Virus record (IMG/VR): IMGVR_UViG_3300025133_007837
Location: 69,840-133,839 of that record
Length of the DNA stretch: 64,000 nucleotides
Origin: a virus
Direction: 5' to 3' (one strand)
Positions within the stretch are counted from its first letter, which is position 1, and the number at the start of each line of letters is the position of its first letter. Under the pieces are notes generated by a model. That model was given only the letters and a program-made list of their open reading frames with translations. It was not told the DNA's origin and searched no databases. Of this stretch, positions 1 through 64,000 are shown piece after piece. Made by a program: the position numbers and the translations under genes.

Positions 1-124
1 CCTATGGGCGACAACTCAACGATAGTTACCCGATGGAGTCATCAGAATGTCAAAGAGAACCTAGATGAAATACAGAGACTATCTAAACATGGGCAAGGCG
101 AAATGGTAGCAAAGTTTAACGATA

Positions 125-451
125 TTGGTTAAGATATTAGATATGACAGCATTACCAAAGGATAAAGTCAACGCACAAAAAGAGTTCCCGCATTATGTCG
201 ATTGCACCAGCAAGCGTAGCTTCATTGGCGATATAAATGAACACGCTTTGTTTGCAGATGGATTTGATAATGCGATTATTGGTTACGATGCCAGTAATTA
301 TTGTGTTGTTTACGACTACGATAAATGCCTCAAGGTTTTAACAGAGAAGGATAACATGAGTTATCCAGACGCGCATGAGTATATGGAATTTAATGTGGTA
401 AGTGCGTATGTTGGAGACTTTACGCCGACATTTGTTCACTCGCTAACATAA
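125..451 (+). CDS. conserved phage hypothetical protein (ADGFDNAIIG...EYMEFNVVSAYVG type)
   Basis: ORF in a tightly packed + strand run; resembles a common small phage protein; true start may be the ATG at 143. Confidence 0.75.
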   Translation: MVKILDMTALPKDKVNAQKEFPHYVDCTSKRSFIGDINEHALFADGFDNAIIGYDASNYCVVYDYDKCLKVLTEKDNMSYPDAHEYMEFNVVSAYVGDFTPTFVHSLT

Positions 452-453
452 CC

Positions 454-639
454 ATGACATACATAGTTGAATTTGAAGTGGACGGTGATTCAGTATCCTA
501 TACTGTAAAAGCGGATAATGTTCTTAATGCAGAGAAAGCGGCGAAAGAAAAATTGAAGAAGGACTGTAAGATCAGCAAGGGTCGAGGTTCTTCCGTTTCC
601 TCTTGGAAAGTCAAAGATATAGAATACATACATGAGTAA
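454..639 (+). CDS. hypothetical protein
   Basis: ORF abutting its neighbours. Confidence 0.65.
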   Translation: MTYIVEFEVDGDSVSYTVKADNVLNAEKAAKEKLKKDCKISKGRGSSVSSWKVKDIEYIHE

Positions 640-997
640 AAAAGACTCAAAGTTAAATCGCTATACCGATATTGAATGTGAGGTATGCGGAGAGATCATA
701 CAAGGCAAGTGGGACTCTCAAGTTTACTTGGGGATGGAGACAGGAGAGTTGGATAAAAGCGGCATACATCGTTGGTTGATTTATGATAAGCATATCAAAT
801 GCTCTCCGAGTCGAGCGCAAAGGATCGTGCATTCAAAATATCCAACGGTCATTGATAAAAGACCGCAATTTGATTGGCGACCAGAAGCAGACAACGCTTG
901 GACAGATGAGATGCGTAGCAAGTGGAAGAAGGTTTATACCGAAGCATGGGTAAGGTTGCAGGAGAAGTACAACCCCTATTGGGAGTGTGAGGCGTAA
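632..997 (+). CDS. hypothetical protein with CxxC motif
   Basis: ORF overlapping the previous stop; CEVC plus H..C. Confidence 0.7.
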   Translation: MSKKDSKLNRYTDIECEVCGEIIQGKWDSQVYLGMETGELDKSGIHRWLIYDKHIKCSPSRAQRIVHSKYPTVIDKRPQFDWRPEADNAWTDEMRSKWKKVYTEAWVRLQEKYNPYWECEA

Positions 998-1017
998 TTT
1001 TTAAAAATGTTTAAAAA

Positions 1018-1341
1018 ATGAACGAACAAGAATGGTCAATCGAATATAGGAAACAGGGCAACGAAGTTTATGTTGTTAGCTCGAAAGAAGGAATCTTTAT
1101 TGGAGAAGGATACGAGAAAGAAGAAAGAAAGAGAACCCGTTTCCTAGCAGACATAATTGTTGAAGCCTTGAATAAAGCCGAGAACAAGCGACAAGACGAG
1201 AAGAACAGGGAAGGTTGGGTTTGTATCCATTGCGGCAAATCAACTTATGACAACGATACAGAACAACTCTTTTCGGCAATAGAGCATATCGGTTGTGCCT
1301 TAAAAGCGGAACAAGAAGCAAAGAAGGCGACAAAAGTTTGA
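1018..1341 (+). CDS. hypothetical protein with CxxC/HxxC motif
   Basis: ORF; CIHC...HIGC. Confidence 0.65.
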   Translation: MNEQEWSIEYRKQGNEVYVVSSKEGIFIGEGYEKEERKRTRFLADIIVEALNKAENKRQDEKNREGWVCIHCGKSTYDNDTEQLFSAIEHIGCALKAEQEAKKATKV

Positions 1342-1368
1342 GAGAGAAAAATTGTAGGTATTAAACAA

Positions 1369-1740
1369 ATGAATTTATTTAAAAATTTAAAAAAAGTTAT
1401 AGCGTGGGCTTCGATCTGCATCTGGATTTCGATTTTCATTATCCTAATCTTGTCAAGCGGCTGTTCGACAACGAAGTGGTATCATCCCGAACATTACGAA
1501 TGGGAAGCAGATGATTATGATTTTCCGCCCCATGAACGCATTGAAGGAGGCTGGAAGGCGATACACAACTACTATGTCATAGACGCGAACGCCGATGTAC
1601 CTGACGCTTATTTTGAAACAAAGAGCAAGGCTTTAACCTACCAGAAGGATTTCGCGGGGCATCACGATTATGTTGTTGTAAAGATTGACAAGAAATACAA
1701 TGTCTACAATATGGCAAAACCAATTAGCTTGACCCCATAA
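1369..1740 (+). CDS. putative lipoprotein/membrane-anchored protein
   Basis: Basic N-terminus, hydrophobic helix, lipobox-like SSGC. Confidence 0.65.
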   Translation: MNLFKNLKKVIAWASICIWISIFIILILSSGCSTTKWYHPEHYEWEADDYDFPPHERIEGGWKAIHNYYVIDANADVPDAYFETKSKALTYQKDFAGHHDYVVVKIDKKYNVYNMAKPISLTP

Positions 1741-1748
1741 GATAACTC

Positions 1749-1777
1749 TTGACATTAGATTAAGTATCTTGTATAGT
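1749..1777 (+). promoter_or_regulatory. sigma70-type early promoter
   Basis: TTGACA-N17-TATAGT with TG extension; ATG 10 nt downstream. Confidence 0.8.
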
Positions 1778-1787
1778 TAGGATAGAT

Positions 1788-2432
1788 ATGCTTACTACAA
1801 AAGGAAAAGAGTTTTTCGACTCAATCAAGCCAGAGGACGTTTGTCGCTACATGGAATACTGGCAGAGCGTTGCACCAAAGAGCGAGGAAGAACACTATCA
1901 GCGTTGGTTGTTTGCTTACATGAGCGTCCATACTTCTTGGAAAAGCAATGTGCGTGGATACCAAGCAATCAAGCGTTTCAAGCAATGGGAAGGAGATAAG
2001 AACAAACTCCACTATAAGATTGAGAATGCTAGAGTTGGGTTCCAGAACCAGAGAACACGCTTCATCATGGACTTTAAAGAAAAGTTTTGGGGCAATGTTG
2101 ATGACTTTCTGAATCGCAGCCAGAGGACTTGGACTGAATGGCGCGACCATCTTGTGAAAAAGATTCTTGGTTTAGGTAACGCAAAGACGAGCTTTGGCTT
2201 GGAGATGGCATTTCCAAACGAGGCAGAAGTTACTTGCATGGACACTCATCTGTTTAAGTTCTATGGACTCGACCAAACAAAGGATGCCAAGCAGTACAAA
2301 AGCATTGAAGCAGATTGGCTTAATCAATGCGAAGCAAAGCGAGTACCGTCCTATATCGCACGGTGCATCTATTGGGATAAGAATCAAAACAAGCGTAACT
2401 CACGCTACTGGTCATACTGTTTAGAGAAATGA
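1788..2432 (+). CDS. HhH-GPD superfamily DNA glycosylase-like protein (OGG/endonuclease III-like)
   Basis: HhH motif ILGLGNAK with catalytic-position Lys, followed by CMDTH. Confidence 0.7.
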   Translation: MLTTKGKEFFDSIKPEDVCRYMEYWQSVAPKSEEEHYQRWLFAYMSVHTSWKSNVRGYQAIKRFKQWEGDKNKLHYKIENARVGFQNQRTRFIMDFKEKFWGNVDDFLNRSQRTWTEWRDHLVKKILGLGNAKTSFGLEMAFPNEAEVTCMDTHLFKFYGLDQTKDAKQYKSIEADWLNQCEAKRVPSYIARCIYWDKNQNKRNSRYWSYCLEK

Positions 2433-2710
2433 TACAAGACAATTATACTGGTATAGGACTGAAAGATTGGAATATAATTATTCAAAAGCAGGATCAACCT
2501 AGAGAAATTAAGGTTACTATTCATTCTAAAGATATACCAGAAATGAAAGAGGTTGACAATGTGATTCAATACCTTGGAGAAGAAGGTTTTCTTGATTACG
2601 AAGATGAACCCATACAAGAAGAAACAAAATTACAAGTAGGATATTTGCCAAAATATAAGTTCAAAGCACTAGAGACAATTATTAAAAAAAATATAACAAA
2701 TCATGGATAG
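2429..2710 (+). CDS. hypothetical protein
   Basis: ATGA overlap with the upstream stop. Confidence 0.65.
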   Translation: MIQDNYTGIGLKDWNIIIQKQDQPREIKVTIHSKDIPEMKEVDNVIQYLGEEGFLDYEDEPIQEETKLQVGYLPKYKFKALETIIKKNITNHG

Positions 2711-2876
2711 TCAACAAATAGCAGTAAATACATTAGAAGAAGCAATTGATAACATCGAAACTCTGGACTTATCGTTCCTCTTTGGTGAAGCAAAAAGAGA
2801 TGCTGAATACTCACTAAATGAAGTTATCATAGACTTGCAACATATCCAAACGATCTTCGATGCAGGGCAAAATTAA
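2703..2876 (+). CDS. small hypothetical protein (MDSQQIAVNTLEEAID...), not in the ORF track
   Basis: 57-aa ORF filling the gap between neighbouring genes. Confidence 0.55.
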   Translation: MDSQQIAVNTLEEAIDNIETLDLSFLFGEAKRDAEYSLNEVIIDLQHIQTIFDAGQN

Positions 2877-3147
2877 AATACTTGAGTCAGACAACGAAGA
2901 AGTTGTCAAAAGCAAAAAAGTGTTTGAGGATGCAAATATACATTTCTCTGGACTTAATACGCATAGACTGACGATAAAGGCAAAAACAGAAATCGAATAC
3001 ACTTTTGAAATTGAGTTAGCTACTGTCGAGGCAAACTCACTTCTTTTCGATGGAGAACTATGCAGCCCAAATTACAAAGATACAGAAGAACAAAGCGAAA
3101 CGAGTTATGTTTCACTTCGATTCACTCCATTTTTAAAAAAGTTTTAA
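2860..3147 (+). CDS. hypothetical protein
   Basis: ORF in the operon run. Confidence 0.6.
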   Translation: MQGKIKILESDNEEVVKSKKVFEDANIHFSGLNTHRLTIKAKTEIEYTFEIELATVEANSLLFDGELCSPNYKDTEEQSETSYVSLRFTPFLKKF

Positions 3148-3154
3148 AAATGTT

Positions 3155-3373
3155 TTGATTAAACATTATTTTTACTATTTCACAGACAGTCTTGTAGCCT
3201 ACACCAGTTGGCACATGAGTTGGAGAATTTGGAGCGAAGAAATAGGTAAAGATGAAGATGACTATACACTAACAGGAATGCAAATGAACACGCACATGGG
3301 TACAATGTATTTAGGAAAAGCAGCAATACATTTAACAGAGAAAGAATACGAGCTTTTTGAAGAAGGTTCTTGA
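3155..3373 (+). CDS. hypothetical protein
   Basis: ORF in the operon run; start uncertain. Confidence 0.45.
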   Translation: MIKHYFYYFTDSLVAYTSWHMSWRIWSEEIGKDEDDYTLTGMQMNTHMGTMYLGKAAIHLTEKEYELFEEGS

Positions 3374-3398
3374 CATTTGCCTCAGTATCTGATATCAT
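3370..3398 (+). promoter_or_regulatory. sigma70-type early promoter, leaderless
   Basis: TTGACA-N17-TATCAT; ATG 6 nt after the -10. Confidence 0.75.
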
Positions 3399-3404
3399 AA
3401 GAAC

Positions 3405-3824
3405 ATGGATAACATCACAACACAAGTCTTTTGGGAAAAGAACGGTTTAGTAAAGCGCAACCCAAACATTCACGATGACCAAATCTTTTCGAGATGCCCG
3501 ACAAAAGATTTTCCGTATGATTCGGTTTCGGTTAGGATAAACAATCAATCGAAAGGCACGGCGACTGTATATTTTAAGGACGCAATTAAAACTCGTACTT
3601 ATGGTTCTGGAAAGAATAAACAAAGCTACGATTATTGCGATTCCGAGATAAAGGTTACTATGCCACTCAAATCAAATTTTAACGGTGAGGACTATAATTA
3701 CTCAATGCAGGGTACTATACCTCAGAAATATGACCTAATTACTTTCTCTAGGGTTCTACAATATGTGCGAGATGAACTTGAAGTAATGTCTGGCGCGTCA
3801 TATAACATCCCTCGTATAACATGA
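3405..3824 (+). CDS. hypothetical protein
   Basis: ORF directly after a promoter. Confidence 0.75.
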   Translation: MDNITTQVFWEKNGLVKRNPNIHDDQIFSRCPTKDFPYDSVSVRINNQSKGTATVYFKDAIKTRTYGSGKNKQSYDYCDSEIKVTMPLKSNFNGEDYNYSMQGTIPQKYDLITFSRVLQYVRDELEVMSGASYNIPRIT

Positions 3825-4021
3825 GCTTAAAAGAAAGACATATAGTAGAAAACCGTATGACAGCACAAGATCAAATCGACAAGTGGGTAATGGAAGCGAC
3901 AAGCTCATACAACGATGGTTGGACGCAAAAACACTACCGCGACCTGTTACAAGAAGTTTACGATAGGCTTAATCAATTAGAATTTATATTAAAAGATAAA
4001 AATGGCAAAGAAAGCAACTAG
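3821..4021 (+). CDS. conserved phage hypothetical protein (YNDGWTQKHY motif)
   Basis: ATGA overlap with the upstream stop. Confidence 0.65.
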   Translation: MSLKERHIVENRMTAQDQIDKWVMEATSSYNDGWTQKHYRDLLQEVYDRLNQLEFILKDKNGKESN

Positions 4022-4142
4022 CGGCAAGGTTACATTTGGAACAAAGAGCAAGGGACGCAAAGGAATCCACTCTAAAAACAAACACTCTTGGAATAAAAAC
4101 AGTAAGAATTATGTCAAATCATATAGAGGACAAGGACGATAA
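4002..4142 (+). CDS. small basic phage protein ending KSYRGQGR, not in the ORF track
   Basis: 46-aa ORF MAKKATSGK...YVKSYRGQGR; this C-terminus is typical of a widespread phage peptide. Confidence 0.75.
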   Translation: MAKKATSGKVTFGTKSKGRKGIHSKNKHSWNKNSKNYVKSYRGQGR

Positions 4143-4143
4143 G

Positions 4144-4482
4144 ATGACCATTACGGTTAAGAGAGGTGAAGAAACCATTTCTTTCGAGACTTCTCCTGAC
4201 CTACATATCTCTGAATTTAGGGACTTGCTGATGCGATTGACAGCAGCAGTTGGCTATCAAGAAAGCAACATTGAGCAGTATTTCCTCCCTAAAGAAGAAC
4301 GGGATACTCAATTTGCCAACGAAGCAACTGTTCAAAGTTTTCAGAAGGAGGCTTGCTCGACGCAAGACATGGATGTTATCCATAACGATATACTAGCAAA
4401 GAATTACAAGAGTTTCACACATAAAGAGACTCCCTCTGTTGACATGGGCGGCAACTATACACGCGACGATACTTTTGTATAA
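4144..4482 (+). CDS. hypothetical protein
   Basis: Start revised to the ATG at 4144, right after the YRGQGR gene. Confidence 0.65.
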   Translation: MTITVKRGEETISFETSPDLHISEFRDLLMRLTAAVGYQESNIEQYFLPKEERDTQFANEATVQSFQKEACSTQDMDVIHNDILAKNYKSFTHKETPSVDMGGNYTRDDTFV

Positions 4483-4821
4483 GAAATGGATTTAAAAAAA
4501 TTAGAAGAAAAGATTAAAGAAGATATTGCTTTCTATTTGCTTGATGCGGATTGGCCTTTCCCAAAGAACATACAAGATCAGTTCTTCAGAATCATAACAC
4601 AAAATTTTACAAGATTTATCATAGTAAACGAAGAAACAAACGAAGAAGATGAGAGGATAAAATGAGGAAGATAGAAAAAATGTTAACAGTCGCAGTTTTA
4701 GCAGTAGTATTTGGTTGTTCGTATTATTCACTCTCGACTTTAAATCAACTCATGTCTCACCTAGATGACATTGAGAGGGTAGCAAGAATGGGAAATGGGT
4801 CTACTTTCCATATAGTCAAGA

Positions 4822-5016
4822 ATGAAAATTAAATTACCTATCTATTGGGACTTCAAGAACCAAGAGGAAAGCGAAGTCATTGCAAATGTGCCTAATGAGT
4901 CAGTCAAGAAAGTGTTTATGGACTTCTTGATGCAAAAAGATTACCATGAAAGGCGAGAGTGGTTGGTTAAAAATGTACCAGAAATCAACTTGAACATACC
5001 AAAAGAACTTTTTTAA
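4822..5016 (+). CDS. hypothetical protein
   Basis: ORF. Confidence 0.6.
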   Translation: MKIKLPIYWDFKNQEESEVIANVPNESVKKVFMDFLMQKDYHERREWLVKNVPEINLNIPKELF

Positions 5017-5038
5017 AAAAATTTAATTAAACTTATTT

Positions 5039-5242
5039 ATGTCATTAAAAACATTATTGGAATACCAGTTAGCATCGGGAGGTTGGGTAGATATACCATT
5101 TGAAACTATCCGAGAATATATCCTTGATGAAGTAAAAGCCAACCAATCGCATACGGCTATTTGCAGAGTGCTTGAAACAATTACGGGATACAGAGTCGAT
5201 TCAACTGACGACCCAAACATCAAGAGAATTAGCTCAACATGA
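5039..5242 (+). CDS. hypothetical protein
   Basis: ORF, overlaps the next start. Confidence 0.6.
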   Translation: MSLKTLLEYQLASGGWVDIPFETIREYILDEVKANQSHTAICRVLETITGYRVDSTDDPNIKRISST

Positions 5243-5490
5243 AACAGATTGTAGCGATACGGGAATCAATCCTCAATGCAGAGGACAAGAAAATGCTCAG
5301 TAGAATGACTCAGATTGCTGACATAATGGCAGAGCAACTTGACGAGATTCCAGAACGAACCAAGCGTAGATGGAAACTGGCTCAGAAACGCGCCGAGGCG
5401 CGGCTACAAAAAGAGAATGAGTCACGACAGGCCAAGGCTGAGAAAACGCCTCAGAAGGCAAACAAGAAGCAAAGGAGCAAGAAGAAATGA
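5239..5490 (+). CDS. hypothetical basic protein
   Basis: ATGA coupling on both sides. Confidence 0.65.
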   Translation: MKQIVAIRESILNAEDKKMLSRMTQIADIMAEQLDEIPERTKRRWKLAQKRAEARLQKENESRQAKAEKTPQKANKKQRSKKK

Positions 5491-5669
5491 GTTGGTTAGC
5501 ATCAGCGGAAAGCTACGACAAAAAGAAGGAGCAACAACCTCTTTGGCATCAAATTGATAAATGCGAGTGCGAGAAGATGGACGGCGAAAGACTATGCGAT
5601 TGGTGCTACTCTTTGGACGAGAATGACCGTCAGGAAATGATGCACTCTAGCCCTTGCGACCTATTTTAA
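5487..5669 (+). CDS. hypothetical Cys-rich protein
   Basis: ATGA coupling; CxC...CxxC. Confidence 0.6.
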   Translation: MSWLASAESYDKKKEQQPLWHQIDKCECEKMDGERLCDWCYSLDENDRQEMMHSSPCDLF

Positions 5670-5670
5670 G

Positions 5671-5880
5671 ATGACAGACTATTCCGAGGAAGAACAATAC
5701 TGGAAACGAGAAAATGGAGAAGTAATCGCAGTCGGAGACATGAACGAGCATCACGCTAAAAACGTGTTACGAAAGATGTTAAAGAAAAGCAGACAAAGAG
5801 GGTTAGATGCTCTGGAGATGCGAGACAAAATGAGGCTAATTAGTGGTATGTTAGAGGATATTAGAAGCGAGTTACTATGA
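5671..5880 (+). CDS. conserved phage hypothetical protein
   Basis: W..ENG..I.V.DM...H..N pattern common in phage proteins. Confidence 0.65.
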   Translation: MTDYSEEEQYWKRENGEVIAVGDMNEHHAKNVLRKMLKKSRQRGLDALEMRDKMRLISGMLEDIRSELL

Positions 5881-6479
5881 AGGAGAAGAAGCAGTTCGCG
5901 GCAATGAGTCGCCCAAAGAATAGCAACAGGGAGTGGAACTATATGTACTTTTGGGCGGCAAGCCAGAAGGAAGCAGAGGTTACATTTAAGGATTTAAAAC
6001 CCTCCACAAGCCCATATATGGACTATAAATTAGAAAGGATACAAAAAAAGAAATGACTTGACTTTTGCTGCACTTTTTGATATACTAATATACTGATACA
6101 CAACGATTTACGACTTACTGATATATGAACCCTTTACTTTCTCACATATTACATACGGAACACAATTTGATTATATTTTTACTCTGTTTTATTATAGTAG
6201 GCTTTTATGTCTGCACCCATTACGAACATTGAACAAAGGATAGAATGGATATTAAGAACAATACATATAAAGATTTATATTTAAATTTATTTAAGTTTAT
6301 TTAAATTAGATTGGTTGTATCGCAAAGATATAATTGGAAATATAGCCGCCGATTTAAAAAAATTTAAAAATTTAATTTAATACTTTTTACTCTTTATCTA
6401 TTATGCTATTCAATACTACTCAACATATAAACAAACATATTAACTTATTTTTATTTATATTATTATTTTATTATTTTGG

Positions 6480-6554
6480 CGCGGGGTAGCCAAGTGGTAA
6501 GGCGGGAGTCTGCAAAACTCTTACTCGTCGGTTCGATTCCGACCCTCGCGTCCA
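6480..6554 (+). tRNA. tRNA-Cys(GCA)
   Basis: Cloverleaf: acceptor CGCGGGG/CCTCGCG, anticodon loop CT-GCA-AA, T-loop TTCGATT, U73 and encoded CCA. Confidence 0.93.
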
Positions 6555-6700
6555 TATTTGTGAATGAATCGCGGCGAAATACTTAGTCATATTTGTGAAT
6601 GAATTGGCCCGAAATATTATCATGTAAATATAGCAGCTAACTAACAAAACAACATACAATTTTTAATTAAATTTATTTAAATTTTTTAATTTATTTTTAT

Positions 6701-6775
6701 AGGCCGGTAGCTCAATGGTAGAGCAGTAGCCTTTTAAGCTATTGGTTGAGGGTTCGATCCCCTCCCGACCTACCA
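6701..6775 (+). tRNA. tRNA-Lys(TTT)
   Basis: D arm GCTC/GAGC, anticodon loop CT-TTT-AA, T-loop TTCGATC, encoded CCA; one acceptor-stem mismatch. Confidence 0.92.
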
Positions 6776-6996
6776 TATTTGTGAATGGTTTTTTCCGTAA
6801 TATTATAAGTGAACGAGCTAATGCCAAATATTATAGCCGCCGCCTATAACGTGACACTTTTAAAAGAAATCTAATAGCATCATTCTTTTATTAAAAAATT
6901 TTAAAATAAATTAAAATAAATCAAGTAATCTCAAACATAGTCAAATCAATCATTCTTTTAATTAAATTTATTAATTCATTTTAATTCTTTTTTATG

Positions 6997-7025
6997 TTGA
7001 CAAGTAGTTCAGCTTGTGCTATTAT
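6997..7025 (+). promoter_or_regulatory. sigma70-type promoter, leaderless
   Basis: TTGACA-N17-TATTAT with TG extension; ATG at 7032. Confidence 0.75.
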
Positions 7026-7031
7026 ATATAT

Positions 7032-7298
7032 ATGTCAACGATGACCAGAAAGAAAGGATCGGGCCGAACTAAAGGCGCGACAAGCCTCATCGAAGTCAAC
7101 CTACGAGAGCTTAACCGTGTCTTGCGCGAGGACGCTATCGTTATGGTTGGAAGGAAGTACGCCGAGCAACTCGGACTTCAGACAGGCAATCGTATCATAT
7201 CTAATTATGCGAATGTGTCTGCCGCCGCGCCAGTTGAGGTCAAAGAGACTGCCCTTGAGGAAGAATCTCAGGTCGCAGTAAAAAGCATTGACTTTTAA
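7032..7298 (+). CDS. hypothetical protein with basic GSGRTKG motif (possible DNA binding)
   Basis: ORF after a promoter; start revised to ATG 7032. Confidence 0.7.
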   Translation: MSTMTRKKGSGRTKGATSLIEVNLRELNRVLREDAIVMVGRKYAEQLGLQTGNRIISNYANVSAAAPVEVKETALEEESQVAVKSIDF

Positions 7299-7322
7299 TC
7301 AAGTAACTGTTAAGATAGACTA

Positions 7323-8252
7323 ATGGATACGACTACATTCCCCGACATAATCGGGCAAGAAAGCGCGAAGCGTGTACTGGATTTCCATATTGGAGGATTC
7401 AAAGCTACTTCAGTAATGCCTCACCTCATGTTTGTCGCGCCCAAGGGTTGCGGCAAAACGACGATGGCAAAGGCAGTTGCTCGTACACTCAAGGGTATTG
7501 ACGATGCCAAACGGTACTTTGAGATTAACTGTTCTACGATTAAGAATGTAAAGCAGTTCTTTAATCAGTTGGTTATTCCATTGATGCAGGACAGGGACGC
7601 TACCATCCTCTTTGATGAGGCAAGTGAGATTCCCAAGGATGTTTCGATGGCCATGCTGACCATCCTTAATCCAAACTCCGAGAATCGTACTTCGTTCTCC
7701 TTTGAGGACTATACGGTAGATTTTGATTTCAGTCGGCTATCGTTCATGTTCGCCACAACTGAAACTCAATCCGTATTTCATGCCTTGATGGACAGATTAG
7801 AGCGTGTTGATCTTGAGGAATACTCTATTGAGGAGATGGGACAGATAGTTGCCTTGAATCTCGACATAGACATTGATCCAAAAACATTACAGGATATCGC
7901 CTCTGTCTTGCGCGGCAATGCGAGAGCAGCACAAAAAATGGCTCATAAAATTGAGTCTTATTGCAGTCAGAAAAAAGTTAAAAGATTTGATTCAACTCAT
8001 TGGAAAGAATTGAGCAGAATCTTAAACATATTTGCACTTGGCTTAAATGTTACTGAAATCCAGTTGCTAAACATATTGAAAGATCACAAAGATTGTAGTC
8101 TTACTAATTTGTCTGCAAAAACTGGTATCAGCAAAGCAGCAATTCAAAGAGATTTTGAAATCTACTTGCAGAAGCATTCTTTAATGGAGATAACAACTGC
8201 TGGAAGAAACATAACAGCAAAAGGTTTGGATTATTTAAAACTAATTGCTTGA
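7323..8252 (+). CDS. RuvB-like AAA+ ATPase (Holliday junction branch-migration motor-like)
   Basis: F.DIIGQE start, Walker A PKGCGKT, Walker B FDE, ATT sensor, RGNAR, C-terminal winged helix ending GRNITAKG. Confidence 0.8.
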   Translation: MDTTTFPDIIGQESAKRVLDFHIGGFKATSVMPHLMFVAPKGCGKTTMAKAVARTLKGIDDAKRYFEINCSTIKNVKQFFNQLVIPLMQDRDATILFDEASEIPKDVSMAMLTILNPNSENRTSFSFEDYTVDFDFSRLSFMFATTETQSVFHALMDRLERVDLEEYSIEEMGQIVALNLDIDIDPKTLQDIASVLRGNARAAQKMAHKIESYCSQKKVKRFDSTHWKELSRILNIFALGLNVTEIQLLNILKDHKDCSLTNLSAKTGISKAAIQRDFEIYLQKHSLMEITTAGRNITAKGLDYLKLIA

Positions 8253-8277
8253 CTTTGAGTTCAGGTACTGGTATAAT
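8249..8277 (+). promoter_or_regulatory. sigma70-type promoter
   Basis: TTGACT-N17-TATAAT with TG extension. Confidence 0.8.
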
Positions 8278-8326
8278 TAAGAAGTAGTCAGGGAAAGGCC
8301 CAGACAAAAAAACAGACGAATAAATT

Positions 8327-8524
8327 ATGGGTATGCGCAATCATACATATAGGTTGGAGGTTCAACGCCAGACTGGCGGAGGCCTGAAAGTCGTGACCGC
8401 TGAACAGTTGGTCAAAATCAATCAACACTCTCATGCATATGAGACAGTTGATAAGGCGGCGTTTGCCGCTACCATGAACGGCCCCAAGGCCGCTCGACGC
8501 ACGGTTCCGCGAAAACGGAGCTAG
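8327..8524 (+). CDS. hypothetical protein
   Basis: ORF between a promoter and a structured RNA/terminator. Confidence 0.65.
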   Translation: MGMRNHTYRLEVQRQTGGGLKVVTAEQLVKINQHSHAYETVDKAAFAATMNGPKAARRTVPRKRS

Positions 8525-8530
8525 GCGTTA

Positions 8531-8607
8531 GGAGACTTCGGCATGGTGCTGCGCGAGATGCGCGGACGGGGTTTGTAGGTTACCCTAGTGAAACACCGGA
8601 GTTCTCC
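8531..8607 (+). ncRNA. candidate structured RNA motif, copy A (P1-CAUGGUG-P2[GAGAU]-AC-P3-NN-UGAAACA-P1')
   Basis: Same junction sequences as 10355-10439(-), with different but compensating stems. Confidence 0.7.
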
Positions 8608-8646
8608 CCCATTTCCCCCCCTGAGTAGTAGTTGATAGTTCATTCG

Positions 8647-8675
8647 TACCCCCGCTTCGGCGGGGGTATTTTTTT
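8647..8675 (+). terminator. Rho-independent terminator
   Basis: TACCCCCGC-TTCG-GCGGGGGTA followed by a T-tract. Confidence 0.9.
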
Positions 8676-8749
8676 GTCCACTTTCCCCATTTTTTCCAAA
8701 TAAGGCAAATAAAGGGCTATCTTATTATACTATAATCTTTTAGGATCCT

Positions 8750-8824
8750 TAAGTCACTGACAGTCAACGAGTTACGGCGCGCGCCTCCCCCCCGCGCGTA
8801 ACCTCTTGAGTACCAAAGACTTAC
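8750..8824. repeat. 74-bp bipartite palindromic element, copy 1 (inverted relative to copies 2-8)
   Basis: TAAGTCACTGACAGTCAACGAGTTAC, then a C-tract spacer, then GTAACCTCTTGAGTACCAAAGACTTAC. Confidence 0.9.
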
Positions 8825-8929
8825 GCCTCCCGTAAAACGAGAGGCGTGTCAAGCTTTTATTTAAAGGGAGGCAGGGGAGTAGTAACCGTGATAGTGCCCA
8901 TCAAAGTCTCCCCCACCTCCCACGTGCCG

Positions 8930-9817
8930 CTAAGAGGTCACTAAGACATCGTCAGATTTGGTGACGGGCTTGCGAGTGAGCTTCGCAAAGAACGCCTTGT
9001 CCTTCGCTGCCTTCGTCAGCTTCTTGAGGATGGTCTCATTGACCTTGCTTGCGTATTCGTACCGGTCGTTTTGCACGGCAGTACGATTCTTACCACTTGT
9101 CAGGTGCTGGGTTGCAGCATTATACAAGTTGTAGAGGTTCCGAGCCTCGTCCTCTTTGTAAGTGGGATTTATCCATATCTTGGAAATCTCCTCACGCAGA
9201 GAGTTGCTCAGTACCTTAGAATCACGTAGATTCTTGAGGATGAAATCCCCGATGGTGTTGTCGATCTTGGTCTCAGCTAAGAGACCGTAGTCTTCACCGA
9301 TTGTATCGAATGCTGTTAGAGCAGAGTCGATAGCCCTAGACACTCCGCTCAGGTCGAGCTTGCTGGAGTGTTTCTGGTTGAAGGTGTACGTCGAGCGTAA
9401 AGCCTTCATGCCGTTGGTGCATACCTCGCGCAACGCTGCCAAGTCCAAGCCTGCGAAACAGGATCGGTCGTAGGAGTTGCGCCCTGTAATACGCATACCG
9501 ACGGTATCGCCTACACCGGGAACAGCGATGTTCTTTCCGGGCAGGTCGTACGTTGCGTACATGGTAGCACCATCACGCGCCACCCTGACTTCCTTGTTAT
9601 AGTCTAAACCTTTGTCGGTTAAGACTGACTCGATAGAGTCAACCAAGGTTGAGTTTAGCAACAAGCCATACTTGTCACTCGTTACACCTAGCACTTGGCC
9701 GGTGTCTGTCCTGCGCGTTCCCCAAAAGCCAGCATCGCTGCCGTCTTGGGTTTGCAGTTGCTCCATAACTACAGGGAAGTCGTAGTTGCCGCTTGTTGGT
9801 CTTGTTGTTCTTGCCAT
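8930..9817 (-). CDS. DUF932/DUF945-like phage protein
   Basis: RTDTGQVLGV...Y, NSYD, R.VCTNGM and NLYNLYNAAT motifs. Confidence 0.75.
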   Translation of the reverse strand: MARTTRPTSGNYDFPVVMEQLQTQDGSDAGFWGTRRTDTGQVLGVTSDKYGLLLNSTLVDSIESVLTDKGLDYNKEVRVARDGATMYATYDLPGKNIAVPGVGDTVGMRITGRNSYDRSCFAGLDLAALREVCTNGMKALRSTYTFNQKHSSKLDLSGVSRAIDSALTAFDTIGEDYGLLAETKIDNTIGDFILKNLRDSKVLSNSLREEISKIWINPTYKEDEARNLYNLYNAATQHLTSGKNRTAVQNDRYEYASKVNETILKKLTKAAKDKAFFAKLTRKPVTKSDDVLVTS

Positions 9818-9855
9818 AACGTCTTTTTATATATTAACAGTTACTGTATTGAAAG

Positions 9856-10068
9856 TCAAGATAATAATTCTTTTATTCGGTTAGCATTTAAAATTCCATC
9901 AAGCTCATGCTCAATTTCTTTAGCCAGCTTAACTTCTGATGGTTCATACAATTCGTGCCACTTGATAATGGCCATGCATTTACCTTTTAGGCCAGCCACC
10001 TTGCAGCGTAAGGATAGGATTTTGTCTTGCGCTTCGTGTAGTTTCTTTAGGTTTTCTAACTCGCTCAT
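9856..10068 (-). CDS. hypothetical coiled-coil protein
   Basis: ORF with its own TTGACT-N17-TATAAT promoter at ~10075-10103. Confidence 0.7.
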   Translation of the reverse strand: MSELENLKKLHEAQDKILSLRCKVAGLKGKCMAIIKWHELYEPSEVKLAKEIEHELDGILNANRIKELLS

Positions 10069-10119
10069 GTCTTAATTATAACAGTAACTTTATTGAAAGT
10101 CAAGCTTTTAAATTTAAAT

Positions 10120-10180
10120 AGTTGGTGTCGATTAACGTCTGCAGCGGCTAACCGAAGGTGAGCTATTCCCGCACCAACTT
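10120..10180 (-). ncRNA. candidate small structured RNA with a dedicated promoter
   Basis: Closing stem AGTTGGTG/CACCAACT; promoter TTGACT(10214)-N17-TATACT(10191-10186) directly upstream; no ORF. Confidence 0.55.
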
Positions 10181-10232
10181 TAATAAGTATAGCACATTCT
10201 GACGCTCAAGTCAAGCCTTAATAGTGATGTCT

Positions 10233-10307
10233 TAAGTCGTTGAGCATCAAGGACTTACGCGCGGGGGGGAGGCCGCGGCCGTAACTCTCTGATTACCAAG
10301 GACTTAC
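10233..10307. repeat. 74-bp bipartite element, copy 2
   Basis: TAAGTCGTTGAGCATCAAGGACTTAC-GCGCGGGGGGGAGGCCGCGGCC-GTAACTCTCTGATTACCAAGGACTTAC. Confidence 0.95.
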
Positions 10308-10312
10308 AAGAC

Positions 10313-10351
10313 AAAAAAAGGGCGAGGGGGGCGAAACAAAACCCCCCTCGC
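10313..10351 (-). terminator. Rho-independent terminator
   Basis: GCGAGGGGGG/CCCCCCTCGC stem followed by a T-tract on the - strand. Confidence 0.75.
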
Positions 10352-10354
10352 ATT

Positions 10355-10439
10355 CCGGGCACGTGTGGCTGTTTCATGAGGCACCTGAACCGTCCACCTG
10401 TATCAGGATCTCCCTGATCACCATGGCCACTGAGCCCGG
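10355..10439 (-). ncRNA. candidate structured RNA motif, copy B
   Basis: GTGGC-CATGGTG-ATCAGG-GAGAT-CCTGAT-AC-AGGTG..TGCCT-CA-TGAAACA-GCCAC on the - strand. Confidence 0.7.
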
Positions 10440-10456
10440 ATGGGTTCAGAAAAGCG

Positions 10457-10891
10457 TCACGCCTTTACGGCGTCCCAGTCGCTTAAGTCTTCAGCCGAAA
10501 TCGAAAGCTCTTCGTGAATGTTGAGTTCCGGCGTACGCATTTTGTGCGTGTACAGTTCTTGCGTGTACGGAATGGAGTCGATGAATTCCTTTGCCCAATC
10601 GACCGCCAAGAAGTCTGCTCCGCCCTTCTTGCCCTTAAAGACTTCGCCGCCGAGGTCTTGGATGCAGCGCGTGCGGTAGATGTCGAGAACAGCTTTGCTG
10701 AAGCGTTTCTCGTCTGTCCAGAATACAGCCAGCTTGTCCGTGCGCCAGTCAAGCTCGCCGTTCGTAGCCATCCAGTTGTAGAAGGCGTAGTAACGTCTCG
10801 TCATCTCCTCTTGGTCGCTGCCCTCCATGCCGATGATCAGGCTGTCCTCGTCGATAACCTGCCGATAGTAGTTTATTTTTTCGCTAAACAT
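10457..10891 (-). CDS. hypothetical protein (GC-rich cassette gene)
   Basis: ORF with an upstream sigma70 promoter at ~10940-10969. Confidence 0.75.
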   Translation of the reverse strand: MFSEKINYYRQVIDEDSLIIGMEGSDQEEMTRRYYAFYNWMATNGELDWRTDKLAVFWTDEKRFSKAVLDIYRTRCIQDLGGEVFKGKKGGADFLAVDWAKEFIDSIPYTQELYTHKMRTPELNIHEELSISAEDLSDWDAVKA

Positions 10892-11077
10892 TTGTTTTTT
10901 AGTTTTTCAATTGCTGCTTTTCCCCAGCAGCGATAAGAGTATTATTGCATATTTTAGAGCTAAAGTCAAGTCTTTTTTTATCTTTTTATATAGTCGTTTA
11001 GCCAGAACACAACAAAAATTGATAGAACGAAAAGTATGATACCCATTTCTTTATAATATAGGAAACTTGACGGGCTG

Positions 11078-11713
11078 TCAATGTTTTTTGTAGTCAATGT
11101 TTTCGACTGTTTCATCCCAACAGGCTCGACAGTCTTTGCAGCTATTGTCTTGCTTTGGTGCTGGGCAGGTAAAACTTTCGTCAGTTTTCGCTCCGCTCGT
11201 GGTCAAGCCTAAACGACTTGCCAAGGCGGTTGGCGGTGCGCCGTCCATCATAATTGCAGACAATCGAATGATAAGATTGTCAGGCTTACGGCCTAGTTTC
11301 ATCCATTCGCTGACAAAGGAGTATTCCCTAGTCGGCAGCCAAAATTTAATGTGAGGCAACCGCCTTGCAACCTCTGCAATCTTTTCGAGATGCCAAACGC
11401 CCTGAACGTCACCAGCATCATGCCAACGAAAAAAGCCAGTCTTTTCCCTTTTCCCGATCATAAAAACCATCATGTCCACCCAATCAATTTGGTCTAATGA
11501 TTTAAGCCGTTTCTTTTGCGCGGCCTTTACGTTAGGAAAAACATAACGTCCTTTGCGAGCGTAGCAAAAAGAACAAATCGAATTGATAACCTCGACCAAC
11601 TTCGAACCCCTGATACAGTCCTCTGCTGGTGTGCTGTAACTAAAGCCGGGCATCTTCGACGGCACGGAAAGTGAACCAACGCGCCCCTCTGCAAGTTTGA
11701 TAGTAAGTCTCAT
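11078..11713 (-). CDS. GP88-like phage protein (Cys-rich, radical-SAM-like fragment)
   Basis: SKMPGFSYSTPA, C..CYA, FRWHDAGD, WLPTRE, CPA...C..CRACW. Confidence 0.75.
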   Translation of the reverse strand: MRLTIKLAEGRVGSLSVPSKMPGFSYSTPAEDCIRGSKLVEVINSICSFCYARKGRYVFPNVKAAQKKRLKSLDQIDWVDMMVFMIGKREKTGFFRWHDAGDVQGVWHLEKIAEVARRLPHIKFWLPTREYSFVSEWMKLGRKPDNLIIRLSAIMMDGAPPTALASRLGLTTSGAKTDESFTCPAPKQDNSCKDCRACWDETVENIDYKKH

Positions 11714-11748
11714 AACGCGAAAGAGTATAGCAGATTAAGCCTCACTTG

Positions 11749-11991
11749 TCAAGCCCATAATTTAGCCCAACCCTCAGGGCTGTATCCGCTGGCTACGAAC
11801 TCCCTATCATCCGCACTTAAAGACTTAAGCGCAACCTGTAGCAGCTCGCCCTGATTCAAGTCCCAAAGCTCATGCCCTAATATTGTCACACTATAGGGCT
11901 TGCCGGTTCCCCGACACGGGCCGGTGAATGTATAGGTTCCCTCTGTGTGGTTCTGCTCGTAAGTGCAGTTTGTATGTATATAACGTCCCAT
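11749..11991 (-). CDS. conserved phage hypothetical protein
   Basis: Q.AL..LSADDREF..SG.SPE.W pattern; own promoter. Confidence 0.7.
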   Translation of the reverse strand: MGRYIHTNCTYEQNHTEGTYTFTGPCRGTGKPYSVTILGHELWDLNQGELLQVALKSLSADDREFVASGYSPEGWAKLWA

Positions 11992-12019
11992 AACGCGAAA
12001 CAGTATACCAGATTAAAGG

Positions 12020-12139
12020 CTACTTGTCAAGCCCTTTTTTTCTATCATATGACCCTTTTCCCCTTTTAGGTTTGTGTACGCGCTCGCCTGTGTTCCACTT
12101 GACGCGCTTTCGAATAATAGGTTTCCTTTTCTCACTCAC
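12020..12139 (-). CDS. small basic peptide with ArfA-like KGKGSYxRK motif, not in the ORF track
   Basis: GTG start; MSEKRKPIIRKRVKWNTGERVHKPKRGKGSYDRKKGLDK; promoter immediately upstream. Confidence 0.6.
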   Translation of the reverse strand: MSEKRKPIIRKRVKWNTGERVHKPKRGKGSYDRKKGLDK

Positions 12140-12192
12140 TTTATTAATAGTAACACAAATTTTGCGACATGTCAAGTATTTTTTTTATGTTA

Positions 12193-12266
12193 TAAGTCGT
12201 TGAGCATCAAGGACTTACGCGCGGGGGGGAGGCCGCGGCCGTAACTCTCTGATTACCAAGGACTTA
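12193..12266. repeat. 74-bp bipartite element, copy 3 (identical to copy 2)
   Basis: Exact match to 10233-10306. Confidence 0.95.
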
Positions 12267-12559
12267 GGACAAGAGAAAACCCCCCACCAAGGAAAACCAA
12301 AAACCTCGGCAGGGGGGTCACGTTATGAGTGAAAAGTATTTAGGAAACCTGTTACATTTTTTGAAGTGCTACTTCTAACTAGGTGCTAACGTAGGTAGTA
12401 TTTAGGTTTCCTAAGTTTCGAGTTGCTGCCGCACCACCAACAGTAAAACGGGCGTGTGAAATCTGGCTGGATTCTAGCACACAGGGGTATTTAACTCCGT
12501 CAACTCTAAATCGTTCTGACTGTCACGCTGCGTTTAAAGCGTAGCGTCAGATTGGGTAG

Positions 12560-12814
12560 CTAGATCGCTACCGTGCTGTTAATTCTATCCCAGCGGAATC
12601 GCTTCCACAATCCAGAATCGGCATCTTTTGCAGCCATGCCAGCGGAATTGTCGTTCTCGCTTCGGTTTGCGAACTGTTCATCCATTTCTACGCGGTAGAA
12701 AAAGGATTTGCTGCTGTCGTTTTCCTGTCCTTCATGGACAGCCGGTGTATAGTTTATTAGGAACTTCTTCATAACTTTGTTTTTTATTTGTTTTTTATTC
12801 TTCTTATTTCTCAC
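12560..12814 (-). CDS. hypothetical protein
   Basis: ORF; start either GTG 12814 or ATG 12772. Confidence 0.65.
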   Translation of the reverse strand: MRNKKNKKQIKNKVMKKFLINYTPAVHEGQENDSSKSFFYRVEMDEQFANRSENDNSAGMAAKDADSGLWKRFRWDRINSTVAI

Positions 12815-12852
12815 TTCCAATAAATTAAGTATACCACAAACTGCACTACAAG

Positions 12853-13203
12853 TCAAGCCTTTTTAACAAATATTTCTTTGTTTTTGATAAAAACCTTCTC
12901 ATAAATACCACGCATCTCATTACCCTTAAGATCAACAAAAAAGTCATTCTTATAAGGGTTGTACTTGACAAGCTCAAACTCCTCGACAGTACCATTGCCA
13001 AAGCTTTGCTTGCTGGCCAAGTCACCAGCGACGTAAGCGTGAACGTTTTTACGTTTGGTCTTCCGTACCTTGGCTAGTCCTGCTGGCTGAACATGGAACT
13101 TCACGTTTTCCAGCGCGACAATATCAGCGTGTTTAATGACTTTGCCTCTATTACGAACCGAGAGGCGTTTCTTATGTAGATTGTAGTAAACCTGTACTCT
13201 CAT
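12853..13203 (-). CDS. conserved phage hypothetical protein (VYYNLHK...RKNVHAYV)
   Basis: Recognisable widespread phage protein pattern; own promoter. Confidence 0.75.
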   Translation of the reverse strand: MRVQVYYNLHKKRLSVRNRGKVIKHADIVALENVKFHVQPAGLAKVRKTKRKNVHAYVAGDLASKQSFGNGTVEEFELVKYNPYKNDFFVDLKGNEMRGIYEKVFIKNKEIFVKKA

Positions 13204-13227
13204 AACTTTTATTAGTATAACACGAAC

Positions 13228-13485
13228 TTAAGCACTTGTCAAGCACTCATGCCAATATTCATTGATCTCTTTTCGGAGTTCGTACTCGTCGAGTCGATTG
13301 CTCCAGCACTCACGCATGAAGTCATCAAAGCCGGGGTCTTTCGTCAACGAGGCAACGATACCTGAGTATCTTTCGTGTTCAGACTCTATGTTATAGAGTT
13401 TAATCATGAGGTCATCACAAAACTCTTCCCAGCTAGTATTTAATATCGATATAATAGATCTTCTTTCCCTAACAACCATAAGCAT
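13228..13485 (-). CDS. hypothetical protein
   Basis: ORF after a TTGACA-N17-TATGAT promoter. Confidence 0.6.
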   Translation of the reverse strand: MLMVVRERRSIISILNTSWEEFCDDLMIKLYNIESEHERYSGIVASLTKDPGFDDFMRECWSNRLDEYELRKEINEYWHECLTSA

Positions 13486-13571
13486 ATCATAGCATAAAAT
13501 ACGAAATATGTCAAGACTAAATACGACAAATATAGATTTTTTTTTCGTTTATAGATTTTTTTTCGTTTGCG

Positions 13572-13645
13572 TAAGTTACTGACTGTCAAGGAGTTACGGG
13601 TGGGGGTGGGGCCGCGAGCCTAAGTCATTGGTAATCAACGACTTA
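13572..13645. repeat. 74-bp bipartite element, copy 4
   Basis: TAAGTTACTGACTGTCAAGGAGTTAC...TAAGTCATTGGTAATCAACGACTTA; arms 49 bp apart. Confidence 0.9.
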
Positions 13646-13805
13646 GGAGATCACTAATTGACCCGAACCCACGATTAAAAGCCACGCGCTCGGTGCGCGC
13701 CTTCCTGACCCGCTGACGCTCCACCTTGGCGGCGGTAGCGTTAGCCCGTTCCCGTTTCCAATTCTCAACATTTTTGAGAATGGTCTCATTAGTATTTTGA
13801 GGCAT
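13635..13805 (-). CDS. small basic hypothetical protein, not in the ORF track
   Basis: 56 aa MPQNTNETILKNVENWKRER...; stop codon lies inside the repeat arm. Confidence 0.55.
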   Translation of the reverse strand: MPQNTNETILKNVENWKRERANATAAKVERQRVRKARTERVAFNRGFGSISDLLSR

Positions 13806-13858
13806 AAATTTAAAAGAGCGTCACGCTGCGTTTAAAGCGTAGCACTCAAAACGACGGC

Positions 13859-14179
13859 TCAAAAGCCATCGTTGTAATCGTCGTAGCAACCGTAGTCCTC
13901 GTCGGTTCCCCAACCCGCGCTGGCCAACGCATCTGCGTCAGCTTCGGCGTCGGAGTTGAAGCCGTCCCAAGGCTCGTCTGCCTCGGAGTCGCCAGACTCC
14001 TCAAATGACCAGACCGTTTCTGTCTCGCCATCACGTTCGCGCATTACGTCGGCGTTGATGCCGTTGGCGAACTCAATCGCGTCCTCAAGCCCGTCATGGC
14101 TCACGTCGAACATACGGAACAAACCGTCCTCATCCTTAACGTAGTAGTGGTTATTCATGTTATTATTTCTCTCACTCAC
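13859..14179 (-). CDS. acidic hypothetical protein (DADALASAGWGTDEDYG motif)
   Basis: Conserved phage C-terminal motif; start GTG 14179 (MSER) or ATG 14158. Confidence 0.75.
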   Translation of the reverse strand: MSERNNNMNNHYYVKDEDGLFRMFDVSHDGLEDAIEFANGINADVMRERDGETETVWSFEESGDSEADEPWDGFNSDAEADADALASAGWGTDEDYGCYDDYNDGF

Positions 14180-14192
14180 TGGTAAAATGGTA

Positions 14193-14390
14193 TCACACTT
14201 TAGGGACAAAGTCAAGCCCTTTTTCAACTTTTTTTTCACTTTTTTTTCGCGGAACAAACGCCTTGCTGACTGGCTCCTCGCGTGGGATAAATGGGTGCTT
14301 TTTCTTTGCGACTTCTGCGAGAGCGTGTGGCGACCACCGCGCTCCGTAAACCTTGGACATTGTTTTTTCGTTGTTCATTCTCTCACTCAC
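14193..14390 (-). CDS. small basic hypothetical protein
   Basis: GTG-AGT-GAG-AGA start after a promoter. Confidence 0.55.
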   Translation of the reverse strand: MSERMNNEKTMSKVYGARWSPHALAEVAKKKHPFIPREEPVSKAFVPRKKSEKKVEKGLDFVPKV

Positions 14391-14454
14391 TGGGAATATG
14401 ATAGCACACTTTGCCGAGGATGTCAACACCTTTTTTCACTTTTTTTTCATGTCG

Positions 14455-14528
14455 TAAGTCGTTGACTATCAGTGACTTGCGCGGCGCAAGGGGGTGGCTA
14501 CCCTAAGTTCCTGATACTCAGAGGCTTA
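14455..14528. repeat. 74-bp bipartite element, copy 5
   Basis: TAAGTCGTTGACTATCAGTGACTTGC...TAAGTTCCTGATACTCAGAGGCTTA. Confidence 0.85.
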
Positions 14529-14542
14529 GCAATAGTAAAATC

Positions 14543-14716
14543 TTATTTCTTACCGAAACAAGTGGGGCAAGACTCAAAAAATTTACACCAACAAACCTCT
14601 TCGGCGTCCTGCGCGAAAACAGCCTCGTCCTGCCATTCATCACACACCGCATCAAACTCTGCCCGCGCTTGCGGATCAGCCTCGAAAACCTCCTCACAAC
14701 TAATCATATCTCTCAT
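14543..14716 (-). CDS. small acidic Cys-rich hypothetical protein
   Basis: Single-gene cassette between copies 5 and 6; MRD start. Confidence 0.6.
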   Translation of the reverse strand: MRDMISCEEVFEADPQARAEFDAVCDEWQDEAVFAQDAEEVCWCKFFESCPTCFGKK

Positions 14717-14782
14717 AACAGAAAACAGTATAACACAAACGACGAGAATGTCAACACTTTTTTTACTTTTTTTTTCATAGCG

Positions 14783-14857
14783 TAAGTTGTTTACCATCAA
14801 GGAGTTACACGCGGCATAGGGGCCGCGGCCCTAACTTGTTCTGGATCAGTTACTTAC
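14783..14857. repeat. 74-bp bipartite element, copy 6
   Basis: TAAGTTGTTTACCATCAAGGAGTTAC...GGCCGCGGCC-CTAACTTGTTCTGGATCAGTTACTTAC. Confidence 0.85.
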
Positions 14858-14863
14858 AACTCA

Positions 14864-15133
14864 TCAGAAAAGATCGAAGTTGAACGGGACGAGAAGAGCT
14901 TTATCGAACCAAGTTTGTGGGACGACTTTACACTCTACATCTTCAAGCCATGCGTTCGTGTGGCGCGATGTCGTTTGGCTGAATTTGTCTTCGCAACGGT
15001 AGTATGTCGTGCCAATCTTGGCAGCAACAGGCGTTCCGTAAGAGAAGAAAAAAACAGCGTGTTTTGCTCTGTCCGATAGTCTATCATTGAAGTGGACTTC
15101 GGTTTGGTTTGTTGCTATTAGTTTTAGTCTCAT
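14864..15133 (-). CDS. conserved phage hypothetical protein (FFSYGTPVAA...SQTTSRH)
   Basis: Widespread early phage protein pattern. Confidence 0.75.
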   Translation of the reverse strand: MRLKLIATNQTEVHFNDRLSDRAKHAVFFFSYGTPVAAKIGTTYYRCEDKFSQTTSRHTNAWLEDVECKVVPQTWFDKALLVPFNFDLF

Positions 15134-15176
15134 TAGATAAAGTATAACAGTTTATTGTTTAAAAGTCAAGCGTTTT

Positions 15177-15356
15177 TTAGGTTTCGTGACAGTCGCACTC
15201 TTCGCAAATGACGCCCCAGTCGTATGGGTTGCCCCATTCTCGGACTTCGTTTTCTTTGCTGTCTTCTGCTTCGCATAGATCGCAAGTCAGCACCTTACCC
15301 GTGAAGCGGTCAAGTGTTTGCCCTGCTTCGTTTGTTTTGTATATCTTCTTTTCCAT
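15177..15356 (-). CDS. small zinc-finger-like protein
   Basis: CDLC...CEEC. Confidence 0.6.
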   Translation of the reverse strand: MEKKIYKTNEAGQTLDRFTGKVLTCDLCEAEDSKENEVREWGNPYDWGVICEECDCHET

Positions 15357-15357
15357 T

Positions 15358-15633
15358 TTAGTAATTATCTTTGTGAAATCTACCCTTGGGCGATCTATCC
15401 TCAAAGCACTTGGTTATCTCAACGACTTGGAGAATGTCTCCGTATTTTGTCGTGTTGTTAACTTTTTGTTCAAGGAACTGGTCAGTCATCTCCTGCTTGG
15501 TTGTACCAAGCGGGAAAGTGTTACCCATAATTGAATCACAGGTGGCAAGGTAATGATTGCCCGTGTAGTTAGGGTTTCGCTTCACCTTAAAGGTGGCATT
15601 CAGGAAGTTTATGTATTCTTTATTATCTCTCAT
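15358..15633 (-). CDS. hypothetical protein (ends RSPKGRF)
   Basis: MRD start after a promoter. Confidence 0.65.
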   Translation of the reverse strand: MRDNKEYINFLNATFKVKRNPNYTGNHYLATCDSIMGNTFPLGTTKQEMTDQFLEQKVNNTTKYGDILQVVEITKCFEDRSPKGRFHKDNY

Positions 15634-15686
15634 AACGCAATTAGTATAGCAGATTTTCGGTAAAAGTCAAGCTTTATTTCACTTTT

Positions 15687-15872
15687 TTATTCGCATTCGT
15701 GGCATTGGAACCAATCGGTGTCAGTCCATTCATTGGCCTCTTCGCGGCTAATGCGAAGCTCTTCGCCGCATCCGCAGCAGGACACCAGCACCTTGTCGGT
15801 GGTCACTTGGCCATTGTCGATTGGGTGAACTATTTCGTTAGTATTCATATTCATTGTATTTCTCTCACTCAC
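15687..15872 (-). CDS. small zinc-finger-like protein
   Basis: CCGC...CHEC; MSER start. Confidence 0.6.
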   Translation of the reverse strand: MSERNTMNMNTNEIVHPIDNGQVTTDKVLVSCCGCGEELRISREEANEWTDTDWFQCHECE

Positions 15873-15946
15873 TGGATATAGCTTACCAGAAAAATCGGTA
15901 AAAGTCAAGCACTATTTTCACTTTTTTTTACTTTTTTTTATTACTG

Positions 15947-16021
15947 TAAGTTACTGATAATCAAGGACTTACGAGCGCCGGAAGGGCCGCGGCCGTAACT
16001 TATTGATTACCAAGCAATTAC
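15947..16021. repeat. 74-bp bipartite element, copy 7
   Basis: TAAGTTACTGATAATCAAGGACTTAC...GGCCGCGGCC-GTAACTTATTGATTACCAAGCAATTAC; overlaps the stop of the 16007 ORF. Confidence 0.9.
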
Positions 16022-16318
16022 AACTCTAAAGAAACACTTTTCTGGCGGCAACTCTTTCCAAGTCCAGTAAGGCGAAGTCATCGACATTTTGTAAGTTCCG
16101 AGATGGACTAAATCTTTCCATTTTCTTAAATCTTCAGAATATTGCAATTTATACATTATAAATGGTTCAAGATTCGTTAATTCAAAATAGATACCGCTTT
16201 CTAAACCATAAGCATTACCATTTGGCAAAACCTTTTGTTGAACAGGAACAATCTTTAAAGTCGGGTTAGCATTTAAGCTAACAGAGAATAAGAATAGAAA
16301 AAGGATAATTTTTTTCAT
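16007..16318 (-). CDS. secreted hypothetical protein
   Basis: Signal peptide; YKLQYSEDLRKW...FFRV pattern. Confidence 0.7.
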   Translation of the reverse strand: MKKIILFLFLFSVSLNANPTLKIVPVQQKVLPNGNAYGLESGIYFELTNLEPFIMYKLQYSEDLRKWKDLVHLGTYKMSMTSPYWTWKELPPEKCFFRVVIAW

Positions 16319-16819
16319 TTAGAGTTTATAGAATGCGTGTTGACCAATCACCTTAACGGGCTTCTGTCCCTTGGCCCAGTAAGGCTTCTTTTTCATCCAT
16401 GTGGCATGGTAGTGGTTAGCATAGCCAACATAGTCACGGCTCAACAGCTTAACACTCTTGGCCAAGCGTAGTGCGTACTTGGCTTGCGGTGTCTTGAGTA
16501 GATGCTCAAGGCTCTTGATGCTCTTGCCATTCCAGCAACTGAATTGCCATTTGGCACGGCATACCTGCTCTGGTGTCTGGTGTCGCTCCATTGCTCGCTG
16601 TGCTATAACAGCAGCCACGGCATACATGCCCTTGTTGCCTTCGCCTCTAGCTTCTGCCAGTATGGTGATGGCTACTACCTTATGCTCTTGCGTATGCTCT
16701 TGCCCTGCTACCTTGCATATGGTAGCCATGCCCCATAGTACAGCAAGCACGATGAGTAGCTTCTCTACTGTATAGTTTTGATGTCCGTATTTCATTAGGT
16801 TTGGTTTCTTGTATTTCAT
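16319..16819 (-). CDS. SleB-like cell wall hydrolase (Hydrolase_2)
   Basis: AEARGEG..GM.AVA.VI..R, QFSCWN, ANHYH, P.WA, IGQH.FY; N-terminal TM segment. Confidence 0.88.
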   Translation of the reverse strand: MKYKKPNLMKYGHQNYTVEKLLIVLAVLWGMATICKVAGQEHTQEHKVVAITILAEARGEGNKGMYAVAAVIAQRAMERHQTPEQVCRAKWQFSCWNGKSIKSLEHLLKTPQAKYALRLAKSVKLLSRDYVGYANHYHATWMKKKPYWAKGQKPVKVIGQHAFYKL

Positions 16820-16824
16820 TTGAC

Positions 16825-17016
16825 TTAACTCCAATTCCATTCTGGTGCGTTTCCTTTGTATGGCTTACTCAAGCGGATTGCTTCGAGTGCCTCATTAACC
16901 AGACGCTTATGGTTGCGTGCTTGTGTTTGTGCTGCCTCAAGACGCTTGAGCGCGTCAGGCTTGGGCTTACTTATCATCTTTCTGGCCATTTGGTATGCTG
17001 TCATTCTCTCACTCAC
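16825..17016 (-). CDS. hypothetical protein
   Basis: MSER start after a promoter. Confidence 0.6.
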   Translation of the reverse strand: MSERMTAYQMARKMISKPKPDALKRLEAAQTQARNHKRLVNEALEAIRLSKPYKGNAPEWNWS

Positions 17017-17070
17017 TTGTTATATGGTATCAGATTTTAGGCTAAAAGTCAAGCTTTATTTTCATCTTTT

Positions 17071-17304
17071 TTACCCTTGGTAACGGTAGCTTCCCAGTAG
17101 ATCACCGCCCCAACCGGAGGCGATCTCTTGGCCGTCTCTTTCCAGCACCCATGGCCACATGTTGCCGTCAGCCTCTTGGGCTAGTTCGAGGGCTGCGTCC
17201 ATTGCTGAATGGTCTTTGCCTTCTTCGCCTGTGAACTTCTTGCTGCTCACGCGGTTGGTATCTTCGTTCTTCCAACTTAATTCGTATAACATCTTATCTC
17301 TCAT
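17071..17304 (-). CDS. hypothetical protein
   Basis: MRD start after a TTGACT-N17-TATACT promoter. Confidence 0.65.
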   Translation of the reverse strand: MRDKMLYELSWKNEDTNRVSSKKFTGEEGKDHSAMDAALELAQEADGNMWPWVLERDGQEIASGWGGDLLGSYRYQG

Positions 17305-17380
17305 AACTGGATATAGTATAGCACAATCCCCGCAAAAGTCAAGCGTTATTTTCATTTTTTTAAAAAAAGTTTTAGTGTCG

Positions 17381-17456
17381 TAAGTCATTGAGTATCAGAG
17401 ACTTACAGCGGCGGGCAGGGTGAGCCTCGCTAACTCTTTGAGGCTTAGTGGTTTAC
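17381..17456. repeat. bipartite element, copy 8 (most diverged; arms 50 bp apart)
   Basis: TAAGTCATTGAGTATCAGAGACTTAC...TAACTCTTTGAGGCTTAGTGGTTTAC. Confidence 0.8.
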
Positions 17457-17457
17457 G

Positions 17458-17649
17458 TTAGTCTTCGCAAAGACCTTCGTAGCCGAACCACCCACAGTCC
17501 TCCTCCACCGGCGAGGCGAAGTCGTGCTGCTGCATCTCTCGTGGGTCGATGCGATACCCGTCGTGCGAACCCTCAACGGGCGTGACGACCTGTTTGTCAT
17601 CCTGCGCGTTGAGCCAATCGATGTGTTGGTTCTTCATTCTATCCCTCAT
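17458..17649 (-). CDS. small acidic hypothetical protein
   Basis: MRD start after a TTGACA promoter; stop abuts repeat copy 8. Confidence 0.6.
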   Translation of the reverse strand: MRDRMKNQHIDWLNAQDDKQVVTPVEGSHDGYRIDPREMQQHDFASPVEEDCGWFGYEGLCED

Positions 17650-17867
17650 AACTGGTAAAATGATAGCACAGGTTGAGACATATGTCAACAATAAAGTGGG
17701 GGTATTTATGAAAAAAAACACGACACAATAGTCTTGACACGACGGGGGTGGCCCTTTTTTCAGTCTCCCCGAGCCTTCTAAGGGTTTCTAATTTACAACT
17801 TCGAAAAAATCCGCGGCTATATATAGAAAAAAAGCGCTTCTGATATATAAAATGTGTAAAAGTTGAT

Positions 17868-18026
17868 ATGACGCCTTTTGTAGACCCGGAGATAGTCAAA
17901 GATGCCGAAGAAAAAGATCTAGAACGGGTTATAATAAAAGGGGAGAGAGTGCTTGAAGTTTGCACCAATCCAAAATGCTTCGAAGACACATGTAAAGGTG
18001 AATGTGAATACAGTGAAGACGAGTAA
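17868..18026 (+). CDS. small Cys-rich protein (CTNPKCFEDTCKGEC), not in the ORF track
   Basis: 52-aa ORF 9 nt after GTGTA; motif shared with 28883-29029. Confidence 0.7.
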   Translation: MTPFVDPEIVKDAEEKDLERVIIKGERVLEVCTNPKCFEDTCKGECEYSEDE

Positions 18027-18049
18027 TACAAGTGCAGAAAGGATAAATA

Positions 18050-18238
18050 ATGCCAATACCAAACCCCAAAGGAGAAGAGAAGAGTGAATTCTTGAATAAA
18101 TGTATGGGAGACGACGTAATGACTACAGAGTTCGCTGACTCTAAACAAAGATACGCGGTCTGCCAATCCAAATGGAAAAAATCAAAAAGCGCCGAGTATA
18201 CCCCAGAAGATAAAGATTCCCAAGTAGTTATCTACTAA
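18050..18238 (+). CDS. conserved small phage protein (MPIP.P...EFL.KCM...QRYAVC)
   Basis: Recognisable phage domain. Confidence 0.75.
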   Translation: MPIPNPKGEEKSEFLNKCMGDDVMTTEFADSKQRYAVCQSKWKKSKSAEYTPEDKDSQVVIY

Positions 18239-18735
18239 TGGACATCAAGACAATAGATAATAAGGGACTTAAGGAATTAGTGTCCCTACGCTTCCCCAAT
18301 AATCAGAAAGATCCAACTACAGACAGAGACTACGCGTATCTAGACTTAGATTGGGTGGAAAACGAAGCCTACCAAGGCTACAAACACTGGTTGTCTTTGT
18401 TCAACTTTGGTAGAGGCATACATAACTCTGACTGGAAGCCCAACTTTGACTGCGAGGACTTAGCCAACTCATTTAAAATATATTTAAAGCTGCTGCACGC
18501 GGAAGCCAACCCTTATACTTTCTCTGAGCGCAGAAAAGGTAAGGAGAACCTCGTAAATACAGAATCAGCTTTAGTGGGGACAATCTTCTATAGAAACTCA
18601 ACAATGAGCGCTCACTCAATAAACGTTTTCTTTGACGACGAAGAAGACTCGCCCAAATTCTTTGAGCCGATGTACGGCAAGTTTATAAACCTTAACCAAA
18701 ACGAACAGGACAGCATATGGTACGTAGAATTTTGA
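18238..18735 (+). CDS. papain/transglutaminase-like cysteine protease fold protein
   Basis: FDCED...HSIN...FFEP triad-like pattern. Confidence 0.55.
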   Translation: MDIKTIDNKGLKELVSLRFPNNQKDPTTDRDYAYLDLDWVENEAYQGYKHWLSLFNFGRGIHNSDWKPNFDCEDLANSFKIYLKLLHAEANPYTFSERRKGKENLVNTESALVGTIFYRNSTMSAHSINVFFDDEEDSPKFFEPMYGKFINLNQNEQDSIWYVEF

Positions 18736-18823
18736 CAAAATTATTTGGAATCAAAGCCCTTGAGGACTATAAACAAAAGGTTGTATTAAAACCCAAGTAC
18801 CTTAAAGTAAAGGACTCTCAAAA

Positions 18824-19009
18824 GTGACCGAGGCACAACGAAATAATGAGGTCGTCTGTAGGACGAACAGCCTCATAACTATGCTAACCTGCTTCAATAA
18901 CCAAATCATAAGAAAACCCGAAGAAGTACAAGAAACTTTGGAAAAAATTCAAGCTGAGACTCAAAACTATAAAGACAGGATCGCTAAATGTTCCGATCTT
19001 ATAAATTAA
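18824..19009 (+). CDS. hypothetical protein
   Basis: ORF; start uncertain. Confidence 0.5.
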   Translation: MTEAQRNNEVVCRTNSLITMLTCFNNQIIRKPEEVQETLEKIQAETQNYKDRIAKCSDLIN

Positions 19010-19015
19010 GAAATT

Positions 19016-19243
19016 ATGACAGTAGAAGAAGCAAAAGAGTTAGAGATAAAAATAGCAAATGACATTTTAAATAATGCTCAACTCTCAGCAATAATCCAGC
19101 TAGTATCGGAAGAAGCTAAAACTAGGGCAAAAAAGGTCGTTTCCGACGCAACTCCAGAACAGCTCATCGAGATGAAGAATAAATTCGAAGAGTTAGAGAA
19201 AGAAATGGCAGAAGCAGAAGCTGGAACCATCAAAGAATTCTAA
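19016..19243 (+). CDS. hypothetical helical protein
   Basis: ORF. Confidence 0.65.
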   Translation: MTVEEAKELEIKIANDILNNAQLSAIIQLVSEEAKTRAKKVVSDATPEQLIEMKNKFEELEKEMAEAEAGTIKEF

Positions 19244-19245
19244 AA

Positions 19246-19521
19246 ATGTGTCCTCTTTGTGAGTTAAAAATAATTCTTAACGTTTACGACGACTCTGATC
19301 CTAGATGGATCATCATGGACTGCATGACCTGTATTCTTCCTATGGCGGTTTGGAGAGGGGAGCCTTTACATACCATGGACATCTCCAAAAAAGACACAGA
19401 AGATATGGAGAACGCCCTTAGGAAAGTCGGAGAGGAAAAATTTGGGAAAGAAAAATTCTTTATAGATAAGGTTCAAAGAGAAATTCCTGATCACCTACAT
19501 TGGCACGCGCGGCCTCTATGA
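19246..19521 (+). CDS. HIT-like protein
   Basis: N-terminal CPLC and C-terminal PDHLHWH histidine triad. Confidence 0.6.
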   Translation: MCPLCELKIILNVYDDSDPRWIIMDCMTCILPMAVWRGEPLHTMDISKKDTEDMENALRKVGEEKFGKEKFFIDKVQREIPDHLHWHARPL

Positions 19522-20159
19522 ATATAGTTTGTTTTAAAGTGGGGGATCTGTATAGCGCAGAACACGTTAATAAGCTATACAATATGGTAAAAAGAAATAC
19601 CACTTACGACTTTAACTTCATCTGCTTCACCGAACAACCTAAAGATATAGAAAAACACATTGACGTAAGGCCTTTACCATGCGAAGGGCTATATCATTGG
19701 TGGAATCGAATGGCGCTTTTTAAAAAGGGAGTTCTAAGCGGGCCTTGTATAAATATTGATTTAGATGTGGTGATACACAACAACATAGACGAGGTTTTTG
19801 AGCTAGACGATAGTTTTTACATGGTTCCAAGAAACTGGATCGGAGGAGGGGTTCATATTGGCTGTTCGGGTTATAATGATTGTGTCGTGAAATTCAACGC
19901 AGACAAACATAACTTTATGTGGGACATGTACCAAGAAGCCGGAGACACTGCATTATTTGGTACTCAAGTTGACAATGCTATGACTTTAATATTAAAACTC
20001 GGGAAGTACGAGCATAAACTTTTTCCTCAAGAGTGGTTTTGGAGATTTTGGAATAAAGAACATAAAAACGAAAAATCTAAGTTTTGTCATTTTTCAGCAA
20101 ACAATGACCATAAACAACATACGATAGATGATGAGTTCGTAAAGGAGCACTGGGTATGA
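19518..20159 (+). CDS. GT-A fold glycosyltransferase (GT8-like)
   Basis: VCFK.G..YS..HVNKL.NMV.RN, WWNR, DLD (DxD). Confidence 0.75.
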   Translation: MNIVCFKVGDLYSAEHVNKLYNMVKRNTTYDFNFICFTEQPKDIEKHIDVRPLPCEGLYHWWNRMALFKKGVLSGPCINIDLDVVIHNNIDEVFELDDSFYMVPRNWIGGGVHIGCSGYNDCVVKFNADKHNFMWDMYQEAGDTALFGTQVDNAMTLILKLGKYEHKLFPQEWFWRFWNKEHKNEKSKFCHFSANNDHKQHTIDDEFVKEHWV

Positions 20160-21262
20160 CTAAAAAAGTTGCTTTATGTTTCTCTGGTTTGCCTAACTCA
20201 ATAAACAAGAACAAAGGCTACTGGCTGGAACTTATTGATAAGTACGACGTAGATGTATACGCAAGCCTCTGGAGTGACGAAGAGGGCTTATCTCAAGAAG
20301 GAGATACTGTAAGTAATTTTATAAACGTATACAATCCTATAAAAATAGAGGTAGAAAAGCACGAAGACTTTCAAAATAATACATATAGATTTTTAGCGGA
20401 AGAGTTCGTCTCATCTGACTGCTTTTCGCAGATAAGCACTTACAAGGGTAGCGCTATTAGCTTAGATCAACCTCGTATTTCACATGAAACTGGCAGAATT
20501 TACGCTATGTTGTATAAGATATGGAAGACAAATATTTTAAAAGACTCTATTGGTAGAAAATATGACATTGTGATTAAAGCTGAGACCTGTTCGTCTTACC
20601 CTGATTTAAATCTCTTTACAGAAGACTTTGGGCATAAGTCGGAAAACTGTATAAGTCTGCCATACTACCACCATCGGTACAAATATAACGACTTGAGTAA
20701 AACTGCCTTAAACCATTGGGTCGCTTTCGGGCCGCCTTCTTTAATGAATTATTATTGTTCTGCATTTACTTACCTAAGGAAGTACTATGATGATGGCATT
20801 GCTATATGCCCAGCAGAGAATATTATGACATATCACCTAGAAAGGAGATCCTCTATTCAATTAAGACTGTTTTTCAACCAAATATTTAGAAAAGGTTTTA
20901 TGATTTGGAATGGGGATACAAATAGTTTTCATTGTTGGGGCAAAGTAGGAAAGCCTGCCTATATAGACCCGAGAAGCTTCTACGTTCGGTCTGGGTATTT
21001 AAGTCGGATAACTGCCGACACACCAAAACAGATAAAATGCAATATGAAAGAGTCTCTTCCGTTTTCTAATTCGCCAATTGAGATACAGAAAGAATCCTCA
21101 TACCTAAAAGTCACTCAAGGTGGAGTACCGACTCCCGGAAACACATACCCAAAAATTAAAAATTATAATAAAATACTAAAAAAAGACAAATACGATAACA
21201 TTTTACCTGTATACGAAAAAATAAAAACAAAAACAGATTTTAATATTGCTTACGAAATATAA
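20156..21262 (+). CDS. putative glycosyltransferase (KVALCFSG family)
   Basis: KKVALCFSG N-terminus, MLYKIW, YDIVIK; lies in a glycan gene cluster. Confidence 0.55.
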   Translation: MTKKVALCFSGLPNSINKNKGYWLELIDKYDVDVYASLWSDEEGLSQEGDTVSNFINVYNPIKIEVEKHEDFQNNTYRFLAEEFVSSDCFSQISTYKGSAISLDQPRISHETGRIYAMLYKIWKTNILKDSIGRKYDIVIKAETCSSYPDLNLFTEDFGHKSENCISLPYYHHRYKYNDLSKTALNHWVAFGPPSLMNYYCSAFTYLRKYYDDGIAICPAENIMTYHLERRSSIQLRLFFNQIFRKGFMIWNGDTNSFHCWGKVGKPAYIDPRSFYVRSGYLSRITADTPKQIKCNMKESLPFSNSPIEIQKESSYLKVTQGGVPTPGNTYPKIKNYNKILKKDKYDNILPVYEKIKTKTDFNIAYEI

Positions 21263-21273
21263 ATAACTTGAAA

Positions 21274-22158
21274 ATGAGAGTATTGGTCACAGGCGGCACT
21301 GGTTTTATAGGGTCTCGTTTAGTAAAAAAGCTAGATAAGGCGGGGCATGATGTAATAAGTATTGATAGAGCTCTTAATTCTGTTAATTTTCAGGAATATA
21401 ATTATGTTTTGGCGGATCTTTGTAATCAATCTGACTTAACTAGGCTAAGATATAAATTAGATGGAATAGATGTTGTTTATCATTTAGCAGGAAAGAAAAA
21501 TTTACAAGAGTCTTTTGATAGAGTTCTTTATTATCATAACTCTAATGTAGTTGGCTCGCTTAATTTACTGTCGCTTTGCGAAGATGCAGGCGTTAAAAGG
21601 TTTGTTTTTGCTTCGTCTGCTGCTGTTTATAGTGAGCCCGACGTGAATTTGCCTATTGTCACAGAAGACCTCTCCCCAACAGACCCAGCCAGCCCATACG
21701 GACTACAAAAACTAACAGTAGAGAAATATTGCAAGATTTATAGCCGAAATACTAATCTAGACACAGTTAGCTTGAGATATTTTAATTTATTTGGCCCCGA
21801 AACCCAAAGTGGCGTGGTAGGGGCTATGTTAAATAAACATAAAAATGGAGAAAAGTTGACTATTTTTGGTGACGGCACTAATTCTAGGGATTTTATTCAT
21901 ATTGATGATGTAGTTGACGCAACTATAGCCGCCGGAGAGCACAATGAGGCCCATAATGGAGAAATCTACAATGTTGGCTCTGGTGAACCGACGTCTGTCA
22001 ATGATATTGCTTTTTGCATTTGCAAAGATGACAAAAACATAACAAGACTCCCTGCTCAGCAAGAAGTTTCTTCTATTTATTGCTCAATAGAAAAAATTAC
22101 AAAAAAGTTAGGATGGCAGCCTAATACTAATGTATTGAAGTGGCTATCTAATCAATAA
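21274..22158 (+). CDS. NAD-dependent epimerase/dehydratase (SDR, GalE-like)
   Basis: TGGTGFIG, SSAAVY, YGLQK (YxxxK), RYFNLFGP, RDFIHIDD. Confidence 0.92.
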   Translation: MRVLVTGGTGFIGSRLVKKLDKAGHDVISIDRALNSVNFQEYNYVLADLCNQSDLTRLRYKLDGIDVVYHLAGKKNLQESFDRVLYYHNSNVVGSLNLLSLCEDAGVKRFVFASSAAVYSEPDVNLPIVTEDLSPTDPASPYGLQKLTVEKYCKIYSRNTNLDTVSLRYFNLFGPETQSGVVGAMLNKHKNGEKLTIFGDGTNSRDFIHIDDVVDATIAAGEHNEAHNGEIYNVGSGEPTSVNDIAFCICKDDKNITRLPAQQEVSSIYCSIEKITKKLGWQPNTNVLKWLSNQ

Positions 22159-22337
22159 TTTTTATATTTAAATTTTTTAATTCATATTAATTTATTTTTA
22201 TTAATTTGTTTCAGGAAAAGACGCTTTACGCGCTCTTAGCGCACTCAAAATTTTTACAAAAAAAACTTGAAAAATGTGTAAGGTACATGTACAATACTAA
22301 AACTGGCTCTAAGTAGAGCAAACCTTTTTTTATAATT

Positions 22338-23042
22338 ATGAAGAAATTAGTAGTAGCATTAATGCTCACGATTGGTCTGCATAGTATTTATGCAGAGGAC
22401 GCCGCTCCTGTGTCTTTGACACTTGAGTCGGGTTACGTAGATACCCATTATATCAATGGTGTACCTAGGGTTTCAGAGGCTCCATTCGTTGGTGCAACAT
22501 TTGTAAAGCCTAACGCTTTACTGGGGTTGGATCTAACGGGTGGCGCTCTGTTGACTGTTCCAGAAGAAGATAATTCTGAGTCTCACTGGAATGTAGGGGT
22601 TGGTAAAACACTTGGTTTCGAAAACTTTGGTTTGAGAACCAGTGCTGAGCTCTGGAGGCATCAAAGTGGTGTTCCAAACATCCCTGACAGTACCGAGGCA
22701 GCTTTAAAAGTAGGGTTGGTAAATCCTATCGTAAGTCCTTTTGTTAAGCTTGTGAATGACTTCGAGCTTGGCCAAAAAGGCTATGCTGTAGGAGCAGAGG
22801 CAGAATGGTCTCTCTGGGGCGTTGGGATTACACCAAACGTTTCTTGGAGTAAATTTGATGACTACGAGTCCGTTGTCGCTTCTACAACCCTTTCTTACGA
22901 AACAGACGTCTTAGGAGGTCTAACTCCTTTCGCTACTGTTAATTGGGTGGATAACGACTTCGACGTGACTAATTTCGACTTCGCATCTTATGAAGCAAGT
23001 GGAGATTGGTCTTGGCTCGTGGGACTTAGGTATAAATTTTAG
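22338..23042 (+). CDS. outer-membrane beta-barrel protein (TorF/TIGR02001-like porin)
   Basis: Signal peptide, amphipathic strands, C-terminal GLRYKF; near amtB. Confidence 0.65.
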   Translation: MKKLVVALMLTIGLHSIYAEDAAPVSLTLESGYVDTHYINGVPRVSEAPFVGATFVKPNALLGLDLTGGALLTVPEEDNSESHWNVGVGKTLGFENFGLRTSAELWRHQSGVPNIPDSTEAALKVGLVNPIVSPFVKLVNDFELGQKGYAVGAEAEWSLWGVGITPNVSWSKFDDYESVVASTTLSYETDVLGGLTPFATVNWVDNDFDVTNFDFASYEASGDWSWLVGLRYKF

Positions 23043-23075
23043 TACTGACGTCAAGGAGACACACGCTACGAACCC

Positions 23076-23105
23076 AACCCTCGCTCTAACGAGCGGGGGT
23101 TTTTT
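23076..23105 (+). terminator. Rho-independent terminator
   Basis: AACCCTCGCTC/GAGCGGGGGTT stem followed by a T-tract. Confidence 0.8.
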
Positions 23106-23180
23106 ATTAGACTGAGTCTTAAATTAAGTGTATAACGAAAGACACCTGCTATTTGTTAGAGGGTGGATTTGTGCAATAAT

Positions 23181-23477
23181 ATGAAGAAATTGACAATCAG
23201 TAAGATCGGCGTACTTCCTTTCGCAAACTTTTTTGGTTTGTTAGGGGCGGTTACGGGTGTCGTTGGCGGAATCGTACTTCCAGTGTTGGCTGTAATTGCC
23301 GCAGGGAACCTCGGTGATGTTGACGCAGCAATTAAAAGCGTAAGTACCGCAGCGACAGCTGACCTAGGCAAAGTAGTCGGCTTGGGTATTGGTGGATGGA
23401 TCGGCGGAGCAGTTTACGCTTGGATTACTAACGTGGCACTTAAAGTCACTAAAGGGGTTACTCTCGAAGTTAAGTAA
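23181..23477 (+). CDS. small two-TM membrane protein (DUF3566-like)
   Basis: KLTISKIGVL..., two Gly-rich TM helices, GVTLEV end. Confidence 0.65.
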   Translation: MKKLTISKIGVLPFANFFGLLGAVTGVVGGIVLPVLAVIAAGNLGDVDAAIKSVSTAATADLGKVVGLGIGGWIGGAVYAWITNVALKVTKGVTLEVK

Positions 23478-23499
23478 TCTGAACTACAAACCTACTGCT

Positions 23500-23532
23500 A
23501 ATCCCTCACCAGTCAAACGGTGGGGGATTTTT
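23500..23532 (+). terminator. Rho-independent terminator
   Basis: AATCCCTCACC/GGTGGGGGATT stem followed by a T-tract. Confidence 0.8.
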
Positions 23533-23630
23533 CTTTGCCTACTGTACAAAAAGACACAGGGAATTTAACAGGATCTACTAATATATAGGGTTTTCTATGG
23601 GTGGCATTATTTCTGCTTTATAGGAACCTA

Positions 23631-24845
23631 ATGGAAGACGTAAAATTCATCATAGATAACCTTTGGGTTCTAATATCAGCTTTGTTGGTATTTATTATGC
23701 ATCTGGGCTTTTCTAGCTTAGAAGTCGGCTTGACAAGACAAAAGAATACAGTAAATGTTTTGTTCAAGAATCTTTTTATTATTAGTATTGGTTTAATCAG
23801 TTATGCTTTAATAGGTTTTAATACAATGTATCCCGGTGAGCTATTTAATGGCTGGCTGAGTATAGGGGGGCCTATTGGCTTTTCAGATGATACTGCAAAT
23901 CTAACAAAAGCATATGCTGACTATACATATTGGACAGATTTTCTGTTTCAAGCTATGTTCGCAGCAACAGGAGCAACAATAGTATCAGGGGCAGTAGCGG
24001 AGAGGGTAAAATTATCTTCTTTCTTATTGTTTGCTACTTTATTAGTTGCTATTGCTTATCCTATAGCTGGAGCTTGGAAATGGGGAGGAGGATTCCTAGA
24101 TAAAATGGGATTTTATGATTTCGCAGGTAGTAGTGTCGTGCATGCCTTCGGAGGGTTTGCTGCCTTAGCTTGCGCTTGGCTTTTAGGGCCTAGGGCAGAT
24201 AAGTATAAGGACGGTAAAATAAACGCTCTACCGGGCCATAGTATGCCTTTAGTGGCTATTGGCGTCTTCCTACTGTGGTTTGGTTGGTATGGGTTCAATG
24301 GGGGTAGCGTATTAAGCGCAGATCCCGCCTCTGTATCCTTTGTATGCGTTACGACATCCCTTTCGGCTGCAGCCGGTGCTCTATCTGCGATGCTTTTCTC
24401 TTGGTTTAAATCAAAGAAGCCAGATTATACTATGACAACGAATGGCGTGCTAGCCGGATTAGTGGGCATAACCGCAGGGGCAGATGTAGTTAGCGTTTGG
24501 AGTGCATGCGCAATCGGGGCTATCGCCGGTATTATATTGTGCTTCGCTTCCTCTTTTATTGAGAGGGTGATTAAGATTGACGATCCAGTCGGTGCTATCG
24601 CTGTTCATGGAGTGTGTGGCGTATGGGGAACGGTTGCCGTAGGCATATTTTCTTCAGAGCATTCAATACTGATTCAATTATTTGGAACATTAGTAATAAG
24701 TTTATTTTCTTTCTTGTTTTCTTTGTTAGTATTTGGTAGTATTAAAAAGGTATTAGGGGTTAGAATAAATGGTGAGCTAGAAGCTAAAGGGTTAGATCTT
24801 TTAGAACATGGCCATACTGCTTATCCAGACTTTCAAGTAAGTTAA
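23631..24845 (+). CDS. amtB: ammonium transporter (Amt family)
   Basis: FQAMFA, SGAVAER, DFAGSSVVH, WFGWYGFNGGS, NGVLAGLVGIT, DDPVGAIAVHG; twin His retained. Confidence 0.96.
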   Translation: MEDVKFIIDNLWVLISALLVFIMHLGFSSLEVGLTRQKNTVNVLFKNLFIISIGLISYALIGFNTMYPGELFNGWLSIGGPIGFSDDTANLTKAYADYTYWTDFLFQAMFAATGATIVSGAVAERVKLSSFLLFATLLVAIAYPIAGAWKWGGGFLDKMGFYDFAGSSVVHAFGGFAALACAWLLGPRADKYKDGKINALPGHSMPLVAIGVFLLWFGWYGFNGGSVLSADPASVSFVCVTTSLSAAAGALSAMLFSWFKSKKPDYTMTTNGVLAGLVGITAGADVVSVWSACAIGAIAGIILCFASSFIERVIKIDDPVGAIAVHGVCGVWGTVAVGIFSSEHSILIQLFGTLVISLFSFLFSLLVFGSIKKVLGVRINGELEAKGLDLLEHGHTAYPDFQVS

Positions 24846-24865
24846 TAATAAAATAATATTATTGC

Positions 24866-24889
24866 AAGCCACCCTTCGGGGTGGTTTTT
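24866..24889 (+). terminator. Rho-independent terminator
   Basis: GCCACCC-TTCG-GGGTGGT followed by a T-tract. Confidence 0.85.
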
Positions 24890-24984
24890 ATCTATTCATT
24901 ACTTGTCCTAAATATAGTCTTTAATGGCCCGTAAATGCCCCCTCACGGCGTTTTTGTCATAAAGAGGTATAATGTGGTGTATAT

Positions 24985-25173
24985 ATGTTTGCTATGTGGA
25001 AAAAACTAAAAAACCTATTCAAAAAGAAGCCCAAGGCAGAACAAGAGACTAAAACTTTAGACCAAGTCTTAAAAAAGATACCTGCGAGAGCAAATGAGAC
25101 AATTGAAGAGACAAGAGCGCGAGTAAAGGCAAATAAGAAAATAGTTTCAGCTAGAAGAGCAAAAAAAATGTAA
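24985..25173 (+). CDS. small basic hypothetical protein
   Basis: ORF. Confidence 0.55.
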   Translation: MFAMWKKLKNLFKKKPKAEQETKTLDQVLKKIPARANETIEETRARVKANKKIVSARRAKKM

Positions 25174-25174
25174 T

Positions 25175-25522
25175 TTACCTTGTTTTTCCCCAGTATTTAT
25201 GCTCGTAGTCTGGAGTGTTTTCCTCTCTCATGGCTTCTATCCATTCAGGGCTGGAGTTTTTATCTAAAAGGTTATGGCTCCCGCTATTGGTGTCTGCGTG
25301 AGGTTCCCACAGTCTAGCTAATGCAAAAAGCTGAGCCTGCTCATAACTTAAGGCGGCTACTAAGACACAAAACTTGTTTAATATCGATCTTCGAGGCGGA
25401 GGGTTTATTCCGCGTTCAATTTTGCGCCATTCCCCTTTCGAGACACCAAGCATCATGCACAGTTTTTTAGTGTCTTTGAACCGTGCGGATCTAAGCTCTT
25501 TTAAATACAAATGGAATTTCAT
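25175..25522 (-). CDS. XRE-family helix-turn-helix protein
   Basis: YLKELR...LC.MLGVS..EWRKIERG.NPPP. Confidence 0.75.
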   Translation of the reverse strand: MKFHLYLKELRSARFKDTKKLCMMLGVSKGEWRKIERGINPPPRRSILNKFCVLVAALSYEQAQLFALARLWEPHADTNSGSHNLLDKNSSPEWIEAMREENTPDYEHKYWGKTR

Positions 25523-25531
25523 TTATGTTTT

Positions 25532-25786
25532 TCATACATACAAATCAAAGAACCCTCCTTGGTTTATCATCACCTCAGCATTTAGTATAGCATTAAATTC
25601 TTGAATTTCATCTATGTGTTTAATCGTATCAATATCTTCTAATTCTTTAGCTTCCGTTAATCGTGAAGATTCTATTTCTTTATATACTGCTATAGTTTGA
25701 CCTTCCTGTGTTATGCCTTCTATATTCATTCTTCTTTTATGCAGTTTATTAAAACAAGCAGAAACAACAATATGGATATTACCCAA
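25532..25786 (-). CDS. hypothetical protein
   Basis: ORF; start may be the ATG of MNIEG. Confidence 0.5.
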   Translation of the reverse strand: MGNIHIVVSACFNKLHKRRMNIEGITQEGQTIAVYKEIESSRLTEAKELEDIDTIKHIDEIQEFNAILNAEVMINQGGFFDLYV

Positions 25787-25793
25787 AGTCCCG

Positions 25794-26099
25794 TCATCTC
25801 CTATCTCGTGGGTTACTTGGAGGCTCGGGTACTCCCTTGCTTATGGATCTAGGAGGTGGGGGAGCTGGGTTGCGAGTAGGAGTAACGACTCTACTGGCGG
25901 GTCGACCACTTCTTCTACTGCTATGGCGATGATGATCGTGATGATAGTCATGATGATAATCATGATGTAGGTACGATGTCCCGAAATAATAACCCGGACG
26001 AGGGTTATAGTGCTCCCTAACATATACTGTGTCAGGGCTATAGCACCCTGCACAAGTAACTACGCCTAATATTATTATTTTTTTAAAGATCGTTATCAT
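25794..26099 (-). CDS. putative lipoprotein with His-rich and Pro/Arg-rich tail
   Basis: Lipobox-like CAGC; HHDYHHDYHHDHHRH. Confidence 0.6.
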   Translation of the reverse strand: MITIFKKIIILGVVTCAGCYSPDTVYVREHYNPRPGYYFGTSYLHHDYHHDYHHDHHRHSSRRSGRPASRVVTPTRNPAPPPPRSISKGVPEPPSNPRDRR

Positions 26100-26211
26100 A
26101 TGTTTTACTCAGCACATGATTTTCCTAAAAAGGTTATAGCTAGTGCTATAACTATAACCAATGAAAAGTAGAGATCGTAACCCGGAAAAAGATATAGATT
26201 TAAGGGTTTAA

Positions 26212-26439
26212 TCAATTTTTTCTTTTTATTTTTTTTACCAGCCATTTAAATCCAAACACAATGAGGTCTCGAAGTATAAAAGGCGATAGAGCTACCCACC
26301 CTACAATCACAAACGCTCTTTCTCCTATTGGGTTTTTCATTTTTCTAGTATTTTTATTTATTAGCTTATCAATATTTTTTAAAGCTTCCTTATCTGCGCT
26401 CCATCTTTCCTCTTTCCATGAAATAACAGTTATCTTCAT
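26212..26439 (-). CDS. hypothetical membrane protein
   Basis: Coupled ORF with a hydrophobic segment. Confidence 0.55.
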   Translation of the reverse strand: MKITVISWKEERWSADKEALKNIDKLINKNTRKMKNPIGERAFVIVGWVALSPFILRDLIVFGFKWLVKKIKRKN

Positions 26440-26651
26440 CTTATCCCCGAGCCAATTCTGACAATAGGAATATTCAACGCGAGGTTTGTTGAACCTTCCA
26501 CTTGTCCCAGCTCCACAGGGAAATCTTGCATAATCCTCTCGTTGTCAGGCTTTTTTTTCTCGGTTAGCGAATAAGCGCCCGAAAGAGACCCCATAAGTAC
26601 TCCGATTACAAAAACAACAACTACCTTAAGAAGATCGTCACTCGTAATCAT
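26436..26651 (-). CDS. hypothetical membrane protein
   Basis: ATGA coupling; N-terminal TM segment. Confidence 0.6.
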   Translation of the reverse strand: MITSDDLLKVVVVFVIGVLMGSLSGAYSLTEKKKPDNERIMQDFPVELGQVEGSTNLALNIPIVRIGSGIR

Positions 26652-27169
26652 AGTTTTATCTCCTTTTTGAGTGGGATTAGTTTTTTAACAGGTTTGCTGG
26701 CGAACTTGACTACCTTTAGGGTTATTTCGCCGATGTTCTTTATAACACCAACAGTAAACATTATTGTTCCCTCAGCGCCTTCTGCTGCGGTTCCTGCAGC
26801 CATGGCCACGGGAGCCAGAATGGCCTCTGGATGCGTTTTTGCAGCCTTATAGGTATCTTTTAACCTTAGGACTGATATAACGTCTTTCATGGGTACTCTC
26901 TCGCCCGTAATGGCCGCATGCTTAAACTTCTTCCATTCAAAATGGATAAGAGAAGAGGTTACTTCTTCTGACCCTTGCATGTAATGGCGCATATAGTTTC
27001 TTTGAAACCAAGTCTTAGGTTTTGCCAGTTTGAATTTGGGTTCGTCAGGGTTAACCCAACTGCCGTTTTCGTGAATAACAGTTTTCCCCAAAAGCCTAAG
27101 CTCTTGGTTTTCCTCTGCGGTTAAGTTAATGGCGCAGACTAAAGCGGATATAATAATTAATTTTTTCAT
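26648..27169 (-). CDS. secreted hypothetical protein
   Basis: Signal peptide MKKLIIISALVCAINLTA. Confidence 0.7.
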   Translation of the reverse strand: MKKLIIISALVCAINLTAEENQELRLLGKTVIHENGSWVNPDEPKFKLAKPKTWFQRNYMRHYMQGSEEVTSSLIHFEWKKFKHAAITGERVPMKDVISVLRLKDTYKAAKTHPEAILAPVAMAAGTAAEGAEGTIMFTVGVIKNIGEITLKVVKFASKPVKKLIPLKKEIKL

Positions 27170-27327
27170 TGTTTAGCTATTTTTTCTTTCTTGGATAGTT
27201 AGTTTTTCTTTTTCATTCCCATACGCGCTATGTCGTGGGTTGCAGCAACATTGGCAACGGGGTTTGTTGTCTCTTGTTTTTTCAAGTTTGCCGGTTTTAT
27301 GATTTATGTGTTTTCTTATGGTTCTGC

Positions 27328-28866
27328 TCATTTGTGTTCTGCTTTCTTTGTTCCTCTCCAGTCGGGAAATTCCGTGCGTCCAAAATTGGAGCCATAAGCT
27401 GTGTGAAGGTGGACGGTAGATCCATGTTTTACAATAACTGGCCCCCAGTCTTCAAATTTTAGACCCGGAATATCCATTTCGCTTACATTCATATATACAC
27501 CATTAGAGATCAAAATATGATCATTATCTCCAGCGTCCATGCATCTTTGAGCCATGTTGATTCCGTGTCCACTAACATTGGGGTTATTATTTATGTCTTT
27601 TACTGGTACAACTGGGCCTGTGTAAAGTCCATTCCTTAAACCTATGTCCGCGCTCTTATAGCATTTTTTACCCACGTCAACAGCGCATTTAAACGCCGCA
27701 TGAACACTGTTAAAAAACACAAGAGCCATGCCATCCCCAGTAGGGAGAACAATCAGCTTCCCTTGTCTTTGGGCTTGCTGATAGCCTTGTGTTCCTTTAA
27801 CTATAGCTATGAGGTCGTCCATAACTTTCTTTTGCATTGCAGTGCTTTTTTTGGAGTACCCTACGATATCCATAAAATATGTATAGGACTCACACGGGCT
27901 GTCGTAAGTAATGGCGTCGCCTTTGCAGGCAAACGGGTCTTCTCCCCATTTCCATTTTATAACGCGGGATCTCTTTACCCTTTCTTCGTCTTCTTTGATT
28001 TTGTCGGAGGCTTCTTTTATGCGCGCGCTTCTTTCTTCGTGTTCTTGCTGTAGGGCGGTGTCCCGAGCTTCTCTGTCCGCTTTTGATTCGGTCATTTTAC
28101 CCCATAAGCTTTTTGGGGCTTCTTTAACCTCTTGAAACTTCATTGGCTTGTACTTTTTGGGGTCTTTAGCTGTACCGACTTTTGTAGTTGATACTGTCTT
28201 GTGCTGTTTTACTTTATTTCTATTTGGGTTTTTAAGACAGCCCTTAGTTTTTAGGTATTTTAAAAGATCCTCGTGGTTGTTGTCCAAGGCGATTTCGTAA
28301 GGGTTTAGTTGTCCGTCGTGGCAGGATCCGTTGGGGTTAGCTTTATACTCAAATAACAAATCGCACATCTCTTGATTATTTAATTCTACCGCATAATGTA
28401 TAGCCATCCACCCCCGACTATCTCTACCGTTTATCTTTATGGACTCGTCTTCCAGAAGAGTTTCTATTTCATCTATATCCTCCATTTGAATAGCTTGATG
28501 AAGCGTCATGTCGTTTCCATAAAATTTACCCCCTTTTGCTTTTAAGTTGTTTATTATTTTAAGACGACTAGGACCTTCGGCTACGTCCATAGGATATACG
28601 ACGGGGTCTTTAGCGTGCTCGTTTTTCTGGAGAGCAAGATTCCAGTCGCTTTGTTTTTCGTGCTGAGGGGGAGCACTTTTAATATTTGGAGATATACCAG
28701 CTTCTAAGATGACTTGCACGGCCTTGGCTTTGCTGCGATTGGAAGCGTGATGCAAAGGGCTCCATCCAAGGTCTTCATCTAGAGACAAAAATGCCTTCTT
28801 ATTTTTTAGGGCAGCTCTTATCCCCTTTATATTGCCGTTTTGAGCGAGTATGTGCAGTTCTCCCAT
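27328..28866 (-). CDS. ankyrin-repeat protein fused to a class III nucleotide cyclase domain
   Basis: Ank motifs GWSPLHHA, TLHQA, GWMAIHYA; cyclase motifs FMDIVGYS, TGDG, G.GINMAQR. Confidence 0.85.
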   Translation of the reverse strand: MGELHILAQNGNIKGIRAALKNKKAFLSLDEDLGWSPLHHASNRSKAKAVQVILEAGISPNIKSAPPQHEKQSDWNLALQKNEHAKDPVVYPMDVAEGPSRLKIINNLKAKGGKFYGNDMTLHQAIQMEDIDEIETLLEDESIKINGRDSRGWMAIHYAVELNNQEMCDLLFEYKANPNGSCHDGQLNPYEIALDNNHEDLLKYLKTKGCLKNPNRNKVKQHKTVSTTKVGTAKDPKKYKPMKFQEVKEAPKSLWGKMTESKADREARDTALQQEHEERSARIKEASDKIKEDEERVKRSRVIKWKWGEDPFACKGDAITYDSPCESYTYFMDIVGYSKKSTAMQKKVMDDLIAIVKGTQGYQQAQRQGKLIVLPTGDGMALVFFNSVHAAFKCAVDVGKKCYKSADIGLRNGLYTGPVVPVKDINNNPNVSGHGINMAQRCMDAGDNDHILISNGVYMNVSEMDIPGLKFEDWGPVIVKHGSTVHLHTAYGSNFGRTEFPDWRGTKKAEHK

Positions 28867-28882
28867 ACTCTATTGATTACAC

Positions 28883-29029
28883 TCAAGAATCTTCGCAATA
28901 AGCTAAGTTTTTTTCTATTTCTTCATGGCAATCACAACTACTTTCACAGTAGTCGTTGAGTTCTTCGTTTTGTTTTTGGCATTCTCCTTGACAGTTATCT
29001 TCGAAACAGTTTGGATTGACGCAATGCAT
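28883..29029 (-). CDS. small Cys-rich protein (CVNPNCFEDNCQGEC), not in the ORF track
   Basis: 48-aa ORF 9 nt after GTGTA; paralog of 17868-18026. Confidence 0.7.
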   Translation of the reverse strand: MHCVNPNCFEDNCQGECQKQNEELNDYCESSCDCHEEIEKNLAYCEDS

Positions 29030-29146
29030 AATAATTAATACACAACGTTCTAAAGTAGTTACGCAAATAATTCTGGAGACAGCTCTTTTGTCATCTTATG
29101 TACTTTTATAAGATAAAAGCTAACTGTCGAAATTAATCAACAGATT

Positions 29147-29668
29147 TTAAGCCGGAGCGCCAGCTGAACCGTCACTACCACCAGAGCCACTAGAGCTAGG
29201 GGCAGTATCAGGGCTCTGTGCTGGAGCTGGATCTGGGGCTGGAGAGCCTGACGAACCATCACTACCACTAGAGCTTGGCGTTGGTTCCGGGGAACCAGAC
29301 GAACCATCACTACCACTAGAGTTTGGCGTTGGTTCCGGGGAACCAGACGAACCATCACTACCACTAGAGTTTGGCGTTGGTTCCGGGGAACCAGACGAAC
29401 CATCACTACCACTAGAGTTTGGCGTTGGTTCCGGGGAACCAGACGAACCATCACTACCACTAGAGTTTGGCGTTGGTTCCGGGGAACCAGACGAACCATT
29501 GCTTCCATTAGAGCCCGGGGAACCGGATGAACCATTGCTACCGTCAGAGCCGTACGCTGTATAATTAGTTGTCATTTTTACTCTTTTGAACTCTCTAGCT
29601 ACGCCAGCAAAACCACACTTGGGGCATTGCCGCTTCCTGCTAAACAATCTTCTAAACATATTAAACAT
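29147..29668 (-). CDS. protein with N-terminal CxxC and Ser/Gly/Pro tandem repeats
   Basis: CPKC followed by about five SSGSDGSSGSPEPTPN units. Confidence 0.7.
   Translation of the reverse strand: MFNMFRRLFSRKRQCPKCGFAGVAREFKRVKMTTNYTAYGSDGSNGSSGSPGSNGSNGSSGSPEPTPNSSGSDGSSGSPEPTPNSSGSDGSSGSPEPTPNSSGSDGSSGSPEPTPNSSGSDGSSGSPEPTPSSSGSDGSSGSPAPDPAPAQSPDTAPSSSGSGGSDGSAGAPA
29249..29499. repeat. 48-bp tandem repeat, about 5 copies, within a CDS
   Basis: TTGGTTCCGG recurs at 29281, 29329, 29377, 29425 and 29473. Confidence 0.95.
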
Positions 29669-29728
29669 GCCTTCTATTTCTTATACGTTTTTTTGTTCAA
29701 AATGTAAAAAAATAAATATAACGACTCG

Positions 29729-29962
29729 ATGGCAAAAAAGGTTATTATCACTTGGGAAGCTTCTCACGAAGCGGTAGTTGGGTTGACATTTGACGAAGAT
29801 ATTGATGCAAATCAATTCGAAAATGATTTAAACCAAAATACAGAAGCCTCTGATCCTAATGGGGCATTAGCAAAAATAGAGCAAATGACCAAAGAAAATA
29901 AAATCGATTTTCAAAACATGACAAATGTTTTACTCAAAAATTTTAAAGTCAGAGAAATCTAA
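29729..29962 (+). CDS. hypothetical protein
   Basis: ORF. Confidence 0.65.
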   Translation: MAKKVIITWEASHEAVVGLTFDEDIDANQFENDLNQNTEASDPNGALAKIEQMTKENKIDFQNMTNVLLKNFKVREI

Positions 29963-29973
29963 AGCCCCCTTTT

Positions 29974-30228
29974 CTAGGGGCGGAAATGTTTTTCTAACTT
30001 CTCTTCCAATTTGTCAAATCTGGAATGAATAACGTCTATAGCTCTTGTTAAGTCACCTTTTGTGACATACTGCTTTGGCATTTCGACTGCCATTTGGGCG
30101 ACCTTGTCGGTCATCTCGTCATGCTTTTTCCAGAGGTTGTCTATGTTATGAAATAGTCTTTTCATAGTCCAACCAATAGAGAACGCAGCTATACCTAAAA
30201 TTATATCTATTGCATTATTAAATTCCAT
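29974..30228 (-). CDS. small membrane protein with coiled coil (holin-like)
   Basis: N-terminal TM segment; P..YV.K.D...RFDKLE.KL pattern. Confidence 0.6.
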   Translation of the reverse strand: MEFNNAIDIILGIAAFSIGWTMKRLFHNIDNLWKKHDEMTDKVAQMAVEMPKQYVTKGDLTRAIDVIHSRFDKLEEKLEKHFRP

Positions 30229-30256
30229 TTTTGACTTTATTTAAATACACTTTTTT

Positions 30257-30712
30257 TTATTTTTCTTCCCCTAGTTTCGGGATTTCTTTCATTTTGTCCC
30301 TTATGGCTCTTTGTTCGTCATAGCCTTGTTCTCCGCCTTTATGTAAGTAATGAAAGCCTCCGTTTAAAGGGAGCTTCTTTTCTATGACCAGCAGTTTTAG
30401 CCTGTCGTTTGGGACTATCATTTTAGTTCCGCGATCTGTCATGTAAAAAATTGTTTTCAAAAATCCGACACGAACTATACGCGCCTGCCTTCCAGAGATA
30501 TACAACACATCATCATTACAGAAGTCCTTACCAATACATATCAAAAACCCTTCCGCAGCTTTGTGAATCGCGTCTTTAAACAAGATACCCAAAAAAGCGA
30601 AAAGGAATAACCAGCCATACGAGCCCATTAATTGCTCTATGGCTTGTTGAAATTCAGGGCTATTGTGGGCCAGACCAAGGATTTTGTCTGTAGCCAAGTT
30701 TATATCGTCCAT
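30257..30712 (-). CDS. MscS middle-domain-like small membrane protein
   Basis: TM, FKD, DVLYISGRQARIVRVGF, IVPN; start revised to ATG 30712. Confidence 0.65.
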   Translation of the reverse strand: MDDINLATDKILGLAHNSPEFQQAIEQLMGSYGWLFLFAFLGILFKDAIHKAAEGFLICIGKDFCNDDVLYISGRQARIVRVGFLKTIFYMTDRGTKMIVPNDRLKLLVIEKKLPLNGGFHYLHKGGEQGYDEQRAIRDKMKEIPKLGEEK

Positions 30713-30764
30713 CTCTAAACAAATATACACCTCTAATTAAGAAATTGGTGTATATATATTGTAT

Positions 30765-31079
30765 ATGGAAGATCAAATCGCTAATGCCGGTCAAAATTTT
30801 ATCGGCGAACACGGTTGGTTGCTCATCGCGGGAGCGGCGGGTTTAATTTTCAAAGAGACTATAACTAGCTTCGCAGCTGCAGTATCAATGTCTCTTTTCG
30901 GAGGAATAAAGACTGACGATGTCTACAGTATGGGTGGACGAGCCTGCAGGGTAGTAAGAGTTGGAATAAGATCTACAACTTTCTATTTTGCAGACACTAA
31001 AACCCGAGTAGATATAGCAAATGAAGACATTAAAGGTCTAAGACTCGAAAAGAAGATAGCACCGATGGATACAGAATAA
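30765..31079 (+). CDS. MscS middle-domain-like small membrane protein (paralog)
   Basis: TM, FKE, DDVYSMGGRACRVVRVGIRST, IAN. Confidence 0.65.
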   Translation: MEDQIANAGQNFIGEHGWLLIAGAAGLIFKETITSFAAAVSMSLFGGIKTDDVYSMGGRACRVVRVGIRSTTFYFADTKTRVDIANEDIKGLRLEKKIAPMDTE

Positions 31080-31099
31080 GAGCGAAATAGTTATATATT

Positions 31100-31867
31100 A
31101 TGCCTAAAGTTAAACTCGACCAATTGGCCAGTTCTTTAGAAGATCTGGATAATCCACAGGGTAGGGCTTTGCAGCGAGAGCCTATTAGACACAGGGAAAA
31201 GTTTCATATAGAAGATTTCAAATGGACAAGAAAACAGAAAGATTTTATCAAGATAGCCTTAAGTAAGGAATCTAAGATACTTTTTGCCAAAGGTCCGGCG
31301 GGGTCTTCTAAAACTCTCCTTAGTGTTTATTGCGCTCTACATTTACTTAGCGAAGGAAAGGTTTCCGAAATAGTCTATATTAGATCTGCGGTGGAAAGCT
31401 CTGATTCTAGAATGGGGTTTTTACCGGGAGACGCTGATCAAAAGCTTCATTTTTATAACCTGCCTTTTTTACATAAAATGGAAGAGCTTATATGCCCTAA
31501 TGTAATAAAAAAACTACAAAAAGACGAAAGAGTATCAACTTATCCTGTTAATTTTTGTAGAGGTATGAGTTGGAATTCTAAGTGCCTAATATTTGACGAG
31601 TGCCAAAATAGTACCGTAAAGGAAATAGTGACTGTTTTAACTAGGTTGGGTATGGGTTCTAAATGCTTCGTATTAGCTGACCCTGCTCAAACAGATTTAA
31701 AAAATGGGGCCAGAGGGGGATTCGAAAGAATAGAAGGTCTTTTCACAGATAAAGAAAGTAAAAAGTTCGGCATAAATACTTTCCAATTCGACGAAACCGA
31801 TGTGGTTAGATCCGAGCTTGTTAGATTTTTGGTAACTAAATTTAAAGACTTGACTACTATTAGCTAG
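31100..31867 (+). CDS. phoH: PhoH family ATPase
   Basis: GPAGSSKT, GFLPGD, RG, DECQN, TRLG, D..QTDL, DVVRS. Confidence 0.93.
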   Translation: MPKVKLDQLASSLEDLDNPQGRALQREPIRHREKFHIEDFKWTRKQKDFIKIALSKESKILFAKGPAGSSKTLLSVYCALHLLSEGKVSEIVYIRSAVESSDSRMGFLPGDADQKLHFYNLPFLHKMEELICPNVIKKLQKDERVSTYPVNFCRGMSWNSKCLIFDECQNSTVKEIVTVLTRLGMGSKCFVLADPAQTDLKNGARGGFERIEGLFTDKESKKFGINTFQFDETDVVRSELVRFLVTKFKDLTTIS

Positions 31868-32166
31868 TCTTCTGGACTCTCGCACTGGACCGTCTGCCTC
31901 CACCCGTCTTTATGCAAGATGTTTGTTAGCGCACTGCAGAATCTTCTGACTTTTTTTTCAGGTACGTCCCAAAAGAAAGCGTGGAAAATTTCTTCGGTTA
32001 AGACTGCCATTTCTCGTTTAGGAGGGAGATCGGGGGAAATATGTATCTTAGGACCTTTATAATCTGGGGGGTCACATAGACCATCAGCGTTGTAGCTGTA
32101 ATGAGGTCTCTTCTTAAAGATCTTATACTTTATTCCATCGTTGTTAGTAAAAGTGTAATTAGCCAT
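31864..32166 (-). CDS. hypothetical metallopeptidase-like protein
   Basis: GLCD.P...I.I; EEIFHA (HExxH-like variant). Confidence 0.55.
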   Translation of the reverse strand: MANYTFTNNDGIKYKIFKKRPHYSYNADGLCDPPDYKGPKIHISPDLPPKREMAVLTEEIFHAFFWDVPEKKVRRFCSALTNILHKDGWRQTVQCESPED

Positions 32167-32228
32167 AACATTTTTATTGTGTAAAACGGTATCTAGTTGT
32201 AATAACTATTTGCTTAGTTATAAAAGAT

Positions 32229-32540
32229 ATGTCTAAGTTAAAAAAAGTTACTTATTGCCAGAGCTGCGGTCAATCTAACCCTTGGGTGATGCAGTCCAAG
32301 ACCTCCTTGCTGCAGAAGCCGAAATTTTGCTGTTCTTGCGGAACTGATTTAGTCACAGGACAAAAACCTGCTAAGGAAGTTGCTGCCAGAAAAACAGAGA
32401 TAGAAGAGGAGGATACTCCCATTCCTCTGAATATCCCGCCATTAGAGTTAGATATGGAAGCTTCTTATTTTCCGAAGAGAGACTCGCAAACCCTAGGTAG
32501 CTTAGTCGACCCTGCGAGGACAGGCGAAGAAGATACCTAA
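32229..32540 (+). CDS. zinc-ribbon protein
   Basis: YCQSCG...PKFCCSCG. Confidence 0.7.
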   Translation: MSKLKKVTYCQSCGQSNPWVMQSKTSLLQKPKFCCSCGTDLVTGQKPAKEVAARKTEIEEEDTPIPLNIPPLELDMEASYFPKRDSQTLGSLVDPARTGEEDT

Positions 32541-32545
32541 ACCAC

Positions 32546-33238
32546 ATGCCCAAAAAGAAGGCGAAAAAAATAGACTTTGAGGACTGTATAGATGTTATTG
32601 ACCAAGAGATTTCCAAAAGAAGAAATAAGTGGACTCTAACTTCTATAGCTTGGATGGATTTTGATGATATTTCTCAAATTCTAAAAATACACATTTTTAA
32701 AAAGTGGCATTTGTATGATTGTAGTAAGCCTTTAGCTCCTTGGCTCAACAGAATCATATCGAACCAACTAAAAAATTTAATTCGCAATAACTATAGTAAT
32801 TATTGCAAACCTTGTTTAAAGTGCGCTGCAGCGGAACCGGATTCTGCCTGCTCAATATATGGCAGTCAAGATGCCAGATGCCCCCTTTATAAAGCTTGGC
32901 TACGCAAAAAGAAGTCAGCTTATGATGTGAAGATGGCTCTGCCCTTAGAAAAACATAAAGAGAAGCTTAATGATGTTGAGGTTTCTCCTGCGGACATAGA
33001 GCTTGGTATTGTAAAATTAAATAAAAAACTTAAAGAGGTCTTAAAGCCTAACGAGTGGATAGTCTACGAAGGCTTTTATATAATGAATAAAACAGAGCAG
33101 GAAATTGCTGAAACTCTGAATTTCAAAACTACAGAAAAAAATAGAACTCCGGGATACAAACAAATAAAAAATATACAAAAGTCTATTTTAACCAAGGCTA
33201 GAAAAATTTTAAGTAAAAATGAGTTAGACTGGATATGA
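32546..33238 (+). CDS. phage RNA polymerase sigma factor (sigma70/ECF-like) with Cys-rich insert
   Basis: Region 2 DDISQ...KWHLYD...WLNRIISNQLKN; region 4 EQEIAETL. Confidence 0.75.
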   Translation: MPKKKAKKIDFEDCIDVIDQEISKRRNKWTLTSIAWMDFDDISQILKIHIFKKWHLYDCSKPLAPWLNRIISNQLKNLIRNNYSNYCKPCLKCAAAEPDSACSIYGSQDARCPLYKAWLRKKKSAYDVKMALPLEKHKEKLNDVEVSPADIELGIVKLNKKLKEVLKPNEWIVYEGFYIMNKTEQEIAETLNFKTTEKNRTPGYKQIKNIQKSILTKARKILSKNELDWI

Positions 33239-34179
33239 TTGATATTCCTGAATTAAAAAATACTGTTAAGATAAATAGCGAAGGCTGTGCGGAAAACTAT
33301 TCGCCGGAAGACGCAGAAAGGGTTGTGGACAGTATTATTAGTAGATCTCTAAGATATCCTACTACCTATAAGAGCATAACCGAAAAAAAACAAGAGGCAA
33401 AAGAGCTAAGGCAGAAAGGTTGGCTAAAGATAGAAGGGGCCTTAAAAAACAAGATAGATTTGATTGACACGATTAGCCGAAAACTTAATTACATATTAGA
33501 CGGAGGTGAAATAGAAGTTTATTCTGAGTTGGGCAGGCAATTTGGGGAGCGGAATGATAATATATTTAATCAGTCCGAAGCCAGAAATAATCAATTATTT
33601 TTATCTGTACCCGAGCCGCTTTATAATGTCCCTGAAATATCAGATATAATTTTTGATAAGACTTTAATTGGAGTCGCTAAATCTTTTTACGGGTGTATTC
33701 CTGCTATTGGCACTCTAAACCTCAGAAAAAGTTTCGCTAATAATCTAAACAGCGAAAATACGACTATGTATCACGTAGACCCGAACTCTCCTTATTTTTT
33801 TAAAGCTTTTGTCTATTTAAAAGATGTCGACAGTGTGGAGGATGGGCCTTTTACTTTTGTTGAGGGTAGTATAGATAATAAACCTGATAACTTACTACAA
33901 GAATATAGATGGCAAGACGATGAAATAGAAAATTTTTACGGCAAGGATAAAATAAAACATTTAACAGCGAAAAAGGGAGATGTTCTATTTGCCGTGACCT
34001 CTGGCTTCCATAAAGGCCAGAAGTGCGTTAGAAAAGATAGAGAGCTTCTAACCATAGATTATATGTGTCATCCTGACAGTTGGGATATGAAAAAATCTAT
34101 GTTCATTAAGAGAGATACCTTTTTAAACTTACAAAAAGAAGATATACCTTTAACAGACTTTTTAAAAATAAGAGTATGA
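33235..34179 (+). CDS. 2OG-Fe(II) dioxygenase (PhyH-like)
   Basis: YHVD (HxD), VYLKDV, GPF.FV.GS, KGDV, FHKG, R. Confidence 0.8.
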   Translation: MIDIPELKNTVKINSEGCAENYSPEDAERVVDSIISRSLRYPTTYKSITEKKQEAKELRQKGWLKIEGALKNKIDLIDTISRKLNYILDGGEIEVYSELGRQFGERNDNIFNQSEARNNQLFLSVPEPLYNVPEISDIIFDKTLIGVAKSFYGCIPAIGTLNLRKSFANNLNSENTTMYHVDPNSPYFFKAFVYLKDVDSVEDGPFTFVEGSIDNKPDNLLQEYRWQDDEIENFYGKDKIKHLTAKKGDVLFAVTSGFHKGQKCVRKDRELLTIDYMCHPDSWDMKKSMFIKRDTFLNLQKEDIPLTDFLKIRV

Positions 34180-35276
34180 ATGACCTGACATTAACCAATG
34201 AGCAAAAGTTTGCACTTACTTCAGTAAGAGACAGTTTCCTCGCAGGGGATGATGTCGATATATCCTTAATGCATCTGATACAAGATGTTGCGGGATTCAA
34301 AGGTAAAGACGGGAGAAGCAAAGAGGGTCGTGCTGTAAAATCATATTTAAGCGAGATAGACTTCAATGCAATACCAGCTAGCGAATATCAAAAAGTCGAT
34401 AAACCAGAACTATCAGAAGAACAAAAAGAGTTTCTAGGAAACCACAGAGGCACAATGAAATATGTTGAGATGTCTCGAATAATTTTTGGAGATGAGTCGT
34501 TGACAAGCCTAAGCGCCGAAACAAGGATGGTTACGGACTACTGCAAAAGTCTAGAGGGAGAAGACTTTGAGACTCCAGAAGAACAACAAGAGAGGTTTGA
34601 GTATAAACCCCCAAAGCATCCAGATAGAGTTTTAAGCAGGGTTAATAGATTTGTTCACGACAGCGGAATAGATAAAGATAAAATTACGCCTAGACAAAAA
34701 AAGAATTTAGAAAGGTTGATGGGCTACCTTCATACCTTTAGGTTTATTCATCAGATAAATAACTACGAACACGAAACAGAAAGAGAGTTATTTGAATCTT
34801 CGTTTGTTAGATATACCAATGACAAGCCGGACTTAACTCAAGAAGAAGTAGACCAGTATATAGTCTTGTCTGGAGAAGTGGTGATAGCGTCCAATATCCA
34901 AAGAAGGGTTGGGAGACTTCAGAGATTACTTGATGATACTGCCAACGACAACGAGGGAAGAAGGATATCAATGAGTTTAGTGGAGGCTATAAGCACGGCT
35001 ACAAACGAATATAACTCTTGTGTTAATAGACAGCATAAACTACTAAGCGACCTAAAACAAAAGAGAAGCGATAGGTTGAGTAAGCAAGTCCAAGACAATG
35101 CAAGTATATTGAATCTTGTTGAGACTTGGAAAGAAGAAGAAAGCCGAAGAGAATTAATAAAGATGGCAGAGCTAAGAAAGGGTACTATTAAAGACGAGGT
35201 GGAGAAGCTAGTAACTATGGACGATGTCAAGGCTAGAATATTTGGATTATCAGAAGAGGAGGCTTTAAATGGATAA
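34176..35276 (+). CDS. conserved hypothetical protein (possible terminase small subunit-like)
   Basis: Long coupled ORF with C-terminal coiled coil, upstream of nuclease and terminase; function inferred from position only. Confidence 0.6.
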   Translation: MNDLTLTNEQKFALTSVRDSFLAGDDVDISLMHLIQDVAGFKGKDGRSKEGRAVKSYLSEIDFNAIPASEYQKVDKPELSEEQKEFLGNHRGTMKYVEMSRIIFGDESLTSLSAETRMVTDYCKSLEGEDFETPEEQQERFEYKPPKHPDRVLSRVNRFVHDSGIDKDKITPRQKKNLERLMGYLHTFRFIHQINNYEHETERELFESSFVRYTNDKPDLTQEEVDQYIVLSGEVVIASNIQRRVGRLQRLLDDTANDNEGRRISMSLVEAISTATNEYNSCVNRQHKLLSDLKQKRSDRLSKQVQDNASILNLVETWKEEESRRELIKMAELRKGTIKDEVEKLVTMDDVKARIFGLSEEEALNG

Positions 35277-36225
35277 GTCTCTAAGTGAATGTATGAAAAT
35301 GGAGTTTGTCTGTAAAATAGACGGAAAAAAATTCGAAACAGAAAAACAGCTCCATATGTATCTCAGAAAGTATAAGATGCGTATGGCTGAGTATTATCAA
35401 AAGTATTATCCTAGGAGAGATTTACTTACTGGAGATTTAATTAAATTCAAAAATAAAAGTCATTATTTTTCTAATTATTTTAATTCAAGACCTAACATGA
35501 AGAAATACCTCGAGTCGGCCTCTGAAGAAGACGCTAGAAAATTTTGTGTTCAAGTAATCAAAGACAGGATAATGAGAAGGAAAATTAAGTATTCTCCTAC
35601 TCAAGTTGAAATGAGGTCTTCCATGATGCCGCCTATTTTTTATTATCAAAAGCTGTTTGGTAATTACTACGATCTTTGTTATGAGCTTGGACTATTAAAA
35701 AGATTTAAAAGAGTTCCTAAAAATAAAATCAAAGAAAGTATAGAAGAAGGCTATGAAATCATTGTTGATACAAGAGAGCAAAAGCCATTAAATATAAACT
35801 ACGGCACAAGAAGAGAGGGTCTGAAATTTGCGGATTATTGGCTCGATAAAGAGAACAATAAGTGCTTCGTAGAAAGAAAAGAGACGAAAGACTTTATAGG
35901 TACTTTTACTGGCGGTTGCGAAAGATTTTCTAGAGAGCTAGGGAGAGCAAAAGAGCAGGGCGCTTATGTCGTAGTAGTTGTTGAAAACTCTTTAGATAAC
36001 ATGATGAAATTTAATTACCTAAAGTATATCACAAAGAAGGTTCAGGTAACCCCAGAGTATGTGATGAGAAATGTTCGAGACATAATACAAAATCATGACA
36101 ACGTACAGTTCTTATTTGCAAAAGGAAGAACAGAAGCTACTAGGTTAACTAGGAAGCTTTTCTTTTGTGGTCAAAACTATAAAAATGTAGATCTACAGCT
36201 AGCTTATGATCTTAATCTATTGTAA
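35269..36225 (+). CDS. ERCC4/XPF-family nuclease with N-terminal zinc-finger-like region
   Basis: IIVDTREQKP, ADY, VERKE..DF, RF.REL.RA. Confidence 0.75.
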   Translation: MDKSLSECMKMEFVCKIDGKKFETEKQLHMYLRKYKMRMAEYYQKYYPRRDLLTGDLIKFKNKSHYFSNYFNSRPNMKKYLESASEEDARKFCVQVIKDRIMRRKIKYSPTQVEMRSSMMPPIFYYQKLFGNYYDLCYELGLLKRFKRVPKNKIKESIEEGYEIIVDTREQKPLNINYGTRREGLKFADYWLDKENNKCFVERKETKDFIGTFTGGCERFSRELGRAKEQGAYVVVVVENSLDNMMKFNYLKYITKKVQVTPEYVMRNVRDIIQNHDNVQFLFAKGRTEATRLTRKLFFCGQNYKNVDLQLAYDLNLL

Positions 36226-38078
36226 TGTGGTCATCTCCTGCAAAATACAAAAAAGAAATCGAAGATGTTAATGCTAAATTAGCAAAGCTGGAAGGATCTC
36301 TAGAAGACAAACAAGCACGCAGTACCCTAGCTGAATTTTTAAGAAATAATTTATATTTTACTACGTATCTTTTAAGTGGTATAAAGTTAGCGCCTTACCA
36401 AGAAATAACTTTAAGAGCCTTATTTAATAGAAATTTTAGTATGTGCGTATGGGGTCGAGGATGTGGCAAAAGCTTCATAGCTTCAATATTTTGTTTTTTG
36501 CAATGTATATTTGAACCCAATACAAAGATACTAATAGCTGGCCCAACATTTCGTACTGCAAGATTTATTTTCAATAACATAGAAAAGATAGTAGAGACAA
36601 AAGAAGCCGCTCTTTTGGCTCAAGCCTTCGGAGCCAAGGTAAAAAGAAACGACCAGTATGAGTGGAGAATAAACGGAGGCACTATAACAGCCATCCCTTT
36701 AAGCGGAGAAAAGATTCGTGGTTTCCGCGCTAACATACTTGTACTTGACGAGTATCTTTTGTTGCCGGAAGACATAATCAAAAACGTACTCATGCCATTT
36801 CTCGTTGCCCCTCAAGACATGAAGAGAAGGATGGAAATCAAAGAGATCGAAGATGGCTTAATTAAGGAGGGCGTAATCAAAGAAGAAGATAGGACTAAGT
36901 TTGAAAATAAGTCTAAAATGATAGCGCTGTCTTCAGCTAGCTATACTTTTGAGAATCTTTACAAGACCTACCAAGAATGGATTGGGAAAATACAATCAGA
37001 CGAACAAGAAGGAGACGCTAAATACTTTGTATCTCAAATGGGGTATGAGGCTTTACCAAGGGAGATGATAGACAAGACTATCATTGACGAAGCCCAAGAA
37101 GGAGGGTCTTCCCACTTTTCGTTCCAGCGAGAATATTGCGCTCAGTTTACAGATGGAAGTGATAGCTACTTTAGCGCAAAGAAGATGGAGATGTGCACTT
37201 TGAAAAGTGATGAAGAACCATCTACTCTTATGGTCGGCAGAACAGGTAGGCGTTATGTAATGGGAATTGACCCCAATATGAGCGATAGTCCTACGGCCGA
37301 CTACTTTGCTATGTCTGTCATAGAGATAGACGACGATACGGGTCAAGGTACCTTAGTGCATACTTATGCGGGACTTGGAAGCCTAAACAAACATGTAAAA
37401 TATTTAGCTTATTTACTTCAGGCTTTTAATATTGTTTTTATATGTCTTGATAATGCTGGATCCGATACCTATTTAGATAGCTGTAATGAATCTCAATTCT
37501 TTAAAGATGCTAGAATAAATTTAAAAACCATACCCTTAAACTCAGACGCAGAAGGAATAGAATATCAAAAAACTTTGAGACAAGCTAAACAAAAATACAA
37601 TCAAGAAAACCATCAAATTTGTTTTAATCAAGTATTTACTAGTAATTTCATACGTAGAGCTAATGAACACCTACAGGCCTGTATAGACTATAAAAAAATT
37701 TGGTTCGCTTCTAGGACGGCTTCAAATGAATTATTTTTTAATAGAACTAGTTCTATAAGATTACCCTATCCTAAAAAATTAGTATTTATTGATGACCGAA
37801 AAGAATGGTCTATGCTTGACTTTATTGAGCATCAAGATGATATGATTTACCAAACTAAGAAACAATGCAGTTTAGTAGAACATAAGGCAACCGCAAGGGG
37901 GTCTCAGAATTTTGACCTACCTCAGCACCTAAAAAGGTCCACTTCTGTAAACAAAGCAAGAAAAGATAATTATTCCTCATTAATGTTGGCAAATTGGGGT
38001 CTTAAACTTTATAACGACATAAATAAGGTCGAAATCGACACTAACAAGGAAACTTTCGAGCCTATTATGCTTTTTTAA
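36225..38078 (+). CDS. terL: terminase large subunit
   Basis: Walker A GRGCGKS, IRGFRA, Walker B LVLDE, FQREY.AQF, nuclease GIDP and KDNYS. Confidence 0.92.
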   Translation: MWSSPAKYKKEIEDVNAKLAKLEGSLEDKQARSTLAEFLRNNLYFTTYLLSGIKLAPYQEITLRALFNRNFSMCVWGRGCGKSFIASIFCFLQCIFEPNTKILIAGPTFRTARFIFNNIEKIVETKEAALLAQAFGAKVKRNDQYEWRINGGTITAIPLSGEKIRGFRANILVLDEYLLLPEDIIKNVLMPFLVAPQDMKRRMEIKEIEDGLIKEGVIKEEDRTKFENKSKMIALSSASYTFENLYKTYQEWIGKIQSDEQEGDAKYFVSQMGYEALPREMIDKTIIDEAQEGGSSHFSFQREYCAQFTDGSDSYFSAKKMEMCTLKSDEEPSTLMVGRTGRRYVMGIDPNMSDSPTADYFAMSVIEIDDDTGQGTLVHTYAGLGSLNKHVKYLAYLLQAFNIVFICLDNAGSDTYLDSCNESQFFKDARINLKTIPLNSDAEGIEYQKTLRQAKQKYNQENHQICFNQVFTSNFIRRANEHLQACIDYKKIWFASRTASNELFFNRTSSIRLPYPKKLVFIDDRKEWSMLDFIEHQDDMIYQTKKQCSLVEHKATARGSQNFDLPQHLKRSTSVNKARKDNYSSLMLANWGLKLYNDINKVEIDTNKETFEPIMLF

Positions 38079-38104
38079 GTGTAAATAAAGTCGAATAAGT
38101 TTTT

Positions 38105-39238
38105 ATGGCAAGCACAATTAGAACTGGTCAGGTAGATGAGAGTAGCTTCCTTAAGCTATTCAACACGAAACTTTCTGGTAGCGCCACAAACAAATCTGGC
38201 TTTTATACACATGATAATACTTCTGGCTTTGTCGCTTTTTCACAGGGCGGACCAAAGTCTATGACCGGTTATAGTGGCGATATCATGAGTAGGACTTCTG
38301 GCTTAACCACTGCTGTTTCTGGGGCTCTAGATTCATCTGGATTATTTCTTAAGACTAAATCTGATGATGTCTCTGGTCATGCGGAGAGCTTTGCAACTGG
38401 AGCGAGCGGCTATCTTTCTGGGCAAATAACTAATGTTTCGGGTCAGTTTGCTGACACTAGTGGCGAGTTTCTAAAATCTGGAAGTTCGTACCATACTGGT
38501 TCAGGAGATTTTTCCGTAAATGCGCCGAGCGGAGCCTTAGCTTTTTCCTCGGGGCATAATGACACGTTTGGTTTTTTTATTGCGACTGGAGATACATCAG
38601 TCAAAGCAGGATGGATGAAAGTCCCCGGTCAAGCCGAAGTTACTGGCATAGTGTCAAATTCTAGCGGTGATTTAAAAACAAGCCTAGAAGCAACAGGGGC
38701 TAATGTTAGCGGCGCGATTGATAATGTATTGGCAGACACTTCTACCAAGTTCACGGCTAAAAAAACTTTTAACGCAGGTCTTAAGGCAAACCTTGTGGAC
38801 TTCGATGGAGTTACAGCGAGAGTTAACGCGAATAAGTCTTTAACTTTTGATGACGCAAGCGGGGCTCTCTTGACCTTGTCTCCGGGATATGGGCCTGATG
38901 CTCCGGTGTTTTCTGTTACTGACAAAGCTGGTTTGCCGTTGATGGATATATTTGATGACGACAGAATAAAACTAGGTCCTTACGGCACCAACCCCTTAAA
39001 TGTTAGTGGAGAAAAAGTTTGTTTGGGCAACTACAGATCTTATTTTAGCGGATCAAACGTGCATTTAAGCGGAGATGTGACGGTAAACGACCTATTGACT
39101 ATAAGTGGTATATCTGGAGGGTATGCTATATTTAATAATTTGCCAGTACATCCTAACACAGGAGGGATGCCTAATGGAGCTTTGTTTATAAGTGGCAACA
39201 ACACTGCCGGAAAAGGCAGAACTTTGATGGTGGTTTAA
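38105..39238 (+). CDS. putative virion structural protein (SG/TG-rich)
   Basis: Between terL and portal; beta-rich; many SG dipeptides. Confidence 0.65.
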   Translation: MASTIRTGQVDESSFLKLFNTKLSGSATNKSGFYTHDNTSGFVAFSQGGPKSMTGYSGDIMSRTSGLTTAVSGALDSSGLFLKTKSDDVSGHAESFATGASGYLSGQITNVSGQFADTSGEFLKSGSSYHTGSGDFSVNAPSGALAFSSGHNDTFGFFIATGDTSVKAGWMKVPGQAEVTGIVSNSSGDLKTSLEATGANVSGAIDNVLADTSTKFTAKKTFNAGLKANLVDFDGVTARVNANKSLTFDDASGALLTLSPGYGPDAPVFSVTDKAGLPLMDIFDDDRIKLGPYGTNPLNVSGEKVCLGNYRSYFSGSNVHLSGDVTVNDLLTISGISGGYAIFNNLPVHPNTGGMPNGALFISGNNTAGKGRTLMVV

Positions 39239-39239
39239 A

Positions 39240-41159
39240 ATGACAAGAAAAAAAACAACAAGTAAAAAAGAAGAAGAAATTCAGCCAATGATGAGCAGTT
39301 TCGCGGCATCACCTTATACCACCTTAGACAACCAATCGACAAGACAGCGCAGGAACGTAGGTGGACAAATAGATAGGACGAACAGGTTTGAAAATATTGA
39401 TAATGGACTAGTCCCCTATAAGTACACAAAAGGCGTTAATAATAAAAGTTCTCTTGATGTTAGAGATGTGGTAATTCTTTGTCAAAAAGCCTATTATAAT
39501 TTTGCGGTATTTAGAAATGTTATTGATTTAATGACAGAGTTTTCTTCGACGAATCTTTACTTCACGGGTGGCAGTAAGAAGTCAAGAGATTTTTTGGATG
39601 CTCTTTTTAAGAAAATTGATATACAAAGTTTCCTAGATAGATTTTTTAGAGAATACTATAGATCAGGAAACGTTTTTATTCATAGATTCGACACTAAGAT
39701 TCAACCAGAGGATTTAAAAAGAATTACCCAAACTTATGGTGGCGGGAAATTAAGCTCCTTAGGGTACGGAGAGGACAGCAAGCTTCCTTCTAGATATATT
39801 ATATTAAATCCAGCCGATATTCAAATGGGAGGTAATATATCATTCTTTTCTGGAATGTATTATAAAACACTAACGGACTACGAACTAGAAAGAATCAAAA
39901 ATCCAAAAACAGAGGAAGATAAGCAAGTCTATGATGCCTTAGACCCAGAGACAAAGAAAGCTTTAAAAAGCAGGAATATAGGGATTATTTCCCTTAGGTT
40001 AGACCCAGATAAAGTTACTCCTGTGTTTTACAAGAAGCAAGACTATGAACCATTTTCTGTTCCATTGGGATTTCCAGTTCTAGAAGATATCAACTGGAAG
40101 TCTGAAATGAAGAAAATGGATATGGCATTAACAAGAACCACCAACCAAGCGATACTACTTATCACAATGGGGTCCGAGCTGAAAGACGGCAGCCTAAATA
40201 TAAATCAGAGAAGTATAGAGACAATGCAAAAGCTTTTCGAAAATCAATCTGTTGGAAAGGTTCTTGTTTCAGACTACACTACCAAAGCTCAATTTGTTAT
40301 TCCAGATATAGCTGGCATCTTGGATCCTAAAAAGTACAGTGTTGTAAATCAAGATATTCAAATGGGGCTTAACAACATTTTGGTTGGCGAGGATAAGTTC
40401 GCTAATACAAGCATTAAAATTCAGGTATTTATCGAAAGGCTAAAGCAGGGAAGAGACGCTTTCATAAATCAATTCCTTTGTCATGAAATAAAGAGGATTT
40501 GCAAATCTTTGGGTTTTAAAAATTATCCAAAGGCAAATTTCCAAGAGATAGAGCTTAAAGACAAGACTACTTGGAACAGGGTCGTTGCTCAACTTATTCA
40601 ATATGGTATTCTTACCGCAGAGGAAGGTTTGGAGGCGATTAGCTCTGGCAGGCTCCCAGAACCCGAAGAGTCTGTCGAGTCACAGAAAAAATTCAGAGAG
40701 CTCAAAGAACAAGGCTACTATTCTCCTCTACTTGGTGGAGGAGGAGATAATCAATCAGAGAAAGAGGGAGCAGGTAGACCTAGCGGAACACCTTCACCAC
40801 AGACCACAAAGAAGGTTACCCCTATAGGGGAGAAGACCTCCGGTTCCCAAAAATTTAGCGTAGAAAAAATTAAAGAAAATTTGACGCTAGCCGAAAAGCT
40901 AGAAACAGAGATTCAGGAAAAACTCAAATTGAAATATGAGAACAAAAGAGTAACTAACAAAATTAGAAGTCTATCTTCTGAATTGAGTAAAATAGTTATG
41001 GCCAATGAATCTTCTGATAAATGGCTAGAGAAAGTTAGTGAATATATTAATAACCCAACAGATACTAACGAAAAAGCTATAAAAGAAATACAAAGTATAG
41101 CTTTGGAGCATCAAGTGGATGAGTATCTAGCAGGTTTATTGTATGCAAGTAAGGTTTAA
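39240..41159 (+). CDS. portal protein
   Basis: 639 aa after terminase; FRNVIDLMTEFS, REYYRSGNVF, K.QDYEPF..P patterns. Confidence 0.75.
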   Translation: MTRKKTTSKKEEEIQPMMSSFAASPYTTLDNQSTRQRRNVGGQIDRTNRFENIDNGLVPYKYTKGVNNKSSLDVRDVVILCQKAYYNFAVFRNVIDLMTEFSSTNLYFTGGSKKSRDFLDALFKKIDIQSFLDRFFREYYRSGNVFIHRFDTKIQPEDLKRITQTYGGGKLSSLGYGEDSKLPSRYIILNPADIQMGGNISFFSGMYYKTLTDYELERIKNPKTEEDKQVYDALDPETKKALKSRNIGIISLRLDPDKVTPVFYKKQDYEPFSVPLGFPVLEDINWKSEMKKMDMALTRTTNQAILLITMGSELKDGSLNINQRSIETMQKLFENQSVGKVLVSDYTTKAQFVIPDIAGILDPKKYSVVNQDIQMGLNNILVGEDKFANTSIKIQVFIERLKQGRDAFINQFLCHEIKRICKSLGFKNYPKANFQEIELKDKTTWNRVVAQLIQYGILTAEEGLEAISSGRLPEPEESVESQKKFRELKEQGYYSPLLGGGGDNQSEKEGAGRPSGTPSPQTTKKVTPIGEKTSGSQKFSVEKIKENLTLAEKLETEIQEKLKLKYENKRVTNKIRSLSSELSKIVMANESSDKWLEKVSEYINNPTDTNEKAIKEIQSIALEHQVDEYLAGLLYASKV

Positions 41160-41162
41160 AAT

Positions 41163-42353
41163 ATGAGCGAAAATCAAGAAAATATCCAAGATGTTAATCA
41201 GTACTTCGGTGCTGAAGGAATAGATGTTATGGTCCCGGACATTCCGTTGCCGCCAGAGCCAGAAGAGAAAAAAGAAGTAAAAGATGAAGTAGAGGGAGCG
41301 TTTAAATTTGCTTTCGTTGGTGCCGGGCAAGGCGGTTCTAGGATCGCAGAGAGTTTCCATAAGCTAGGCTATAGGAAAATTGGCGTTATAAATACAGCTC
41401 AGCAAGACCTTAATTCTATTAACGTGGAAAATAAGCTTTGTATTGGCTCGGGTGGAGCTGGAAAAGATAGAGCTGTCGCAGCTAAGTGCTTCGAGGAGAA
41501 GAGGGATGACGTTTTAGATTTCATGCGTCGCTCTTTTGGAGAAGATGTAGATAGAATTTTTGTTTGTGCAGGTGCTGGCGGAGGTTCCGGCGCAGGAACT
41601 CTTGTACCTCTTGTTAAAACCGCTCAAGAATTACAAGAGACAGTGAAATCTGGATCCAAAAAAGTTGGTGTCATACTAGCCCTACCTAAATACTCAGAGG
41701 GAAGAAAGGTTAACTCTAATGCTTACGAGACTCTAAAAGAGGCTTGCGCTTTAGTGGATCAAGGAATAGTATCACCTCTAGTTATTATTGATAATGAGAA
41801 GACTAGCAAGCTTTATTCAAATGTCTCTGTTTCTAATTTTTGGCAGACAGCTAATATGAGCACGGCTGGCGTATTTCACTTGTTTAATATGACGGCTTCT
41901 AGAGACAGCTCGTACTCATCTTTTGATTCTAGTGACTATAAAAGTGTTTTGGATTCCGGTATTACTATCTTTGGTGCTACGCCGGTTCCTCAATGGGATG
42001 ACCCAGTAAGCATTTCAAGGGCTGTTAGGGGCATAGCTCAAAGTGGCAGTATGTCTGGTGGCATTGATATATCCACAGCAAACGTTGCTGGAGCCATACT
42101 TATTGGAGGTAAAGAGGTTCTGGACAAGATCCCTCAATCTAATCTTGACCAAGCCTTTGATCAGTTGAGCAGAATATTAAGGTCTGGGAGTATGGTGCAT
42201 AGAGGTATATATAGTGGGGACAAAGACAACCTTACGGTATTCACCACTATCGGGGGAATAGCTACTCCTCAAGAAAAATTAAACGAGCTAATGAAACTTG
42301 GGGATTTGACCAACCAAACAGATCCACAGGAGGACACACCGGATAAAGCTTAG
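41163..42353 (+). CDS. tubulin/FtsZ-family GTPase (PhuZ/TubZ/CetZ-like)
   Basis: VGAGQGGSRIA, INT, GAGKD, signature GAGGGSGAG, LP..SEG, IIDN, FD.SDY. Confidence 0.9.
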   Translation: MSENQENIQDVNQYFGAEGIDVMVPDIPLPPEPEEKKEVKDEVEGAFKFAFVGAGQGGSRIAESFHKLGYRKIGVINTAQQDLNSINVENKLCIGSGGAGKDRAVAAKCFEEKRDDVLDFMRRSFGEDVDRIFVCAGAGGGSGAGTLVPLVKTAQELQETVKSGSKKVGVILALPKYSEGRKVNSNAYETLKEACALVDQGIVSPLVIIDNEKTSKLYSNVSVSNFWQTANMSTAGVFHLFNMTASRDSSYSSFDSSDYKSVLDSGITIFGATPVPQWDDPVSISRAVRGIAQSGSMSGGIDISTANVAGAILIGGKEVLDKIPQSNLDQAFDQLSRILRSGSMVHRGIYSGDKDNLTVFTTIGGIATPQEKLNELMKLGDLTNQTDPQEDTPDKA

Positions 42354-42421
42354 CAAAAAATAAAATTTCCAAAAATAGAAAAAACAATGTAATTGATTGT
42401 ATATAATAGGAGAAATTTACA

Positions 42422-43021
42422 ATGGCAAACAAAGATAATACGTTCATTTTAACAACCGCCAAGAGCAAGCTATCTAACTTAACTAGTGGTGACGGAAACC
42501 ACGGAATAAAATATCTGATTGGTGATAGCGTAGTGGGACCGCACGAGACTTTTGTGGGTGGTCCAACTGGTATCGTGATCCCAATCACAACTGAGGCTAT
42601 TGCTGCTGCAGATGTGGATCCAACCCAGACCCACGCATCTACAAATACTTTGGGAGACCCAGCTGTCTCTGAGTACGCTTTAACATCCGGAGATCTTATA
42701 GCTTCCGCGGGTGCCGCTGGAGCAAGAGAGAAAAACGGTGGAGCTCAAAAATTTATTAACGCTGTTCTTGATGGTGCGTACAGAGGCTATACTTCCGGTG
42801 TAGCCCAAAGCAGTGGCTTAAATTCCATGACGGTTACTAGAGGCTCTTTGAGTTTGTCTAGTACGGCCATTAATGATGGAACAGGCATTGTTAACACCTA
42901 TACAAGATCTTATACTGTAAACTTTAAGTATTATCAATCTGGTACAATCAACGCCTCTGGCTCGTTTGATCCGGCAACTACGGATATCGCTAACGATGCT
43001 TCCAACGGCGTACCGTTCTAA
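42422..43021 (+). CDS. putative virion protein
   Basis: Strong SD (AGGAGA), own terminator, within the structural cluster. Confidence 0.6.
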   Translation: MANKDNTFILTTAKSKLSNLTSGDGNHGIKYLIGDSVVGPHETFVGGPTGIVIPITTEAIAAADVDPTQTHASTNTLGDPAVSEYALTSGDLIASAGAAGAREKNGGAQKFINAVLDGAYRGYTSGVAQSSGLNSMTVTRGSLSLSSTAINDGTGIVNTYTRSYTVNFKYYQSGTINASGSFDPATTDIANDASNGVPF

Positions 43022-43047
43022 GAAGTAAGGTTTGCATTTCCCTATTT

Positions 43048-43079
43048 AAAGACCCCTCATTTATTTGAGGGGTTTTTTT
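43048..43079 (+). terminator. Rho-independent terminator
   Basis: GACCCCTCA/TGAGGGGTT stem followed by a T-tract. Confidence 0.85.
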
Positions 43080-43132
43080 ATTTTTTTTATAAGTTTTTTA
43101 AAAATAAGTGTATAAACTTTTAGGTAAACTTA

Positions 43133-43585
43133 ATGGAATCCATTCGTAAAATGATGTCGCTTGATGTAGAGTACTCTTATGGTAAAAAATTTGCTCCAGT
43201 TTCTGGAGAAAAAGACGCGGCTTTAGAATTCTCTAGTAGGGTCATGCAGCTCTTAACTAGTAAAGCAAATCAGCATAACTACACAAACGAAGAACAAGTT
43301 ACCTCTGAGGGATTAAAGGAAATTTTTGTAGACAATCTTTCTGAATCTTTACAAATTACTCAAGCTTTGGCTAATGTGAATGTCTTTCTGAACATCTGCT
43401 CTGCTGGACTTGTGGATGATGGGGATCATTTCGAACCTTCTATGGAGGAAATAAAAGAAGCCGAAAGGGAAGTAAAAAGGCACGGCTTGGCAAGTTATGA
43501 CTTCAGAGACGTAGATGATTTATATTTTCAAAGTGACGAGCAAGCCAGATCAGAAGCGAAAGACTGGTTAAATAGTGTAATTTAA
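43133..43585 (+). CDS. hypothetical protein (head cluster)
   Basis: ORF after a GTGTA motif. Confidence 0.65.
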   Translation: MESIRKMMSLDVEYSYGKKFAPVSGEKDAALEFSSRVMQLLTSKANQHNYTNEEQVTSEGLKEIFVDNLSESLQITQALANVNVFLNICSAGLVDDGDHFEPSMEEIKEAEREVKRHGLASYDFRDVDDLYFQSDEQARSEAKDWLNSVI

Positions 43586-43602
43586 AAAAAGGACAACTTA
43601 AA

Positions 43603-43896
43603 ATGGCCAGATCAACAAATTCACAACAGACGCAGGGAGTGCCTTCTGTATCAAGAACGGCTAATAAAGCAGGAGCCGGTGCTGTGGTCGCAGCAAGCAG
43701 TGGGGATACCGTCGTAATCACAGACATATTAGCTTCAGCGGCTACTACTATTAGTACCTTGGCGGCAGGGGGAGGTACTATTATAGCTTATGTTCCGGCT
43801 GGATCGACAAGTTTAAACCAAGGCATTCCAGTACCAACTAGTTCCGGCGTTTTCAGTAGTGCTGGTAACGTAACAGTGAACTATTATATAACCTGA
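43603..43896 (+). CDS. small putative virion protein
   Basis: Ala/Ser/Thr-rich, beta-type composition. Confidence 0.6.
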   Translation: MARSTNSQQTQGVPSVSRTANKAGAGAVVAASSGDTVVITDILASAATTISTLAAGGGTIIAYVPAGSTSLNQGIPVPTSSGVFSSAGNVTVNYYIT

Positions 43897-45356
43897 TGAA
43901 ATATACTACAATCTTCAGCTCAAACGTAAGGCCTGTCGTATCAGAAGAAAAAGATAAGTATTTAGCTTTGGCTTCTGCTATCGAAGTCGCTCAATTTATT
44001 CCAGAAGTAGATGAGAAGCAGGTTGACTTGCTTCCCATAGCTTTTAATGCATTTGTGGCTAACAGAGTTAATAGAAATGGAGACGTAGTTGATACAGATA
44101 CAGCTTTAGCCTTTCATAAAGATTTTAAAAATAAACCAATTAATATAGAACATAACAGAGATAAAGTAATTGGTACTATTTTAACAGCAGGTTTTTCAGA
44201 ATTTGGAACAGATAAGCCATTAACAGAAGAAGAGGTAAAAGATATAAAAGGACCTTTTAATGTTACTCTAGGTGGAGTTATCTGGAAAGTAGTAAACCAA
44301 AGAATAGCAGACTTGATTGAAGAGTCAGCCGACCCAAGCAGCGAAGACTTCATGAGGATTAGTGCTAGCTGGGAGTTAGGCTTTAGAGATTATAATTTGG
44401 TGCTTTTAGACGGAAGTGATAAAAACATAGAAAATGGGCTCATTGTTGATGACGAAGAAGAAATCGCAGACATGGAAAAAGATCTAAAAGCTCTTGGGGG
44501 AGAAGGTAAAACTAAAGACGGAATGTCTGTCTATAGAAAGGTTGTGGGAGAGGTCGTACCTCTTGGAATAGGACTGACCGAAACTCCCGCTGCCGACGTA
44601 AAGGGCGTGTCAACCAAGAAGAGCGTTGAAGAGCCCAAAGAAGAAAAGACTTTTGCTGAAGTTGATAAAACTTCACAAATACAAGAAAAAAATGTAATAA
44701 TCCAAAACGAGGACAAAGCTATTATGAAAATAGAAAGTATTAAAGACATCACGAACGAGTCTTTGAAGGAGCTTTCTGCCTCGGCTGTTTCTGATTTTAT
44801 CGAATCGGAACTCAAGGAAGCTTCCGAGAGATTTTCAGCCGAAAAACAAAAGGTGGAAGCTAATCTCAAAGAAGCTCAAGAGAAAATCGCATCTATTAAT
44901 GTAGATTACGATAAAGTCAAAGCAGAACTAGGAACTGTTACGGAAAAGCTTGGCGCGCTGGAAACTGAAAAAGCGGTAAAAGAAGCCGAAGAGTTGTTCT
45001 CTCAGAGAATGGCCTCTTTGGACGAAAAATACGCTCTTGAGGATACGGATCGCGAAGTTCTTGCCACGCAGGTTAAAGATCTCGATGTTGAAGGCTGGGA
45101 AGCTTTCGCAAAGAATCTCGAAGTTCTGCTGAGAGACAAGTCAAGAGAAGTCTTGGCTAAAAAGGAAGACGAAGCTTCTAAGGAAGCTGAAGTTGAAGAA
45201 GAGACAAAAGCTTCTGATGAAGTTGTGGACGAGGCTATCGAAAGAGGCGAAGAAGAGGAAAGTGCTATTCCAGCATCTACCGAAGCTTCTGAAGGTTCCA
45301 CCTACGATAAGTATAAGAAAGCTTTTGAAATCGATCAATTTGATATTAATTACTAA
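43896..45356 (+). CDS. prohead protease/scaffold fusion
   Basis: NRNGD, KPINIEH, SWE, GIGLTETPAA followed by a long acidic coiled coil; upstream of capsid genes. Confidence 0.75.
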   Translation: MKYTTIFSSNVRPVVSEEKDKYLALASAIEVAQFIPEVDEKQVDLLPIAFNAFVANRVNRNGDVVDTDTALAFHKDFKNKPINIEHNRDKVIGTILTAGFSEFGTDKPLTEEEVKDIKGPFNVTLGGVIWKVVNQRIADLIEESADPSSEDFMRISASWELGFRDYNLVLLDGSDKNIENGLIVDDEEEIADMEKDLKALGGEGKTKDGMSVYRKVVGEVVPLGIGLTETPAADVKGVSTKKSVEEPKEEKTFAEVDKTSQIQEKNVIIQNEDKAIMKIESIKDITNESLKELSASAVSDFIESELKEASERFSAEKQKVEANLKEAQEKIASINVDYDKVKAELGTVTEKLGALETEKAVKEAEELFSQRMASLDEKYALEDTDREVLATQVKDLDVEGWEAFAKNLEVLLRDKSREVLAKKEDEASKEAEVEEETKASDEVVDEAIERGEEEESAIPASTEASEGSTYDKYKKAFEIDQFDINY

Positions 45357-45377
45357 TATACAAGGAAATAAAATATT

Positions 45378-46022
45378 ATGGCAACGTTTGTTAAAAACAC
45401 ACAACGGCTGAAGCCTTTCAGGCAACACGCCGAGACAGACGTCATTAACCTTTTCAGTCTTAAAGACGACGACGGAGACGTAGTGGACTCTTATTCTGAC
45501 CTTAAAGCCGACGGCGGCAAGGTCAATAAGGGGCTTCTCGTTTCTGTTAAGTCTAATGGTTGGAAAAATACTGACGATCCTGTAAATAAAACTGGTATCG
45601 GTAACCCCGGTGCTAGCTACACGAACACGGTATCATTCCGTTATGGCGCAGCTGCAAATATCGAACCTTGTGCATCTGGTAGTCAGCCTCTTGGCCTTAC
45701 CCTTTGGGACGTCGCAGAAGTCGACGAAAATGGCGAGAAGTTGATTTATCATCCGCGCAAGGCTGCCGAAATGCAGGCTGTGGTTAGTGGTCAGGCAGTT
45801 CCTGTCTTGGCCAAGGGTATTATTCTTTACAGCGGAAACCTCACAAGTGGTGGCGCAAATACTGTAACAGCAGGAGCTAAAGTTTATGCTGATATGTTGC
45901 GTCAGGGCGATCTGAGTTCGGCTGCTACTGAGAGCACCGGTGGTGCAACTCAGACGCAGGTTGGTACCGCTTTGGGATCTGTTGACGCTGACGGTTTCAT
46001 TCTGTTGAAGATTGACCTCTAA
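45378..46022 (+). CDS. head decoration / minor capsid protein
   Basis: Lies between scaffold and MCP; PLGLTL, VPVL.KG, ILLKIDL end. Confidence 0.65.
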   Translation: MATFVKNTQRLKPFRQHAETDVINLFSLKDDDGDVVDSYSDLKADGGKVNKGLLVSVKSNGWKNTDDPVNKTGIGNPGASYTNTVSFRYGAAANIEPCASGSQPLGLTLWDVAEVDENGEKLIYHPRKAAEMQAVVSGQAVPVLAKGIILYSGNLTSGGANTVTAGAKVYADMLRQGDLSSAATESTGGATQTQVGTALGSVDADGFILLKIDL

Positions 46023-46051
46023 TTTTAAACAAGAAAAGGAGATTTAATAAA

Positions 46052-47215
46052 ATGAGACTTAAATTGAAAAACACCCCTGAGCAGGTTGAACTCATCAAAG
46101 CGATGGGTAACAAAAACCAGCTCGTCGCCCGTGAGGCGCAAGAAGCTTTTGCAGCTTTTCTAGGCCCTGTAGTCCGTAAGGTTCTACAGCAGGCCGCAAC
46201 GGCCGGAGCGGTTTATACCGATGCTCCGTTTAATCAAGATGAGGGAGCTAGCTATCCTTTGGATCTTTATTATAACGAAACCAATGATGGTTACGTTAGC
46301 GTTTGGTCGCAGAATGTCGCTGGTGGTCTTCCCACTTCGCAAGACGTATCTGCTGTCCAAGAGTTGAAGATCGCAACTTATCGTTTGGATGCAGCTGTTT
46401 CTATCACCAAGAAGTATGCTAGACAAGCAAGACTTGATGTTGTGAGTAAACTTATTGAGCGTATGTCTCAAGAGGTTCTCGTTAAGCAGGAAAGAAATGC
46501 TTGGGCTGTGGTGCTTAATGCACTCGCTAACGCTAGTACTTCTTCTGTTACTGCGGATTCTGTTGGAGTCACGGATTTGGCTACAGGTAGTCACGTTATT
46601 CCAGCTTACAACACTAATAGATTCCAGTTGGCCGACTTGAACAAGTTGATGACTCTCAATAAGAGAATCAATCAGTCTTGGGCAGACGGTACTCCTGATG
46701 CTGCTTACAGCAACGGTATTACCGATCTGTACGTCAGCCCTGAGATCAAAGAGCAGATTCGCGCTTTTGCTTATCAGCCAATGAACACTGTTCAGGCTAC
46801 TAGTGGCACTAGCTCTATTCCGCTACCAGACAACATTAGAACAGAAGTGTTCAATTCTGCTGGTATGCAGGAGATCTATGGTGTAAACATCGTTGAGCTC
46901 AATGAGCTTGGTATTGGCCAGAAGTACAACACCGTCTTTGACGAGTTTGATTCAGGCAAAATCGCCCCTCATGCTAGTACCGCCGGAACGGCTATTGCGT
47001 TCGCTGGTGGGACTCATGAGCTCGCAGTTGGCGTTGATAATAGCAAGGGTGCGTTTGTTCGCGCTATCGCTCAAGACGCTGATACTGGTGACACCTTCAC
47101 GACTAGCCCAGATGATCAGTTCACTCAGAGAAATGAGAGAATTGGTTTCTATGGTTCGTTGGAAGAGGGTCGCGTATGTATCGACGCTCGTGCAGTTGTT
47201 GGACTCGCGGTCTAA
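46052..47215 (+). CDS. major capsid protein
   Basis: 387 aa, strong SD and terminator, canonical position; GFYGSLEEGRVCIDARAV end. Confidence 0.8.
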   Translation: MRLKLKNTPEQVELIKAMGNKNQLVAREAQEAFAAFLGPVVRKVLQQAATAGAVYTDAPFNQDEGASYPLDLYYNETNDGYVSVWSQNVAGGLPTSQDVSAVQELKIATYRLDAAVSITKKYARQARLDVVSKLIERMSQEVLVKQERNAWAVVLNALANASTSSVTADSVGVTDLATGSHVIPAYNTNRFQLADLNKLMTLNKRINQSWADGTPDAAYSNGITDLYVSPEIKEQIRAFAYQPMNTVQATSGTSSIPLPDNIRTEVFNSAGMQEIYGVNIVELNELGIGQKYNTVFDEFDSGKIAPHASTAGTAIAFAGGTHELAVGVDNSKGAFVRAIAQDADTGDTFTTSPDDQFTQRNERIGFYGSLEEGRVCIDARAVVGLAV

Positions 47216-47238
47216 TAGAGACCCAAAATACATTATCG

Positions 47239-47264
47239 AAGCCCCCGGAAACGGGGGCTTTTTT
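47239..47264 (+). terminator. Rho-independent terminator
   Basis: AAGCCCCCG-GAAA-CGGGGGCTT followed by a T-tract. Confidence 0.92.
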
Positions 47265-47321
47265 GTTTCTTTTTTTAGGCGATTGTGTGTATAACTAGTT
47301 ATAACGGAGAAAGGATAAGTT

Positions 47322-47714
47322 ATGGCAGTTAAAAGGAAATCAACTTCAAAAAGTAAGAAAAAGTCTAAGTCTAAAGATATGATCCAAACCCATGCTATGG
47401 AAGAAAAACAAGGATCAGATTTTGAAAAAACTACTTTAGATCAGGTATGGGGAGACGTAGGCTCTTCGAGATATGGGACTCTTGACGAAGAGGAATACTC
47501 TTCTAGAATCAGGAGTATGAACAAAACCGATCTACATGCGCACGCTGTCAAGTTTGGGATTCTACCAGTCGACAACAGGCAGCTTCTTACTACTAGGTTA
47601 ATAAGAGAGTTTAAAAAGCATGTTTTAGGGTACAGGAAGCCAGCTTCTAAAAAAACTAAAATTTCAAAAGAACCATCGAGAGCTGTTAAGTCTATTCTAG
47701 CCGAAGGCAGATAG
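47322..47714 (+). CDS. basic hypothetical protein
   Basis: ORF after the MCP terminator and a GTGTA motif. Confidence 0.7.
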   Translation: MAVKRKSTSKSKKKSKSKDMIQTHAMEEKQGSDFEKTTLDQVWGDVGSSRYGTLDEEEYSSRIRSMNKTDLHAHAVKFGILPVDNRQLLTTRLIREFKKHVLGYRKPASKKTKISKEPSRAVKSILAEGR

Positions 47715-47731
47715 AGTGTAATTATGTCTGT

Positions 47732-48574
47732 ATGCCTCAACTTATTGGTACAGGCCAGCTAGATCTTGACAACTTAAAAGAATACTTTTTAAGGTCAGAC
47801 TCTGATAGTTTATCCGGCAGTGCATCAAACACTACCGGATTTTATCCCTATACGGGTAACCCAGCGCAGTTTGCAAATACGGGATATATAGATTCTGTAA
47901 GTGGAAGTATATCTGGATATATAGATACAGTAAGCGGCGTATTGAGGACGGACCTGCTAAAGTCAGGTTTAGACTTAAGTGGGTACGTTGGTACGGTATC
48001 AAGTGAGCTAGCTTCGGATATAGATGAAGTAAGCGGAGATCTTAGGTATGTTAGTGGCTTGCATGCAGCCACAAACACAATAGCCACTGGCAATCAAAAC
48101 GACGTAGATACATTAAGTGGCGAACTTCTTAATACAGGGGAAAAGTTATCTGTACTTATAACTGGAGCGACAGGAGATGGCTTGAGTGGTTATGTCACTG
48201 GGCACGTTCATGACACTAGTGGTATATTAGATGCAAAAATTACTTCTTTAAATACAAGCTTAAGAAGTCATGTAGAAGAAGATTACCTGAGCAAAAGAGA
48301 CGAGTCGGAGGTAGTCTCGGGCTCCGTAAGTTTTCTAAAAGCTATAAAGCTAACAAGAGGATCAGAGCACGAAAGAGTTGGCGATAGAGATGAAATAGTT
48401 ACTACTCAAAGTGGTGTTAATATGTATAGTTATGTGAGTGGGGTTAATGTTGGCCCGGAGTCTGCTTACCATGAAGTTTTAACTACTTATTTACGTCATC
48501 CTCAAAGCGGGGATAACGTAAGACAAGATTTGATATTCAGCACTTTTCAGTATAGCGGAGGAATCCCAGAATAA
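47732..48574 (+). CDS. putative virion protein (VSG/SG-rich)
   Basis: Repeated DxVSG units; N-terminus similar to 38105 (I.TGQ.D). Confidence 0.65.
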   Translation: MPQLIGTGQLDLDNLKEYFLRSDSDSLSGSASNTTGFYPYTGNPAQFANTGYIDSVSGSISGYIDTVSGVLRTDLLKSGLDLSGYVGTVSSELASDIDEVSGDLRYVSGLHAATNTIATGNQNDVDTLSGELLNTGEKLSVLITGATGDGLSGYVTGHVHDTSGILDAKITSLNTSLRSHVEEDYLSKRDESEVVSGSVSFLKAIKLTRGSEHERVGDRDEIVTTQSGVNMYSYVSGVNVGPESAYHEVLTTYLRHPQSGDNVRQDLIFSTFQYSGGIPE

Positions 48575-50538
48575 TGTCTGCTCATAACGGAAATTTAAGA
48601 AAGAAGCTGGAAGGTATAAGACTATATACTAATCAGTTATATTATAAGAGTTACCCGGGTAAGCCTACAACTAACCTTATACCTACTGCTGAAGATAACT
48701 TTGGCTTTAACGCCAGACTAGGAGGCAGTCCTCATAGGTTTTATAGAATATATAGTAATAAAGACACTGATCAACAGGGCATGTATAAATCTTTGGCGAC
48801 AGGGTATATGTCTGAGAGTGACGTAGTCTACAAGACAAATTTTGCTGGTCGCAGTAATAAACTTTTCGGGTTACATTCTTTTTCGGGGAGCTCGCTTAAA
48901 TTAAAAATAGGGCAAGAATATATATTCTCTTGTGAAGTATTTGTATCCAAGAGACATAATAGAACCTCTGGTCTTGGTTCGGTGATATCTATTAAAGCTA
49001 CTGACCAAAATGGAAAATATTATGGTAATTATGATTTTTCTAAATCTGGAACTTGGCAGGTTGTCTCTATTGTTTTCGTACCAAAGCTAGAGACGCTAGT
49101 AACCGCTACATCTGGCACTTCGGGCTCATCAGGTTCCTCGGGTTCTTCTGGACTTAGCTCCTTGATAAAGACTACGCTTCGCCATACTGCCTATTTCTGG
49201 CCTCAGGAGAGCACTACGAGCGCTTCTGAGCGTTCTGGGGGGTATATACTATACAAGAACCCACAACTAGAAAAAGGTTCACAAAGGACACAGTTCACAA
49301 GAAAAGAGAAGCCTAGGCTGTCTCCAGCTAGCCTAAAAGATATAAGCTCAAATAAGAACTCTTTTAGCGTAAGTGGCATGTCTTTTTCTTCTGACTCCAA
49401 ACCTATATTCTCTGAAAATAGCTTTACTAATTTAGGATTGACTTCAACAGACACAGGCTTAAACTCAGGTCTTCAGATAAATTCAACACAAAAAAAGACC
49501 CTTGAATTCTGGTTTACTGGAACCTCTCTTTCTGAAGGAATATCCACTTTATTTTATGGAGATATATCTGAGGGAGCCAGATTCACAGATAAGAATAATG
49601 TTTCCAGAAAGCAGCATGTTTATATAAGCGATAAAAAACTTCATTGTGATTTATACAATGAGTTTGGGCTTTCAAGCAGCACGTTTACGGTAGACTCTGT
49701 AGTAGATGAGGGGGCTATAACCAACGTAATTGTCTCTGTTGATATGACAAAGTCATCTGGTAAGATAAAATTTTATGTAAATGGTTATTTAAAGAGTTCT
49801 CAGATTATCTCAAATTTACAAACGCCAACTAGCATAACTTTGTACCCTTTTTTAAATACAACGAGCTCTTTAGAGTCTTTATCTTCTAGCACAACCTATA
49901 GTCTAAATGAGGGAGGGCTAGAGGTAGAAAAAAATACAACACAAAAAGCTTTTGACAAAGGGCTTGCAGTAAATTATAAAATAAGTTCTTATAATGAAAA
50001 TGGGGAGTCAGCGGCTTCCGCTAATAAAAAAGTTTTAATAAATAAGCGAAACTCTTCTGTGTCCGTCAGCTGGGCAAATGTAAGAGAAGCAAGGGGGTTT
50101 TATGTTTATAGGTCTATAAGTAACGTCTCAGAGTTTGACGAGGCCTCGTTATTAATAAAAGCAAGAAACCCTTACTTTGGAAAAGACGGCAACGATATAA
50201 TTAGCTTTATAGATGACAACTCTATAACACTCAAAGAAGGCATACCTAAATCCAGCTCAACTTATTCAAAATACAAAGTAAACAATACTAGCTTTTATGA
50301 TGGGCCGGACCTAAAGGCCGCAATAGGAGGTTTGCCGCTCGGTAATACAAATGAAAAATCTTATATAGACGGAATTATATATAAAGTCTCAGCGTATTCA
50401 AAGGCCTTTAATGCAAGCGACGCGCTATACGCATATATAGAAGGTTCTAGAGATTTCAACCTAAAAAATAATACTGCTCCTTACAGTTTTTCAGTTTCTT
50501 CTGGAAATTCAGTAGGGGGATTTGGAGGAGGATACTAA
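48574..50538 (+). CDS. virion protein with carbohydrate-binding/LamG-like domains and a short GTSGSS tract
   Basis: [37 protein letters not shown]. Confidence 0.65.
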   Translation: MSAHNGNLRKKLEGIRLYTNQLYYKSYPGKPTTNLIPTAEDNFGFNARLGGSPHRFYRIYSNKDTDQQGMYKSLATGYMSESDVVYKTNFAGRSNKLFGLHSFSGSSLKLKIGQEYIFSCEVFVSKRHNRTSGLGSVISIKATDQNGKYYGNYDFSKSGTWQVVSIVFVPKLETLVTATSGTSGSSGSSGSSGLSSLIKTTLRHTAYFWPQESTTSASERSGGYILYKNPQLEKGSQRTQFTRKEKPRLSPASLKDISSNKNSFSVSGMSFSSDSKPIFSENSFTNLGLTSTDTGLNSGLQINSTQKKTLEFWFTGTSLSEGISTLFYGDISEGARFTDKNNVSRKQHVYISDKKLHCDLYNEFGLSSSTFTVDSVVDEGAITNVIVSVDMTKSSGKIKFYVNGYLKSSQIISNLQTPTSITLYPFLNTTSSLESLSSSTTYSLNEGGLEVEKNTTQKAFDKGLAVNYKISSYNENGESAASANKKVLINKRNSSVSVSWANVREARGFYVYRSISNVSEFDEASLLIKARNPYFGKDGNDIISFIDDNSITLKEGIPKSSSTYSKYKVNNTSFYDGPDLKAAIGGLPLGNTNEKSYIDGIIYKVSAYSKAFNASDALYAYIEGSRDFNLKNNTAPYSFSVSSGNSVGGFGGGY

Positions 50539-50539
50539 G

Positions 50540-51373
50540 ATGTCAAGTAAAGTAAATTATGGTAAATATAGAGTCAATACTGATGGTCTTGTTTTTAGAG
50601 TAGACGGATATTCTGACAGAAGTTATGATCACAACACGGAGTATTGGAGAGATTTGACCCCCAGTGGTCTAGATGTGAAGTTGCAGAACACTGGTCTTTA
50701 TGACGAAACTAGTGGCTACTATAAGTTTAGAAACCCAGATAACGGAGATAATACCTACGGAGCTATATCAGGGTCAAATTTTATCGGTTTAAGGTCTTTG
50801 GGAGTTTTAAAAGATGCAGACTCTAGTTTTACTATAGAGGCGTTTTTCGATATAAAAGATTCTGGTTCTGACTCTCCTCCTGATGATGGCGCAGTAATAT
50901 TCGGAAATACAGACCATAACAAGAGTGGTTATTCTTACGGATTTGTGACGCAAACAGGTAACGGCGGAGAGATAAGCGGTATAAAAGCTGTTGTCTCTAC
51001 AAACAAAGTCGACGGTAGTGATAACAACCCATGGACAGGTATGAGCGTTACGCTATCTGATGTAGACGATCCCTCTATATCTGGATCTGACTTCAGGCAT
51101 GTGGCTATGACCTACAATAGTTCTACTAGTGAAATGATAGGGTATATGGATGGCCAAAAGAAAGGAACGGCTTCTTTTCCAGCGACTAACTCTTCCGGAT
51201 TTCATACTGGCGATGAAAATGGGACTTACCAGCAGTTTTATGTGGGTGGCAATAACAGTTCTGGCCTAAATATTAATGTGGGCGTGGTTTCGGCTTACAA
51301 CCGAGCCCTTTCTAGCGGTGAAGTTTTAGCCAACTGCAAGGCAGTAAAACATAGATACGGACAGGGATATTAG
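50540..51373 (+). CDS. LamG/concanavalin A-like domain virion protein
   Basis: DGLVF..D...SY, W.DL, FTIEAF, HVAMTYN, YMDG, YNRALS..EV..N. Confidence 0.8.
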   Translation: MSSKVNYGKYRVNTDGLVFRVDGYSDRSYDHNTEYWRDLTPSGLDVKLQNTGLYDETSGYYKFRNPDNGDNTYGAISGSNFIGLRSLGVLKDADSSFTIEAFFDIKDSGSDSPPDDGAVIFGNTDHNKSGYSYGFVTQTGNGGEISGIKAVVSTNKVDGSDNNPWTGMSVTLSDVDDPSISGSDFRHVAMTYNSSTSEMIGYMDGQKKGTASFPATNSSGFHTGDENGTYQQFYVGGNNSSGLNINVGVVSAYNRALSSGEVLANCKAVKHRYGQGY

Positions 51374-51407
51374 TTTTGAAATTCGACCTTTTGCTATTTA
51401 AAACTAT

Positions 51408-52445
51408 TTGATGAACAATGCTCCCTTTTTTGAGGAGGCCGCGCCTTTATTTAATACAAATAAACAAAGAGGCCAAGAAAAATCTAAAGATGTTGCTATA
51501 AAGCTAAACTCCTTTTCTTTTGGAGATACTTTATCAGCTACGCCAACGATAAGAAAGTTAGCGGAGTATTACGCTAAAAAAATAATAGTGTGCACGCATA
51601 AACCTTTTCTTTTTGAGCACAATCCATATGTTCTTTTTACGATACATGTAGATGATTTTAAACAAGAACATTATGATAAATACGAGGTCTTTGATACTTT
51701 TAATTCAATAGGAAAGGCAGATAGAGCTGGGATAGAAAAAAAATACGCAGCTTTCGATATAAGAAAGATACATTGCACGGAGATAGGCTTTGACTTGATG
51801 CCAGAAGAGCTTCATTGCGATTATTACCCCGGAACAATAGAGTTTAATAGAGGTGACCAAGACTTTCTAGCTAATAACAAATACGCAGTTGTTCATATAG
51901 GACAAAATTGGCCTAGTAGAACTTGGCCAAAAGAGAGCTACGTTAATTTGATAAGAGGGCTGAATAGAAATCACCTAAAGGTTGCGTTAGTTGGGTTTGA
52001 TCAGAAACCTGAGCCGGGCCAATATAACCACGATAAAACTTGCTATAATTTCGATGCTTTAGATTTTGAAGGAGTAAGTTTTTTAAATAGAACTTCCTTA
52101 GATCAAGATTATTATATAACCAAGAACTCAGAGGCTTGCGTGACTATGGATACAGGACAGCTACATCTGGCAGGCTGCACTGACGCTCATATTATATTTA
52201 TAGGAGCTTCTGTTCACCCTTTTTGGAGAGCTCCCTACAGAAAAGGAAGTCAATCTTATAAAATGACTTTCGTCGGTGGCACGTGCGAAGCTTTTTGTGC
52301 GTCGGACCCAAAGTATTCTGTTATAGAGCACGGTACCGTTAATAGTGTTCCCCCTTTGCCTTTTTGCTTAGAAGGGAGGCCTAATTTCGACTGTCAACCT
52401 AGGTGGGAAGACGTTCTTTCTTCTACCTTAAAAGTTACAGAATGA
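51408..52445 (+). CDS. GT9/heptosyltransferase-like glycosyltransferase with Cys-rich C-terminus
   Basis: SFGDTLSATP, W.SRTWP, DTGQLHLA, C..FC..CL..C. Confidence 0.8.
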   Translation: MMNNAPFFEEAAPLFNTNKQRGQEKSKDVAIKLNSFSFGDTLSATPTIRKLAEYYAKKIIVCTHKPFLFEHNPYVLFTIHVDDFKQEHYDKYEVFDTFNSIGKADRAGIEKKYAAFDIRKIHCTEIGFDLMPEELHCDYYPGTIEFNRGDQDFLANNKYAVVHIGQNWPSRTWPKESYVNLIRGLNRNHLKVALVGFDQKPEPGQYNHDKTCYNFDALDFEGVSFLNRTSLDQDYYITKNSEACVTMDTGQLHLAGCTDAHIIFIGASVHPFWRAPYRKGSQSYKMTFVGGTCEAFCASDPKYSVIEHGTVNSVPPLPFCLEGRPNFDCQPRWEDVLSSTLKVTE

Positions 52446-55400
52446 AAAGAAAGATATTATTTATACCCATGCATCTTTCTACTGGTGGGTCTCCTCAGTG
52501 GCTGCATGAGCTTATAAAAGTCTGTTTGTCGGAGAACGAGGTTTTTGTAGCTGAGTTTAATAATTACGGTTCCTATAATATACAAAAAGACAGGATAATA
52601 AATTTAGTTGGCAAAAAGAATTATGAATGTATTGGTCCGTGTTTTTCGGATAATTGGATAGAAGAAAGGGGTAAGTTACTAGAAGTTATAAAAGAATTTG
52701 ATCCTCATATAATACATTTTAACGAAATACCTGAAAACTTTGAATACAATGGATTCCCCGAAGAATTACTTGAAAAAATATATAACGAAAACAGAAGTTA
52801 TAAAATATTAGAAACTTGCCATTCTAATGCTTTTGATTTTGCCAATAAGGTTCATCAGCCTGATGCGTATGTGTGCGTTTCAGATTACCACCCAAGAAAA
52901 ATAAAAGAGGTTTTCCCTGAGGCTAAGTGTTATACTTGGGATTATAAGATACCCAATAAGGAGAGACCCGACAGAGATAAAACTTTGATGAGCCTTGGAC
53001 TAGACCCAACAAAAACCCATATACTAAATGTTGGTCTCTTTCACGAAAATAAAAACCAGAAGTTTATTTATAAAATAGCAGAAGAAATGCTAGATGAAAA
53101 TATTCAGTTTCATTTTATAGGAAACAGCTGTTACCTATGTAATTGTGGCATTGAAAACACAGATCTACTTAATTGCAAAGTATGGGGAGAAAGAAAGGAT
53201 GTGGATAGATTTTATTCATGTATGGACTTGTTTTTCTTTCCGTCGATAAGGGAGTTAAACCCGCTGAGTGTTAAAGAGGCATTATCTTGGGGTATGCCTG
53301 TATTAATGAACAGGATAAAATCTTGTGATTTATACAAAAAATACGAAAACAATGACAATGTAATTTTTATAGATGATGTAAATACAAAAGAGTATATAGA
53401 AAAAACTATAAAGAACCCTAGAAAAAAAGAAGATTTTAGAATAGCTTTGTATACAAGTTTTTATAATAACGCTAGATATATAACGGGCGTATATAAACAA
53501 ATATGCAGCCAGACTTACGAGGACTGGAAGTGGTTTGTTACAGATGACTTCAGCAAGGATAGCGCGGTTAAAGACACTTTAGTTGACTTAGCTTCAAAAG
53601 ATAATAGAGTAGTATACTGTGAGCAAAAAACTAAAAAAGAGATGTTTTGGAATCCTCAACATTTTGTTACTAAAGATTGCGACTACTTAGCTTTAGTAGA
53701 TGCGGACGACGGAATATACCCTAAAGCTTTAGAGTTTTTAAATCATATGCTGAAAAAGAACCCTGAGGCTTTTTCTTTTTCAACATGGTTCCATCAGTAT
53801 AGTAACGATATAGACAGCACGGATAACATCACTAATCTTGATTACTCTTTTCCTAAAGACAATTGGTGCGACTACTTAGATAAGCATGAAAAAGACCTAA
53901 TAAATTCAGGAGAATTCGACTGGTCATACTTAAGAACTTTTAGGTTCTTTGGGGCTCTAAGGGGGCACAAGAACGATAAGCAAGTTGAGATAGAGGTTCA
54001 GAGTCCTGTAGAGACGGTATCAGAAGACTCTATAAGGATGGCGCAGCTTCAAAAGTATGGAAATTATGTACTTTTTCCTAGGCCTATGTACAAGGTGCTT
54101 AACCATGACGAGTCTCACGCTACGCCTTCAAACGTAACCAATGAACAAGGTAAGGTGGGTAAGTTAAATTTATATGACTCTATAAACTCTACAAAAAACT
54201 TCAAGCATAACGTAATACTCCACACTTACTATAGATTCTTTGACGAGCTTTGTGCGTTGGCTAGATCTGATATACATTTTGAAAAAAATAGAAAGAGACT
54301 TTGTTTGATCACCAATAAAGAAGTATCTGATTCAGAAAAGAATAAAATACAGGACCTATATTTTGATCATGATTTTTGTGTTAACGAGTATTCTGAAAAG
54401 GTTGATTATTTCTTTTTCGATGCTAATAGCTTTAATGATAACGAACTAAAAGACATATTTACAAAACTAAAAAGTATAAAAAATAATTTTGATTTAAATA
54501 TTTATTCTCTTTTAAGTAAAGAAGATAGAGAGGTAATGGATAAAGCTATCTCGAGAGTATCGAATATTTTTCATGGCCTCGTCTTCAGATGGAATACTTT
54601 TTGTAGAAATTTAGTTTTTAATATGAAGTTTAAAAATTTAAAAAAGAAAGTCTTAATCGAGCTTTGCAGTTCCTCTCTAGGAGATAGTTTGGCTTGGGTT
54701 CCGTATGCAGAAGAATACAGAGTGCAAAAAGATTGCGATGTCCACTTGTTTACTTTTAAAAATGATTTGTATAGAAATAGCTACCCTGAGATAAAGTTCA
54801 TTGATGACTTAAAAGAAGTTGAAGGCGAGAATTTTCATGATCATCTTAAGATAGGCTGGTTTAATCATACTCCTGACTGGGTTAAGCAAAATGAAGAGCA
54901 AAGAGCTGCGTCTTATTATTTGGGCTTAGAGCATAAAGAGTTAAAACCTAGGGTTGATATAAATAATAAAGAAAGGATGATCTCGGGCAAATATGTCTGC
55001 ATATCCGTTCAATCTACGGCTCAATGCAAGTACTGGAATAATCCTGATGGGTGGGATAAGGTTGTAGAGTACTTAAACTCAAAAGGGTATCAGGTAGTGT
55101 GCATAGATAGGCATGAGTCTTTTGGGGGAAGAAATAGAGACAACCGTATACCCTCCGGGGGTATAAATAAAACTGGAGACTTCGACTTGCAGGAGAGAAT
55201 AACAGATTTATATCATTGCGAGTTTTTCATAGGTTTAGGCTCTGGCCTGTCTTGGCTGGCTTGGGCTCTGAACAAGGACGTGGTTTTAATAAGTGGATTT
55301 AGCAATGAGGAAACAGAATTTTATACGCCATACAGAGTAATCAATAAAGACGTTTGTAATTCCTGTTGGAATAATCATAAATTTGATGCTAGTAATTGGA

Positions 55401-64000: not shown

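Follow-up and report, generated by a model that had tools for sequence, protein, structure and literature searches.

We found that two short elements in the 64,000-nucleotide stretch of viral DNA analyzed here (the window) are almost certainly members of an uncatalogued family of small RNAs that fold into a three-way junction when read on the given strand. The original prediction had proposed searching for relatives with a covariance model; pattern and covariance-model searches yielded 183 distinct copies in 173 loci, with strong covariation in the stems. The core of the family is 45-89 nt long, and its parts follow in the order P1, N-AUGGUG, P2, AC, P3, N-GAAACA and P1′. P1, the closing stem, is variable (median 8 uninterrupted pairs, maximum 17), as is P3, while P2 has 6 bp in every case and carries a GAGA-N loop. 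The N-AUGGUG, AC and N-GAAACA junction strands are nearly invariant, and about 18 nucleotides are invariant in all. A possible extra helix between CAUG(9-12) and CAUG(59-62) can be drawn in 61 of 99 distinct rows and is not conserved.

In the window, copy A lies on the plus strand at 8531-8607, with a P1 of 11 pairs and one bulge (8531-8541 with 8596-8607), the J12 strand CAUGGUG (8542-8548), P2 (8549-8554 with 8560-8565) closed by the loop GAGAU (8555-8559), the AC strand (8566-8567), P3 (8568-8572 with 8582-8586) and the J31 strand AG-UGAAACA (8587-8595). Copy B, on the minus strand at 10439-10355, has a 5-bp inner P1 (10430-10426 with 10369-10365) and, separate from it, a 6-bp outer stem (10439-10434 with 10360-10355), which enclose CAUGGUG (10425-10419), P2 (10418-10413 with 10407-10402) with its GAGAU loop (10412-10408), AC (10401-10400), P3 (10399-10395 with 10383-10379) and CA-UGAAACA (10378-10370). 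Both copies had been predicted at exactly these sites, which the sequence, the pattern matches and the covariance-model matches (8534-8603 and 10433-10362) bear out; the model alignments likewise agree with the prediction that CAUGGUG, GAGAU, AC and UGAAACA are identical in the two copies while all three stems differ in sequence yet pair. The predicted stems do pair, but their extents had been understated, with respect to both the longer P1 of copy A and the additional outer stem of copy B. In the window, copies A and B flank a cassette in inverted orientation.

The pattern CATGGTG-N(10-30)-AC-N(10-40)-TGAAACA has exactly two matches in the window, 8542-8595 (+) and 10370-10425 (-), and none in 100 dinucleotide shuffles of its 64 kb. 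A covariance model of 47 sequences scores copy A at 70.5 bits and copy B at 64.7 bits, values that are partly circular as both copies are in the training set; the next-best match in the window, with filters off, reaches 9.1 bits. Energy folding of the copies is not significant (z of -0.99 and -0.69): the minimum-energy fold reproduces the junction in copy A, P2 and P3 of copy B are not recovered, and the z of -2.66 for a 150-nt fold around copy B is owed to a terminator-like hairpin. Support for the fold therefore comes from comparison with relatives. In an alignment of 47 sequences, double-sided changes occur at 19 of 19 pairs, 92.9% of the cells pair against 54.2% after shuffling and 36-46% in slid controls, and the covariation score of 0.976, compared with 0.232 after shuffling, is reached by none of 500 shuffles. 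P3 and the three outer pairs of P1 covary too, though they were not used in picking the sequences. Among 118 unpicked viral pattern matches, 104 have a 6-nt P2 arm, which pairs at all six positions in 99 (chance 0.0028), and AC follows P2 in 96 of these 99, even though it is absent from the search pattern. The reading strand is indicated by G-U pairs, which are common on the given strand and would be A-C mismatches on the opposite one. The flanking genes lie on the same rather than the opposite strand at about 70:30 (98 vs 42 upstream, 90 vs 39 downstream), in keeping with co-transcription of motif and neighbors. We rejected a small open reading frame beginning at the AUG of CAUGGUG, which in copy A has AGGAG upstream: no reading frame is conserved, the AUG-to-UGA frames being spread 35/35/27 over 97 distinct cores and the predicted peptides varying in length between 3 aa and over 50 aa.

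The family had been put forward as unrecognized, and Rfam 15 (4227 models) upheld this, with no match to it at any threshold. Over the whole window at the gathering threshold only two tRNAs are reported; at E up to 10, the region 8400-10600 gives eight weak matches, all below gathering and terminator-driven, the best being anti-hemB on 8605-8675 (25.7 vs 49.5 bits), and the motif alone (8520-8620) gives none. The best-scoring relative matches only mir-1304 (13.3 vs 90 bits). The motif is matched neither by the ribozyme-class models, even at E up to 10, nor by the drum, GOLLD and ROOL models, and ARAGORN and RF00005 call the neighboring tRNAs and never the motif. A mimic or antisense of rRNA was rejected on the 16S and 23S rRNAs of two carrier bacteria, where the best model match is 8.8 bits, no antisense 7-mer occurs, and the few sense 7-mers are scattered rather than grouped. 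Full-text searches of open-access papers turned up no description of the motif; neither this nor its absence from Rfam 15 proves that it is undescribed. The 26 HRIMA motifs of Eckert et al. 2023 (PMC10085705) are reported to come, almost without exception, from metatranscriptomes only.

The carriers are viral contigs, prophage-like regions and mobile elements of bacteria, and one family of Thaumarchaeota, and the samples are of marine, soil and freshwater origin. By record title, the cultured bacteria among them include Terriglobus albidus DSM 26559 and Aeromicrobium sp. CTD01-1L150. Some copies in mobile or prophage settings lie beside genes for HNH endonucleases, invertases and RusA. Tandem copies occur at at least nine loci, and 4 of 15 genomes of the thaumarchaeal family have 4-17 copies each. 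The archaeal copies are placed 79-138 nt 3′ of genes, behind a hairpin and T-run, and 5 of 6 archaeal loci, from several genomes, display an A/T-rich TATA-like box 22-30 nt 5′ of the motif, an arrangement more suggestive of independent small RNA genes than of message tails. The repeated archaeal unit takes in the 3′ end of paralogous surface-protein genes, and the archaeal copy number is therefore partly a matter of hitch-hiking. The whole records of five viral contigs held no copies beyond those already known, and blastn against cultured phages with window positions 7000-12000 and with the region of a replication operon described below (L001) returned nothing. Of the 11 short blastn matches of a consensus-like copy, neither that in Microcystis phage Mae-JY24 (22.9 bits, lacking the junction bases) nor that in Synechococcus phage Sf-FR1 (12.2 bits) was counted as a member. 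A pattern with a free P2 loop was dropped as too noisy, with 3 true members among 115 new matches.

As predicted, both window copies come just after a stop codon. A 65-aa ORF (8327-8524, +) ends in a TAG 6 nt 5′ of copy A, and a 144-aa ORF (10457-10891, -) in a TGA 17 nt 5′ of the outer stem of copy B; neither has a match in Pfam or PHROG. Homologues of both proteins hold the same position elsewhere, one of 64 aa preceding a near-identical copy at locus L067 and one of 143 aa a copy-B-like motif at L078. Upstream of the 65-aa ORF, a promoter-like site (8249-8277, +; TTGACT, 17 nt, TATAAT, with TG before the second hexamer) agrees with the consensus at 11 of 12 positions; on this consensus match, it would give a short unit of ORF, motif and terminator. 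Intrinsic-terminator-like hairpins with U-runs are found 39 nt 3′ of copy A (8646-8676, +; hairpin 8646-8669) and directly 3′ of copy B (10313-10351, -; hairpin 10351-10322). The predicted placement before a terminator thus holds for both window copies, but across the family it applies to a minority: of 104 copies, 16 have a terminator-like site within 130 nt downstream, compared with 28 of 540 control windows. Only 6 of the 104 have a U-run immediately behind P1, which led us to reject the motif as an intrinsic terminator in itself.

Family-wide, a same-strand ORF of at least 60 aa stops within 40 nt 5′ of the motif in 80 of 177 copies. No shared neighboring protein was found: the upstream proteins are diverse (e.g., terminase, protease, endolysin, SSB, endonuclease and tail proteins), 44 of them fall at most three to a Pfam family and two to a PHROG family, and all-against-all BLAST gives only small clusters from related phages. 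A tRNA lies within 60 nt downstream of 11 of the 183 copies, ten of these tRNAs being on the same strand and ten at 14-19 nt after GAAACA, and no copy has one within 60 nt upstream; 300 trials of random placement gave a mean of 2.4 such adjacencies and a maximum of 6. The gap between motif and tRNA 5′ end is 6-11 nt, and in the arrays L085 and L243, and likewise in L021, motif copies are 5-12 nt from their neighbors. For the window copies, the nearest tRNA is 1.8 kb off, ending at 6772. Many copies have a convergent gene or a tRNA next downstream.

We tentatively favor the view that the motif is an autonomous, self-folding transcript-boundary or 3′-end module; among the roles listed in the original prediction, processing or a transcript-end function fits the context data best. 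Transcription would place the motif behind an upstream message, as its tail, or ahead of a tRNA, and the motif, staying intact, would come to lie at the 3′ end of the upstream RNA or close to it. Termination may create this end, as may cleavage within the spacer downstream of the motif or RNase P processing of the tRNA that comes next. In this position the motif might set and protect the end and keep the folding of neighboring sequences insulated. The invariant junction and fixed-length P2 point to a specific tertiary fold, which would be recognized by something present in both bacteria and archaea. The covarying fold, the same-strand bias of the flanking genes, the proximity to ORF stops, the placement before tRNAs, the excess of terminators, the RNA contigs and the lack of a linked protein speak for this proposal. 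Among the RNA contigs, two from metatranscriptome runs of different studies (8411-8601 and 8363-8603) connect the 65-aa ORF with copy A, which is intact in both, and end at the 3′ side of its P1, without loose ends and before the terminator at 8646; assembled at a depth of 2-2.6, such contigs cannot show true ends, so that their support for a 3′ end at copy A is thin. In the four metatranscriptome runs, copy B and the spacer and terminator of copy A are uncovered, which shows nothing either way.

Several observations run against such a module. A plain stability or boundary element would require neither a P2 of constant length nor some 18 invariant nucleotides, and the proposal leaves the best-conserved part of the motif unexplained. 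The archaeal copies look like stand-alone genes, and a recognizable terminator or U-run stands behind only about a fifth of the copies. In addition, one arrangement looks more like a cis regulator: in a common phage group of at least 15 contigs (L001), the motif is inside a replication operon, with a phrog_2300 gene 76-82 nt upstream and the start of a helicase gene 11 nt downstream. Intergenic processing or stabilizing signals of phage messages, among them the RNase III sites in T7 early mRNA and the REP and terminator hairpins, offer a parallel to a boundary module. Like the motif, these signals occur in several copies per genome at gene boundaries, and, as is proposed for the motif, they remain on the message upstream as its 3′ end. 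However, they are simple or irregular hairpins, recognized by shape and confined to one lineage, whereas the junction of the motif is invariant across phyla and in both domains.

It is also possible, though less probable, that the motif acts in trans, as a stable small RNA whose junction binds a universal partner stoichiometrically, thus serving as a sponge, decoy or cofactor; it would be cut from tRNA-array or message transcripts or, in archaea, be made from its own promoter. The motif is the size of a tRNA and sits in the arrays L085, L243 and L021 like one more tRNA, the tandem doublets at at least nine loci would raise its dose, and the multiple copies and TATA-like boxes of the thaumarchaeal family are what such an RNA might be expected to have. 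The highly conserved junction with a fixed P2 is typical of a binding pocket, and its occurrence in both domains implies that the partner should be universal: candidates could be a small molecule, a conserved protein or the tRNA 3′ end, whose ACCA might pair with the UGGU of AUGGUG. Yet the window contigs have the motif attached to the upstream ORF and not released, the archaeal copy number owes something to the surface-protein gene ends, the partner is hypothetical and the ACCA pairing putative, and natural aptamers or sponge RNAs that stand alone in this way are not known to us. An antitoxin-like role, also suggested originally, found nothing in its favor, there being neither repeat arrays of the ToxI kind nor a linked toxin gene. 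Structured, stable RNAs are familiar from phage tRNA clusters, including the T4 species 1 and 2 RNAs (rnaC and rnaD), the drum motif, and GOLLD and ROOL beside tRNAs. These resemble the motif in being RNAs of unknown function placed by phages among or next to tRNA genes and probably shaped by tRNA-processing enzymes. In contrast to them, the motif is next to tRNAs in only 11 of 183 copies, mostly follows protein genes and is also found on archaeal chromosomes; it is, moreover, much smaller than rnaC/rnaD, GOLLD and ROOL.

That the junction is the active site or ligand pocket of a new class of natural functional RNA appears unlikely. Such a class would comprise either small ribozymes, self-cleaving or with another chemistry, or aptamer or sponge RNAs that stand alone; phages would have spread it, and bacteria, archaea and their viruses would have it in common. 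A more specific form of this idea, a new class of small self-cleaving ribozymes that process the transcripts of phages and cells where genes or tRNAs adjoin, we regard as distinctly unlikely. The scattered distribution among phages, mobile elements, bacteria and archaea, with expansions in single genomes, does resemble that of the hammerhead and twister ribozymes. The core is similar in size to the hammerhead, twister-sister, pistol and hatchet ribozymes, and shares with hammerhead-type ribozymes a three-way junction with conserved bases, freely covarying stems and one stem of fixed length, along with the patchy hosts, intergenic location and co-transcription with neighbors that are also seen in phage-borne ribozymes. 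The junction strands nevertheless differ, with 7, 2 and about 9 nt (AUGGUG/AC/GAAACA) against 7, 4 and 1 in the hammerhead. In the hammerhead, the GAAA box is followed by stem III and then by H (not G); the motif has GAAACA but, by our reading, an invariant G in the H17 place after U11-A65, the only Watson-Crick candidate pair. The motif also lacks the conserved CUGAnGA box between stems I and II by which PMC10085705 defines the hammerhead, its P2-P3 strand being AC and its 7-nt strand N-AUGGUG.

The usual criteria for ribozyme searches quoted in Eckert et al. 2023 (PMC10085705), namely a length of 50-80 nt, several stems meeting in a junction, strong nucleotide conservation and significant covariation, describe the motif well; however, 10 of 10 similar candidates in that paper did not cleave, which sets a low prior. 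Three RNA contigs span J12 and two of them the whole motif, uncut, which is weak evidence against cleavage, and P1 is long and GC-rich, so that cleavage products would not separate. Unlike hammerhead-type ribozymes, the motif has no circularly permuted form among the loci recovered: a P3-open pattern returned 49 loci, 14 with a paired P2 arm, and in none is P1 closed as a hairpin, five being tandem copies and the rest chance occurrences of GAAACA upstream. Across 137 kb around 20 copies, Rfam at the gathering threshold reports 61 matches, all tRNAs, and no known ribozyme. The theta (minimal HDV-like) ribozymes (PMC10879173) provide a precedent: they, too, are small conserved RNAs of phages, located within a few nucleotides of tRNA genes, with a presumed role in shaping transcript ends. 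Their cleavage site is at the tRNA 3′ end, whereas the motif is found before tRNAs and never directly after them (11 vs 0); they form a nested double pseudoknot rather than a plain three-way junction and derive from gut phages rather than from marine, soil and freshwater samples (PMC10879173).

A cis-regulatory element, either a riboswitch-like aptamer or a translational operator in which formation of P1 would control the next gene or terminator, seems quite improbable. It draws on the L001 group, where the AAGG ribosome-binding site of the helicase gene, 7-9 nt before its start, is inside P1′, on the terminators that follow 16 of 104 copies and the six U-runs directly after P1, on a conserved junction typical of a ligand pocket, and on the tandem copies, tandem aptamers being known for riboswitches. 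Against it, the motif has no link to any gene family or pathway, many copies face a convergent gene or a tRNA, the usually long P1 is poorly suited to switching, and no alternative pairing of P1′ with a terminator was seen by eye in the window or in the L012/L025 group. The purine riboswitch, a P1-closed three-way-junction aptamer, is comparable in its junction rich in invariant bases, and in aptamers of this type, too, some copies are tandem and some have following terminators. The motif differs in its lack of a gene-family association, a J2/3 of only AC, a long P1, its occurrence at 3′ ends and in tRNA arrays, and the absence of an Rfam match. Finally, a DNA-level element (a recombination or transposition site, or repeated mobile DNA), which the mobile and prophage contexts, the multiple copies in some archaeal genomes and the inverted window copies might suggest, is highly improbable, as the stems covary freely with only the unpaired bases fixed, G-U pairs are common on just one of the two strands, orientation follows the flanking genes, terminal repeats and target duplications are absent, and copies within one phage differ in every stem.

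The combination of a conserved junction, clean covariation and a presence in both prokaryotic domains and their viruses is rare among new RNA classes, and past classes of comparable profile turned out to be ribozymes or riboswitches. With a size of about 55-90 nt, the motif is quick to test biochemically, and its presence in cultured bacteria makes genetics possible. If it is a boundary or 3′-end module, its placement just 5′ of tRNAs would show how phages separate message and tRNA on one transcript, and it would constitute a compact insulator for synthetic biology.

The tailed phage from which the window derives carries two copies of a three-way-junction RNA motif comprising a stem P1, the junction strand N-AUGGUG, a stem P2 with a GAGA-N loop, the dinucleotide AC, a stem P3 and a second long junction strand, N-GAAACA. 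Inspection of the sequence of 8300-10700 showed both copies as originally described, and the pattern CATGGTG...AC...TGAAACA has exactly two matches in the 64-kb window (8542-8595 on the plus strand and 10370-10425 on the minus strand), with none in 100 shuffles. The placement proposed for them, after a stop codon and before a terminator, was likewise recovered: a 65-aa ORF ends 6 nt before copy A (8531-8607, plus) and a 144-aa ORF ends 17 nt before copy B (10439-10355, minus), and terminator-like hairpins with U-runs lie behind them at 8646-8669 (plus) and 10351-10322 (minus), respectively. The fold drawn for copy A stands except for P1, which is longer than proposed, with 11 pairs and one bulge (8531-8541/8596-8607), while copy B has an inner P1 of 5 bp and a separate outer stem of 6 bp. 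Energy folding of copies A and B was not significant (z of -0.99 and -0.69) and missed P2 and P3 of copy B; hence, the case for the motif rests on its relatives.

The window further encodes two tRNAs, an AAA+ ATPase with clamp-loader and RuvB-like matches, DUF932 and GP88-family proteins, a large terminase subunit and a collagen-like tail-fibre protein. The last of these (56788-61311) is a 1507-aa Gly-X-Y protein with many repeated stretches. The sequence is found in marine metagenome runs, and a blastn search with 7000-12000 recovered no cultured-phage relatives. Two 74-nt arms (8750-8823 and 10233-10306), which are 74% complementary, surround a cassette that carries the DUF932 gene together with one encoding 70 aa; each arm displays two TAAGTC...GACTTAC-like boxes enclosing a GC-rich GTTACG...CGTAAC palindrome, and elements resembling them are found directly 3′ of the motif in three other motif-bearing loci (L039, L101 and L078). 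Within the cassette, a 33-nt direct repeat (9835-9867 and 10079-10111; 85% identical) bears promoter-like TTGACT-17-TA(A/T)TAT sites on the minus strand, preceding the DUF932 and 70-aa genes, and is probably a repeated early promoter.

The motif was originally described as unrecognised, and the Rfam check bears this out: at the gathering threshold, Rfam 15 yields only the two tRNAs in the window. With E-values of up to 10, the region 8400-10600 gives eight weak matches that are far under the cut-offs and terminator-driven; 101 nt around copy A give no match, and the best-scoring relative gives a single 13-bit microRNA match and nothing else. A full-text literature search found no description of the motif. 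Hammerhead ribozymes carry a CUGAnGA box, according to PMC10085705, and we reject this identity because the motif is devoid of such a box. A tRNA identity is also rejected, the even spread over the three reading frames excludes a small ORF, and mimicry of, or antisense pairing with, ribosomal RNA is excluded.

A search with the seed pattern CATGGTG-N(4-10)-GAGAT-N(20-50)-TGAAACA recovered at least 118 viral contigs. Among the matches listed, taken without picking, 104/118 feature a 6-nt arm before GAGAT; in 99 of these 104 all six bases pair with the next six (chance 0.0028), and in 96 of the 99 the paired P2 is followed by AC, which is absent from the pattern. Applied to prokaryote genomes (596 billion bases), the same pattern gives 121 matches, only 14 of which are genuine, indicating that the pattern alone gives chance matches and that the viral set is strongly enriched. 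The predicted covariation was borne out in a MAFFT alignment of 47 copies, in which all 19 pairs changed on both sides: 92.9% of the cells are paired versus 54.2% upon shuffling, the covariation score is 0.976 versus 0.232 (reached in 0/500 shuffles), and slid controls are 36-46% paired. These copies were chosen on inner P1 and P2; covariation extends to P3 and to the three outer pairs of P1, neither of which guided the choice. The covariance-model search originally proposed, run with a model from these 47 copies, gave 86 matches in the first 100 loci and 38 additional matches in 33 more, including second copies outside the pattern. We conclude, about as firmly as sequence comparison allows, that the motif is a genuine RNA fold under selection and is read from the given strand.

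To define the family we used three relaxed scans, with one conserved block freed in each, and reached a final set of 183 distinct copies in 173 loci; since each seed pattern held at least two blocks fixed, the family statistics are partly biased. The first base of both long junction strands proved free in these scans (C/U/A/G-AUGGUG and U/A/C/G-GAAACA), and AUGGAG replaces AUGGUG, and GAAAUA replaces GAAACA, in two copies each. GAGA-N is the sole loop seen among their P2-paired matches (GAGAU in 173, GAGAC in 4, GAGAG in 4 and GAGAA in 2 of the 183 copies). P2 is 6 bp in all true matches of the first scan, which permitted arms of 4-10 nt; patterns after it had the arm set to 6 nt. Across the 183 copies the core spans 45-89 nt (median 55) and the uninterrupted pairs of P1 number up to 17 (median 8); P3 loops or extra arms are 3-34 nt long. 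The G-C pairs of P1 that border the junction are conserved, and the GAGA-N loop may dock on them. Near the genome end of the Microcystis phage Mae-JY24 (L239 2987-3056; PP438416.1 43277-43346), a P2-GAGAG-P2′-AC core resembles the motif, with junction strands unlike those of the motif and a score of 22.9 bits; this may be a remote variant or a coincidence.

Viral contigs contribute 155 of the 183 copies and cellular genomes 26. Bacterial carriers (Acidobacteriota, Actinomycetota, Verrucomicrobiota, Gemmatimonadota, Bacteroidota and others) have one or two copies per genome, and in the two isolates examined the neighbours are HNH endonuclease, invertase, SRAP and RusA genes; only 2/151 sampled Acidobacteriota genomes bear the motif. 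One Thaumarchaeota genome has 18 matches, and in its family 4/15 genomes are positive, with 17, 16, 8 and 4 matches; a sample of the class, searched with stricter filters, yielded just 1/151. At least 11/14 aligned copies of the archaeal genome G006, and one copy of the genome G173, are located downstream of paralogous genes for surface proteins, at distances of 79-138 nt. These proteins combine a PQQ beta-propeller domain with a conserved membrane helix at the C terminus, after which comes RRKK. Gene and motif are separated by a hairpin and T-run, and an A/T-rich, TATA-like box is found 22-30 nt upstream of the motif in 5/6 archaeal loci from several genomes. In G006 (L164, L217, L219 and L252-L270) the surface proteins form a large paralogous family (~715-874 aa), and behind each gene comes a conserved ~100-nt spacer with a hairpin, T-run, second hairpin and TATA-like box, and then the motif. 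Also visible in the alignment, ~110-130 nt behind the motif in L253 and L258, is a putative tRNA-gene 3′ half, which lies on the other strand and converges on the motif; in L253 its CCA is encoded.

In phages, the motif shows no link to any protein family: among the 44 upstream proteins are terminase, protease, endolysin, SSB, endonuclease VII, RusA and tail proteins, and clusters form only between proteins of related phages. According to a crude ORF call, the upstream neighbour is on the same strand as the motif in 98 cases and on the opposite strand in 42, and the downstream neighbour in 90 and 39, respectively; a same-strand ORF stops within 40 nt of 80/177 copies. A tRNA lies within 60 nt downstream of 11/183 copies and within 60 nt upstream of none of the 183; random placement (300 trials) averages 2.4 and never exceeds 6. 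Of these 11 tRNAs, ten share the strand of the motif and ten start 14-19 nt past GAAACA, i.e., 6-11 nt past an 8-bp P1. The motif fills a tRNA-like slot in two large tRNA arrays, and tandem doublets occur in at least nine loci. A very large array, on the 166-kb viral contig L021 (597-9365; 38 Rfam tRNA matches on one strand), has a weak copy (42.5 bits) near its upstream end, with CC replacing AC after P2. Among the matches listed, a terminator-like site follows within 130 nt in 16/104 copies versus 28/540 control windows, and a U-run directly follows P1 in 6/104.

We compared four RNA runs, as assembled contigs, with 8200-10700. Contigs from two studies span 8411-8601 and 8363-8603, a third spans 8412-8562 and two more begin at 8321 and 8326; this cover shows that copy A, intact, shares an RNA with the 65-aa ORF. 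Two of the contigs, independent of each other, end cleanly on the 3′ side of P1, 43-45 nt short of the terminator. These data are a weak hint, as the depth is 2-2.6 and contigs cannot show true ends. Neither copy B nor the spacer is covered in these runs.

The genomic context points to transcript boundaries: the motif tails the upstream message, immediately ahead of RNase P sites or terminators, and apparently remains at the 3′ end of the RNA. We therefore rank first, tentatively, an autonomous boundary or 3′-end module. That it is instead a released, stoichiometric binder RNA is possible, if slightly less probable. A self-cleaving ribozyme is unlikely, given that the RNA contigs show the motif uncut, P1 is long, no permuted forms were found and similar candidates seldom succeed (0/10 in PMC10085705). 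One common phage group has the motif inside a replication operon, where P1′ contains the ribosome-binding site of a helicase gene. Action as a cis regulator appears improbable for the motif. A DNA element is barely credible. The probability left over belongs to functions beyond these. The favored boundary or 3′-end module leaves unexplained the ~18 fixed bases and the fixed P2 length in both prokaryotic domains; the motif must depend on a ligand, on catalysis or on some recognition that is both specific and universal.

Follow-up and report, generated by a model that had tools for sequence, protein, structure and literature searches.

The closest described counterparts of the elements reported here are the promoter-early stem-loops (PeSLs) of T4-type phages (Arbiol et al. 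2010, PMC2839356; Comeau et al. 2014, PMC4122927). As characterised in the parts of these papers drawn on here, a PeSL is intergenic and combines a strong sigma70-type early promoter with an upstream AT-rich tract and a stem-loop made of G/C tracts; PeSLs are concentrated in a hyperplastic region rich in orphan genes, and relatives exchange cassettes at the motifs without a dedicated recombinase. The locus described here is similar in each of these respects. However, the same parts present PeSLs without the two 25-bp symmetric conserved sites that flank a GC core here, and in our case an element accompanies only eight of about 20 sigma70-type promoters in the region. The phage, an uncultured marine one, is not T4-like, its terminase being only about 25% identical to that of any cultured phage. 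Terminator activity and mini-circles have been demonstrated for PeSLs, whereas the elements here are known from sequence alone.

A second comparison is with the REP sequences of enterobacteria and their BIME arrangements (Ton-Hoang et al. 2012, PMC3333891). In the sections of that paper used here, they too are intergenic pairs of short palindromes with a set linker length and a high chromosomal copy number, as the present palindrome has in one bacterial genome; both IHF and gyrase have been reported to bind them, and the roles ascribed to them are those of terminators, stabilisers of mRNA or insulators of supercoils. In the same sections REPs form GC-rich hairpins that carry GTAG at the 5′ side, and BIME-1 has an IHF site in the linker, whereas here the IHF-like words lie outside and the GC core inside. 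Our elements also differ in lacking hairpin covariation, and no association with RAYT genes was found for them.

Two further systems share single features with the locus. Single, asymmetric IHF sites stand upstream of the strong phage early promoters lambda pL and Mu Pe. The likeness is an IHF-type word set some tens of bp ahead of a strong early promoter with A-tracts; the difference is that here two palindromic putative double sites surround a GC core, eight times over. Integron attC and the hix and gix sites of invertases are imperfect inverted repeats at cassette borders that allow inversion between opposed copies. Both properties recur here, but with no integrase or invertase found in the phage relatives, a promoter of its own for each cassette, no folded-strand covariation, and breakpoints that also fall at promoters.

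The reading that we favour, with a probability of roughly one half, is as follows. In a large group of uncultured aquatic phages, composite PeSL-like modules, the eight elements among them, would mark the boundaries within the hyperplastic early-gene region; a DNA-bending protein of host type would bind them, and homologous recombination would shuffle them. A host-encoded dimer, IHF/HU-like or of some other nucleoid type, would bind both arms and bend the DNA around the stiff GC core, and the core would form a stable stem-loop in the transcript. Bent DNA and stem-loop together could attenuate, or insulate against, upstream read-through and prepare the early promoter that follows.

Eight paired palindromes between early gene units

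The window, by which we mean the whole 64-kb stretch of DNA that was analysed, contains eight elements composed of a 25-bp symmetric site, a GC-rich core and a second 25-bp symmetric site, the two arms being putative protein sites. The core measures 24–25 nt in the window and about 16–33 nt across lineages. This architecture had been proposed in a preliminary description and is borne out by a search with a degenerate arm pattern allowing up to three mismatches, which gave 15 matches against 0.60 expected, a number reached in none of 100 shuffles. All of the matches in the window fall within 8750–17405, and they comprise both arms of copies 1–7 and the first arm of copy 8; the second arm of copy 8 (17431) has more than three mismatches to the pattern and its palindrome was recognised by eye. 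As first reported, with a value of 50 bp for copy 8, the arms of copies 1–7 start 49 bp apart, and 49–50 bp is the range overall.

Copies 2 (10233–10306) and 3 (12193–12266), both on the minus strand, are identical over the 74 bp of arm, spacer and arm, in agreement with the earlier comparison. They are followed on the same strand by copies 4 (13572–13645), 5 (14455–14528), 6 (14783–14856, with a degenerate second arm), 7 (15947–16020) and 8 (17381–17455, with a 25-nt spacer). The asymmetry ascribed to the spacer is also found, its plus strand being G-rich in copies 2–8 and C-rich in copy 1 (8750–8823, plus strand). Copy 1 is inverted relative to the other seven and sits where plus- and minus-strand genes converge, a point on which the preliminary description was silent.

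About 23 small early-type genes on the minus strand (8930–17721), most of them of no known family, form a block that the elements divide into cassettes. Each element is placed after the stop codon or intrinsic terminator of one early unit, ahead of the A-tract and the sigma70-type promoter that serve the following unit, and it points in the direction of transcription. Gene ends had been located at or inside the arms, and indeed the minus-strand stops at 13635 (ORF 13635–13805) and 16007 (ORF 16007–16318) fall within the second arms of copies 4 and 7, while those at 14543, 14864 and 17458 lie 3–15 nt off. An intrinsic terminator with an 11-pair stem and a T-run (10322–10351, minus strand) stands directly upstream of copy 2 in the sense of transcription; that of the plus-strand genes (8646–8669, plus strand) is upstream of copy 1. 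The promoter expected on the other side of the element, a strong one, is likewise present in copies 2–8, on the minus strand and 19–59 bp to the left of the first arm. These promoters are of the TTGAC-17-TATAAT type with extended −10 and lie, all on the minus strand, at 10186–10214 (copy 2; 10/12 matches, extended −10), 12147–12175 (copy 3; sigma70-type), 13486–13514 (copy 4; 11/12), 14398–14426 and 14727–14754 (copies 5 and 6; both 11/12 and preceded by A-tracts) and 17315–17342 (copy 8; 10/12). The site downstream of copy 7 (15880–15908, minus strand) is only promoter-like, with a good −35 and a weak −10, and was recognised by eye, being absent from the promoter scan.

In the close relative G001, the counterpart of copy 1 (E1) is followed by a plus-strand promoter. 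Counting the window and G001 together there are 17 elements, and every one of them, the plus-oriented copy 1 and E1 included, has its C-run on the RNA-like strand. Across the wider phage set, spacer G/C skew showed no link to a crude measure of ORF direction and a strict promoter motif adjoins only 35 of 268 elements.

Symmetric arms and their proposed binders

In a set of 472 distinct arms, Watson–Crick pairs at mirrored positions are as frequent as the product of the column frequencies (0.40 against 0.37 at positions 7/19), mutual information between the halves does not exceed 0.04 bit, and there is no wobble bias, G-T equalling A-C. Pairing between one arm and the other is likewise without covariation, observed frequencies being those expected. 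The two halves share a position-specific consensus and vary independently of each other. Since they do so without covariation or wobble bias, we read the arms as symmetric protein sites and not as selected hairpins. The pattern used to gather the phage arms has 16 fixed positions, and conservation there is partly by construction. Of the two readings offered in the preliminary description, that of paired sites for a dimeric protein would fit these sequences best.

We consider it rather unlikely that the elements act instead at the RNA level, the arms and GC core folding in early transcripts as three hairpins or one long hairpin that serves to terminate or attenuate transcription, to be processed by an RNase III-type enzyme or to stabilise 3′ ends, comparable to REP hairpins and the early RNase III sites of T7. 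It is true that all nine element strands tested fold better than shuffles (z −2.2 to −4.2), that elements directly follow stops in an orientation matching transcription in all 17 cases, and that intrinsic terminators are few, with one strong, for the number of promoters. The spacer of the 58-bp class also contains a 6-bp GC stem, a short loop and a T-run (mean z −2.3), and one palindrome pair in the Saprospiraceae flanks a bidirectional terminator. However, the spacer of the window's own 49–50 bp class folds no better than shuffles (z near 0), and no U-run follows the elements of the window. About 24% of stem cells are unpaired, positions 7/19 being paired in only 40%, and bacterial copies are found whether the genes on either side are in tandem, convergent or divergent. 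A formal covariation test on 16 distinct copies gave 444 and 424 of 500 shuffles whose pairing equalled or exceeded that of the two candidate folds, and wobble pairs in the window arms have no strand bias (18 against 15).

The reading of the arms as targets of a host-type bending protein draws on their wording. Each arm is made up of two inverted copies of WATCAR-N4-TTA with a common central base, each half fitting this word, which is the one known for the DNA-bending protein IHF; the consensus string is in print. At arm positions 5 and 21, where the IHF word has N, the sequence is nonetheless conserved. The mirrored CA steps of an arm are about 7 bp apart, against the 9 bp presumably kinked by one IHF dimer, so that an arm would represent two alternative IHF sites and not one symmetric site. 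No HU/IHF gene was found in the three phage relatives searched, and the putative binder would therefore have to be host-encoded.

A regulator encoded by the phage itself is a less likely binder still. It would act as a dimer or tetramer on paired operators, for example in shutting off early promoters, and the bacterial copies would belong to related mobile elements or to regulators of prophage origin. Such a regulator would leave the same signature of symmetric sites recognised by sequence as a host protein, the sites occur only in the early region, and many small early ORFs there belong to no known family. Yet no DNA-binding family was detected among the 30 window ORFs scanned with Pfam, and the gene most widely shared inside the arrays (L5 gp82-like, 19 loci) is a member of a very broad family with 1139 hits and is not specific to the phage group. 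The variable distance between site and promoter also speaks against such a regulator, and the thousands of chromosomal copies in one bacterium described below are hard to account for in this way.

Distribution among phages and bacteria

One broad group of uncultured phages has comparable arrays, in no fewer than 84 IMG/VR loci. In all, 273 paired elements were found in 84 of 198 sequences, with a mean spacer GC of 0.80 and arm spacings of 41–42, 46–53 or 58 bp. Genes common to these loci and the window are PhoH (30), a sigma-like gene (22) and ERCC4 (19). The sites are confined to a single region of 8–11 kb in two of the phages, G004 (13/13) and G005 (18/19). The proteins shared among relatives are mostly about 30–60% identical, and the place, orientation and lineage-specific spacing of the elements are kept.

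A few Bacteroidota genomes carry the same 25-bp palindrome as an intergenic repeat of high copy number. One Microscillaceae genome (G007), whose examined contigs are chromosomal, has 2548 sites where the control gives 3, and a second genome (G010) has 155 sites against 1; the palindrome does not rise above background in 297 of 300 other Bacteroidota genomes. Stretches matching the paired pattern number 15 across 185,579 species, 14 of them in Bacteroidota MAGs. Of 107 sites in a 155-kb bacterial sample, 93 are outside long ORFs; the arm halves are independent, as in phage, and at positions left free by the search the bacterial preferences match those of the phage arms (Y8, T12, W13, A14, R18). 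Judged by sequence, the sharing of this palindrome between phages and bacterium points to a common DNA-binding protein. In G007 the palindrome lies partly inside MITE-like repeats with terminal inverted repeats, so that its copy number may reflect transposition and not use by a nucleoid protein.

Concerning the host, the palindrome-rich genomes are Bacteroidota, yet the classical TTGAC-17-TATAAT promoter with extended −10 is not the type known for Bacteroidota, and the Bacteroidota −7 motif is not enriched at the phage promoters (2/24 against a 6% background). The ammonium-transporter gene of the phage is equally similar to those of Bacteroidota (54–62%) and of another class (54–60%).

That the elements are selfish REP- or MITE-like repeats, spread through phage and bacterial genomes with no role for the phage, appears improbable. 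The very high copy number in G007 and the MITE-like units would suit such repeats, as would their restriction to certain lineages among Bacteroidota and the Y1 transposase genes present in four of the five palindrome-bearing bacterial genomes. However, no palindromes flank these transposase genes and the phage relatives contain none, the phage elements hold to one region and a constant layout across divergent relatives, and the hairpin covariation that REP/RAYT systems need is missing.

Rearrangement of cassettes

Cassette order is not invariant, in keeping with the shuffling envisaged at the outset: inversion, reordering, gain and loss were all seen between the window and its close relative and among metagenome contigs. 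Relative to G001, the DUF932 cassette of the window is flipped between two elements that face opposite ways, and one of the breakpoints lies inside an element; cassette order is swapped, and G001 has one additional element. Ten of 26 synteny-block ends fall at elements, which make up 9.9% of the region (about fourfold enrichment), and ten at promoters (16%). Among metagenome contigs, for which 15 of 49 joints are listed, some have element edges joined (e.g. 14764 to 17458 in three runs). The 26 joint ends are distributed differently, with 4 at elements against 15 at promoters or leaders. Breakpoints are thus as frequent at promoters and leaders as at elements, or more so.

The preliminary description had seen no recombinase in the window, which holds only for the 30 window ORFs scanned. 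A search of five relatives turned up no resolvase, integrase or Y1 transposase, and in the two of them rated 100% and 99% complete neither a serine nor a tyrosine recombinase was found. The suggestion of recombination sites in the preliminary description is only half right, the cassettes being inverted, reordered, gained and lost, but with breakpoints also at promoters and no recombinase found in the relatives. Least probable of all are dedicated sites of the integron attC or invertase kind, at which a recombinase would excise, invert or insert promoter–gene cassettes: the inversion, the enrichment of block ends, the joined element edges and the make-up of the arm as a pair of 11-bp inverted half-sites are what one might expect of them, but the centre of 3 bp is shorter than tyrosine recombinases are known to need, every cassette has its own promoter, unlike integron cassettes, and the same palindrome is a dispersed chromosomal repeat.

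The pattern, taken by analogy, is that of PeSL-type homologous exchange between repeated regulatory modules and not of an integron-like site-specific system. If the elements are boundary modules as we propose, the general recombination system of the phage could exchange cassettes between modules or promoters because together these provide dispersed homology of 75–150 bp, a process that would parallel the one at the PeSLs of T4-type phages. A RuvB homologue, which aligns over its full length, and an ERCC4 nuclease domain are encoded nearby.

Array, promoters and related phages

The finding is larger than first reported. Searching the 64-kb window with the pattern of one arm and up to 3 mismatches returned 15 matches, all between 8750 and 17405, where 0.60 would be expected, and 0 of 100 shuffles gave as many, so the array is real. 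The matches comprise both arms of copies 1–7 and arm 1 of copy 8, whose arm 2 is more decayed than the other arms. The preliminary description was borne out for the spacing of the arms, with starts 49 bp apart in copies 1–7, for the identity of copies 2 and 3 across the full 74 bp, and for the GC-rich spacer with its G-run, seen on the + strand in copies 2–8. It had overlooked that copies 2–8 share one orientation and copy 1, a reverse complement, has the opposite one. A C-run is present on the RNA-like strand in 17/17 elements of the window and of G001, a close phage relative. The genes of 8930–17721 all lie on the minus strand and some end at the arms, as had been claimed: the stops at 13635 and 16007 are contained in arm 2, and three more (14543, 14864, 17458) come within a few bases of it.

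Beyond the element follows the promoter already described, with upstream A-tracts, 19–59 bp past arm 1 in copies 2–8. These promoters score 10–11 of 12 matches; copy 7 has a weak one, identified by eye. Altogether about 20 strong promoters of the TTGAC-17-TATAAT type, most with an extended −10, are found on the minus strand within 9 kb, and this strand has only one strong intrinsic terminator (10351–10322). Many of the early genes in 8930–17721 (minus strand) begin 3–12 nt past the −10 box and are thus near-leaderless, while others come after a conserved leader, ~30 nt long and rich in purines, that lacks a ribosome-binding word. Between the promoter beside copy 2 (10186–10214, minus strand) and the next promoter (10075–10103) lies a minus-strand stretch of ~80 nt with an inverted repeat (10104–10185), which may be a small RNA or a leader. 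From copy 3 to the following gene, another ~290 nt (12270–12555) contain no convincing ORF; the opening 50 nt resemble an intrinsic terminator, and G001 has unrelated sequence instead. An Rfam scan of 7000–19000 produced no match close to any gathering score.

The window is phage DNA, encoding a terminase, a collagen-like tail fibre, PhoH, a sigma-like gene and an ERCC4 nuclease, besides two tRNAs, an ammonium transporter and a full-length RuvB homologue. The best cultured comparison is with Bacillus phages, whose terminase is ~25% identical, and a PHROG match is absent for most structural proteins. No cultured phage matched the 9.1-kb region in megablast, blastn of a single element gave chance matches only (E = 9), and neither an exact 25-mer from copy 2 nor the DUF932 protein found a counterpart in IMG/VR. 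The terminase has 387 relatives there, and the 9-kb stretch recurs with hardly a change in marine metagenomes (20 runs from 19 studies), no RNA data set being among the runs listed. An exact-arm scan of IMG/VR yielded at least 117 loci; a looser scan, covering 197 IMG/VR loci and the window, detected 273 paired elements in 84 sequences, with start-to-start spacings clustered at 41–42, 46–53 (mode 50) and 58 bp and a mean spacer GC of 0.80. Loci with the pattern share genes with the window, mostly at ~30–60% identity (PhoH at 30 loci, sigma-like at 22, ERCC4 at 19, L5 gp82-like at 19). Each genome appears to hold a single array of 8–11 kb, since 13/13 sites lie in 105.2–116.5 kb of one phage relative (G004, 170 kb, rated 100% complete) and 18/19 in 85.1–93.3 kb of another (G005). 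The L5 gp82-like gene, which has no relative in the PDB, belongs to a very broad family and was therefore rejected as the specific binder.

Throughout this wider phage set the strict promoter motif adjoins only 35/268 elements, and in other lineages a −35-like word seems to be used, the −10 being indistinct. In two IMG/VR loci of the 50–51 and 58-bp lineages (L129 and L136) such a word follows A-runs and is directed at the element, 24–33 nt from it and with no clear −10, on both sides in L136. An ORF-based test, too crude for the question, found no link between spacer skew and gene direction in this set.

The arms as probable symmetric protein sites

We give a probability of about one half to the reading that the elements are boundary modules resembling the PeSLs (promoter-early stem-loops) of T4-type phages, each made of a pair of IHF-type sites around a GC core and exchanged by general recombination. 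From the centre outwards, the half-arm reads W-A-T-C-A-R, four variable bases and T-T-A; the central W is common to both halves, hence the arm length of 13 + 13 − 1 = 25. Both halves match all specified positions of WATCAR-N4-TTR, a string (also as WATCAR-N4-TTA) which appears in print with IHF and which we take to be the IHF site word. The arm search fixed 16 positions, within 3 mismatches, and it is the free positions 6–8, 12–14 and 18–20 that carry the argument. At these the frequencies of the IHF word are 0.46–0.99 in phage arms (R18/Y8 0.99, W13 0.84, A14 0.56, T12 0.46) and 0.85–1.00 in G007, a Microscillaceae genome rich in the palindrome. From the structure of IHF bound to DNA, one dimer would be unable to use both arm halves simultaneously, and an arm would thus amount to two mirrored alternative sites. 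HU/IHF genes are present in 5/5 palindrome-bearing Bacteroidota genomes and in none of three phage relatives. The arm sites are probably read by a nucleoid-type protein of the host. As for the core, a Fur box was rejected: by eye only 11/19 positions match it, and copies run into the thousands.

The main rival, a role of the elements at the level of RNA, is favoured by folding energies and disfavoured by covariation, and we consider it rather unlikely. Single elements fold better than shuffles (z −2.2 to −4.2), and the folding program prefers one long hairpin with arm 1 paired with arm 2. The spacer itself beats shuffles in the 58-bp class (mean z −2.3; a short GC stem, then a T-run) and by a small margin in the 42-bp class, but is no better than shuffles in the spacing class of the window (z near 0). 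What discriminates recognition of structure from recognition of sequence is co-change of both sides of a pair, and none was found. Among 472 distinct arms from 266 distinct elements, mirrored positions form Watson–Crick pairs at the frequency given by the product of the column frequencies (0.55 vs 0.54 at 4/22, 0.40 vs 0.37 at 7/19, 0.66 vs 0.69 at 8/18), their mutual information does not exceed 0.04 bit, and arm-to-arm pairing shows no excess over expectation. The 16 window arms are free of wobble strand bias, with 18 G-T pairs on the + strand vs 15 on the −. In a formal covariation test, for which the window and G001 together supplied 16 distinct copies, 76.1% of cells paired under a three-hairpin model vs 77.1% in shuffles (444/500 as high) and 75.0% vs 76.0% under the long-hairpin model (424/500 as high). 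The halves of the G007 arms show no dependence on each other, as in the phage. The arms are palindromic because both halves follow one position-specific consensus, a pattern characteristic, to judge from the sequence, of symmetric protein sites.

Exchange of cassettes and likeness to known modules

It had been proposed that the elements are recombination sites for shuffling promoter-gene cassettes. The shuffling stands in so far as gene order and content differ between the window and G001; the site-specific system does not, as a recombinase was not found and breakpoints also occur at promoters. G001 has nine elements and is 75–90% identical to the window in the flanks. Its DUF932 gene, between the first two elements (E1 and E2), lies on the strand opposite to that in the window, and the gene in front of it is homologous to 11749–11991 of the window, not to 9856–10068. 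The C-run is on the + strand in E1, as in copy 1 of the window, and in G001 a + strand promoter comes after E1. Genes converge at E2 in G001 instead of at copy 1 as in the window, which is what an inversion between two elements of opposite orientation would produce. G001 also has the hydrolase and 17071 cassettes in swapped order, with an extra element between them, and lacks gene 16007–16318.

The 26 ends of synteny blocks between the window and G001 are located at elements (10), at promoters or leaders (10) and elsewhere (6), while the 26 ends of joints in contigs of four metagenomes are divided 4, 15 and 7; elements ±20 bp make up 9.9% of the region and promoters/leaders 16.2%. The joints are 13 tabulated from 15 listed of 49, two indels inside genes being left out. 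They were called with a likeness of 85% and short sides (21–45 nt), and so probably show variation among related phages, not events in one clone. Metagenome contigs break at elements, as expected for repeats.

Site-specific recombination at the elements, with which the apparent inversion would agree, is very improbable: the absence of a recombinase noted for the window holds for the 30 ORFs scanned and extends to five phage relatives (two of them 99–100% complete), where no integrase, Y1 transposase or, as serine recombinase sites of the res/hix type would demand, resolvase or invertase gene (0/5) was found. PeSL-like modules would be swapped through general recombination. The RuvB homologue (7323–8252, + strand), which adjoins the array, and the ERCC4-domain nuclease (35269–36225, + strand), which adjoins the terminase, suggest a phage-borne toolkit for branch migration and structure-specific cutting.

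PeSLs are described (PMC2839356, PMC4122927) as a sigma70 promoter with an AT-rich tract and a stem-loop with G/C tracts, situated in hyperplastic regions and subject to homologous exchange, with no recombinase in these accounts. Copies 2–8 have a sigma70-like early promoter whose −35 is preceded by an AT-rich tract, and the region is hyperplastic, with recombination between copies explaining the differences among relatives. The GC-rich core, which is stable when folded but has a z near 0 against shuffles in the window class, might correspond to the stem-loop, which in PeSLs terminates upstream transcription. PeSLs are carried by T4-like myoviruses; the present region has no nucleotide match among cultured phages, and the terminase compares at ~25% with Bacillus phages. 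New relative to PeSLs is the pair of symmetric, putative IHF-type protein sites flanking the GC core. REP/BIME elements, paired REP palindromes with a linker, resemble the present ones in form only, in having two palindromes around a linker and a high-copy intergenic distribution; their hairpin is selected for structure and has a 5′ GTAG, whereas we see no covariation and no GTAG in the consensus, and they flank a RAYT (Y1 transposase) gene, of which there is none in the phage relatives, while the bacterial Y1 genes are unflanked. Integron attC sites involve a tyrosine integrase, promoterless cassettes and recognition of a folded strand, in contrast to the lack of an integrase, the promoters inside the cassettes and the lack of covariation here.

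On the PeSL-like reading, if correct, a borrowed DNA-bending protein of the host at a fixed composite site is what keeps the transcription units separate, even though 9 kb contain ~20 strong early promoters and almost no intrinsic terminators. The PeSL principle of regulatory repeats as substrates for modular gene exchange would then apply outside the T4-type phages as well, in a marine group that is unrelated to them and very abundant.

The palindrome in Bacteroidota and the host

Scanning one genome per species (185,579 species) for the paired-arm pattern gave 15 stretches, 14 of them in Bacteroidota MAGs; by group, 8 belong to Microscillaceae, 3 to Saprospiraceae, 3 to Cytophagales and 1, of phage-like look (L212), to Flavobacteriaceae. 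One locus (L209) is a piece of phage DNA that was binned with another MAG; its hydrolase is 70% identical. The Microscillaceae contigs examined are chromosomal, encoding a TonB-dependent receptor, a peptidase and transporters. Phage contigs with element arrays do sit in bacterial MAGs, one titled Enterobacterales and one Flavobacteriaceae (L209, L212, and contigs C152 and C176 of the MAG G312). G312 was rejected as a host link, since 23/23 of its sites are on two phage-like contigs.

Counted over whole genomes with ≤1 mismatch, the palindrome occurs 2548 times in G007 vs 3 in the reversed control, and in the other four palindrome-bearing genomes 155 vs 1 (G010), 44 vs 1 (G009), 27 vs 1 (G011, Saprospiraceae) and 5 vs 0 (G008). 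In 297 of 300 further Bacteroidota genomes the count is 0–2, so that the repeat is lineage-restricted. Within 155 kb of G007, 93 of 107 sites lie outside long ORFs; pairs 44–50 bp apart exist, but their spacers are AT-rich. Y1 transposase genes are present in 4/5 of the palindrome-bearing genomes, none of them flanked by palindromes. The analysis thus brings to light, in Cytophagales-type genomes, a family of high-copy palindromes (2548 in one genome), of which no description was found in the literature searched.

On sequence grounds, the simplest reading would be one protein specificity common to these bacteria and used by the phages. Only tentatively can this be carried further: a large uncultured aquatic phage clade and a few Bacteroidota lineages might share a palindromic word of 25 bp, a double inverted IHF-type site read by a nucleoid protein of the host, and the phage pairs around a GC clamp might act as protein-bound insulators, making early promoters independent, exchangeable cassettes. 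If true, this would be a new kind of chromatin-like boundary element in phages and a clue to the host of this clade from sequence only. The shared word offers a testable route to the host and the DNA-binding protein of a clade without a cultured member.

The host of the phage is not settled. Classical sigma70-type promoters, such as those of the phage, are not known to be the Bacteroidota promoter type, and the Bacteroidota −7 word is not enriched in the phage. Shine–Dalgarno-like words precede 8/24 late genes vs a background of 17%, a weak signal. The ammonium transporter (23601–24845, + strand) does not discriminate between candidate host phyla, being 54–62% identical to Bacteroidota proteins and 54–60% to those of another bacterial class, and the phage terminase is absent from the palindrome-bearing MAGs.

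Two further arrangements were seen in the bacteria. Five loci of G007 (L202, L203, L206, L208, L216) hold MITE-like units of ~150–200 bp with terminal inverted repeats, each enclosing three copies of the 25-bp palindrome. A locus of the Saprospiraceae genome G011 (L243, 1941–2025) has palindromes 60 bp apart around an A-run, a GC hairpin and a T-run; the latter three form a bidirectional terminator, and the layout is the same as that of the phage element.
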